A DNA stretch of 42,910 nt from an uncultured Candidatus Binatia bacterium (GTDB lineage Bacteria > Desulfobacterota > Binatia > HRBIN30). Location of the stretch: positions 1 to 42,910 of the forward strand of contig CAZGSN010000369.1 in the NCBI GenBank assembly GCA_964528465.1. Direction: 5' to 3'. Below, piece after piece: positions 1-42,910 of this stretch (within the stretch, counting starts at the first letter, position 1; each line of letters begins with the position of its first letter). The notes beneath the pieces are model-generated. The model did not search any database. It saw nothing but the letters and a program-made list of their open reading frames with translations, and was not told where the DNA came from. Position numbers and translations under genes: made by a program.

Positions 1-368
1 AAGCGGATCCCGTACATGTCGTAGGTCTCGCGCTCAAGCCAGTTGGCGCCGATCCACACGGGGACGACGCTGGCGACACCGGCTTCCGCGTCCGCCACGC
101 GCGTCTTGATGCGCAAGCGATGGTGGTAGCGCGTCGAATACAGGTGGTAGACGAGTTCGAAGCGTTGCGCCTGGCCAATGTAATCGACGGCAGTAACGTC
201 GAGCAGCAGGTCGAACGCCAACGACGCGTCCTGCTTGGCAAACTGGCAAACCTCGACAAGGTCTTGAGCGGCAAGGAGAATGCTCGCATCGCCGCGATAT
301 TCGTCGGCGCGCAGTACAGGGCCGGCAAAGCGTTCTTGCAAGCGGTTGAGGATACTCGTGGTGTCCAT
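1..368 (-). CDS. nuoC: NADH-quinone oxidoreductase subunit C (30 kDa subunit), N-terminal part; CDS runs off the left edge
   Basis: Absent from the ORF track because there is no stop in the window. My translation of the reverse strand from the ATG at 368-366 gives [63 protein letters not shown]...[23 protein letters not shown]. It ends in the NuoC signature ANW-x-ERE-x-YDM-x-GI-x-F. Confidence 0.8.
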   Translation of the reverse strand, partial: [122 protein letters not shown]

Positions 369-410
369 GGATTCTCGCGCGGTGTCCGAATGAAAGCCTT
401 CAGCCTTGGC

Positions 411-956
411 TCAGCGATCGTACCCGCGGCGCAAGTGGTACAGCCGCGTATCGCTGAGATCGCTCACAGGCGTGAGCAAGTCCTCTTTGTGCCACAATGT
501 CCCCAAGCGCGAGAACGCCGCGATCTCGACGTTGCGGCTCATGACGATTGCTTCTTCCGGACATGCTTCCTCACACAAGCCGCAGAACATGCAGCGCGAC
601 ATGTCGATGTCGAACACCTTGGGATAGCGCTCGATCTCATCCGCCGTCTCGGCCGGAAAGATGGTGATGCAATCGGTTGGGCACGCCCACTCGCACAGGC
701 CGCAAGCAACGCAGCGCTCCTTGCCGTTGTCCATCTGCACCAACACCGGCATGCCCCGAAAGGCGTTGGGTTGGGTGATGCGTTCCTCCGGGAACTGCAC
801 CGTAAACACAGTAGGCCGGCGGCGAATCCAACCCCACAAGTTCACCGCGAAATGGCGCTGGGCGATCCACATACCTTTGAGGATCGCACGGGCCGAACGC
901 CAGGCGCCGCCCCTCTTGGTCGACGGACGCGAGACAGCAATTGTGCGCGTCGCCAT
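411..956 (-). CDS. nuoI: NADH-quinone oxidoreductase subunit I (2x[4Fe-4S] ferredoxin-type)
   Basis: 181-aa ORF with two CxxCxxCxxxCP motifs (CVACGLCEWACP and CMFCGLCEEACP) and FPEERI near the N-terminus. Its ATG overlaps the nuoG stop (TAATG). Confidence 0.9.
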   Translation of the reverse strand: MATRTIAVSRPSTKRGGAWRSARAILKGMWIAQRHFAVNLWGWIRRRPTVFTVQFPEERITQPNAFRGMPVLVQMDNGKERCVACGLCEWACPTDCITIFPAETADEIERYPKVFDIDMSRCMFCGLCEEACPEEAIVMSRNVEIAAFSRLGTLWHKEDLLTPVSDLSDTRLYHLRRGYDR

Positions 957-2536
957 TAGCTACTTGCTCCCTGTGGAAGCTGCCAACCCAAGGCTCCGAC
1001 AGCGGCAAAGCTGACTCCGGTATAGCTGGCGACGTTCTTGCCAATCTCGTCGAGCACCGCCAGGGCATCGAACGTCGACTGCGCCTCGGCAACCAGATTG
1101 ATCAAGCGACTGAATATTTCCCCGTCGCTGAGCTGTCCCTCGGCTGGCCGAATGGCGCGATGGATTTGCTGGACACGCCCAGCGTGGTTGGTGAACGTGC
1201 CGATTTTCTCGGCAAAGGTGAGCGAGGGCAGCACGATGTGGGCACGCTCCACCAGCGCCGACGGCAGAGTGTCCTGCACGATCAAACAGCCGACGCGACT
1301 GAGAGCTGCTTCCAATTGCTGTGGATCCGCGACGGTAAGCAGGTCGGAGCCGCACACATAGAGCACCTGGATGTCGCCGTTGGCAGCGGCAGCCACAATC
1401 TGCGCCAGGGATGCGGCATTGCCAGCGAGCCCCATGTCTCGTGCCCCGCGGGCATTGGCTGCCTTTTCAGCCTTCACCAAGAGTTTATCCGCCTGGCCGA
1501 CGACAACCGCCACGTCGACCTGGGTTACACCCAAGGCCTTGAGAAGCTCTGCAAAACGGTAACTCTCTTCGTTGGTAAGATGGGGAGAGGCCACCGCCGC
1601 GACCGTATTTGCTCCCTGCTGTGCGGCCTGGCGCAACTGCCGTGCCACTTCGCCAAGCGTCGTGTCCCAATCTGTGGCCGCAAGCTTGCCCTCGCGCCGC
1701 AGCAGCGGAGTGCGCAGGCGCTGGGCATCGTTGACGAACTCGTAGTTGAGACGGCCGTGATCACACATCCAGGTTTCGTTGACCGCGTCGTTGCGGCGCG
1801 GCATCAAGCGCCACACGCGATCGCGATAGTGGTGCACGGTGATGTTGCAGCCGTTGGAGCAGCTCCCGCACACGCTCGGCGTCTTCTTCAGGAACCACAC
1901 GCGAACCTTGTGATGAAAATCTTTGCTCTCCAAGGCACCGACCGGACAGATATCGGCGGTATTGATGGAGTAGTCATTGGCCAAGGGCGCGTCGGGCAGA
2001 ACATCGAGAACGCTTTGATCGCCGAGATTGAACACCCCGAGCTCATTGGTGCCGGTGATCTCGCGACAAAAGCGAACACAGCGCCGGCACAGGATGCAGC
2101 GCTCTTGATCGAGGATCATGCGCGGGCCGATTTCGCGGCGCTTCTCGAGCTTGCGACGTGGCTCCTGTGTGCGCGTCTCGCGGCTGCCGAAGGCATACGA
2201 GTAATCTTGCAGCAAGCACTCCCCGGCCTTGTCGCAAATCGGGCAGTCGGTGGGGTGGTTGACGAGCAACAGCTCCATCACGCCCTTGCGCGTGTTCTCG
2301 ACCTTTGCCGACTTGGTGTGCACCACCATGCCGTCACGGACCGGAGTATTGCAGGCAATGACTAGCTTCGGGCTGCCTTCGACCTCGACTTGGCACATGC
2401 GGCAGCTCCCATCGATGGAAAGCTTGGGATGCCAGCAATAGTGAGGAATATGGACACCGTTTTCCAAGGCCACCGGCAGCAGCATGGCATTGGCCGGTGC
2501 TTCAATCGTTTGGCCGTCAATCGTGATCGTAGGCAT
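956..2536 (-). CDS. nuoG: NADH-quinone oxidoreductase subunit G-like, short form (526 aa)
   Basis: Internal start MPTITIDGQTIEAP at the ATG at 2536. 2Fe-2S region CWHPKLSIDGSCRMCQVEV..IACNT, HPTDCPICDKAGEC (His-ligated 4Fe-4S), CILCRRCVRFC, and CPVGAL. The 172-aa upstream extension in the 698-aa track ORF overlaps nuoB and was discarded. Confidence 0.85.
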   Translation of the reverse strand: MPTITIDGQTIEAPANAMLLPVALENGVHIPHYCWHPKLSIDGSCRMCQVEVEGSPKLVIACNTPVRDGMVVHTKSAKVENTRKGVMELLLVNHPTDCPICDKAGECLLQDYSYAFGSRETRTQEPRRKLEKRREIGPRMILDQERCILCRRCVRFCREITGTNELGVFNLGDQSVLDVLPDAPLANDYSINTADICPVGALESKDFHHKVRVWFLKKTPSVCGSCSNGCNITVHHYRDRVWRLMPRRNDAVNETWMCDHGRLNYEFVNDAQRLRTPLLRREGKLAATDWDTTLGEVARQLRQAAQQGANTVAAVASPHLTNEESYRFAELLKALGVTQVDVAVVVGQADKLLVKAEKAANARGARDMGLAGNAASLAQIVAAAANGDIQVLYVCGSDLLTVADPQQLEAALSRVGCLIVQDTLPSALVERAHIVLPSLTFAEKIGTFTNHAGRVQQIHRAIRPAEGQLSDGEIFSRLINLVAEAQSTFDALAVLDEIGKNVASYTGVSFAAVGALGWQLPQGASS

Positions 2537-2589
2537 AGCGGCTTCTTGTTTTGCAGCTTTCGTGGGTGAGGTTCGCCGGCGCCGAAGCT

Positions 2590-3183
2590 TTAGGCCGAGG
2601 GTGCCGGCAGGAGACGACCACTGCCGTGGTGCATCGGCAAAACTCGATCGCCGCGTTCGTTCTGCACGCGATCCTGAAGCTTGATCAGCGCGTCCAACAC
2701 CGCCTCCGGGCGCGGCGGGCAACCAGGGATGTAGGCCGTCACCGGAATGATCGTGTCGATGCCTTGGACAACGGCGTAGTTGTTGTACGGTCCGCCCGAC
2801 GACGTACATGCCCCGAAGGACACCACCCACTTGGGTTCGGCCATTTGGTCGTAAACGCGCCGCAGTACGGGAGCGATGCGGTGGGTAATCGTGCCCACCA
2901 CCATCAAGAGATCGGCTTGGCGCGGTGTGAAGCGCGGCAGAGCTGCACCGAAGCGGTCGAGATCGAAGCGCGGCCCAGCCGCCGACATGAACTCCATGCC
3001 ACAGCAGGCAGTAACGAAGGGATAGGGAAAGAAGGAGTACTTGCGGCCCCACTGCACGGCTTCGCTCAACTTGGTGAGTAGAAAGCTCTCGCCGAAGGCA
3101 TCGGCAGAGGACAAGGGCTGCCCAGCCGCCGCACGGAGGCGTGCCATGAAACCCTGCTTCGTCGTTGCAGCCAGGCTGGACAT
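2590..3183 (-). CDS. nuoB: NADH-quinone oxidoreductase subunit B (20 kDa, N2 cluster)
   Basis: FVTACCGMEFM with tandem Cys, GACTSSGGPY, and IPGCPPRPEAVLDALIKLQ. AAGGAA-like RBS upstream of the ATG at 3183. No nuoA-like membrane ORF lies in the 258 nt upstream. Confidence 0.9.
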   Translation of the reverse strand: MSSLAATTKQGFMARLRAAAGQPLSSADAFGESFLLTKLSEAVQWGRKYSFFPYPFVTACCGMEFMSAAGPRFDLDRFGAALPRFTPRQADLLMVVGTITHRIAPVLRRVYDQMAEPKWVVSFGACTSSGGPYNNYAVVQGIDTIIPVTAYIPGCPPRPEAVLDALIKLQDRVQNERGDRVLPMHHGSGRLLPAPSA

Positions 3184-3374
3184 ACTGTTCCTTTCACCGA
3201 ATCCCGAGATCGGCTCCCCCTAGCCAACCAATCTTTGGGGTACAACAGCGCCGAGCACGCAGGCTCGGCAGCCACGCAACTTGCCACTTGCCCAAGGACG
3301 GGGCAACGCCACCGCAGCCCACTTCGTCTAATTCAAAACAACAGGGAGGCTTCAGAGCGCGGCAACCTTGCGAT

Positions 3375-3423
3375 GGCGGCGGAATGGCGCTGGGCATCGG
3401 CAAGCCAGCCCCATTCCGCCGCC
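3375..3423 (-). terminator. Strong hairpin just downstream of the aldehyde dehydrogenase stop (candidate intrinsic terminator, no clear U-tract)
   Basis: GGCGGCGGAATGG (3375-3387) pairs perfectly with CCATTCCGCCGCC (3411-3423). An inner GCTGG/CCAGC extension lengthens the stem. The hairpin lies about 20 nt past the stop at 3442. Confidence 0.45.
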
Positions 3424-3441
3424 GTCAATACGCAAAGCTCC

Positions 3442-4881
3442 TTACTCGAAAATCGCGATGCTCTTCGACTCCGTGTAGCTCGCGATACCTTCGGGGCCGA
3501 ACTCGCGTCCGATTCCGGACGCCTTGTACCCGCCGAACGGCGCACAGAAGTCGACGATAAAACCATTTACGTTGTAGGTCCCGGCGCGGACCTTACGGGC
3601 AATATCCACACCGTGCTCGATGTCCGTCGTCCACACCGAACCGGAAAGGCCATAGTCGCTGTCGTTGGCCATGCGTATCGCCTCTTCCTCGTTGTCGTAG
3701 GGGATGGCGACCAACACCGGTCCAAAGATCTCCTCGCGCGCAATACGCATGTCGTTGGTGACGTTGGCAAACAACGTCGGCTCGACATACCAGCCCTTGG
3801 CCAGATTCCCGGGACGCCCGCCGCCAACCGCCACCTTGGCGCCTTCCGATTTTCCCACGCTGATGTATCCGGTGACGCGCTCGCGTTGCCGCTCCGCCAC
3901 CAACGGCCCAGTCTGCGTGGACGGGTCCATGGGGTCGCCGCAAGCCATCATCCCGATCATCTCCGCAAGCGCTCCGACGTATTCGTCATAGCGCTTCTTG
4001 GGAAGGAGAATGCGTGTTTGTGCGGCGCAGGCTTGACCGCTGTTGAGCAAGCCGGCCTGCAACAGACCCGGTACCGTGGTTGCCGGATTCGCGTTGTCGA
4101 GCACAATCGCGGCGGACTTCCCTCCCAGCTCCAGCGAGTAGCGCTTGAGCTGTTGCCCGCACAGGCTGGCGATGTGGCGGCCGACCAGGCTGTTGCCGGT
4201 GAACGAAATCTTGTCGACCCCAGGGTGTCGCACCAACGCTTCGCTCTCCTCACGGTTGGCGGCGACAACGTTTATGACTCCCTTGGGGAAGCCGATTTCT
4301 TCACATGCCTCGGCCAGCAGGTAGGCATCGAGCGGCGTCTCCGGTGCTGCCTTGACCACGTTCGTGCACCCGGCGGCCAGCGCCGCACCTAGCTTGAAGG
4401 TGATGATGGAGAGCGGAAAGTTCCACGGCACGATCAACCCGCAAACGCCAACCGGCTCCTTGCGAACCAAAACCCGACCCAACAGCCCTTGCCGGGTTTC
4501 CTCGAAGGGAAAAGAAGCGGCGATCTCCGCGTACTTGTCCAAGACCATGATCGGTGGGAGTGCCTGCATCATCATGCTCGCCGTGATCGGGCAGCCCAGC
4601 TCTACGGTGACAGTAGTGGCAAGGTCGGCTTGGCGCGCGCTGAGTGCCTGCGACAGCTTGCGCATCCAGTCGACGCGTTCGGCTATCGGTAGATTCGGCC
4701 ACGGACCCGTGTCAAACGCAGCCCGCGCCGCGGCGACCGCGCGATCGATGTCGGCAGACTTCGCCGCCGGGACATGCGCGCACACTTCCTCGGTTGCAGG
4801 GTTGACCACAGCAATGCGCTCCGCGCTGCTCGGAGTGACCCACTCGCCACCGATGTATATCCGCTCGTAACTCTTCACCAT
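3442..4881 (-). CDS. NAD(P)-dependent aldehyde dehydrogenase family protein
   Basis: Motifs FTGNSLVGRHI, ELGGKSAAIVL (catalytic Glu) and NSGQACAAQTR (catalytic Cys). I prefer the ATG at 4881 (MVKSYERIYIGGEW) with an AAGGAAG RBS over the TTG at 4887 used by the track. Confidence 0.9.
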   Translation of the reverse strand: MVKSYERIYIGGEWVTPSSAERIAVVNPATEEVCAHVPAAKSADIDRAVAAARAAFDTGPWPNLPIAERVDWMRKLSQALSARQADLATTVTVELGCPITASMMMQALPPIMVLDKYAEIAASFPFEETRQGLLGRVLVRKEPVGVCGLIVPWNFPLSIITFKLGAALAAGCTNVVKAAPETPLDAYLLAEACEEIGFPKGVINVVAANREESEALVRHPGVDKISFTGNSLVGRHIASLCGQQLKRYSLELGGKSAAIVLDNANPATTVPGLLQAGLLNSGQACAAQTRILLPKKRYDEYVGALAEMIGMMACGDPMDPSTQTGPLVAERQRERVTGYISVGKSEGAKVAVGGGRPGNLAKGWYVEPTLFANVTNDMRIAREEIFGPVLVAIPYDNEEEAIRMANDSDYGLSGSVWTTDIEHGVDIARKVRAGTYNVNGFIVDFCAPFGGYKASGIGREFGPEGIASYTESKSIAIFE

Positions 4882-5190
4882 GTGCAATCGCTTCCTTTCA
4901 CGCTCTCTGTTTGTTGATTCCCGGCCCCCGCCAAAGACCAGGGCAGCAACCCATTCCTGTATCCCCGCCAGTATCGAGTGGGCGAGCTTGGTGCAAGCGG
5001 TCTAGAGCCTCCCGCTGCGCCGGTTCGTCGGTGCAACCCACGCTAGGCACCGATTGATCAAGCGCGAGGTAGGTGGGCACGCATGCGACCAACGAGATTG
5101 GCGCCGTTCATGACCCGACACCCTTGCGCATGGTCTGCGCACATTGCCAGACGTTGCCTGGCTCGATTTGTCGGTTAACATCGGCCACCT

Positions 5191-5760
5191 ATGGGAAAAG
5201 GTATCATCGAGCAATCCGTCACGCAGATCCTCGAATCTCTCGGCGAAGACCCGACACGCGAAGGCTTGGAGAAAACTCCGGCACGCGTAGCGCGCTCCCT
5301 GGAGTATCTCACCAAGGGCTACAACGAAGATCCGAAAGTCGTGATCAACGGAGCCCTCTTCGTCGAAGACTACTCCGAAATGATCGTCCTCAAGGATCTC
5401 GACTTCTTTTCACTGTGCGAGCACCACATGCTGCCCTTCTTCGGCAAGGCGAGCGTGGCCTACATCCCACAGGGCCGCATCGTCGGCATCAGCAAGCTGG
5501 CGCGTTTGGTTGATATCTATGCCCGCCGTCTACAGGTGCAGGAGAGACTGACCACGCAGATTGCCGGTTTACTAATGGAGGAACTCAACCCGGCCGGCGT
5601 CGGTGTCGTCGTGCGTGCCGAGCACCTGTGCATGCGCATGCGCGGCGTGGAGAAGCAGAACTCGGTGGTCGTCACTAGCGCCATGATGGGCATCTTCCGC
5701 AGTCGCCAGGAAACACGCCAGGAGTTCATGAACCTGGTCAACAGCAACAACTCCCGCTGA
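5191..5760 (+). CDS. folE: GTP cyclohydrolase I
   Basis: [51 protein letters not shown]. Full-length type I FolE signature. Confidence 0.92.
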
Positions 5761-5789
5761 GCAAAACCTACTGAGCGAGACGGCCTAAG

Positions 5790-6080
5790 ATGTCCATCCA
5801 AGAGGTAGTGAAGGCGCACCGAACCGAGATTCTTGCGATTGCGGAACGCCACGGTGCACGCAACGTCCGCGTCTTCGGATCGGTGGCGCGAGGTCAAGCA
5901 GATGGGCGTAGTGATGTGGACTTCCTCGTAGAGATGGAACCTGGTCGGAGCCTCTTTGATGTTGGAGGCCTACTGATGGAGCTACAAGGCCTGCTGCACC
6001 GACCGGTAGACGTCGTGACCGTTAACGGGCTGAGGCCGCGCATCCGTGATCGCGTGCTACGCGAAGCACGTCCCGTATGA
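5790..6080 (+). CDS. mntA: MNT-type nucleotidyltransferase antitoxin (HepT/MNT, type VII TA)
   Basis: 96 aa with the Pol-beta-fold motif [18 protein letters not shown]. It overlaps the downstream DUF86 gene by 4 nt. Confidence 0.85.
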
Positions 6081-6430
6081 GGGATCCAGAGCAACGACTG
6101 GCGGACATTCTTGACGCGATCGAGCATATCGAGCGCTACGCGACTCGAGGCCGATCCGCCTTTGAGGATGACGAGCTGATCCAAAGCTGGTTCATCCGAT
6201 TTCTTCAGGTGATCGGTGAGGCCGCCCGCGCCCTACCACAAGAAATACGTGAGAAGGCCCCGGGGGTTGATTGGTCCGAGATCATCGGCATGCGTCATGT
6301 CCTGGTTCACGATTACTTTGGTATCGACACAGAGGTGGTGTGGAACGCAGTGGAGGAGGACCTTCCGCGCTTGAAGGCTGAGGTGATAGCTTTGATCAGG
6401 TCGTTAGGGCTCCCCGACGAGACGGCCTAA
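6077..6430 (+). CDS. hepT: HepT (DUF86/HEPN) RNase toxin
   Basis: 117 aa with the HEPN R-x4-H motif in [10 protein letters not shown]. Coupled to mntA by an ATGA-type 4-nt overlap. Confidence 0.85.
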
Positions 6431-6689
6431 GGGCGGAATAGGGCTGACTGAAAAGTGCCGGCATGAGTGGCGGCTGGAAATGCGCACGAACGTGGAGCCG
6501 GACCAAGCCTGGCCAGCAAGCGCGTTGACTGACTTGGTGGGATTGGCTACTGCGGGCCGCTGACATTGTTGGCAGCACAACTGGCGAGTAGCGTGGAATC
6601 AACCACGGGGAAGTGCTGACTTCAGCGGGCCGAACGCCTGGGCCTCTGAGAAGTAGAGGTTCAGGCATTTTTTTGCTCGGAGGAGTCCC

Positions 6690-7841
6690 GTGATCAAGAA
6701 TTATCTCATTGCCCCAGGCCCGACACCGGTGCCGTCTCGTGTCCTGCTGGCCATGGCCCAGCCGGTCGTCCACCACCGTACCCCGCAGTTCAGCCGCGTC
6801 TTTGCCGACGCCAAGGAAAGCCTCAAGCAGATCTTCCAAACCAAGGAAGACGTCTTGATCCTGGCGGCGTCGGGGACCGGGGCAATGGAAAGCGCGGTCA
6901 CCAACCTGTTCTCCCCGGGAGATGAGGTGTTGGTCGTCAACGGCGGTAAGTTCGGCGAGCGCTGGCTCAAGATCGCTGCCGCCTATGGCGTCAAGGCCAT
7001 CGAACTCAAGGTGGAGTGGGGTGACAGTGCTCGCGTCGAAGATGTGCGTGCTCTTCTGGATGCGCATCCGGGCATTCGCGCCGTGCTCCTGCAAGCTAGC
7101 GAGACCTCAACCGGAGCGCTGCATCCCACCGAGGAAATCGCGGCTCTCACGCGCAAGCGCGACGTGCTGCTGGTGGTCGACGCCATTACGGCTCTCGGCG
7201 TATTCGACGTGCCTATGGACAAGTGGGGAATCGACGTGCTGATCACCGGTTCGCAGAAGGCATTGATGTTGCCGCCGGGGCTGGCGTTTCTTGCGCTTAG
7301 CGAACGCGCCTGGCAACGCACCAAGCAGGCCAAGATCCCGCGCTTTTACTTCGATCTGGCGCGTGAACGCAGCAACCTCGCCAATGACACCACGGCCTGG
7401 ACTCCGGCCATCTCCTTGATCACCGGCTTGAGAGAATCCTTGGCGATGATGCTGGAAGAAGGGTTGCCCAACGTGTTTGCGCGCCACGCGCGCATGGCGG
7501 CAGCCACGCAAGCTGCCGCTGCGGCACTTGGGCTGAAGCTGGTGGCCAGCGCGGCTCCCAGTCCGGCGCTTACCGCCATCTACACGCCGAGCGATGTCGA
7601 AGGCGGCAAGCTGGTCTCTTACCTGCGCGACAAGATGGGGGTGACCTTCATGGGCGGGCAAGACCAGCTCAAGGGCAAGATCGTGCGCATTGGGCACCTG
7701 GGTCATACCGGCGCCTTCGATATCGTCACGGCAATTGCTGCCCTCGAGATGGCGCTGAGCCACTTTGGTCACCAGCTTACTTTGGGCACTGGCGTGGCCG
7801 CGGCACAGAAGGTGCTGATGAGTGCCTTGCCGCCGCGGTAA
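6690..7841 (+). CDS. Class V (AGXT/SerC-like) PLP aminotransferase, probably the phosphoserine aminotransferase partner of serA
   Basis: GTG start preceded by GGAGG. GSQKALMLPPGL carries the PLP lysine. The overall class V layout is present, and serA lies immediately downstream. Confidence 0.8.
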   Translation: MIKNYLIAPGPTPVPSRVLLAMAQPVVHHRTPQFSRVFADAKESLKQIFQTKEDVLILAASGTGAMESAVTNLFSPGDEVLVVNGGKFGERWLKIAAAYGVKAIELKVEWGDSARVEDVRALLDAHPGIRAVLLQASETSTGALHPTEEIAALTRKRDVLLVVDAITALGVFDVPMDKWGIDVLITGSQKALMLPPGLAFLALSERAWQRTKQAKIPRFYFDLARERSNLANDTTAWTPAISLITGLRESLAMMLEEGLPNVFARHARMAAATQAAAAALGLKLVASAAPSPALTAIYTPSDVEGGKLVSYLRDKMGVTFMGGQDQLKGKIVRIGHLGHTGAFDIVTAIAALEMALSHFGHQLTLGTGVAAAQKVLMSALPPR

Positions 7842-7881
7842 CGAGACCATTCGAGTCGAGTTCTAGAGAACCGAGGTAGCG

Positions 7882-10789
<2,908 letters not shown>

Positions 10790-10838
10790 GGCAAGGGTGC
10801 ATGGAATCGAGCGAACAACTAGCCCCGAGCCAAAGAAG

Positions 10839-10935
10839 ATGAACCACCGAGGCACCGAGAACACCGCGTGGTTTGCGAGGCCGATGACAACCGGTCTCTG
10901 TGATCTCGGTGCCCCTGTGATGAAATTCTTTTTCT
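10839..10935 (+). terminator. Imperfect long inverted repeat (REP-like family 1) followed by a T-run; candidate purA terminator
   Basis: The left arm ATGAACCACCGAGGCACCGAGAACAC matches the reverse complement of the right arm GTGATCTCGGTGCCCCTGTGATGAA at about 20 of 26 positions. The repeat is followed by AATTCTTTTTCT. Confidence 0.35.
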
Positions 10936-10972
10936 CAAGTCGTCGCTGATCCAAACAACGAGGGTGTAGGGC

Positions 10973-11671
10973 ATGACGAACCTCTCTCACATTGCGTCGA
11001 TTCTCTTCGATGTCGGCAACACCCTGCATCACCTGGACCTCGAGTACATCGCCGCCACGGTGTCGCGCTTGCATCACCCGGTCGAGGTACGGCAGGTCGC
11101 GGTTGCCGAGTACGCAGCGAAGCGTGCCATCGACGAGATGTTTCGCGCTCGTGCCGGCGGGGACGACGGCAGCCGCCAGCTTTCTTATTACGAGTCGATC
11201 TTGGCGGCGCTGGGTGTTGCCAGCGAGAAGTGGGAAGAGATCCTCGCCGCCCTGAAGGCAGAGAATCAGCGTGCTTCCTTGTGGCGTGTCATGCACCCCG
11301 CCACGCCCGCGGTCTTGCAGTGCCTACGACAGCGTGGATTTACGCTCGCGGTCGTCTCCAACGCCGACGGCCGCGTCGCTGCAGCCATCGCCGAGAAGGG
11401 TACCGCGCATCACTTTCAGGCCATCATCGATTCGCACGTGGTGGGGGTGGAGAAGCCGGACCCACGTATCTTCCAACTGGCAATGGACGCTTGCGGCATG
11501 GCGGCGGCGAGTACCCTCTACGTCGGCGACATCTACGAGATCGACGTGCGTGGCGCCCGAGCCGCCGGCCTCACTCCCGTCCTCCTGGATACGCTCGATC
11601 TCTACGGCCCGCTCGACTGTCTGAAAATCCAAACCCTGGAGGAACTCCTGCCCTTGCTGAAGGAGAGTTAG
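10973..11671 (+). CDS. HAD-superfamily hydrolase, subfamily IA-like
   Basis: Motif I ILFDVGNTL, motif II VVSNADG, and motif III/IV K..(n)..YVGDIYEIDVRGARAAG. The Asp+2 position of motif I is Gly. Confidence 0.8.
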   Translation: MTNLSHIASILFDVGNTLHHLDLEYIAATVSRLHHPVEVRQVAVAEYAAKRAIDEMFRARAGGDDGSRQLSYYESILAALGVASEKWEEILAALKAENQRASLWRVMHPATPAVLQCLRQRGFTLAVVSNADGRVAAAIAEKGTAHHFQAIIDSHVVGVEKPDPRIFQLAMDACGMAAASTLYVGDIYEIDVRGARAAGLTPVLLDTLDLYGPLDCLKIQTLEELLPLLKES

Positions 11672-11700
11672 CGCCTGCTTCCCTCTGAAGAGTCATTCTT

Positions 11701-11740
11701 CGTGACCTTCGTGCCTTCGTGGTTCAATACGAAGGTCACG
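11701..11740 (+). repeat. Perfect 11-bp-stem hairpin (REP-like family 1) 30 nt after the HAD stop; possible terminator
   Basis: CGTGACCTTCG, an 18-nt loop, then CGAAGGTCACG. The loop TGCCTTCGTGGTTCAATA resembles the reverse complement of the 10841-10860 arm (CTCGGTGCCTCGGTGGTTC). Confidence 0.4.
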
Positions 11741-11770
11741 TTGATGTTTGCCCCCTCCGCGGCGAGCAGT

Positions 11771-11890
11771 CGGGGGGCGCTATCGGAGTCGGCATCGATC
11801 CCGTTGCACGCGGTGTCTGCCAACCCACGTCGCGGCCGATTCCGACAGCGATCCCAATCTGGTTGCAGGGTTGTGCAGAGGTTCCTTAGC
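11771..11890 (+). repeat. Copy A of a ~120-nt intergenic repeat family (family 2)
   Basis: GCTATCGGAGTCGGCATCGATCCCGTTGCACGCGGTGTCTGCCAACC..CGCGGCCGATTCCGAC..ATCTGGTTGCAGGG..GCAGAGGTTCCTTA. It aligns by eye with 28645-28765 (same strand) and 26611-26722 (reverse strand). Confidence 0.6.
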
Positions 11891-11895
11891 GAGTG

Positions 11896-13857
11896 TCAGG
11901 GTTCGTGGAGATCCATGGCTGTAGCAAGGCGATCCCCACCGGGTTGAATCGGCTCTGTCTCCGACCAGTAGACCAAGCGCCTTTCCTTCTCAGGCTCCAC
12001 CACCCAAATCTCAGCGCGCAAATCGCCGAGTTCCTGCATGGAGAGGCGCAGCTCGGAACCTGGCGCGACGGGAAACGCAGTGGCAGTGCCCGGCTTGGCG
12101 ACTTTGCGGACGCCATCGATAGTGGCCGCCAAATCCCCCGGCCCGGGCGCTGTTACCTCGATCGTCGCCGGAGCACCGACCCAGCGGGCGTCCCAGTGGA
12201 ATATGCGCTGCTTGGGCTCCGGGCAGGGAGTCGTGTCGCGAAAGGTGTAGGCGTGGAATGAAGTTGGCACGATGCCGGAGTCGACCAGGTCGTCGTCACA
12301 GTGAATGGTGTAATGCCAACCGTGCTTGCGCTCACCCCATACCCCAGCCGGCAGATAAGCGCGGAAGCAGTAGCCGTAGTCGACGATGTTTCCGGCCCCG
12401 ACTAGATCGAGGTAAAAAGACAGCGGGGCTTTGGCGATGCACACGACATGATAAACGTCGTCGCGCATGAGATTGCTGAGCATGAGCGGTCGTACGCGAT
12501 CCGAACCCAGATCGAGTCGTCGAGGTTCCGCAAAAGCACGCATGTCGGTGTAGAAGATGGGCTTGTCGCTTGGGAAGTCGCGAGCGACTCTTGTTCGCAC
12601 CGGGTCGTACCACTGGGCCATCTCCTGTTGGTAAGTACCAAAATACAGTCCCAGAGCTTGATACGCAGCAACGGTGAGCGTTCCCACGGCCAGAAAAAGA
12701 TGCGCGCGCGGAAACCGTCGGAACAAGTCGAGCCCGAGCGCCGCGGCAACCGGAAGGATGGCATACGCCAGAGTCAGGCGATGCGTGCTGGTTCCTTCGC
12801 CGTAGCCGAAGACAGCCGGTGTAAGGCCAGCCACCAAGACGGCAGCCATGAATAGGCTCGCACGCAGTCCGCTCCACAAACCCCCAATGGCGAGGAGCAA
12901 GACAACCACAGGGTGCATTCCGCCGCTTGCCGTGCTGAGCCAATGGCTATTCCCGGTTGCGGCCCAGGTGCTGCTCAATGCAGCGTCGAATCGCAGCACG
13001 AGCGGCCAGTAGCGATCCTGCGTGGCGTCCGTCGCCTCAGTGGCGAGGGCTCCGAACCACTTCAAACCTGTCCAACGAAGCTCGTTCTCGCTCAGGAACA
13101 AAGGCAACGCCCCCGCAAAGCCGAGGGCCAAGACGAGGAGACACGCCGCCCGGTTCCGCCATCCGCGAGCGAGAACGAAGGCGACAAGCGGCACCAGTGT
13201 CATCGAACGGGAGGAGAAGTACGTATAGAAGCCCAGGCAACACACCACCGCCCCGATCCACAGATCGACGGGCCTCACCTGCCGCCAAATCGCCGTGGCG
13301 AGGACAGTCAACAGAAGGAGCTGATTCAACAACAGCTCGCCACCTTGATAAAGGCGAGCGTGGAAGATGTTGCCGGGAATGATCGCCAGGATCGCTGCCC
13401 CCCACAGCCCGGCGACGACAGTGCCACCCATGATGCGGATCAGCGCGAAGATAACGGCGAGCGAGGCGGCTGTTCCTAGGAACGAGTAGGCGCGGATTGC
13501 GACCACGCCGGGACCGAACACATGCACCAAAGGCAACTCGAAGAGCATGTGGATCAAGCTCGGCAGCTTGTTGCAGTTGTCGTCGAACAGCCGGCCGGCC
13601 TCGTAGTCGTCCGCCGAACACTCCAGCGTCAGCCCCTCGTCTGCATGCAGTGGGGGGAAGTCGTAGGCCCATAGCGCAGACGCAAGCGACACCACCAACA
13701 GCAGGACAAGAAGCACAGAATGTGATTCGTTGCGCAGCAGCCGCCACAAAGCCACGATGTAGGTAAGAATAATCGCAAGCGACAGCAACAGAACGTACGG
13801 GGGTGGATAGCTGAGCACGAGGCGGCGAGAGATAGCACTACAGCGGCGGGGGCGCAT
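11896..13857 (-). CDS. Polytopic membrane protein, GT-C-fold (ArnT/PMT-like) glycosyltransferase candidate with a ~200-aa soluble C-terminal domain
   Basis: 653 aa with about 12 hydrophobic segments. An early loop PLHADEG resembles the acidic first-loop motif of GT-C enzymes. The C-terminus is hydrophilic and beta-rich. The function is inferred only. Confidence 0.5.
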   Translation of the reverse strand: MRPRRCSAISRRLVLSYPPPYVLLLSLAIILTYIVALWRLLRNESHSVLLVLLLVVSLASALWAYDFPPLHADEGLTLECSADDYEAGRLFDDNCNKLPSLIHMLFELPLVHVFGPGVVAIRAYSFLGTAASLAVIFALIRIMGGTVVAGLWGAAILAIIPGNIFHARLYQGGELLLNQLLLLTVLATAIWRQVRPVDLWIGAVVCCLGFYTYFSSRSMTLVPLVAFVLARGWRNRAACLLVLALGFAGALPLFLSENELRWTGLKWFGALATEATDATQDRYWPLVLRFDAALSSTWAATGNSHWLSTASGGMHPVVVLLLAIGGLWSGLRASLFMAAVLVAGLTPAVFGYGEGTSTHRLTLAYAILPVAAALGLDLFRRFPRAHLFLAVGTLTVAAYQALGLYFGTYQQEMAQWYDPVRTRVARDFPSDKPIFYTDMRAFAEPRRLDLGSDRVRPLMLSNLMRDDVYHVVCIAKAPLSFYLDLVGAGNIVDYGYCFRAYLPAGVWGERKHGWHYTIHCDDDLVDSGIVPTSFHAYTFRDTTPCPEPKQRIFHWDARWVGAPATIEVTAPGPGDLAATIDGVRKVAKPGTATAFPVAPGSELRLSMQELGDLRAEIWVVEPEKERRLVYWSETEPIQPGGDRLATAMDLHEP

Positions 13858-14039
13858 TCAAAACGAACCGCAGCCATCGTCGCCGGTCGCCCGTCGGACC
13901 TTGCCAAGCCGACGGCGAAGTCTGCTGGAAAACTTGCGAATGAATCCTGCGAGCCTTCAGCGAGGTGGCAATCTGTCGGCGGCTTGCAGCATGCAGCCCG
14001 CTAGCGGTCGAGTCCGTGCTTTGCGACGATGGGCGTTGC

Positions 14040-14675
14040 ATGCCAGCGCGACGGTCCAATCTCCTTACCTTCCTCACCTGTTGTCTGCTTGTGTTGCTCG
14101 TTCTGTCCGGGTACGCGCCGTTCGATCGCGCCACGTGGTTGATGGAGGTTGCCCCGGTGATCCTTGCGCTTCCTGTGCTGTGGCTAACCTCGCACCGGTA
14201 TCCGCTGACGACCTTGCTCTACGTTTGCATCTTTCTGCACGCCTTGGTGCTCATTCTTGGTGGGGCCTACTCCTACGCTCGGGTGCCGCTGGGCTTTTGG
14301 ATACAGAATGTGTTCGCTCTCGATCGTAATCCCTATGACAAGATCGGGCATTTCTTTCAGGGTTTTGTGCCGGCGCTGCTTGCGCGCGAGATCCTTCTGC
14401 GCGGCAATTACGTCCGCCGCGGCCGCATGCTGATCTTCTTGATTGCTTGCGTGGTGCTGGCCGTTAGCGCGACCTACGAACTCATCGAGTGGGCCGCCGC
14501 ATTGTCTCTCGGCCAGGGTGCCGACGAGTTTCTCGCTACCCAGGGCGATCCCTGGGACACACAGTCCGACATGCTCCTAGCCCTGATCGGTGCCACGACC
14601 GCTCTGCTCTGCCTCTCCCGTACCCACGACAGACTGATTGCCGCACTGAGCCTGCCGCAATCGCGAGATGTTTAG
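14040..14675 (+). CDS. DUF2238 (YjdF-like) inner membrane protein
   Basis: Multi-pass membrane protein with NPYDKIGHFFQGFVP and YELIEWAAAL segments, as I remember them for YjdF/DUF2238. The internal ATG at 14040 (MPARRSNLL) is preferred over 13965. Confidence 0.65.
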   Translation: MPARRSNLLTFLTCCLLVLLVLSGYAPFDRATWLMEVAPVILALPVLWLTSHRYPLTTLLYVCIFLHALVLILGGAYSYARVPLGFWIQNVFALDRNPYDKIGHFFQGFVPALLAREILLRGNYVRRGRMLIFLIACVVLAVSATYELIEWAAALSLGQGADEFLATQGDPWDTQSDMLLALIGATTALLCLSRTHDRLIAALSLPQSRDV

Positions 14676-14748
14676 CCTCAAGCCCGGTAGGAATGGAAGC
14701 GGCGCGCGGCGCGGCGCTGACCTTCGAAAAGAGAGCCCTGTCGACGTT

Positions 14749-15180
14749 CTACGAGGCTAGAGGGTTCTCCCAACCCAGGGGCTTGAAGCGAGCGAAGTCG
14801 CCATCGCTACTGCACAAGATGAGCCCATGGCCAACCGCAATCGCGGCGAGATGGGCGTCGGCAACCAGCTTGGAGGAGCTGGCATTGCCGGCAAGAAACG
14901 ACTCGAGTAGCTCCTGGTGTCGGTCGCTCGGCTCCGGTACCCAAACGTTGTCGAGTGCAAGCCAGATTGCGACCCGATCCCATGCCTCTTTCATCGAGAG
15001 GGGCCTTGGAAATACCCTTGGGTTCGTGCAGATGCGCAGAAACGCGAGAAGCGAAGGCCACGGCATTCCAACTCGGATGGACGCGTTGAGCCGCCCGTCG
15101 AGCCAGGCGTTTGCCGCCTGGTGCTGTGCAAAGTCAGAAACAGTCGCGTAGAGGAGAAGATTCGCATCGATCAGGATCAC
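14749..15180 (-). CDS. vapC: PIN-domain toxin VapC
   Basis: The GTG start at 15180 (VILIDANLLLYA) overlaps the vapB stop (GTGA). The acidic PIN residues are at D5, ADAHLAAIA and SSDGDF. Confidence 0.85.
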   Translation of the reverse strand: MILIDANLLLYATVSDFAQHQAANAWLDGRLNASIRVGMPWPSLLAFLRICTNPRVFPRPLSMKEAWDRVAIWLALDNVWVPEPSDRHQELLESFLAGNASSSKLVADAHLAAIAVGHGLILCSSDGDFARFKPLGWENPLAS

Positions 15181-15428
15181 CGGTGGTCCTCGCCTTCCGC
15201 AAAGGCCAGCACCTCGGAGATGTCGTCCAGATTGCTGAGGCGAGGCTTGCCAAGTGATACGGGGGTGGTTGCGTGTGGCGTCGAACCGCGCGTCCGCCTC
15301 CGGCGCATGCTCGTCAGCCCCGCCCGCAAGACCGCGTTCAGCGTCTGCTTGAAAGATTCGGTCCGCCCCTTCCGTACCTTGTTGAGTTCCGCAACTACGT
15401 CGTCTTCGAGGGTAATGGTGGTTCTCAT
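15177..15428 (-). CDS. vapB: VapB-family antitoxin
   Basis: 83 aa starting MRTTITLEDDVVAELNK, a typical VapB_antitoxin N-terminus. This is only the C-terminal part of the 373-aa track ORF; the rest is antisense to the SNF2 gene. Confidence 0.7.
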   Translation of the reverse strand: MRTTITLEDDVVAELNKVRKGRTESFKQTLNAVLRAGLTSMRRRRTRGSTPHATTPVSLGKPRLSNLDDISEVLAFAEGEDHR

Positions 15429-15435
15429 GCATCGC

Positions 15436-15464
15436 CGCATATGTCTCTGATGATTTGATGTCAA
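15436..15464 (-). promoter_or_regulatory. sigma70-like promoter for vapBC, possibly giving a leaderless mRNA
   Basis: The reverse strand reads TTGACA, 17 nt, TATGCG, then 7 nt (GCGATGC) to the vapB ATG at 15428. Confidence 0.3.
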
Positions 15465-15713
15465 TTCCAGGGAGATGCGCCCGGATGCCTGTCGCGGGAG
15501 CCCGTTACCATCCAGAGAATCCAGAGCCGTACAACTACTCCACCGGCACCATAACCAGAGGCTGGTTGGCAAGGGCACGCTACTGGCGCAGCTCCGGCAC
15601 TCGCCCGTGATCTGCGGTTGCTTGGTTTGCTGGTACGGGTGTGTCGTTGTCCTTCGCTTCTCTGTGCGAACAGCGTTGCTTGGCCGCGTGCACTCAGGCA
15701 CGTTGCACGGTTC

Positions 15714-18700
15714 ATGGCCGTGTCTGAATTGAGCCCGTTTACGGTGTCGCTGCTGTCTCCCGACCAGCTTGCGACATTGCTTGGGGCGCTGGCGGAGTTT
15801 CCGCCACAGGTGCGCCAGCAGGGTCAGGAGTGCGCTGCTTCCGGCCGTGTCGGCGTCATCGACTACGACGGCAGCACCGCGGCTGCACGCGTGCGCGGAG
15901 TCTTGGACTACTTTGCGCAGTGGGAATGGGTGGGCGAGGATTGGCGACCCTTGTGCTCCTGCACCGACGGGCCCGCCTGTGCTCATACCTATGCCCTCGG
16001 TCGAACCATGCTCGGCAGCACGCGCCCGGCGCATGCTGCTGCGGCTGCTACCCCTGAACCGGCGCCGCGGGCGGCGCCGCGCCGACAGCGCGACACACTC
16101 CGTGCAGCAGCGCAGTCGGCGTTGCCTGAGGACCCACTGGAGCGCTTGCGCCAAAGCCGCGACCTCAGGCTGCGCCAGGATCTCCTTGCACGTCTCCTGC
16201 AAGGCGGCCCGCGTGTGGGTAACTCCGCCTATCAGCCGGAGTTCGAGAACATCTTGCGCGAAGCCGACCCGGATCTGCTGTGTTGGCGTCTCGCACAAGA
16301 ACTATCGAATCGAAGCGGTGGGTGGGTGCCTCCGGCGTTGCGTGGCTTCGTGCATCGAGAGGACTTGGCACATCGCTACATCCTGCGGCTGCGCTCGGCT
16401 CTCGCCCGTGACCTCTCCGGTTGGGGCGAGCAGCGCCAGGAGCTTGTCAAGCGTAGCCTACGCGTGTTCTTGCGCTTGACGCGCGGCGACGGCCAGCGTG
16501 CCGTCATTCAGGTCGACGCCCGCATGAGCACAGCGAAGCTGAACGAGGTGCCGCGCACCCTCGGCCAGCTCACGCAACTGCGTAGCGACGTGCGCCGCGG
16601 CAACGTTAGCCTGCCCGCCGACCAATCCGTCTTGCTGGAATGGCTCGTCGATGCCCAGGCGGGTGGCACCGACTCCGCGACCCAACCCGCTTTTGGCGTC
16701 GATCCACGTCACGGCTTGTTCGGCAAGCGTTTGCTCGGTCTGCTCTCGCGCGCTGCGGGCAGCACTGCCGCCTGCTGGTCGCCAAATTGCGATCCACAGC
16801 TTGCCGCCTTGGCTGGTGTCACGCCGGGGGCGCCGATCCGATTGGATCAAACACCAGTGCGTCTGCTGCCCGCTTGTCTTCCTGCCGAGGATGGCCTGGT
16901 TGTCGATCTAGCCTTTCATTGGCCGGACGGGCGCACGTGCCCATTGTCGCAAGCCGTGTATATCGATGTTCCCGCCGTGTACGGGGAGATAGATGTTGCC
17001 TTCGTGTTGGCAGAGGGTGCTTTCTTCAAACTCGCCGAGCAACCACCGGCTCCCTTGATCGAGAACTTCGTGCGCACCGGCGGCTTGCCAGTTGCCGACG
17101 AAGAGAGGGCTGAGGTTCTCGGGGAGCTGGGTGGCCGCTTCCCGCACATGCAAACTACGATCGTCGAGCACACCCGCTTCTACGACGTGCGTATGCTCGT
17201 GGCCGTTGATCTGCGCGAAGACGACTGGATGCAAGTGCGTCTATTCGCCGTTTCGGGTTCAGAGACCTGGGCGCCGGGCCAGCCGCTCCCCGACGGCTCG
17301 CTGTGTTTCGAGTACGGACCGGATGCCACCTGGGCACTCCTGAAAGTGGGCAAGGTGCAGGAGGGTAGCCCCGAACCTAGCTCCCAGGATCCTTTGCAGG
17401 ATTCTTTGCAGGATCCATTGTATGAGGCGCTACCGTCGGCTGAAGCGAACTCCGCGGCGGCACCTGAGGCGAGTCCCGGCCTCGATGCTGGAGATACCGC
17501 TAGTCCTGCCGATCCTGTGGATGTCTGGTTCGTTGCTCCGCAGCCGCAGTGTGTGGAGGCCTCTGTGCAATGGTTGCGTCTGCTCGGTGCCGTGCCTGGA
17601 AACCGGCGCACCAAAAGCGGCACGGCACCGCCGTGGGCGGATCATGAAGTGGGTTGGTGGCTCAATGCCGGGCGCCGGCGGCTGGAAGACTTCGCTGCTG
17701 CATGGGAAGCCCGGCCAGCGGAGATTTCGTTCTTTGGAACTGCGCGCATGCGGCGTCTGCTCACCACCGACCTGCACATTGCACCGCGTCTGCGCATTCA
17801 GGCCAGTGGTATGGACTGGTTTTCCATATCCGCCGAATGGGAGGCTGAAGGGCTGACGTTGACTGAGGACGATCTGGCTTTGCTGCGCGGAGCAAGCACG
17901 CGCTTCGTGAAACTTTCCGCGGGTTGGATCGACCGTGAGCTTGTGCATGTGCGTGAGGAGTCCACCCAGATACTGGCGGATCTCGGCCTCGAGGTTGGCG
18001 AGCAAGATCAGCGCGTCACCTTGTGGCAGTTGGCAGGAGCACAGCCGCAAAGCCTGGAAGCTTTGGAACGGCTGGGAGCAGACTCGACTACCGTTGAGGC
18101 AGCACGCCAGTTGCGCCAGCGAGTAGCGGATTTTTCCGGGCTCGCCGAGGTCGGCGTGCCGGCTACATTGCAGGCCGACTTGCGCCCCTACCAGAAGCGA
18201 GGCTTGGACTTTCTGGCCTACATGACCGGCCTTGGAATCGGGGCCGTGTTGGCCGACGACATGGGGCTGGGAAAAACGATCCAAGCCTTGGCATGGCTAC
18301 TGTATTTGAAAGAGACGGAGCCAACGGGGGGGCCGAGCTTGGTCGTGTGCCCCGCTTCGGTTGTCCACAACTGGGAACGTGAGGCCGAACGCTTCGCCCC
18401 ATCGCTGCGGGTTTTGTCCTTGGGTAGCGGGCAACTGCGCCACGAATCACGCCGGCACATCGCCGACTTCGATCTGGTGATCACCAACTACGCCTTGCTG
18501 CGTCTCGATGCCGAGGCGTGGCGTGAAGTTGAACTCCGGGCTGCGATCTTGGACGAGGCACAGAACATCAAGAATCCGGATGCTGCGGTCACGCAAGCCG
18601 CGCACACCTTGCGTGCCAAGCATCGGCTGGCACTGACAGGCACGCCGCTCGAGAACCGAGCCTTGGATCTGTGGAGTATCAGTAACTTCGTCAACCCGAG

Positions 18701-19562
18701 CTACCTGGGGTTGCGCTCGCGCTTTCAGGCCCGCTTCGATCACCCAGACGCCCCACCCTATCTACGCACCTTGTTGGCGGCAAAGTTACGGCCGGTGATG
18801 CTTCGGCGCACCAAACGCCAAGTGGCAACCGACCTGCCCGAGCGCATCGAGGAGCGCCATGATTGCGACCTCACCAAGGAGCAGCGGCAACTGTATTTGG
18901 CCGAGTTGCGCCGCAGCCGAGAGCTGGTCGATCGCTTGAGCCACGAGCCCGGGGGCATCGCGCAGAACAAGATTCACATCTTGGCGGCGCTGACACGACT
19001 ACGGCAGATCTGTTGCCATCCTGCTTTGGCGGGCGCGACCGGTGATCTCGGGTCGGGAAAATTCGAAGCCTTGTTCGAACTACTGGAGCCGCTCTTGGCC
19101 GAAGGGCACAAGGTGCTGGTGTTCTCGCAGTTCGTGGAATGCCTCAACCTGTTGCGCCAAGAGTTGGACACGCGCGGGGTGGGCCACCATCTGCTCACCG
19201 GCCAAAGCACCAGACGCGAACACATCGTCGATGCCTTTCAGAATGACCCGAACCCGTGCGTATTCTTGGTATCGCTCAAGGCCGGGGGAACCGGACTCAA
19301 TCTTACCGCGGCTAGCTACGTAATCTTGTTTGATCCGTGGTGGAACCCGGCCGTGGAGGCGCAAGCCATCGACCGCGCGCACCGCATCGGTCAAGACCGA
19401 ACGGTGATCGCCTATCGCATGATTGCGACGGGCACCATTGAAGAAAAGATCTTCCAACTCCAGCAGCGTAAGGCCGAGCTTGTGCGTGACATCCTCGGCG
19501 AGGACGGCTTCGCGCGCGCCCTCGACCGTGACGCCCTCGACTTCTTGCTGCAGGACGCGTGA
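15714..19562 (+). CDS. SWIM zinc finger / SNF2-family (Rad54-like) ATPase, 1282 aa
   Basis: SWIM motif CSCTDGPACAH. SNF2 motifs LADDMGLGKTIQ, DEAQNIKN and LTGTPLENR. Helicase C-terminal motifs GGTGLNLTAA and QAIDRAHRIGQ. The ATG at 15714 (MAVSELSPF) is preferred over the track start at 15618. Confidence 0.9.
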   Translation: MAVSELSPFTVSLLSPDQLATLLGALAEFPPQVRQQGQECAASGRVGVIDYDGSTAAARVRGVLDYFAQWEWVGEDWRPLCSCTDGPACAHTYALGRTMLGSTRPAHAAAAATPEPAPRAAPRRQRDTLRAAAQSALPEDPLERLRQSRDLRLRQDLLARLLQGGPRVGNSAYQPEFENILREADPDLLCWRLAQELSNRSGGWVPPALRGFVHREDLAHRYILRLRSALARDLSGWGEQRQELVKRSLRVFLRLTRGDGQRAVIQVDARMSTAKLNEVPRTLGQLTQLRSDVRRGNVSLPADQSVLLEWLVDAQAGGTDSATQPAFGVDPRHGLFGKRLLGLLSRAAGSTAACWSPNCDPQLAALAGVTPGAPIRLDQTPVRLLPACLPAEDGLVVDLAFHWPDGRTCPLSQAVYIDVPAVYGEIDVAFVLAEGAFFKLAEQPPAPLIENFVRTGGLPVADEERAEVLGELGGRFPHMQTTIVEHTRFYDVRMLVAVDLREDDWMQVRLFAVSGSETWAPGQPLPDGSLCFEYGPDATWALLKVGKVQEGSPEPSSQDPLQDSLQDPLYEALPSAEANSAAAPEASPGLDAGDTASPADPVDVWFVAPQPQCVEASVQWLRLLGAVPGNRRTKSGTAPPWADHEVGWWLNAGRRRLEDFAAAWEARPAEISFFGTARMRRLLTTDLHIAPRLRIQASGMDWFSISAEWEAEGLTLTEDDLALLRGASTRFVKLSAGWIDRELVHVREESTQILADLGLEVGEQDQRVTLWQLAGAQPQSLEALERLGADSTTVEAARQLRQRVADFSGLAEVGVPATLQADLRPYQKRGLDFLAYMTGLGIGAVLADDMGLGKTIQALAWLLYLKETEPTGGPSLVVCPASVVHNWEREAERFAPSLRVLSLGSGQLRHESRRHIADFDLVITNYALLRLDAEAWREVELRAAILDEAQNIKNPDAAVTQAAHTLRAKHRLALTGTPLENRALDLWSISNFVNPSYLGLRSRFQARFDHPDAPPYLRTLLAAKLRPVMLRRTKRQVATDLPERIEERHDCDLTKEQRQLYLAELRRSRELVDRLSHEPGGIAQNKIHILAALTRLRQICCHPALAGATGDLGSGKFEALFELLEPLLAEGHKVLVFSQFVECLNLLRQELDTRGVGHHLLTGQSTRREHIVDAFQNDPNPCVFLVSLKAGGTGLNLTAASYVILFDPWWNPAVEAQAIDRAHRIGQDRTVIAYRMIATGTIEEKIFQLQQRKAELVRDILGEDGFARALDRDALDFLLQDA

Positions 19563-19883
19563 GGTGCACCGGTTCGCCGGTAAGTCCGGCTTTGCACGCC
19601 AAATCGCTTGGGCGGGCAATCCGGCTCATGCGCCGCGGGGGCGCGCCTGTCCCGAGCCCAGTCGAGGGGGCGTCTCCATTGTTTGTAGACATTGATGGAT
19701 TGAGTTGGAGACGGGCCGCCCTCGGCCCGCGTCTGGTGGAGGAACGATTTGGCGGGCAAAGCCCCCGTCGGCCGCTTAGCCCGTACGTGCCTGTGTTCGG
19801 CGAACGGGGAGGCGATCTCCGGAAGCAGCGTTTCAAAGCATCCAGGACTTGTGCAGGGGTTCCTTAACTGACGGACATTGCCG

Positions 19884-20288
19884 CTAGCCCAGCAATTGCA
19901 GGATCCACCAGAGGTAGATGAGCATTTGAGCAAAGAAGAAGACGGCGCGAGTGAGTACCGCGGCCGAAGTAGTGGAGACGATGTGTGTCGTCGACTGGGC
20001 AATGCGCAGCAGCAGCACCCACATGGCCAGCGGATCGGTGACCGACAGCCGACCGGCAGAACTTGCTGCCCACGCAATCGCCACGAACACGGGTAGTGTT
20101 TCAAAGCAGTTGTCGCGCGCACGCGTCAGCCGCCGTCCGAAGCCATCGAGATCCGAGCCGTCGGGAGCGAAGCCATTTACGGCCTTGCTGCCGGTTGCGA
20201 TGAGCATGCTGCGATAGATGGCCATGCCGAGTGTGAGCAAGACAAACCAACCGGCAAAGCCAAGGAGAGCGGTAGCGGTCGACGACAT
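19884..20288 (-). CDS. MAPEG-family membrane protein
   Basis: 134 aa with 3-4 TM segments and RARDNCFETLPVF, which matches the R-x-H/D-x-N-x-x-E-x-x-P MAPEG motif. Confidence 0.7.
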   Translation of the reverse strand: MSSTATALLGFAGWFVLLTLGMAIYRSMLIATGSKAVNGFAPDGSDLDGFGRRLTRARDNCFETLPVFVAIAWAASSAGRLSVTDPLAMWVLLLRIAQSTTHIVSTTSAAVLTRAVFFFAQMLIYLWWILQLLG

Positions 20289-20560
20289 GGGGACCTCCCT
20301 TGCGAATCAGACATGGATTGTTGCGAACCTTGTCCCTGTGCCCTGAGGCAGCGGGCAATGCAAGCGGACGGCCTACTCCCCGGATCCGGCGCTAGCGCCG
20401 GATCCGCAGGTGCACGGTGCGCCGGTTCGCCGGTGCGGGGCACAGCGGTCTTCGAGAAGCTGATCCACCAGACGCCCGTGATTCAAGCAAAGAAAGCACA
20501 TCCCCCCGCGTCTTCCAGCGCCTTCCTGTTGCGCACTAGCGCCGGGCTCCAGCGGGAAGT

Positions 20561-21352
20561 ATGTCGCCGGGGAAGATGGAGTTCTCGGATCGCATCCTGA
20601 CTTTCTCCGAGTACGCGGCTGTTCGCCATGGCACGCCGCACATCGTAGATGTTGCCAGTGGGAAGATGCGGCTGGTGCTGTTCGGCTCGTGGCACAGCTC
20701 GGATCCGAGCCATCCCATGTTCGATCAAATCGAAAGCGTCTGCTTGCGTCTGTCGCCGGCCTTCGCCTTGCACGAGGGAACGACGCCAAGCCTCGAGGCA
20801 GAGCGCGAAATATCCATTCGCCGCCACGGGGAGGCTGGGTTGGTCCTGCATCTCGCCAATCGCCTCGGCATCGAAGTCGCAAGCATGGACATTTCGCTGG
20901 AGGACGAGGCGCGGCATCTGCGCGAAGTTCTATCGCTGGGTGAGGCTCTCGTATTTCTCGTCGTGCGTCAGTTGGCCTCCTTCAATCGCAAGACGGCACG
21001 CATGGATTTTGATGGCTACTTCCACGACTTCTTCGAGCGCATTGCGGGTCCTCTCGGATTACCGGCAATCCATTGGCCTCTGGTCGAGCGCGAGCACCGG
21101 CGGGTTCTTGGTTACCCGCTGGCGTACAGGAGCATCACCGGAGTGCACACGGATCCGATGCGCTCGGAGCTGCTCACGCAACGCATCGCCAGACTGTCGA
21201 ACCGGCGCCGCGATGAGCACATGCTGCGGCAGTTACTCGCCGCCGGGAGTATCTACGGGCGCGTGTTTGCCACGGTTGGCGTCACCCACGCCGTCATGCT
21301 CGAACCGGCACTGCGAGCCGCGGCTGCAGCGATGTTCGATAGGCAGTGCTGA
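20561..21352 (+). CDS. Hypothetical protein, possible TraB/GumN/Tiki-superfamily member
   Basis: The ordered motifs LFGSWH, HEG, RRRDEHML and VGVTHAV resemble the GxxH / E / R-D-x-x-M / GxxH pattern of the Tiki/TraB superfamily. The gene call is reasonable but the function is a low-confidence guess. Confidence 0.4.
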   Translation: MSPGKMEFSDRILTFSEYAAVRHGTPHIVDVASGKMRLVLFGSWHSSDPSHPMFDQIESVCLRLSPAFALHEGTTPSLEAEREISIRRHGEAGLVLHLANRLGIEVASMDISLEDEARHLREVLSLGEALVFLVVRQLASFNRKTARMDFDGYFHDFFERIAGPLGLPAIHWPLVEREHRRVLGYPLAYRSITGVHTDPMRSELLTQRIARLSNRRRDEHMLRQLLAAGSIYGRVFATVGVTHAVMLEPALRAAAAAMFDRQC

Positions 21353-21389
21353 AGTGCTGGAGTGCTGCGGTTCGCGGAGTTGCGAGGCG

Positions 21390-21420
21390 CTGGCAGAGCG
21401 GCGGCGCGCCGCTCTGCCAG
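21390..21420. terminator. Near-perfect 14-bp-stem GC hairpin between convergent genes (bidirectional terminator candidate)
   Basis: CTGGCAGAGCGGCG, a short loop, then CGCCGCTCTGCCAG. It lies between the stop at 21352 (+) and the stop at 21444 (-). Confidence 0.4.
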
Positions 21421-21443
21421 TGCTAGCGCCTTACCGTAATGAC

Positions 21444-22544
21444 TCAGCGTTGCCGCCGGCGCTTGGCGGTGGTGGATTGTCGATGCTGGCGCGCGTAGTC
21501 GGTGGGAGACACTCCTGTCCAGCGCTTGAAAGCGCGCGAAAACGCGCTGAGGTCGGCGAAGCCGACGACAAAGGCGATCTCCGAAAGTGGCGAGCGGCCT
21601 TCCTCGACGTAGTTGCAGGCAAGGCGAAGGCGCGCATCATTGAGCAGTTCTTTGAAGGATGTCTGCTCCGCGGCCAGATGGCGCTGTAGGTTGCGTGGGC
21701 TCATGCCGAGAGTGCGCGCAATCCGCTGCTTGCTTGGGGCACCGTTGGGTAGGGCGTCGAGGACCGCTTGTTGGACACGCGGAGTCACGCCGCTCTTCTC
21801 AAGTCGTGCCAGATACCGAATCACGGCCTCATCATTCTGACGCGCTAGCTCAGCGTTGGCGGCAGGAAGTGGATGTTCGATATCGGCAAGGTGCAGCTCG
21901 ATGAAGTTGCGCGGCTGTGCGAACAACAGCGGTGCACGGAACGCTTGGCGATACGGTTCCAAGTCGTGCGGCTGCGGGCGTTGCAGGGATACCAGGATAG
22001 GACTGAAGGATCGGTCGCCACGCAGCAAGCGCGCCTGGCGCACGAGGATCACCGTCAAGGCATCGATAGCTTCTGGGGGAACGGCACCCGGGATGCTCGA
22101 CACATCGATGACGAAGCGTGCATGTCCGCCGTCTTCCTCGAGGCTGAGGCGAACGACATCTCCGATCATGCGGCGGTAACGGACGATACGTTCCATCGCT
22201 TCGCGCAGGGTACTGCTGGCCAAGGCGGCATACCCCAGGGCGTGGAAGCTGGTCGGCGCGGCGAAGCTGGCGGCGGTAAGGCCAAAGCTTTCGCTTCCGG
22301 TTGCCTGCACGGCGAGCTGCCAAAGTCGCGTCAGCGCCTCACGTGCGACCCGGGCTTCGGGGTTGTGCAGGATCTGCGGGTCGATACCGGCGTTTTCTGC
22401 CAGTGCCGTGCCGTCGATTCCGTTCGCCTCCAAGGCGCGGACGATCGTCCCGGCCCAGGTACCCATGGCAGAGTGAGCGGTGCGTGAGTTCTTCGGCAGC
22501 CGCATCTTGTCTAGCTCGGCAATCAGATTCGTCTCCTTGGGCAA
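21444..22544 (-). CDS. AraC-family transcriptional regulator with an N-terminal arabinose-binding-like sensor domain
   Basis: C-terminal double HTH (RIARTLGMSPRNLQRHL ... IAFVVGFADLSAFSRAFKRWTGVSPTDY). Divergent from the dioxygenase gene. The start could be 22505 instead. Confidence 0.85.
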   Translation of the reverse strand: MPKETNLIAELDKMRLPKNSRTAHSAMGTWAGTIVRALEANGIDGTALAENAGIDPQILHNPEARVAREALTRLWQLAVQATGSESFGLTAASFAAPTSFHALGYAALASSTLREAMERIVRYRRMIGDVVRLSLEEDGGHARFVIDVSSIPGAVPPEAIDALTVILVRQARLLRGDRSFSPILVSLQRPQPHDLEPYRQAFRAPLLFAQPRNFIELHLADIEHPLPAANAELARQNDEAVIRYLARLEKSGVTPRVQQAVLDALPNGAPSKQRIARTLGMSPRNLQRHLAAEQTSFKELLNDARLRLACNYVEEGRSPLSEIAFVVGFADLSAFSRAFKRWTGVSPTDYARQHRQSTTAKRRRQR

Positions 22545-22614
22545 AGCAGGTACAATCGACGCGTCCTATAGTCCGCGTCGTCGGCACTGCCAATCGATTT
22601 GATAGGAGAAGAAC

Positions 22615-23550
22615 ATGTCCAAACCGATCCTTAAGGTGAGCGATATCGCCTTCCCGCGTTTCCGCGCCCCCGATCTCGATCGTATGGAGGCCTTTCTTGT
22701 CGCCTTCGGCATGCACCGTGCGGCGCGTACGGAACAGGCCTTGTACATGCGTGGCCATTCCGCGGCGCATCACGTGCACGTAACCCATCAAGGGGAGCCG
22801 GGTTTCCTCGGGTTGGCCTTCTGGGCGGTCAGCGCCGGAGATCTGCAGACACTTGCCGCCGCTACCGGCAACAAGGTGGAAGATCTCGACGAACCAGGCG
22901 GCGGCTCGGTAGTGCGCCTGAACGATCCGGATGGGCGGCAGATCGATGTGGTGCACGGCATTGCCTCGCTGGAGTCGATCCCGGTGCAAGGCCATCCACC
23001 GTTGAACACGGGCCAGGCGCAGCCGCGCGTGGGAACCCTGCAGCGGGTTCCGAACGGGCCTTCGCAGGTCAAACGCTGCGGCCACGCGGCGCTGAAGACC
23101 ACGGACCTCAACGGCGTTGCCAACTGGTACCAAGAGACCCTCGGCATGTTGGTCTCGGATGATTTCTACATGGAGAGCCCAGACAAGCCGATGGGTCGCT
23201 TCCTGCGCTGCGATCGCGGCGATCAACCCGCCGATCATCACACCTTGCTGATCCTCGAGACTCCGGAAGTGAAGCTCGGCCATGTGTCGTGGGAGGTGGC
23301 GGATTTCGACGACTTGATGAGCGGCCGCGATCATCTGGAGCGTCAGGGCGATGGCCGTCCCTACTGGGGTGTAGGCCGCCACATCCTCGGCGGGCAGATC
23401 TTCGATTATTGGAAGGATCCGAACGGGTTCACATTGGAGCACTGGACCGACAGCGACTTGTTGCGCGCCGACACTCCAGCCGGTACGCACCACATCCTCA
23501 ACGCATTGAATCAGTGGGGCCCGATGCCGCCACCGGATCTCGATTTCTGA
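22615..23550 (+). CDS. Two-domain VOC-superfamily extradiol ring-cleavage dioxygenase
   Basis: 311 aa with duplicated glyoxalase-like modules. Candidate metal ligands are RCGHAAL, LGHVSWEV and TLEHW. AGGAG RBS present. Confidence 0.75.
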   Translation: MSKPILKVSDIAFPRFRAPDLDRMEAFLVAFGMHRAARTEQALYMRGHSAAHHVHVTHQGEPGFLGLAFWAVSAGDLQTLAAATGNKVEDLDEPGGGSVVRLNDPDGRQIDVVHGIASLESIPVQGHPPLNTGQAQPRVGTLQRVPNGPSQVKRCGHAALKTTDLNGVANWYQETLGMLVSDDFYMESPDKPMGRFLRCDRGDQPADHHTLLILETPEVKLGHVSWEVADFDDLMSGRDHLERQGDGRPYWGVGRHILGGQIFDYWKDPNGFTLEHWTDSDLLRADTPAGTHHILNALNQWGPMPPPDLDF

Positions 23551-23584
23551 AGAGGGGGGTCCGAGCGGAGGGAGAGGAGAATAA

Positions 23585-24364
23585 ATGGATCTGGGAATTC
23601 GCGGCCGACGAGCGATTGTGTGCGCGGCAAGCAAGGGTCTGGGGAAGGCCTGTGCCGAGGCACTTGCCAATGAAGGTGTCGCGATCACCATCAATGCACG
23701 CAACGCAGAGGTACTTGCCGCGACCGCCGCGGAGATTCGTGAGAGCACTGGCGTCGAGGTCAAAGAGGTGGTGGGCGACATCACCTTGGAAGCCACACGG
23801 CAGGCCTTGCTGGAGGCGTGTCCGGCGCCCGACATCCTCATCAACAACAACGGCGGGCCTTTGCCCGGGCGCTTTCAAGATTGGGATCATGACGCGTGGA
23901 TCGCCGCGTTGGAGGCCAACATGCTCGCGCCGATTCTCCTGCTACGGGGGGTCCTCGACGGCATGGTCGAGCGGCGCTTTGGGCGGATCGTCAACATCAC
24001 CTCGGCCATGGTGAAGGCACCGCTTGCGCCGATGGGATTATCGACCGGGGCAAGGGCTGGTCTTACCTCTTTGTGCAAGGCCATCTCCCGCGAGGTCGCA
24101 CCCTTCAACGTGACCATCAACAACATCTTACCGGAGCGCATCGATACCGAACGCCAACAATTCATGGCCCAGCTCACCGCAGCCTTCAACGGCTACAGCG
24201 TGGAGGAGGCGTACACGCGCATGCGCGATTCCATTGCCGCCAAGCGTTTGGGACGGCCCGAGGAAGTCGGTGCCGCGTGCGCGTTCCTGTGCAGCGCGCA
24301 GGCGGGCTTTCTCTCGGGTCAGAATCTGCAACTCGACGGTGGTACCTACCCCGGATTGTTTTGA
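23585..24364 (+). CDS. Short-chain dehydrogenase/reductase (SDR)
   Basis: AASKGLGKA cofactor motif variant, NNNGG, and a typical ~260-aa SDR length. Good RBS GGAGAGGAG. Confidence 0.88.
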   Translation: MDLGIRGRRAIVCAASKGLGKACAEALANEGVAITINARNAEVLAATAAEIRESTGVEVKEVVGDITLEATRQALLEACPAPDILINNNGGPLPGRFQDWDHDAWIAALEANMLAPILLLRGVLDGMVERRFGRIVNITSAMVKAPLAPMGLSTGARAGLTSLCKAISREVAPFNVTINNILPERIDTERQQFMAQLTAAFNGYSVEEAYTRMRDSIAAKRLGRPEEVGAACAFLCSAQAGFLSGQNLQLDGGTYPGLF

Positions 24365-24418
24365 ACCAATGCCAAAGCCGACCAGGCAACCCAGTCCTTC
24401 GCCGAGGTGCCCCGGACC

Positions 24419-24470
24419 CCTCGTTCCCAGGCTCTGCCTGGGAACGCAGTTCCCTGAGGCTCCGCCTCGC
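24419..24470. repeat. REP-like palindromic element (family 3), copy 1
   Basis: The core CGTTCCCAGG-CTCTG-CCTGGGAACG has a 10-bp perfect stem. A 29-nt block is identical to the reverse complement of 24749-24777, and about 20 further flanking nt are similar. Confidence 0.6.
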
Positions 24471-24721
24471 ATATTGTCAGATTGTGCCATTCGCAACATG
24501 GCTCAGAATGAGCGCACTAGCCGGCGCTACCCACGATGGCTGAAGCATGCTCCTCCCAGCCCCTACGACACGGCGATGAACACATCCTGCCCCGCCAGGA
24601 GCAACGAGCCTGGCAAGAACCCGCTGCCGCTTCTTGGAACCCACCCACTGACGCCACTCGAGTGCCCACAGCTATTCGAGCATGCCGGGCCACCTCAAAG
24701 TAGAGATGGCTTGGCGCTAGC

Positions 24722-24777
24722 CGCACAAGGCAGAGCCTCGAAGACCTGGCGTTCCCAGGCAGAGCCTGGGAACGAGG
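24722..24777. repeat. REP-like palindromic element (family 3), copy 2, inverted relative to copy 1
   Basis: The core is CGTTCCCAGG-CAGAG-CCTGGGAACG. The two copies bracket about 250 nt of non-coding sequence between the SDR and monooxygenase genes. Confidence 0.6.
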
Positions 24778-24882
24778 TAAGAACGGCAAAATTCGGAAAC
24801 TCCGCCCGGCGCACTGGCGAACCGGGCACTTCTAGGTCCGACGCTTAGCGCCGGATCTAGGCTTAACGAAAGGAACCACTAC

Positions 24883-26586
24883 ATGCCCCTATCTAACGTA
24901 GACACCCAAGTCTTGATCGTGGGCGGCGGTCCGACAGGGTTGACGGCCGGGCTGCTGCTGTCGCGTCTAGGGATCGACTACCACCTAGTGGAGAAGCGCA
25001 GCGGGCCGCAGCGGGCCCCGGCCGCACACGTGGTTAACGCTCGTAGCTTCGAGGTGTGGCGGCAAGCAGGGGTCGATACGGAAAAGGTTCTCGCACTCGC
25101 CAAAGATCCGCGTGATGCGGGGTGGGTGTACTGGGTAACGCGGCTCGGCGGCGACAGCCTCGGCCAGCTTCCCTTCGAGAGGCAAGGCGAAGAGGTGCTC
25201 GCCTTCACACCGACGCCGTTGCGCAACTTGTCGCAGCATCGTTTGGAGCCGCTGCTGTTGGAGGAGCTGTCGCGTATGGGGAAAGGCCCCTGCTACCAGC
25301 ACCGTTGGCAGGCGTCGCGACAAGATGCGGATGGCGTGACGACTACCGTGCACGCCACCGACAGCAACGAAACCTACGAGGTGCGCAGCCGTTTTGTCAT
25401 TGCCGCGGATGGAGCTGGAAGCCCGGTGCGCAAATCGCTCGGCATTGCGCCGGTGGGACCAGACCGTCTGCAGAGCTTTTTGATGATTCACTTCGAGGCC
25501 AACCTGCGTTCCGTGGTGGGTGAGAATCCAGGCGTTCTCTACTGGGTCACCGACCCCTCATGCAGTGGTGTCTTCATTGCCCACGACATCGATCATGAAT
25601 GGGTGTTCATGCACACCTTCGATGCAGACCGTGAATCCGTCGCCGACTACGACCCGGCGCGCTGCGAGGCCTTGGTGCGGCGCGCCATGGTGCGTCAGGA
25701 CATCCCGCTGACGATCCGCACGGTAGCCCCGTGGATGATGACGTCGCAGGTCGCCGAGCGTTATCGCGAAGGTCGCATTTTCCTGGCTGGAGATTCCGCA
25801 CACCGCTTTCCCCCCACGGGCGGTCTTGGTCTCAACACGGGAGTGCAGGATGTTCACAATCTCGCGTGGAAGATCGCCGCGGTCGAGCGTGGTTGGGGGG
25901 CGCCGCCGCTTCTCGATACCTATGAGGGCGAGCGCCGTCCCATCGCCCAGTACAACACTGAGCAGAGCCTCCAGAACGCCGCGCGTCTTTTCGAGGTGAC
26001 ACAAGCGATCGGAGTCTTCGCAGAGGGCGAGGAAGCCCAGCGACGATTCGCCGAGATGTTGGCCGACCCGCAGCGCCGTGGCGAAGTGGCATCCGCTGTT
26101 GCCAATCAAGCCGAGCACTTCGACATGCTGGGCTTGCAGCTTGGCTACGCCTACGAGGCAGGGGCGCTGGTGCCCGACGGCAGCGAGCGGCTGCTGCCGG
26201 CGAATCCGGTGCGCGAATTCGTACCCAGCAGCCGCCCCGGATCACGTCTCCCCCACGGCTGGGTCCAAGCCAACGGCAAACGCATATCGACGTTGGACCT
26301 GATTCCCGCCGACCGCATCACGCTCTTGCTCGGACCACAGGCAAGCGCTTGGCGCGCTGCGGCGGCGAATCTGGCTACACCACTGTGTATCAAGCAAGCC
26401 GGTGTCGAGTTTGCCGACCCTGACAATTGGTGGAGCACAACCGCGGGGTTGCGCAGCGGCGCCGCGCTATTGGTCCGCCCCGATCAACACGTGGCGCTCC
26501 GCGCACAACAACCGACCGGCGACCCTCAAACCGTGCTGCAAAGGGGAGTGCGCGCATGTTGCGGTGAGGAGAGAGCCGTTTACTGA
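24883..26586 (+). CDS. FAD-dependent aromatic-ring monooxygenase (PheA/TfdB-type phenol hydroxylase family)
   Basis: VLIVGGGPTGL (GxGxxG), VIAADGAGSPVR, and GDSAHRFPPTGGLGLNTGVQD. The 567-aa length includes a C-terminal thioredoxin-like extension. Confidence 0.9.
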   Translation: MPLSNVDTQVLIVGGGPTGLTAGLLLSRLGIDYHLVEKRSGPQRAPAAHVVNARSFEVWRQAGVDTEKVLALAKDPRDAGWVYWVTRLGGDSLGQLPFERQGEEVLAFTPTPLRNLSQHRLEPLLLEELSRMGKGPCYQHRWQASRQDADGVTTTVHATDSNETYEVRSRFVIAADGAGSPVRKSLGIAPVGPDRLQSFLMIHFEANLRSVVGENPGVLYWVTDPSCSGVFIAHDIDHEWVFMHTFDADRESVADYDPARCEALVRRAMVRQDIPLTIRTVAPWMMTSQVAERYREGRIFLAGDSAHRFPPTGGLGLNTGVQDVHNLAWKIAAVERGWGAPPLLDTYEGERRPIAQYNTEQSLQNAARLFEVTQAIGVFAEGEEAQRRFAEMLADPQRRGEVASAVANQAEHFDMLGLQLGYAYEAGALVPDGSERLLPANPVREFVPSSRPGSRLPHGWVQANGKRISTLDLIPADRITLLLGPQASAWRAAAANLATPLCIKQAGVEFADPDNWWSTTAGLRSGAALLVRPDQHVALRAQQPTGDPQTVLQRGVRACCGEERAVY

Positions 26587-26610
26587 GTCGTCGAGTAGGT
26601 ATGGACCACC

Positions 26611-26775
26611 CTTAGGGGAACCTCTGCGCGAGTAGCCCTGTAACCAGATCGGGGTCGGAATCGGACGCGACACAGGTGGGGAGATACCACGTGAGATGAG
26701 ATCGATACCGATTCCCACAGCGACCCCGAACCCGCAGGAAGGCGACTTGCACTGCCTTTTGCAGAGGTTCCTTGG
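26611..26775 (-). repeat. Copy C of repeat family 2 (reverse orientation) with an extra inverted GCAGAGGTTCC terminus
   Basis: The reverse complement of 26611-26722 aligns with copy A (..GGAATCGGTATCGATC..GTCCGATTCCGACCCCGATCTGGTTACAGGG..GCAGAGGTTCC). GGAACCTCTGC at 26617-26627 and GCAGAGGTTCC at 26761-26771 form 11-nt inverted termini. Confidence 0.55.
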
Positions 26776-26935
26776 GGCGTTGCCCTCTGGGAGGTAGCTA
26801 CGGACGGGAAGTGACGTGACCCGTCCTGAAGCCGCCGGAAACCGTTGTCGTCGTTCCGAATCCGAGCGAGGGAAAAGATTGACGAGATGGTCTGCTTCGG
26901 GTTCATTGCACAGCTCATCGAGCAATGGATCGCAA

Positions 26936-27859
26936 ATGACAAAGACGAGACGGCCTGCCTCGAAGAACAGCATCAGCAACGGCGATAGTGCGATCGCAAC
27001 GGCCTACAGCCTGACCGCAGAGATTTTGCCCGACCTTTGGAACAACTTCGCCAGCGCCGAAATCGAGTCTCTGCTTTCTTGCCTTGGAATCGAGCGGTCC
27101 GCGGGATCAGTCCAAGTAATCGATGTGGGCTGCGGCACGGGGCGCCATGGAATCGAGCTTGCCACCAGAGGGTTTCGCGTCCGGGCCTTTGATTTCGCTG
27201 AGGGTTGTGTCCGCCGTGCCCGGTGTGAAGCAGACGCTCGTAAGAGTCAGATCGAAGCTTCCGGTGGGTCCTTCGATATCGAGGTTGGTCTTGCCCAAGA
27301 TCCTAAACCTCAGGAAATGGCTGACCTGGTAATCTGCCTTTACGATGTCGTAGGTACCAATCCCCAGATGGCGGTGGCCCAGGCGATCTTGGATGGCCTT
27401 TTCCGTCTCTGCCGCCCCGGGGGATCGGTCGTCGTTGGGTGCCTCAACGGGTTGCAGGCACTCCAGCATATCGCAAGTCTCAGAATGGTATCTGGGAAAC
27501 CGGAAGCGGAGACGCTTCCGCCGATCAGCATCACCATGCGATGTAGAGAGGCATTCGAATTCCAGAAGCTTGCCTACGACCCGGAATCGGCAACACTGTA
27601 TCATCGCGAACGCATTGAGAACGAGGGCAAGGTTGCCCTCGACGCCGTGGTGGGAGAGAGGCGATACACCCCAGTAGAGATGCTCGAGATGCTCCGAGGG
27701 GTTGGATTTGTGGACACGAGTTTTTTTTCGGTGCGAGCCGGGAGGTGGGACTTCTCTTTGCCGTTCGACCCGATCGCTCCTGAGATTCTCTACTTGGCGA
27801 AGCGGCCTGAGGCACTTCTGATCATTCACCGCGATTCAAGAGCGCTAGTAGGCGACTAA
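26936..27859 (+). CDS. Class I SAM-dependent methyltransferase
   Basis: VIDVGCGTGRHGIELA (motif I) and a downstream acidic residue in RVRAFDFAEG. The ATG at 26936 is preferred, because the upstream track extension translates repeat copy C. Codons look more A/T-ending than in neighbouring genes (by eye). Confidence 0.78.
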   Translation: MTKTRRPASKNSISNGDSAIATAYSLTAEILPDLWNNFASAEIESLLSCLGIERSAGSVQVIDVGCGTGRHGIELATRGFRVRAFDFAEGCVRRARCEADARKSQIEASGGSFDIEVGLAQDPKPQEMADLVICLYDVVGTNPQMAVAQAILDGLFRLCRPGGSVVVGCLNGLQALQHIASLRMVSGKPEAETLPPISITMRCREAFEFQKLAYDPESATLYHRERIENEGKVALDAVVGERRYTPVEMLEMLRGVGFVDTSFFSVRAGRWDFSLPFDPIAPEILYLAKRPEALLIIHRDSRALVGD

Positions 27860-27889
27860 GATCTGCTCCACGTGAATCTGGAGGAATCG

Positions 27890-28606
27890 ATGCGGCGATG
27901 GCTTGGGGTTGTGATTTTGCTGGTACTTGCCGCTGGTTCGGCAACGGCACAATGCTGTGGTGACTGTGACGGTGTGAGCGGTGTGACGATCGACGAGTTG
28001 GTCGGTGCGGTGAACAACGCCCTTGCGGCTTGTGGTGCGGCGACGGCTACCAGTAGCCCGACCGCTTCGCACACTCCCACTCCCGAGAACACGCCGACGC
28101 CTACGCGGGTGCCGACACGCACGCCAACCTCCCCGCCCCGCTGTCGCTCTAGTTTTACGAGCAGCGGGACGAATCTTTGCACCTTTCGCGGTCGCTTCAA
28201 TTTGGGTTGCGGCAACAGCCTGTTCGGCGCCTTCAGCAGCGATGGGCGAACTTTGATCGTGCAGATCGACACCATGCTGGCGAGCCCGCCCCGCGTGCAC
28301 TTCAGCGCCCGAGTCGACAGCGCCACCAGCGCTACTCTGACGGCTTGGTCGAGTGATGATTTTCAAACCATGCGCCCGACGGCAGGGAGTATCCAGCTCG
28401 CCAACAACGGACAGCAACTCATCCTCTTTCCCAACAATCCGCCGTTCATGATCCAGAGCTGCAACTTCGTGCAGTACAACGGTGCTTTTGTCAGCGGCGC
28501 GGCCAGCTCTGCCAGAGGAGTTCTCCAATCAGAAAGAGAGAACACCGCGCGCTTCCAGCGCCTGCTCACCTGGCAGAGCCTACCACCACCCGAGCTAGCC
28601 GATTGA
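27890..28606 (+). CDS. Secreted protein: signal peptide, Cys-flanked dockerin/EF-hand-like motif, Pro/Thr linker, unknown Cys-containing C-terminal domain
   Basis: GGAGGA RBS, then MRRWLGVVILLVLAAGSATAQ (signal peptide), CCGDCDGVSGVTIDELVGAVNNALAAC, and TPTPENTPTPTRVPTRTPTSPP. About 150 aa follow with no motif I recognise. Confidence 0.65.
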   Translation: MRRWLGVVILLVLAAGSATAQCCGDCDGVSGVTIDELVGAVNNALAACGAATATSSPTASHTPTPENTPTPTRVPTRTPTSPPRCRSSFTSSGTNLCTFRGRFNLGCGNSLFGAFSSDGRTLIVQIDTMLASPPRVHFSARVDSATSATLTAWSSDDFQTMRPTAGSIQLANNGQQLILFPNNPPFMIQSCNFVQYNGAFVSGAASSARGVLQSERENTARFQRLLTWQSLPPPELAD

Positions 28607-28644
28607 ATTCCGCCTCGGGCGTAGCCGGCTAAGCCCGAGCGTCT

Positions 28645-28765
28645 TTGCGGAGTCGGGAGTCGCTATCGGAGTCGGTATTGATCCCATTGCACGCTGTGTC
28701 TCCCAACCTGTGCCGCGGCCGATTCCGATCCGTTTGCAAGCCTACTTGTGCAAAGGCTCGTAAGC
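28645..28765 (+). repeat. Copy B of repeat family 2
   Basis: GCTATCGGAGTCGGTATTGATCCCATTGCACGCTGTGTCTCCCAACC..CGCGGCCGATTCCGATCCGTTTGCAAG..TGTGCAAAGGCTCGTAAGC. Same orientation as copy A and inverted relative to copy C. Confidence 0.55.
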
Positions 28766-28794
28766 TGAGGCCGGGCTCAATGACGATCGTCAGT

Positions 28795-28841
28795 CTTTGT
28801 CCTGGACAAAGGTTGACACCGCATCGAGGCAGGCGTATAGG
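28795..28841 (+). promoter_or_regulatory. Palindromic operator plus sigma70-like promoter of the carH-like operon
   Basis: CTTTGTCC-T-GGACAAAG (28795-28811, perfect 8-1-8 palindrome) sits directly upstream of TTGACA (28813-18). A 17-nt spacer leads to TATAGG (28836-41). The ATG at 28849 is only 7 nt past the -10 box. Confidence 0.4.
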
Positions 28842-28848
28842 GGGCGGC

Positions 28849-29841
28849 ATGGTCGCGAACCGGGCTCCCGTGGCAAGGGCAATCGCCCCACACGACGCCT
28901 ACCCCGTACGTTTGGTAGCCAAGCTGACGGGCTTATCCGCCGACATCATCCGGGCTTGGGAGAAACGGTACGCCGTCGTCGAGCCGGTGCGTGGGCCGCG
29001 TGGCGCCCGTCTCTATTCGACCTCCGATATCGATCGCCTGCGGGCGTTGGCCGCGGCGGTAGCCACGGGGCGTTCGATCGGTGATGTAGCGCATCTTGGA
29101 AGTGCGGAACTCCTCGCTCTCGCTCCAGCTCCGGTCCCTGCTCAGGTAGCTCCGGCGCGCCATAGGGCCGGTAGCAATCGTGTCGTCACCGCTACGTTGG
29201 CGTGTCTGCGCGCCCATGACGTTGTTGGAATTGAAATACACCTTGCCGATGCCCTGGTTGCTCTGGGCAGCCAGATATTCCTGCACGAAGTGGTGGTGCC
29301 GCTGCTGCACGAAGTCGGGGATGGTTGGGCGCGCGGCGAGCTGTCCATCGCCCAAGAGCACTTGCTCTCCGGGATTCTCCGCAATCTTCTCAGCGGAATG
29401 CTGCGCTCGCGTCCCCGAGCCCCACAGTCGAGCCTCTTGCTTGCTACACCACCGGGAGAGCGCCACGAGTTTGGTCTCCTGCTCGCCGCGCTGGTGGCGA
29501 GCGACCAAGGGGTCGGCAGCAACTACATCGGCATCGACCTTCCGGCCGCGGAAATCGTCGATGCAGCGTTACGTTCCTCGTGCTCGGTGGTTGCGATCAG
29601 CGCCGTGGCTCCGGACAACCGGCGCAACGCCGTAGCCACGGTGCGTGAGTTGGAAGCCCGGCTACCGGCCCTTGTGGAGTTGTGGATTGGTGGTGCCGAC
29701 GCCCCTAGCGTGCACCGCCAGGCCCATAGCCGGCGGGCGCGTCTGATCACCGACCTGAATGACCTCATGGGTTACCTCGAGCGCCTTGTACCCAAGACAA
29801 CACAACCGCATCGCCAAGCGATGCCAAAGGAAATGGAGTGA
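28849..29841 (+). CDS. carH: MerR-family, B12-binding light-responsive regulator (CarH/LitR type)
   Basis: N-terminal MerR HTH (VRLVAKLTGLSADIIRAWEKRY). W-x9-EH motif (WARGELSIAQEH) of the four-helix bundle. Rossmann B12 motif GERHEFG (E/D-x-H-x-x-G). The internal ATG at 28849 is preferred, because the track extension translates repeat copy B. Confidence 0.85.
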   Translation: MVANRAPVARAIAPHDAYPVRLVAKLTGLSADIIRAWEKRYAVVEPVRGPRGARLYSTSDIDRLRALAAAVATGRSIGDVAHLGSAELLALAPAPVPAQVAPARHRAGSNRVVTATLACLRAHDVVGIEIHLADALVALGSQIFLHEVVVPLLHEVGDGWARGELSIAQEHLLSGILRNLLSGMLRSRPRAPQSSLLLATPPGERHEFGLLLAALVASDQGVGSNYIGIDLPAAEIVDAALRSSCSVVAISAVAPDNRRNAVATVRELEARLPALVELWIGGADAPSVHRQAHSRRARLITDLNDLMGYLERLVPKTTQPHRQAMPKEME

Positions 29842-29844
29842 TCC

Positions 29845-30207
29845 ATGGCGTCTTGTTTGATGAACTCGGATGTGGCCGTGATCTCGCACCTACTGGCGGG
29901 TGGAGAAATCGTTGCGGCACAGCTTCCCACGCCATCGCAATGGAGCGCAGAGAAGAAGCTTGCGGCTGCGGTCCTGGCCGGGGCACTGGTGGAAGTGCGG
30001 GATCGCCACGATCAGCCGCACTATGATCGGCGCATCCAAGAAGACCTCAAGTGGATATATTCCGACGATGCGACCTGGCCTTTTTCCTTCGTGCGCTTGT
30101 GTCAACTCTTTGGCCTCGAACCCGAGTATGTGCGCGTCGTGGTCCAACGTTGGATGGCCGGCACCACGTGTCCACGACAAGTGTCGCTCCACCGTCACGC
30201 AGCGTGA
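29845..30207 (+). CDS. Hypothetical 120-aa cytoplasmic protein, no recognisable domain
   Basis: It starts 4 nt after the carH stop, with a GGAG RBS 7 nt upstream. G/C-biased third codon positions fit this frame better than the two alternative ORFs. Notable segments are WSAEKKLAAAVLAGAL and WPFSFVRLCQLFGLEPEYVR. Confidence 0.55.
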   Translation: MASCLMNSDVAVISHLLAGGEIVAAQLPTPSQWSAEKKLAAAVLAGALVEVRDRHDQPHYDRRIQEDLKWIYSDDATWPFSFVRLCQLFGLEPEYVRVVVQRWMAGTTCPRQVSLHRHAA

Positions 30208-30216
30208 GCTAGAGCT

Positions 30217-31584
30217 ATGAGAGTCCTAATAACCGGCGCGACCGGCTTTGTCGGTCGGCCCTTGGTGCACCGACTCCTGGAACGAGGCCATGAAGTGGTC
30301 GTTCTCAGCCGCGACGCCAGCCGGGCCATGACCAGCCTACCGGTACGTTGCGAGTGTCGCACCTGGGACCCGGAGTCCGGCCGCATCAGCGCCGGCGCTG
30401 TTCAGGGCTGCAATGCGATCGTGCATTTGGCGGGTGAAGGGGTGGCAGACAAGTCTTGGAGCCCCGAGCGCAAGAAGGAAATCCTGGACTCGCGTGTCCA
30501 ATCCACGCGTGCCTTGCTCTCTGCCCTGCGCGCCCTGCCCCCCTCATCGCGGCCACAGGCCTTGGTGGCGGCCTCGGCCATTGGTTTCTACGGGGATCGC
30601 GGTGACGAAGAGTTGGACGAGACCTCGCTAGCCGGCGCGGGCTTCCTCGCGGATGTCTGCAAAGCATGGGAAACGGAAAGCCGCGGTGCGGAAGAGCTCG
30701 GCTTGCGCACGGCCATCGTTCGTATTGGCATCGTTCTCGGCAAAGACGGCGGGGCTCTGTCCAAAATGCTGCCACCGTTTCAGCTCGGCGTCGGCGGTCG
30801 CCTCGGCGATGGCAAGGCGTGGATGAGCTGGATCCACATCCAAGACCTCGTCGATCTTTTCGTACACGCTGTCGAGAACCAAGAGATCAACGGGGTAGTC
30901 AATGGCGTCGCACCGCAACCGCTAACCAACGCGGCCTTCACCAAATCTCTAGGCCGAGCCTTGCATCGCCCGACGTTGCTTCCCGTGCCGCGATTGGCGC
31001 TACAAGCAGTGCTTGGCGAGATGGCGTCGCTTCTATTCGCCAGTCAGCGTGTGTTTCCGCGCATGGCGCAGCGATCCAGTTTCCAGTTCCGTTATGCGGA
31101 CATTGACCAGGCCCTGGCCTCCCTGGTGGATGGCGAGCACGAGATCCTTGCGGAACAGTGGGTGCGACGCCCGCTTCCCGAGGTGTTCGCCTTCTTCTCC
31201 AACGCTCACAATCTGGAACAACTGACACCTGCCTTCCTGAAGTTTCGAGTGCTCGGCACCAGCACCCCCGCCCTTCAGGAGGGCACGCTCATCGACTACA
31301 AGCTGTCGCTGCACGGTATCCCGATGAAATGGCAGAGTCGCATAGAGGTATGGCAACCCGGAAAGCAGTTCGTCGACACACAAGTCCGCGGCCCTTACCA
31401 ACTGTGGCATCACACCCACGAGTTTGAAGAGTACCAAGACGGCACCATCCTTCGCGATCGCGTCCGCTACCGCATGCCCTTGGGCGGGTTTGGCGATGCC
31501 TTGGCCACACCTCTGGTGCAACGCGACTTGAAGACAATCTTCGATTTCCGGCGCCAGCGCGCGCAGGAGCTGTTTGGCGCATGA
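30217..31584 (+). CDS. Fusion of a YfcH-type (TIGR01777-like, DUF1731) atypical SDR/epimerase and a C-terminal SRPBCC (cyclase/dehydrase-like) ligand-binding domain
   Basis: ITGATGFVGRPL, HLAGEGVADKSWSPERKKEILDSRV, and the DUF1731-like tail PVPRLALQAVLGEMA. A ~150-aa SRPBCC-like region follows (YKLSLHGIPMKWQSRIEVWQPGKQFVDTQVRGPYQLWHHTHEF). Confidence 0.82.
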   Translation: MRVLITGATGFVGRPLVHRLLERGHEVVVLSRDASRAMTSLPVRCECRTWDPESGRISAGAVQGCNAIVHLAGEGVADKSWSPERKKEILDSRVQSTRALLSALRALPPSSRPQALVAASAIGFYGDRGDEELDETSLAGAGFLADVCKAWETESRGAEELGLRTAIVRIGIVLGKDGGALSKMLPPFQLGVGGRLGDGKAWMSWIHIQDLVDLFVHAVENQEINGVVNGVAPQPLTNAAFTKSLGRALHRPTLLPVPRLALQAVLGEMASLLFASQRVFPRMAQRSSFQFRYADIDQALASLVDGEHEILAEQWVRRPLPEVFAFFSNAHNLEQLTPAFLKFRVLGTSTPALQEGTLIDYKLSLHGIPMKWQSRIEVWQPGKQFVDTQVRGPYQLWHHTHEFEEYQDGTILRDRVRYRMPLGGFGDALATPLVQRDLKTIFDFRRQRAQELFGA

Positions 31585-32228
31585 GCCGGGGCGACAGAAA
31601 GACAGAGAAAAGCATGCCGCAACCTTTCGAGACGAGCACTGCAAGCGGAGCCAGAGGCACAAGACGCCCTTCTGTAGCTGTTGGCAGCCTGGCCGCAGCG
31701 CTGCTGCTGCTAGTCAACACGGCAAGGGCCTCGACGATCGAAGGCGTACAATTTGCCGACACCTTGCGTCAGGATGGCGTGCCAATGCGCGTCCACTGCC
31801 TCGGGCTGCTGCGCTACATGGTGCTCATCAAAGGCTACGTGGCTGCCCTCTATCTTGGGGAAGGCGCCTCTGTCGCTGATGTGTTGCAGGACGTGCCCAA
31901 GCGGCTCGAACTCAACTACTTCTATGCCATCAAGGGCAGCGACTTCGGCAAGGCTGCCGACCACATCCTCGCAAACAACCTGGGGACAGAAGCCTTGCAG
32001 CGCTTGCGCTCGCGTCTCGATCGCCTGCACGCACTCTACGAAGACGTGCAGCCGGGCAGCCGCTACTCACTCACCTACATCCCAGGAAAGGGCACCGAGC
32101 TAGCGCTGGACAATGTCCGCAAAGGCACCATTGAAGGTGCCGACTTTGCCGCTGCCTACTTCTCGATTTGGCTTGGCGACAAGCCGATCGACACGAGCTT
32201 ACGCGATCAGCTTCTACGTTGCTCCTGA
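31581..32228 (+). CDS. Chalcone-isomerase-like (fatty-acid-binding-type) exported protein
   Basis: ATGA overlap with the upstream gene. The N-terminal signal contains RRPSVAVGSLAAALLLLVNTARA. The body is LLRYMVLIKGYVAALYL..RLELNYFYAI..FAAAYFSIWLG, as I remember the Chalcone_3 family. Confidence 0.7.
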   Translation: MSRGDRKTEKSMPQPFETSTASGARGTRRPSVAVGSLAAALLLLVNTARASTIEGVQFADTLRQDGVPMRVHCLGLLRYMVLIKGYVAALYLGEGASVADVLQDVPKRLELNYFYAIKGSDFGKAADHILANNLGTEALQRLRSRLDRLHALYEDVQPGSRYSLTYIPGKGTELALDNVRKGTIEGADFAAAYFSIWLGDKPIDTSLRDQLLRCS

Positions 32229-32244
32229 CCGCTAGGCCATCGCC

Positions 32245-32808
32245 GTGCGACTCATTCCGCTACTGAGCAACTATTTCGCCTTCTATGCCGGTTGGCTTGC
32301 CTGTGTATTCGGGGCCGCGTGGGGGCAACCGCTGTTGGGCACGGCAGTTGCGGCAGCTTGCATCCTCCTGCACGTAGCGTGCTCCGCGGATCGCGGTCGT
32401 GAGATGGCCTTGGTGATAACCGTTGGCGGCTTGGGCTTTCTTGTCGACACAGCCCAAGCGTTGGGAGGCGTCCTCCAGTTTGGCAGCAGTGGGATCTCCG
32501 CCTGGCTGTGTCCGCCATGGCTCGTGGCAATCTGGATGCTGTTTGCCACCACTCTGAACGGCTCCATGCAATGGCTCGCCGGCCGCTACTTGCTGGCCGC
32601 CGCACTCGGCGCCGTGTGCGGCCCCCTCTCCTACATCTACGGAGCCCGTCTCGGCGCTCTGACGGCCGTCTCCGACAACGCGATCGGAGTACTCGCGGTA
32701 GTTTGGGCCATCCTCATGCCGGCGCTGCTCGTTCTCAATTCCCGCTTTGGCGGCGGGCAATCCAACATGGCGAGCCGCCCAGATCAGCGTCTGGCGGCAA
32801 GCTCCTGA
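32245..32808 (+). CDS. DUF2878-like small membrane protein
   Basis: GTG start. The N-terminus NYFAFYAGWLACVFGAAWGQPLLG and 4-5 TM segments match my memory of DUF2878. Confidence 0.55.
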   Translation: MRLIPLLSNYFAFYAGWLACVFGAAWGQPLLGTAVAAACILLHVACSADRGREMALVITVGGLGFLVDTAQALGGVLQFGSSGISAWLCPPWLVAIWMLFATTLNGSMQWLAGRYLLAAALGAVCGPLSYIYGARLGALTAVSDNAIGVLAVVWAILMPALLVLNSRFGGGQSNMASRPDQRLAASS

Positions 32809-34952
32809 AGAAAGCGGTCGACGCGCGCCACCGCCTCGCCCATGGAGGCCCTACTGAGGGGGGCGGTACCGCGCATCGGCCGCATGGCCCGACCGCGTGT
32901 CCGCGTCGCTTCCAAATACTCGCTAAACAAAAGGAGGCCTTCCTGATTCTCGTTGAGCCTGCGGGGTCCGCGGCCTCCACGGACTGTAGCCGCGCGCGTG
33001 CGACTGACGGATAGCGCACTTGGAATATCGCGGCGGGGGTTGCCGGTACGACGAATCGCTGAGCCGATACTCTGCGCCGCGGCCGTGCGATTGCCGAGTG
33101 GACCCAGCCCCCACTTGTCGATAGCGTACCGAAGGATGCTGGTGTGGTCGAACGGCGTCGACGATACGTTGGCGTCGACCCAGGGCGATACGAGGACAGC
33201 CGGGACACGCACGCCGAATCGCTTGAAGTCGTACTCGTAGGTGTACTGGTCGGGAGGAACCGCCGCCGGTGGGGCTACGTGATCGTAGAAACCACCGTGC
33301 TCATCGTAGGTCACGACCAAGAGAGTCGAGCGGAACAACTCCTCGTTCTTGCGCAAGGTGTTGTACACGCTGGCAATCAGACGTTGCCCTCGCATCACGT
33401 CGTGCGGTGGATGGTCGTCATTGGCGTCTTCGCCCATGTAGCTTGGCTCGATGAACACAAACGCTGGAAACTCAGCGGCTGGGCCCGCTGCATCTTTCGT
33501 AAAGTTCGAGAAGCGCGAATAGCGCCAAGCGTTGCTCGGCTTGAGCTGATGGGTGAGCAGCAACGAGTGGGGAATATCGCCGTAGTAGATCCGCCAGGGA
33601 ATGTCCTTTTCATTCAGGCGATCGTAGATGGTGTCTTGGTTGTAGAGATGCAAGTTGGGCTCGAAGACACCTTTGGGCATCTCGACACGGCCGAGTGAAG
33701 TGCCGCTGTGGGCGAAGAAGCGATTCGTCCACGTAGGCCCAGGTACCGACGAGTACCAGCGATCACACACCGTGAAGCTTGTGGCCAGCGTATGCAGTGC
33801 CGGCAGCGCGCCTGCGGCATGGTAATTCATGATCAGCTCGCGCTGGAGACGCGCAGACTTTGGATAGGTTAATGCGTAGTCGAGGACGAAGTAGGCATTG
33901 GGACCACCTAGTTGCAGCTTCACATTGCTCGCCTCGTGCATGGGATCGGGCATCGATAACGACGCCTGCATGTGCGGTGGGGTTAGTACCCGCTGCTCGA
34001 ACGGCGGGCCGGCTTGGACGAAATTACGGCGCGGTGGCTGGCTTGGGTCGATACCATCCATCGCAATGCCTTTAGCTGCGAAGTGCGGCTGCAATGCACC
34101 AAGGCTGTGATCGAAAGATCGGTTCTCCAGCATGAGAACGACGATGTGCTCAATAGGGTCACCGTCAGCGCGCAACGCCCTGGTGGGTCTAGGTGCGGGC
34201 TTGACGCCACGTGAACGTCGTCCGCGTGTAGCGGTGGTCGGCGAGATGCTCTCTTCAGGGCTTACCGGCGCCGACTTCGTTACCCCCGCTTGTAGCTTCT
34301 TGCGAACCTTTGCTGCCGCTTCGGCCTTGGTGATCAGACCGTTGAGGTCGGCATCTAGACCTGCATTCTGCGTGTACGCCTTCGTGCCCTGACGAAACAA
34401 CACGTAGTCGTTCGGCTTGCCGATCGCCTTCGGCCACAGCACCGCCATGTACGTGTCTTCCAGGGTCTGCAGTTTGCCACGGTAGGAGCTGAGGTAGGCC
34501 TCAACGAAGTTGAGCTGCTCTTCGGCTGTCATCGCCGCCAGAGCAGAAAGGGAGGTGCCGAGAGAAGCCGCGGTGCTCGGCATGAACTGAATCAGCCCGG
34601 TAGCCCCACTGTGCTTGTTCTTGATCGACGGGCTGAAGGATTCGCCGCTCTCGAAAGCCATTACCGCCATGAGGTAGTTGGGGTCGACGCCTAGCCGCGT
34701 GGCCAGCGCAACAACCTTGCGACGAAACGTCAGGCTGACCACGGCGCCAAAGATAAGCTCGACACTACCGTGGGGTGGGGGCAGGGCCGACGATCCGCCG
34801 CCCGCACCGTGCGGAATATCGATTTGCTGCCCCATCGAAATCTGATTCGGATTGCTGATCTGCGGGTTCTCGGCCAACAGATCGGCCAAGGTGATGTGAA
34901 AGCGCTTGGCAATCGCCGAGAGGCTATCGCCCTTCTTCACTGTGTACTTCAT
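32784..34952 (-). CDS. Three-domain fusion: LysM, lysozyme-like/lytic-transglycosylase-like domain, and phosphoesterase (phospholipase C / AcpA family)
   Basis: LysM domain YTVKKGDSLSAIAKRFHITLADLLAENP...GQQIDIP. Lysozyme-like domain MAFESGESFSP..SGATGLIQFMPSTAASLG. Basic Pro/Arg linker. PLC family motifs IEHIVVLMLENRSFDHSLG, TYDEHGGFYDHVAPP and GVRVPAVLVSPW. No N-terminal signal peptide. Confidence 0.85.
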   Translation of the reverse strand: MKYTVKKGDSLSAIAKRFHITLADLLAENPQISNPNQISMGQQIDIPHGAGGGSSALPPPHGSVELIFGAVVSLTFRRKVVALATRLGVDPNYLMAVMAFESGESFSPSIKNKHSGATGLIQFMPSTAASLGTSLSALAAMTAEEQLNFVEAYLSSYRGKLQTLEDTYMAVLWPKAIGKPNDYVLFRQGTKAYTQNAGLDADLNGLITKAEAAAKVRKKLQAGVTKSAPVSPEESISPTTATRGRRSRGVKPAPRPTRALRADGDPIEHIVVLMLENRSFDHSLGALQPHFAAKGIAMDGIDPSQPPRRNFVQAGPPFEQRVLTPPHMQASLSMPDPMHEASNVKLQLGGPNAYFVLDYALTYPKSARLQRELIMNYHAAGALPALHTLATSFTVCDRWYSSVPGPTWTNRFFAHSGTSLGRVEMPKGVFEPNLHLYNQDTIYDRLNEKDIPWRIYYGDIPHSLLLTHQLKPSNAWRYSRFSNFTKDAAGPAAEFPAFVFIEPSYMGEDANDDHPPHDVMRGQRLIASVYNTLRKNEELFRSTLLVVTYDEHGGFYDHVAPPAAVPPDQYTYEYDFKRFGVRVPAVLVSPWVDANVSSTPFDHTSILRYAIDKWGLGPLGNRTAAAQSIGSAIRRTGNPRRDIPSALSVSRTRAATVRGGRGPRRLNENQEGLLLFSEYLEATRTRGRAMRPMRGTAPLSRASMGEAVARVDRFLQELAARR

Positions 34953-35044
34953 GGTCCCTCCCCAAGCCGCCTCAGTAGTTGCGCACGTTGCCGCGTTAGC
35001 CGTGTCGAGGCGACCACGCGGCTAGCGTCTACGAAGTCTGGTCG

Positions 35045-35866
35045 TCAGATGGTGAACGGGATCTGGCGCTCGAACCCAGCGTCGGCCATCCCGGTGCGGA
35101 AAAGATTCGGGCTTTGCCAAGGTGGCATGAGACGTTGAATGTCGCGGTGAAATTTGGCGTAGCTTCCCTTGAAGGCGCCACTCTTCCACACGGTCTTTAG
35201 TGTGCCGGTAAACAAACCGTTGCTGTCGCCATCGGACGAGAGCTGGTTGTCCTGGCAGCCGGAAATCAGCAGCACGCTGGCACCCACGGCGACGCGCTCT
35301 CCCGACGGATGGGCAGCTTGGATGCCGTCGTACAGCTTCTTGTTGCGGTTGTAAGTTCGCGTCTCGATCTCTTTCGGCATGGCGCGAAAGCGTGGCTCGC
35401 CGGCGGCGCTTGGTGCGATGCTGCGATACACCGCACCCCGCGCCTGGCTGCCACTGTGGCAGCTATCGGACACCATGCAGATACGCACGCCGCGCTCGAA
35501 CCTCCCCCACAGGGCGTACAACTCGTCGTCGACAAGTTCGCGATCAAAAAGCACGCAGGTTTCGTCCAGTCCATCTTCTCGTTCATCGCCGTTGCGATCT
35601 GGCACCTGACCACCATGCCCGGCGTACGTCAGCAAGAAGATATCACCGGAGCGCAGTTGCTTCGCGGCGGTAGTGATCGCATCGATCACTTTCTTCGATG
35701 TGGCTTGCTTGGTCAGAAGCCGGGTCGGCTTGAAACCGCACCTCTTGGCGATCGCCATCATGTCGTTGGCGTCACTCTCGCATGCGACCAAGGCTCCGTC
35801 CCAGCCGTCGTAGTGTTTCGGGTCGACACGATTCAACCCGATGTGCAACGATATCCCTTTGGCCAT
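35045..35866 (-). CDS. Peptidase C14 caspase-like protease (orthocaspase), stand-alone 273 aa
   Basis: The catalytic His is in LLTYAGHGG and the catalytic Cys in MVSDSCHSGS. The ATG at 35866 (MAKGISLHIGLN) has an AAGGGGGA RBS. Confidence 0.85.
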   Translation of the reverse strand: MAKGISLHIGLNRVDPKHYDGWDGALVACESDANDMMAIAKRCGFKPTRLLTKQATSKKVIDAITTAAKQLRSGDIFLLTYAGHGGQVPDRNGDEREDGLDETCVLFDRELVDDELYALWGRFERGVRICMVSDSCHSGSQARGAVYRSIAPSAAGEPRFRAMPKEIETRTYNRNKKLYDGIQAAHPSGERVAVGASVLLISGCQDNQLSSDGDSNGLFTGTLKTVWKSGAFKGSYAKFHRDIQRLMPPWQSPNLFRTGMADAGFERQIPFTI

Positions 35867-36158
35867 TGGCTCCCCCTTTCCTAGTAGCGCACCGGCGCCA
35901 TACACGGGGCTTGTCTGTACCCACCCACAACTGCGAACTGAGAAGCTGTCTATTGCAACTTGCCTGCCGATGTCAAATGGCTTGAACGCTTAGCAAGTAC
36001 CTGGTGCGCCAGTTCGCCGACAGAGTTTCCGAATCTGGCCGCTCGTGCTTCCGAGGAAACCCACCGGGTTCCAAAATCGTCGCACCTGCCAGACGAATGG
36101 CGGCCTTAGCGCCGTACAGACGCGGCATATGGCGCCACAAAGCTCGGAAGCTTCCCAC

Positions 36159-38486
36159 TCAGAACAGTGACAACTGCGCTGACGGTGTGGCGATGGCGGC
36201 AAAGCTCTTGCCGAGAAACCGTAGGATAGCGTCGGCGACGGGAGCGATTTGGTGCTGGATGTAGTGCTCGTAGTCCGGCCTTGCCGTGAGGTTGTCGAGC
36301 GGTTCTGGTCCGTTGTGCGTGACGATGTAGGCAACGATGCGCCCGCCCGGCTGCGGCTGCTTGCGCGCGGCTTTGACGTGAGCCGGCGTGGTTTTGGTGT
36401 AGGCTCGCAGATCCTTACGTACCGCCTTCTTGTAAACCAGTTGCGCGTCGAAACGGCCGGCGCGTAGGTCGCGCACAAAGTCGTGGATGAACTCATCGAC
36501 AGGCTCGTCATGGAAGACTCGCTGCAGCAAGCCGTGCTGGAATTGCTTGCTCACCTCGCTCCAATCGCGACGCACCGACTCTAGCCCGACGAACTCGATT
36601 TCCTCGCGCCCGGCTTTGACGAGCAAGCCGGCGTAGCGCTTCTTGCTGCCGGTCCGGCCGCTACGCACCTCGGGAAGAAAGAAGCGTTGGTAGAGCTTCT
36701 CGAATTCGAGTTCGAGAACGCTGTCGCAGTCGAACTCGCGGCGAATCATGCGGGCGACATCCGCCCCGATCTCCTCCGCGAGCCGCTCGCCTAAGGCAAG
36801 CGCGGCGTCTGCCTCACCCACCTGCGACAGGAGAAACAGCGAGTCGGTATCGCCGTACAGCACCTCGAAGCCACGTTGGCGCGCAAAGTCCGCCGTCTGC
36901 TGGATCAGGTATTGGCCAAAGCTGGTGATGGCATTGGCGACATCCGGAGAGAACAATCGCGACGCAGCGGCGCCAAGCACACCGTAGAACGAGTTCATCA
37001 AGATCTTGATGGCGTTGGCCTTGACCGTGTTGCCGAGGTACTTGGCTTGCTGGCGCTCGTCGGCCAACTGCGTCAGCAGTTGCGGCAGGATGCCGGGGCG
37101 ATCACGTCGAAAGCAGGCGCCGTTGGGCGCCCGGATAGCCCCGGCTTCCGGCTTGGCCGACAGCGTGAGCGGGTCCAAGTTGAAGGTGCGGATGATACTC
37201 GGATACAGGCTCTTGAAATCGAAGACGAGAACGTTCTCGTAAAGCCCGGGCTTCGAATCCATTACGTAGCCACCACCGAGATGCACAGTCGGCACTTGGG
37301 AATGCACCGACGGAGCAACGAAGCCGCGGTGGCGCAGGCTGCTCAGGTACAACGAATCGACGGAGGCGATGGCCGCGCCGACGCGATCGAGCTGCATACC
37401 GGTCAGCAGGCTGCGCTCCACAGCCAAGTCGACGAGGCCAACCTTGTCCAAGATCTCGAGCACCAGCCTGGCGTCTTGCAGGTTGTAGTCGATGAGATGC
37501 TGCGGATTGCTGCGATAGAGTTCGTCGATCTGCTCGGCCCGGTGGTCGCCGGCGAGAAGCTTCCCCTTGCCCAAGAAGGTGCGTGCCGCTGTTTCCAGCT
37601 TGTAATCGTCGAGACGTAGGAAGGCGCCGCGCAACATGGCGAGGCCGTCGAGCACCTGCCGTCCACATACGACGGCTCGTGACTCACGCGTGAAGGAAGC
37701 ATCCTTGCGCAAGTCGAGTACATCGTCGCTACGTCCGATGGCGAAACGCAATCCATAGCGCTGAGCGATGCGGGCCAGGCAAGCAAGATCGAAGTCGACG
37801 ACGTTCCAGCCGGTGATCACGTCGGGATTGATTGCCTGCACGTACTCCAGGAAGCGGCGAATGGCCGCCTTTTCGGAAGATACACGATCAGCGTGCTCGA
37901 AGTGGTCTTGATGCACGAGGATGGCCCGCTCGAAATCCGCCGTGCACAGGGCAATGGAATACAGATGCTCGGCCTTGGGATCGATCTCGATGTCGATCGA
38001 CAACACCTTCAGGTGCGGCACCCAGTGACACGGGCGCAAGACCGGATTGCGATACACGCGCCCCAGTCGTGCATGGGAGTGCGATGCCCCCTCGACCTCG
38101 AAACCGCCACGGATGCCCAGATCGATCAAATAGCGATAGGCGAAGCGCAGGTCGGCTTCGAAACAGCTCACGCCGCGAGCCTCGATGTGCTGGCGTAGCC
38201 GCGGCGCGTGGGCAGGACTGCGGAGGATCACTCGCGACACCGGCGTGTCGTCCAGGCCGCGCAAATCCGTAGGCTCGATGGTGGCGTCGGCAACACGCGA
38301 ACGAATCTCGGCGACGCGAGCGGTAGGAACAAAGAAGTACGGGTGGAAGCGATCGTCGATGACGAGGCAAGGCTCGCCACCTTCGAGCACGCCGTAGAGG
38401 TGAACTTCCGGCACCCCGTCTACGATCCGGTATGTAGGGGTAAGTAGAAAACCGCGCTCACTCGGGCGAAAGGATTCGGTGGTCAC
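36159..38486 (-). CDS. polB: Family B DNA polymerase (Pol II type)
   Basis: Exo motifs LSIDIEI and NVVDFD. Pol motif A DFKSLYPSII, motif B KILMNSFYGVLG, motif C YGDTDSLF, and KKRYAG. Confidence 0.92.
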   Translation of the reverse strand: MTTESFRPSERGFLLTPTYRIVDGVPEVHLYGVLEGGEPCLVIDDRFHPYFFVPTARVAEIRSRVADATIEPTDLRGLDDTPVSRVILRSPAHAPRLRQHIEARGVSCFEADLRFAYRYLIDLGIRGGFEVEGASHSHARLGRVYRNPVLRPCHWVPHLKVLSIDIEIDPKAEHLYSIALCTADFERAILVHQDHFEHADRVSSEKAAIRRFLEYVQAINPDVITGWNVVDFDLACLARIAQRYGLRFAIGRSDDVLDLRKDASFTRESRAVVCGRQVLDGLAMLRGAFLRLDDYKLETAARTFLGKGKLLAGDHRAEQIDELYRSNPQHLIDYNLQDARLVLEILDKVGLVDLAVERSLLTGMQLDRVGAAIASVDSLYLSSLRHRGFVAPSVHSQVPTVHLGGGYVMDSKPGLYENVLVFDFKSLYPSIIRTFNLDPLTLSAKPEAGAIRAPNGACFRRDRPGILPQLLTQLADERQQAKYLGNTVKANAIKILMNSFYGVLGAAASRLFSPDVANAITSFGQYLIQQTADFARQRGFEVLYGDTDSLFLLSQVGEADAALALGERLAEEIGADVARMIRREFDCDSVLELEFEKLYQRFFLPEVRSGRTGSKKRYAGLLVKAGREEIEFVGLESVRRDWSEVSKQFQHGLLQRVFHDEPVDEFIHDFVRDLRAGRFDAQLVYKKAVRKDLRAYTKTTPAHVKAARKQPQPGGRIVAYIVTHNGPEPLDNLTARPDYEHYIQHQIAPVADAILRFLGKSFAAIATPSAQLSLF

Positions 38487-38513
38487 GGTTACCAGGGTGG
38501 CTCACCCACCCAG

Positions 38514-40610
38514 CTAGGTGTTCGTGGAGGTGGGTAGGATATCGCGCAGGATCGGGGATGGGGTGGCCACGCTGGTAAGCCACAGTTGGTGCACGGCACG
38601 GGTTGCCCCCACATGCAACAAACGCCGCGCCGTCGGCGTATCGGGGAAGCTCGCGGCGCTGACCTCGACGAGCACAACGTAATCGAACTCCAGGCCCTTC
38701 ACCTGCTCCATTTCCGTAACTTCGATTCCAGGGGCAAAGGTGAAATCCTGATTCTCGACCCGACGCAGTTTGTCCACCTCGCAGTTGCTGAGACCGCGAT
38801 GATAGAGCCCACTAAGTTCGCGTGACGGTGTCAGCAGCGCCACCGAGGCCATTGGCTCCTTGCGGGTCAGCTCCTTCAAGGCGTCGGCAAGAAAGGCAAC
38901 GCAAGCGCCGTGGTCGGTAAAGCGAAAGAACTCCACCGGAGGCCCGGAGCGGGTGGTAACCGGCGGGGTCGAATCCTCACGCAGGTCCCCCAGCAAGGCC
39001 ACGGCGAATGTCGCGATCTCGTGTGAGCAGCGATAGCTGATGACGAGCGTGTCGACGGCTGTGCCCGCCAGACCCAGATTGGTGAAGAAGCTGGCCCACG
39101 AGGTAAAGCCGCCGTCCTTGACCACGTGCTGTTGGGTGTCGCCGGCGAGGGTGATGCTCTGGCGCTCGTCCAAGCAACCGAGCAGCACCTGCACTTCGAT
39201 AGGTGAAAAGTCTTGCACCTCGTCGATGGCGATGTGGCGATAGCGCAGCGGCCGCTGTGGAGCGGCGGGCAGTGGTCCCATACGCATCTGCCAAGCACGC
39301 AACAACAACGTGTCATCTTCGGGATCCAACTCCGCGTGCGACGACACGTCTCCTTCACTCCAAGCGACGACCTCGTGGCAACGTTCGCGATTCCAACTCG
39401 CGGCGCGCACCAACTCATCCGTGGTGAAGGCGTCTGGGGCTACCTGCGCGAAGACTTCTTCCAGCAAGGGCGCTTGGCTGAGCACGCTGGCCCAGTCGTC
39501 GATGACCTGCTCCACCGTCGGCAGGCCCGGGTTGCGGGCAATCTGCCGCTCCAGCGCGGCAATGAGACCCGAGTGCAGCTTCAAGCGATGCACGACGGCG
39601 GGCGGATTGTCGCGCATCTTGCGCGGCAACTTAGGGAAGAGGCGGCGAACCTGCTCGGCAGCCCACTCCTGAAAGGTGCGCACTTGCACCTTGTGCACAC
39701 CCAACGCCGGCAATACGTGGCTCACATAGTCGCGCAAAGCACGCGAGAACACCACCACGAGAGTCTGATTCGAATCGATTTGCGCATCATCGTAAGCCAG
39801 GTAGGCAATGCGGTGCAGGGCCACGGTGGTCTTGCCCGAGCCAGCGGTGCCGCGAATCACCACAAAACCGGCCGACGGGCGGGTAATGAGATCGAACTGT
39901 GTGGAGTCAATCAGGCCGGCGATGTCGGGAAGGTGCTTGTCCGAACGCTGGCTAGCGCCGCGGAGATCGGTGCCAAGGCGGCGATGATCCCCTTCACTTT
40001 CCGCATACGAACGCATGGCGGCACCTTCGCCACCCATGAGTTGCGGCGGCTGGCGCTGCAACTCGGCCCAACCATCGTCGGTAGTCTGATCGGCCCGAAA
40101 CAAACCCTCCGGGGCGTCGATGCGTTGTAGGCGGCGACTGCGAATGGTCACCGTACGGCGCGCCACCACTTCTCCGCTCAGAGTGCGGCCGGCGATCTCC
40201 TCTTCATATTCGTCACCCTGCTGATAGCGGTAGAAGATGCGCGAGATGGGCGCGTTGCGCCAATCGACGATGCGCACGCCGCGTTGCAGGCGAGTTGCCT
40301 TGCCGAGTAGGACGTCACGCTCGACGCCGTTTTCCTTCAGACGCAGGTGCGCAAAGTAGGGAGAATCCGGATTCACCTGCGGAGCTTGGCGCGCCGCGCG
40401 CAACTGCTCGAGCAAGGCCACTTGGCGGTTCCACTGCTGCAGCAAGGCGGGTTGGTCCTCGGTCTTGGCCCCCTGCATCATCTCCCGTAGGCGCGTCAGC
40501 TCCTCCACGAGCGAGGATTCCGACGGCGCCGATGAGGTCGGCGCTTCGGTCAGCAGCGTGTTCACCTGCTCCAGGAGAAGCAGCTCGTCTGCAACAATTG
40601 GATGTGGCAC
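38514..40610 (-). CDS. helD: UvrD-like SF1 helicase of the HelD / helicase IV type
   Basis: GTG start. N-terminal coiled region, then RIVDWRNAPISRIFY (HelD-type motif as I remember it). Walker A GTAGSGKTT, Walker B IAIDEVQD, and C-terminal GLEFDYVVL. Only 27 nt separate it from polB. Confidence 0.75.
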   Translation of the reverse strand: MPHPIVADELLLLEQVNTLLTEAPTSSAPSESSLVEELTRLREMMQGAKTEDQPALLQQWNRQVALLEQLRAARQAPQVNPDSPYFAHLRLKENGVERDVLLGKATRLQRGVRIVDWRNAPISRIFYRYQQGDEYEEEIAGRTLSGEVVARRTVTIRSRRLQRIDAPEGLFRADQTTDDGWAELQRQPPQLMGGEGAAMRSYAESEGDHRRLGTDLRGASQRSDKHLPDIAGLIDSTQFDLITRPSAGFVVIRGTAGSGKTTVALHRIAYLAYDDAQIDSNQTLVVVFSRALRDYVSHVLPALGVHKVQVRTFQEWAAEQVRRLFPKLPRKMRDNPPAVVHRLKLHSGLIAALERQIARNPGLPTVEQVIDDWASVLSQAPLLEEVFAQVAPDAFTTDELVRAASWNRERCHEVVAWSEGDVSSHAELDPEDDTLLLRAWQMRMGPLPAAPQRPLRYRHIAIDEVQDFSPIEVQVLLGCLDERQSITLAGDTQQHVVKDGGFTSWASFFTNLGLAGTAVDTLVISYRCSHEIATFAVALLGDLREDSTPPVTTRSGPPVEFFRFTDHGACVAFLADALKELTRKEPMASVALLTPSRELSGLYHRGLSNCEVDKLRRVENQDFTFAPGIEVTEMEQVKGLEFDYVVLVEVSAASFPDTPTARRLLHVGATRAVHQLWLTSVATPSPILRDILPTSTNT

Positions 40611-40829
40611 AGGGCGGCTATCCTAACGAGTTGCGCGTGCCAGGTATAGATACGTTTGCCAAATCCGAGGGTTCCCGGTACGCCGGTGCTTTGCTCGCCG
40701 ATTCGAGGCGACGCCCCTTGGCGACGCCGCCAGAGTCCTTCGATACACCTCCCTACGCGACGATACCGAAGGAAAACGTCCGCAAGAGGTACTAAGCGCG
40801 TTGCTTGCGACTCCCCTTACCCAAACGCC

Positions 40830-41204
40830 TTAGCTGGCTATCTCGGTGGCGAACCCGGCTTCGGTCCATTCTCGCCAGCCGCCGTCCATCGACACCACGT
40901 TGGTGTACCCCATCTGCTGCAGGTTGTCGGCGGCGAGGGCGGAACGAAAGCCGCCGCCGCAGTACAAGACCAGAGGCGTGTTCGGGTCGGGGAAGACGGC
41001 TTCGACATCGCGTTCGAGGATGCCCTTGGACAAATGCCGCGCCCCAGGTAGCCGACCGCGCGCGAATTCACTCTCTTCGCGCACATCCACGAGCGCCAAG
41101 CGGTCGCCGCGATCGAGCATCGCCTTGACGTCGTGGATGGTAACTTCACGGATGCGTTGCTTGGCGTCGTCGACGATCTTCAGAAATCCTGGCGCGTGCT
41201 TCAT
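40830..41204 (-). CDS. Single-domain rhodanese-like sulfurtransferase
   Basis: 124 aa with the active-site loop YCGGGFRS, plus VDVREESEF and GGWREW. Confidence 0.88.
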   Translation of the reverse strand: MKHAPGFLKIVDDAKQRIREVTIHDVKAMLDRGDRLALVDVREESEFARGRLPGARHLSKGILERDVEAVFPDPNTPLVLYCGGGFRSALAADNLQQMGYTNVVSMDGGWREWTEAGFATEIAS

Positions 41205-42400
41205 GCGATCAACTCCACGGGTAGACTGGTGACACCACGAAAAATAAAGCTGGGATGGATGGGCAACGGCGCGGTGTCGGAGCGGCGGAAATCCTTGGTT
41301 CGCCGCAACAGCTCACGCACCGCCACCAAGCCTTCGAGTCGCGCCAGGTTGGCGCCAAGACAGTAATGCGGACCGAAGCCGAATGAGATGTGACGGATGT
41401 CCTCACGATGGATGTTGAAGGACTCGCCATTGGGAAAGAAATGCTCGTCGCGATTGGCAGAGCCGAGCCACAGCAACGCAAACGAGCCTTTGGGAATCAC
41501 CTGATCACACATTGTGGTTTCCTGGGTGAGGTAGCGGACGTCAGCCTGCACCGGGGATGCGAAACGCAAGATCTCTTCCATGGCGTTGGGGAGGAGCTCC
41601 GGCCGCGCGCGCAGCTCGGCCGCGGCAGCAGGATGGTCCATGAGCACCTGGGCTGCATTGCCAATCAGGTTGGTGGTGGTCTCATTGCCGGCCACTAACA
41701 GCAGGATGAGCATTTGCAGCATCTCGTCGAAGGTGAGGCGGGAGCCTTCTAACTCGGCAGCGACAAGGCCCGACAGCAAGTCCTCGCGCGGCTCGTATCG
41801 GCGTTGCTCTGCCAGCGGGGTGAAATATTCGCGCATGGCCTCGATGATGCGCACCTGCTTCGCCATTCGTTCCTGCGAAGGTGGTTCGAGAATGCCACCG
41901 CCCAGGTCGGCGACCAAAGCATCCGACCATTCCTTGAATTGCGGCAAGTCGTCGGTGGGCACGCCGATCATCTCGGCAATCACAATCACCGGCAACGGAT
42001 AGGTGAGAACCTCTACCAAGTCGACGTGCCCCTTTGCCAAGGCTTTATCCATGAGGTCGCGGGCGATTTCTTCCATGCGCGGCTCGAGGCGGCGAATGAC
42101 CCGTGGCGTGAAGGCCTGGCTAACCAAGCCGCGCAAGCGCGTGTGCTCGGGAGCATCCACCATGATCATGCTCGGCGGCAGATGCTGCGGCCGCTCCATG
42201 CCCGGCGGCATGGGAAAAGAACTCGACCACAGAGACGCATCTTTCAAAACCGACAGAATCGCCTCGTAACGAAACACCGATACCACCGGCAGCCCTGGAT
42301 GCTGATACACCGGATACTCCCGCCGGGCGCGTGCATAGAGTTCGTAGGGAGCACGGCGTGTGTCGATATCGAATGGGTTGAAAGCAAAAGGCTTCGGCAT
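41201..42400 (-). CDS. Cytochrome P450
   Basis: Heme loop FGFGPHYCLGANLA, I-helix LLVAGNETT, and ExxR in EEILRF. The internal ATG at 42400 (MPKPFAFNPFD) is preferred. The stop overlaps the rhodanese ATG (ATGA). Confidence 0.9.
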   Translation of the reverse strand: MPKPFAFNPFDIDTRRAPYELYARARREYPVYQHPGLPVVSVFRYEAILSVLKDASLWSSSFPMPPGMERPQHLPPSMIMVDAPEHTRLRGLVSQAFTPRVIRRLEPRMEEIARDLMDKALAKGHVDLVEVLTYPLPVIVIAEMIGVPTDDLPQFKEWSDALVADLGGGILEPPSQERMAKQVRIIEAMREYFTPLAEQRRYEPREDLLSGLVAAELEGSRLTFDEMLQMLILLLVAGNETTTNLIGNAAQVLMDHPAAAAELRARPELLPNAMEEILRFASPVQADVRYLTQETTMCDQVIPKGSFALLWLGSANRDEHFFPNGESFNIHREDIRHISFGFGPHYCLGANLARLEGLVAVRELLRRTKDFRRSDTAPLPIHPSFIFRGVTSLPVELIA

Positions 42401-42591
42401 GCGCGAACAGTGGCACAGCCGAGTTTGTCGGTCCAGACGGGATGGGCTGCCCGGTGCACCGCAACACCGGGCGGACGTGCCGTTGGCGAGCACAAACGCA
42501 CCGAAACGTGCTGAATTGGGGCGCCTCGTCGATTGCAGGTTCCTATGTGAGTTGTTGTAGAAGCCCCGGCGGCTGTGTAGAGGCTCCAAGC

Positions 42592-42910
42592 ATGCTCGCT
42601 CTTCCGGTCGTGATTCGATTTGCTCCCTGCCCTGTCAGAGTCGGGCTGCTTCTGCTCCTAATTCTACTCGCGGTAGGGTGCCATGGTTCGTGTGCTCCCG
42701 AGGATCCAAATCTTCCCGCAAGTGTTCCCGAGTCGGTGCGGCGCCTGGCCATGGCACCCGAGAGTCTTGGGGGAGAGGCGGAGGGCGAAGAGCAGCGCGA
42801 ACTCGAAGATGAGTTGCGCGAGCGTCAAAAGGCCTTGGCCGCACTGCAAGCCTACAAGACTGAATCGTGTGCTGCGGCTACCGCCAAGATGGAAGCGGCG
42901 TTGCACAGGG
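42592..42910 (+). CDS. Putative lipoprotein, N-terminal part; open at the right edge
   Basis: Absent from the ORF track because there is no stop. My translation is MLALPVVIRFAPCPVRVGLLLLLILLAVGCHGSCAPEDPN...EEQRELEDELRERQKALAALQ, a hydrophobic signal with the lipobox-like LAVGC. Confidence 0.45.
   Translation, partial: MLALPVVIRFAPCPVRVGLLLLLILLAVGCHGSCAPEDPNLPASVPESVRRLAMAPESLGGEAEGEEQRELEDELRERQKALAALQAYKTESCAAATAKMEAALHR

Follow-up and report, generated by a model that had tools for sequence, protein, structure and literature searches.

Known protease-linked lytic systems

Bacterial gasdermin operons, reportedly described by Johnson et al. in 2022, couple a caspase-like protease gene to the gene of a latent lytic effector. 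Cleavage after Arg is also how caspase-like proteases switch on adjacent alpha/beta-hydrolase, MBL, Pepco and EACC1 effectors; in the alpha/beta-hydrolase module, licensing by such Arg-directed cleavage has been documented (Evans et al. 2025, PMC12642450). The Thoeris caspase, whose cleavage is strictly Arg-specific, and PCaspase, which possibly cleaves after Arg, are other small caspase-like proteases; they cause abortive infection by promiscuous cleavage, and are likened to the protease studied here by description and not by sequence. Asplund-Samuelsson et al. (2012, PMC3501461) pointed out metacaspases fused to Amidase_2 and to lipase domains.

The window, i.e. the whole analysed stretch of 42,910 nucleotides, carries a gene for a minimal caspase-like protease followed by a gene for a fused peptidoglycan hydrolase and phospholipase C (PLC). 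Our tentative reading, to which we give somewhat less than an even chance, is that the two genes vary, in their effector, on the known modules of protease and lytic effector, i.e. that they are a protease-linked lysis module encoded by a probable bicistron.

Organisation of the locus

Both genes are on the minus strand and co-directional, with the caspase gene upstream:

35871..35878, minus strand: Shine-Dalgarno-like AGGGGGA, 5' of the caspase ATG, read from the sequence
35045..35866, minus strand: gene for a minimal metacaspase-like protease of the GSU0716/PDB 3BIJ family, 273 aa, stop included in the coordinates (PF00656)
34953..35044, minus strand: intergenic spacer of 92 nt, holding the RBS-like GGGGAGGG of the fusion gene at 34956-34963
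32784..34952, minus strand: whole fusion gene, 722 aa, signal-less

The preliminary description had given each gene its own RBS, and purine-rich RBS-like motifs (AGGGGGA and GGGGAGGG) are indeed found 4-5 nt 5' of the respective ATGs. The spacer has no terminator-like hairpin on the coding strand, and a promoter and terminator scan gave no site in it. Chance open reading frames are excluded, since homologue E-values reach 1e-190. The GC3 values of the two genes are equal (0.72-0.74) and match those of host genes, and a composition check gave no sign that the pair belongs to an inserted island. A convergent DUF2878 gene (32245..32808) overlaps the 3' end of the fusion gene by 25 nt. Other genes in the window encode PolB, a UvrD-like helicase, a CarH-like light-response/lipid cluster and a P450; no sensor, gasdermin, holin, immunity gene, defence genes or phage genes were found in the 43 kb, and a generic caspase model was the only PADLOC match. 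The setting of the pair is that of a housekeeping chromosomal region outside any defence island.

The caspase

The protease is as bare as first described: Peptidase_C14 (PF00656, E 8.8e-22) is accompanied by no further Pfam domain, and the dyad of His84 (YAGHGG) and Cys136 (DSCHSG) is intact and invariant in 29 homologues. Its 273 residues are counted from the ATG; an alternative GTG at 35905 would add 13 residues that have no counterpart in homologues. The best PDB match is full-length (3BIJ, E 7e-96), with eukaryotic metacaspases next. This homologue, GSU0716, is a Geobacter sulfurreducens structural-genomics protein without assigned function, used solely as a modelling template for metacaspases. 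The nearest characterised relatives of the window caspase cleave after Arg or Lys.

The fusion protein

The domains called from the sequence alone in the preliminary description all proved right in Pfam and PDB comparisons:

34812..34946, minus strand: LysM peptidoglycan-binding domain, residues 3-47 (PF01476, E 7.4e-15)
34278..34769, minus strand: GH23/SLT-like lytic transglycosylase (LT) core, residues 62-225, putative catalytic Glu101 (Pfam SLT, PDB 9UDH)
34161..34277, minus strand: Pro/Arg-rich interdomain linker, residues 226-264 (composition, AlphaFold2 pLDDT)
32787..34160, minus strand: NPC4-like non-specific phospholipase C, residues 265-722 (PF04185, PDB 8HAV, AlphaFold2/Foldseek)

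The SLT match spans residues 84-136 (E 1e-7), PDB entry 9UDH, a 'lytic transglycosidase', matches the LT module with E 8e-46, and both AFESGE, which holds the putative catalytic glutamate, and GLIQFMP are invariant family motifs. The PLC module consists of a phosphoesterase domain with Thr407 as nucleophile and a C-terminal helical domain. Phosphoesterase PF04185 matches residues 267-616 (E 5e-67) and is covered from profile position 1 to 355 of 356, and the catalytic motifs ENRSFD, GPT407WTNR, DDHPPH and DEHGGFYDH are all invariant among homologues. Arabidopsis NPC4 (8HAV) aligns to residues 265-681 with E 1e-49; the AlphaFold2 model of the module (pLDDT 88, pTM 0.89) has 8HAW as its best Foldseek match (TM 0.75-0.79).

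By inspection, the fusion has no signal peptide, as had been noted: its LysM begins as early as residue 3, and no start codon lies further upstream in the stop-to-stop frame. Homologues of the N-terminal module and of the PLC module also open directly with their domains, and the PLC subfamily is signal-less throughout. Since there is no export signal, the protein is expected to stay in the cytoplasm.

The linker has 7 Arg/Lys within residues 241-260, including the Arg-Gly dipeptides R243-G244 and R248-G249, and is predicted to be disordered (AlphaFold2 pLDDT <50 at 215-244 and 65-70 at 245-264). Six of the eight Arg-Gly dipeptides of the fusion lie in low-confidence segments; their enrichment is marginal (8 observed vs 4 expected, p ~0.04). 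A basic N-terminal stretch also marks P0002 and P0003, the closest of the stand-alone PLCs, and the linker may therefore have been inherited and not have evolved as a cleavage site. Activity of NPC4 requires its C-terminal domain, so cleavage in the C-terminal part of the fusion could inactivate the enzyme.

The relation to NPC4 allows another explanation, housekeeping lipid remodelling without cell death, in which the PLC recycles phospholipid phosphate at the cytoplasmic face, as in the plant, with LysM-LT as an appended part for envelope targeting or turnover. Phosphate starvation induces NPC4, the closest solved relative and likewise signal-less, whose site of action is the plasma membrane; stand-alone bacterial PLCs are widespread in ordinary contexts. 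However, peptidoglycan is out of reach of a cytoplasmic protein unless the membrane is breached, and the N-terminal module comes from a phage endolysin family. Moreover, members of the PLC subfamily have been fused independently to three types of peptidoglycan hydrolase, namely Amidase_3 (11 of the top 120 matches), LysM-LT (the window) and GH25 (P0420; PDB 1JFX, E 1e-26); the Amidase_3 and GH25 fusions suggest wall destruction and not metabolism. We consider lipid remodelling very unlikely.

Conservation of the pair

A protein combining LysM-LT with PLC was found a second time neither in a search of 5.8 billion clusters nor in an exhaustive scan of 1.84 billion representative proteins. The fusion architecture is thus unique among some 1.8 billion representative proteins, which agrees with the initial remark that no system of this composition had been described. 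The pairing with the caspase is not conserved either, and the exact pair occurs only at the window locus. In a sample of 80 species-level genome loci of the caspase family, one has a PLC nearby (32% identity, opposite strand); conversely, tblastn found the minimal caspase at none of 81 PLC loci chosen without bias, and an HMM search of these detected one with a long caspase. With a chance expectation of ~0.1-0.9 in either direction (rough estimates), 1/80 and ~1/81 are not clearly above chance. The preliminary description had itself named missing adjacency in other genomes as evidence against its proposal; since the two families are not conserved neighbours, the strict claim fails.

These counts bear on the possibility that the genes are coincidental neighbours. 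The fusion would then act autonomously as a lytic enzyme, such as an autolysin (altruistic or explosive lysis, release of vesicles or DNA) or a hydrolase for predation that is freed on lysis, and the caspase would have unrelated substrates. The lack of conservation in both directions speaks for coincidence, as do the housekeeping context and the unremarkable composition. The caspase and both fusion halves are mostly found alone: at about 65% of its loci the caspase family has unrelated genes next to it and is thus no obligate partner, and stand-alone members of both halves are common without caspases, the LysM-LT homologues among them having 53-60% identity over ~228 aa. Against it stand the operon-like spacing and order of the two genes, and the neighbourhoods of the two families described below. 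Coincidence seems to us a serious, if doubtful, possibility.

Neighbours of the caspase and PLC families

Lytic or protease partners are markedly enriched next to the caspase family, in the position that the fusion occupies. By hand tally, about a third of the 80 loci (~28) have an adjacent co-directional gene of death-effector or protease type, usually downstream and mostly at operon-like distances (-47 to 148 nt). The partner is a second caspase-domain protein, mostly with an N-terminally fused alpha/beta-hydrolase or Amidase_2, downstream in 11 and upstream in 4 loci; other partners are lipase-like (LCAT/PGAP1/DUF7379, with or without CHAT; 6 loci) or papain-like (3 loci). A CHAT neighbour is present at L064 and at L008, where caspase, amidohydrolase, PLC and CHAT share one locus. 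At L006 the caspase is followed, after 75 nt, by a true gasdermin (PDB 7N51, E 1e-38) and then by a C14-EAD7 caspase. Partner-bearing loci are scattered over the caspase tree, with L006 among the nearest neighbours of the window caspase.

Wall hydrolase-PLC fusions recur in comparable surroundings. The Amidase_3-PLC gene P0043 is directly followed by genes for a gasdermin, an alpha/beta-hydrolase-C14 caspase and a C11/CHAT protease, and further Amidase_3-PLC loci are toxin-antitoxin-rich or mobile. At L180 a long caspase gene is followed 48 nt on by one for a signal-less PLC. Of the proposed link between a caspase and a neighbouring lytic effector, the general logic is therefore supported by this pattern of effector swaps, with the L006 gasdermin and the P0043 cluster as examples, and the exact pair is not. 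The related loci suggest a protease-linked self-lysis module.

The LT module belongs to an abundant phage endolysin-type family, judged by its relatives on at least 580 IMG/VR contigs (the best 80 at 51-64% identity). Phage endolysins of this family normally need a breach of the membrane. The locus might be what is left of a prophage or tailocin lysis cassette after loss of the holin and structural genes. IMG/VR contigs also hold caspase homologues at 47-56% identity, and the phage contig L108 has in a row a lysin (LT), a lipoprotein, a 272-aa caspase homologue and a small membrane protein, with the LT two genes upstream of the caspase. Yet the window is free of phage genes, its GC3 is that of the host, PLC relatives are nearly absent from viral contigs (one distant match), and the best 80 viral endolysin loci are all without caspase and PLC. 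A prophage origin is most improbable. The endolysin kinship of the LT and its nearness to a caspase homologue in L108 also fit the lysis module.

Alternatively, the fusion could be a cargo effector of a T6SS or another contact-dependent secretion system that attacks peptidoglycan and membrane of a rival from the periplasm, with the caspase either playing no part or delivered alongside as a toxin. Signal-less peptidoglycan hydrolases and phospholipases are in general the classic antibacterial activities of T6SS, one stand-alone LysM-LT homologue (53% over 240 aa) directly follows VgrG, PAAR and DUF3990 genes, and another adjoins T3SS/flagellar export genes. This explanation is nevertheless unlikely: Pfam searches of the large ORFs in the 43-kb window gave no VgrG, PAAR or Hcp, none of the PLC-family loci examined has T6SS genes, and a downstream immunity gene is missing, because the next gene is convergent and overlapping.

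Proposed mechanism

In the protease-linked lysis module that we favour, the caspase would be a sensor-less metacaspase-like protease of the GSU0716 family and the fusion a latent endolysin-like envelope destroyer held in the cytoplasm. Activation of the caspase would follow phage infection, envelope or Ca2+ stress, the action of an upstream protease, or a similar trigger. The NPC4-type PLC would then remove phospholipid head groups from the inner leaflet and so breach the cytoplasmic membrane, through which the LysM-targeted LT would reach the peptidoglycan, giving lysis without holin or gasdermin. The caspase could license the fusion by cutting exposed Arg-rich flexible segments (linker 226-264; loops 655-664 and 685-704), and activation through cleavage in the basic linker is conceivable; or it could act alongside the fusion as an executioner of promiscuous specificity. 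Our inferences for this module are co-transcription and cleavage, which way regulation runs, what triggers it, and a role in abortive infection or altruistic lysis.

Comparison with described systems

As in phage holin-endolysin(-spanin) cassettes and mycobacteriophage LysA/LysB, a signal-less muralytic enzyme is combined with a lipid-hydrolysing activity against a multilayer envelope. Unlike these systems, the locus is chromosomal, non-phage and without holin, and a caspase holds the neighbouring position; the lipid enzyme is an NPC-type PLC and not a cutinase-like esterase, and both activities reside in one chain. With NPC4 (PDB 8HAV/8HAW) the PLC module shares the phosphoesterase and C-terminal helical domains, the Thr nucleophile motif and the lack of a signal peptide, whereas the putative PLC of the window comes from a bacterium, has a lysin fused to its N-terminus and is ~28-30% identical to NPC4. 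The metacaspase-Amidase_2/lipase fusions also unite protease, wall-hydrolase and lipase activities, and an Amidase_2-C14 protein directly adjoins the caspase at L043; in those proteins the activities are joined to the caspase in cis, whereas the window encodes its caspase apart and has a PLC as lipid enzyme. With regard to the Thoeris caspase and PCaspase, the caspase family has a TIR neighbour (L057) and, in several loci, CHAT neighbours, but the window lacks a TIR, CRISPR or SAVED-CHAT activator. There is also a likeness in arrangement to the gasdermin operons and the modules of Evans et al., where a caspase-like protease gene likewise adjoins a latent lytic or toxic effector; GSU0716-type caspases are themselves found directly upstream of a gasdermin (L006) and, elsewhere, of lipase-like hydrolases. 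From these the window differs in that its protease lacks a sensor, whether fused or adjacent, an autoinhibitory segment was not identified, and the pair is unique and not a conserved family, outside a defence island; its effector is an endolysin-PLC fusion that falls outside the described effector families.

Caspase and fusion genes

The two genes lie on the minus strand of the window as a co-directional pair, with a 92-nt spacer that is too small for another gene and a purine-rich RBS-like motif before each reading frame.

Features of the caspase-fusion pair
35045..35866, minus strand: caspase gene, 273 aa, Peptidase_C14 as sole Pfam domain
32784..34952, minus strand: fusion gene, 722 aa, LysM + SLT + PF04185
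Fusion residues 3-47, minus strand: LysM (Pfam)
Fusion residues 84-136, minus strand: SLT-type lytic transglycosylase signature (Pfam)
Fusion residues ~226-264, minus strand: Pro/Arg-rich linker (composition; disorder predicted by AlphaFold2)
Fusion residues 267-616, minus strand: complete PF04185 phosphoesterase (Pfam)

These features bear out the preliminary description, which reported two co-directional genes 92 nt apart, each with its own RBS, a bare 273-aa caspase with an intact His/Cys dyad, and a 722-aa protein without signal peptide that combines LysM, a lysozyme-like or lytic transglycosylase-like (LT) module, a basic Pro/Arg linker and a complete phospholipase C (PLC) domain. Profile searches gave matches for both proteins, and a model of the PLC part superposes on PDB 8HAW. 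The protease gene adjoins and is co-oriented with a candidate effector gene, as in protease-effector modules. Of the readings considered, we favour a bicistronic, protease-linked self-lysis module, which would be a new effector variant within the known protease-effector death modules; we put this forward tentatively, as a reading that falls a little short of probable.

The caspase (PF00656, E 8.8e-22, 78 bits against a cutoff of 21.4) matches GSU0716 from Geobacter (PDB 3BIJ) over its full length with E 7e-96, eukaryotic metacaspases being next best. GSU0716 is a structural-genomics protein without assigned function, and its crystal structure dates from 2007. The catalytic dyad of His84 (YAGHGG) and Cys136 (DSCHSG) is invariant in an alignment of 29 homologues, and Pfam gave no additional domain that might serve as a sensor. 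Since the homologues share the MAKGISLHIGLN start, the ATG at 35866 is favoured as start codon rather than the GTG at 35905. A Cys29/Asp32 pair of the GCxxD type is conserved, but the Asp found after the catalytic Cys of classical metacaspases was not seen. By analogy with the nearest characterised relatives, the enzyme would accept Arg or Lys at P1, as metacaspases do. With more than 7,400 cluster matches this is a very large family, and members of 52-59% identity occur in Planctomycetota, Verrucomicrobiota, Chloroflexota, Actinomycetota, Proteobacteria, Acidobacteriota and Bacteroidota and on one archaeon-labelled contig; viral contigs also encode relatives.

Domain structure of the fusion protein

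Inspection indicated that the fusion lacks a signal peptide, because its reading frame has no upstream start codon and LysM begins at residue 3. The N-terminal 225 residues are the counterpart of a pre-existing stand-alone LysM + LT family (53-60% identity over ~228 aa). The LT catalytic core of ~165 aa matches PDB 9UDH, annotated 'lytic transglycosidase' (E 8e-46), and PF01464 (SLT) scores 31.8 bits against a cutoff of 21.3. Glu101 in AFESGE and the GLIQFMP motif are invariant across the LT family, so that the putative catalytic Glu in its E-S/T motif, the GLxQ motif and the likeness to a solved enzyme that characterize GH23/SLT proteins are all present. Relatives of the LT core were found in at least 580 IMG/VR contigs, the best 80 of which are 51-64% identical. 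From the stand-alone family, the 9UDH match and the viral relatives, the N-terminal LysM + LT part (N-module) is therefore regarded as a signal-less endolysin-type enzyme.

At a comparison locus (L213, 2759-7647), genes for VgrG, PAAR, a DUF3990-like protein of 308 aa and a LysM-LT homologue that lacks a signal peptide and shares 53% identity with the fusion N-module follow each other in a row, an arrangement suggestive of a T6SS cargo role for some members of this lysin family. The fusion could likewise be a T6SS or other contact-dependent effector, but Pfam scans of the large ORFs in the 43-kb window found no VgrG, PAAR, Hcp or adaptor, and downstream of the fusion gene there is no cognate immunity gene, the next gene being a convergent DUF2878 gene; we give this alternative less weight.

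The C-terminal 460 residues belong to a signal-less PLC subfamily. They cover positions 1-355 of the 356 in the PF04185 profile, and the catalytic motifs for metal binding and the nucleophile (E/N, Thr407, DDHPPH, DEHGG) are all invariant among homologues. Among solved structures the closest is that of Arabidopsis NPC4 (8HAV, E 1e-49), an enzyme which needs its C-terminal domain for full activity; the match extends through residue 681. Modelling was restricted to residues 215-722, because MAFFT placed PLC-only homologues wrongly onto the N-module; the AlphaFold2 model (pLDDT 88, pTM 0.89) has 8HAW as its top Foldseek match (TM 0.75-0.79). The PF04185 family also includes acid phosphatases (AcpA) and a GPE phosphodiesterase, and the protein scores 129 on the NCBIfam PC-PLC equivalog model, far under the cutoff of 580; by family, fold and motifs, the C-terminal part is a predicted phospholipase C. 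Its relation to NPC4 also allows a role in NPC4-like lipid housekeeping, again a smaller rival; stand-alone PLC genes of this subfamily sit in ordinary contexts.

The fusion contains eight Arg-Gly dipeptides where four are expected (p ~0.04), a marginal enrichment which is a hint of caspase cleavage motifs and not evidence for them. Six of the eight sit in flexible segments of low model confidence (215-264, 655-664 and 685-704); these sites are not kept in stand-alone PLCs, and basic N-terminal tails are also present on the closest stand-alone PLCs. The cuts that LcCaspase makes in its hydrolase follow Arg at R-G sites (PMC12642450), and specificity for Arg is strict for the Thoeris caspase and tentative for PCaspase. 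The caspase might license the lysin-PLC by cleavage, at which only the Arg-rich linker of predicted disorder and the Arg-Gly dipeptides hint and which we consider rather unlikely; alternatively, it may act alongside the lysin-PLC.

Genomic surroundings of the pair

No terminator-like site was found between the caspase and fusion genes. A promoter scan gave no promoter-like site, and terminator-like sites were no commoner than in shuffled sequences. Upstream of the pair lie genes for a UvrD-like helicase and a family-B DNA polymerase (PolB), a convergent cluster approaches it from the other side, and a P450 gene is also present; the remaining genes of the window are metabolic.

Neighbouring features
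36159-40610, minus strand: UvrD-like helicase (698 aa) and PolB (775 aa), 27 nt apart
28645-32808, plus strand: CarH-like MerR/B12-binding regulator, 120-aa ORF, SDR-DUF1731-SRPBCC protein, chalcone-isomerase-like protein, DUF2878 protein
11896..13857, minus strand: ORF of 653 aa without Pfam match

The helicase-PolB genes are directly upstream of the caspase gene on the same strand (292-nt gap), and the N-terminal ~240 aa of the helicase have no domain match. Inspection by eye of the regions upstream of the caspase gene and of the helicase-PolB operon gave no convincing SOS/LexA-type palindrome. The plus-strand cluster, whose last gene (DUF2878) runs 25 nt into the 3' end of the fusion gene, has the look of a gene set for light-responsive lipid modification. 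Within 11896-15000, surrounding the 653-aa ORF, the AT skew swings strongly, from +0.32 (13-14 kb) to -0.19 (14-15 kb).

The idea that the pair sits in a defence island was not borne out: Pfam searches of the large ORFs in the 43-kb window revealed no such island around the pair, which has PolB, the UvrD-like helicase, the CarH-type cluster and the P450 as neighbours. PADLOC, applied to the window proteins, returned a generic caspase model only, and on partner proteins from other loci it gave nothing beyond that model. A phmmer search of all ORFs of at least 50 aa with two bacterial gasdermin seeds found no gasdermin in the window. A horizontal-transfer island was rejected, as GC and GC3 of the pair equal those of its neighbours. 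The pair might instead be a prophage remnant, a smaller rival against which it speaks that Pfam scans of the large ORFs in the window detected no phage genes, be it holin, spanin or structural genes near the pair.

Conservation of the caspase-PLC pairing

Conservation was examined from both sides. In the caspase-anchored scan, which covered 80 species-level genome loci out of at least 558 matched and left out the closest homologues P0122-P0150 (60-67% identity), a PLC gene was present in one locus (L008; 32% identity, on the convergent strand), and one locus had a LysM domain. The PLC-anchored scan of 81 metagenome loci of the PLC subfamily gave no minimal caspase near a PLC gene (tblastn with the window caspase) and a long caspase, detected with an HMM of long caspases, at a single locus (L180), where 48 nt separate a signal-less PLC gene from the 3' end of an upstream alpha/beta-hydrolase-caspase gene. 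Because chance alone would give roughly 0.1-0.9 events in either scan by our estimate, these counts are not statistically convincing. The notion of a conserved two-gene caspase-PLC system was dropped after the two scans, since neither showed a kept caspase-PLC adjacency. The adjacency in the window could be coincidental and the fusion an autonomous lysin; this main rival we regard as possible, though well short of probable, and it has to be set beside the non-random neighbours of the caspase family described below.

A second LysM-LT-PLC protein was found neither in a search of 5.8 billion clusters nor in an exhaustive scan of 1.84 billion representatives; in both, the best non-self match covered the PLC part only (663 bits). 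The literature searched contained no description of a caspase with LysM, lytic transglycosylase and PLC partner, so the earlier remark that no system of such composition had been described stands. The suggested co-occurrence of the caspase subfamily with the LysM-lysozyme-PLC architecture failed, the architecture being unique and the two scans giving one PLC among 80 caspase loci and no minimal caspase among 81 PLC loci.

A viral origin of the PLC was rejected, as there was one distant viral match only. In a phage contig (L108, IMGVR_UViG_3300044712_001179, 4357-7523), six genes stand in a row, for a membrane protein, a stand-alone LT lysin 50% identical to the fusion LT core, a lipoprotein, a caspase homologue of 272 aa, a second, small membrane protein and a DUF1353 protein; in viral contig L084, too, the caspase has DUF1353 next to it. 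An association of the phage lysin family with caspases was rejected, since neither caspase nor PLC occurs in any of the best 80 viral lysin loci, which leaves the L108 arrangement as an isolated case.

Neighbours of the minimal caspase family

The neighbours of GSU0716-type caspases are far from random. By our own tally, partners of death-effector or protease type are present in ~28 of the 80 caspase loci, mostly at operon-like gaps, and loci with such partners occur at scattered positions on the caspase tree. What the scan shows is only this looser pattern of one caspase family with varied lytic partners, not a fixed pair.

Partner genes in the caspase-anchored scan
Second caspase-domain protein, downstream and co-directional: 11 loci (56 downstream ORFs scanned)
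Second caspase-domain protein, upstream: 4 loci (55 upstream ORFs scanned)
LCAT/PGAP1/DUF7379 lipase-like protein: 6 loci, three with CHAT
Papain-like protein: 3 loci
TIR protein: L057
CHAT protease: L064, L008

Most second caspases carry a conserved N-terminal alpha/beta-hydrolase of ~270 aa with an AHSLGS nucleophile elbow; in L043, Amidase_2 takes its place. This alpha/beta-hydrolase-like domain (LLCVHGVGH ... AHSLGS ... NHD) has no Pfam match and is fused to an active caspase domain. No partner of the minimal caspase is commoner than the alpha/beta-hydrolase-caspase (full-length in L026, L033, L051, L055, L058, L059, L071, L074 and L080, split in L025), and the same family occurs in the gasdermin cluster of L216 (see below). 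The LCAT/PGAP1-like lipase proteins (460-1823 aa) are encoded downstream of the minimal caspase in L011, L014, L048, L049, L053 and L066; some have DUF7379 and a C-terminal CHAT domain, and PADLOC has no model for them.

The most informative locus, L006 (Thermoflexales MAG, DAORUN010000025.1, 5995-9153), encodes a GSU0716-type caspase, then 75 nt downstream a bona fide bacterial gasdermin (PDB 7N51, E 1e-38; N-terminal Cys present) and then a C14-EAD7 caspase, and is a canonical, multi-protease gasdermin operon. Its caspase is among the nearest neighbours of the window caspase in the tree. In gene order, the lysin-PLC fusion takes in the window the place that gasdermin has in L006.

In L057 (6869-8884), a 672-aa TIR_2-domain protein is encoded 61 nt downstream of the minimal caspase, an arrangement that resembles type IV Thoeris with its TIR and caspase. 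The L008 locus (Actinomycetes MAG, 6001-11906) brings together a minimal caspase, an amidohydrolase, the 32%-identical signal-less PLC on the convergent strand and a CHAT protease of 393 aa; in L012, L040 and L067, too, the caspase has an amidohydrolase as neighbour.

A more specific proposal is a holin- and gasdermin-independent suicide effector, in which a sensor-less metacaspase-like protease would cleave or collaborate with the cytoplasmic endolysin-PLC fusion and so dissolve the cell from inside, the fusion attacking the inner membrane first and the wall second. The pair would then be one instance of an uncatalogued hub, with GSU0716-family minimal caspases coupled to lytic effectors that can replace one another (gasdermin, alpha/beta-hydrolase-caspases, LCAT-like lipases with CHAT, TIR proteins and wall-hydrolase-PLC fusions). 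As a whole this proposal is unlikely to hold.

Fusions of PLC to wall hydrolases

Independent fusions have joined the PLC subfamily to three wall hydrolases. An N-terminal Amidase_3 is present in 11 of the top 120 matches, all signal-less, LysM-GH23 in the window protein only, and a GH25 domain C-terminal to the PLC in P0420 (1JFX, E 1e-26). A recurrent N-terminal domain of ~230 aa (MFQISVVNRS ... LSHEALEL ...) is found on the PLC subfamily proteins P0377, P0413, P0420, P0422, P0427, P0429 and P0449; a PDB sequence search gave no match for it.

Seven Amidase_3-PLC loci were examined (P0023, P0098, P0043, P0037, P0045, P0046, P0054).

L216 (ena:ERZ25039492:contig_60873), 7910-17205, all on one strand: P0043 cluster, the 1062-aa protein consisting of Amidase_3, PLC and an unknown C-terminal domain

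Directly downstream of P0043 come genes for a gasdermin, for an alpha/beta-hydrolase-C14 caspase that belongs with the alpha/beta-hydrolase-caspase partners of the minimal caspase in one family, and for a C11/CHAT protease. P0037 and P0046 are located among toxin-antitoxin pairs and P0045 beside a recombinase; no caspase was found at the loci of P0023, P0098 and P0054. A signal-less wall hydrolase can only act after the membrane is breached, for which gasdermin can provide in L216; by analogy, the fused PLC alone could do so in the window.

Two results are solid and new irrespective of the caspase question, namely the unique LysM-LT-PLC architecture predicted for the window protein and the recurrent fusion of predicted signal-less NPC-type PLCs to wall hydrolases. 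These fusions, with at least three separate events, suggest a class of lysins that act on wall and membrane alike, with possible use as enzybiotics.

Comparison with known systems

Caspase-like proteases activate adjacent effectors such as gasdermins by site-specific cleavage. Alpha/beta-hydrolase, MBL, Pepco and EACC1 effectors joined these examples in November 2025 (PMC12642450), and a 2012 study pointed out fusions of metacaspases with Amidase_2 and lipase domains, seen there as possible 'destructive weapons' (PMC3501461). Unlike a phage lysis cassette, the window pair has no holin, spanin or phage structural genes nearby among the large ORFs scanned with Pfam, and it differs from protease-gated effector modules of the gasdermin or PMC12642450 type in having no conserved protease-effector co-occurrence, sensor or defence island. 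If the caspase link is not real, the pair is an unusual lysin fusion beside an orphan protease, no more. If it is real, the widespread GSU0716/3BIJ caspase family would gain a function, and an enzymatic lyse-from-within effector (endolysin plus PLC) would join the protease-licensed bacterial death effectors, which so far are pore-formers, nucleases and alpha/beta-hydrolases.
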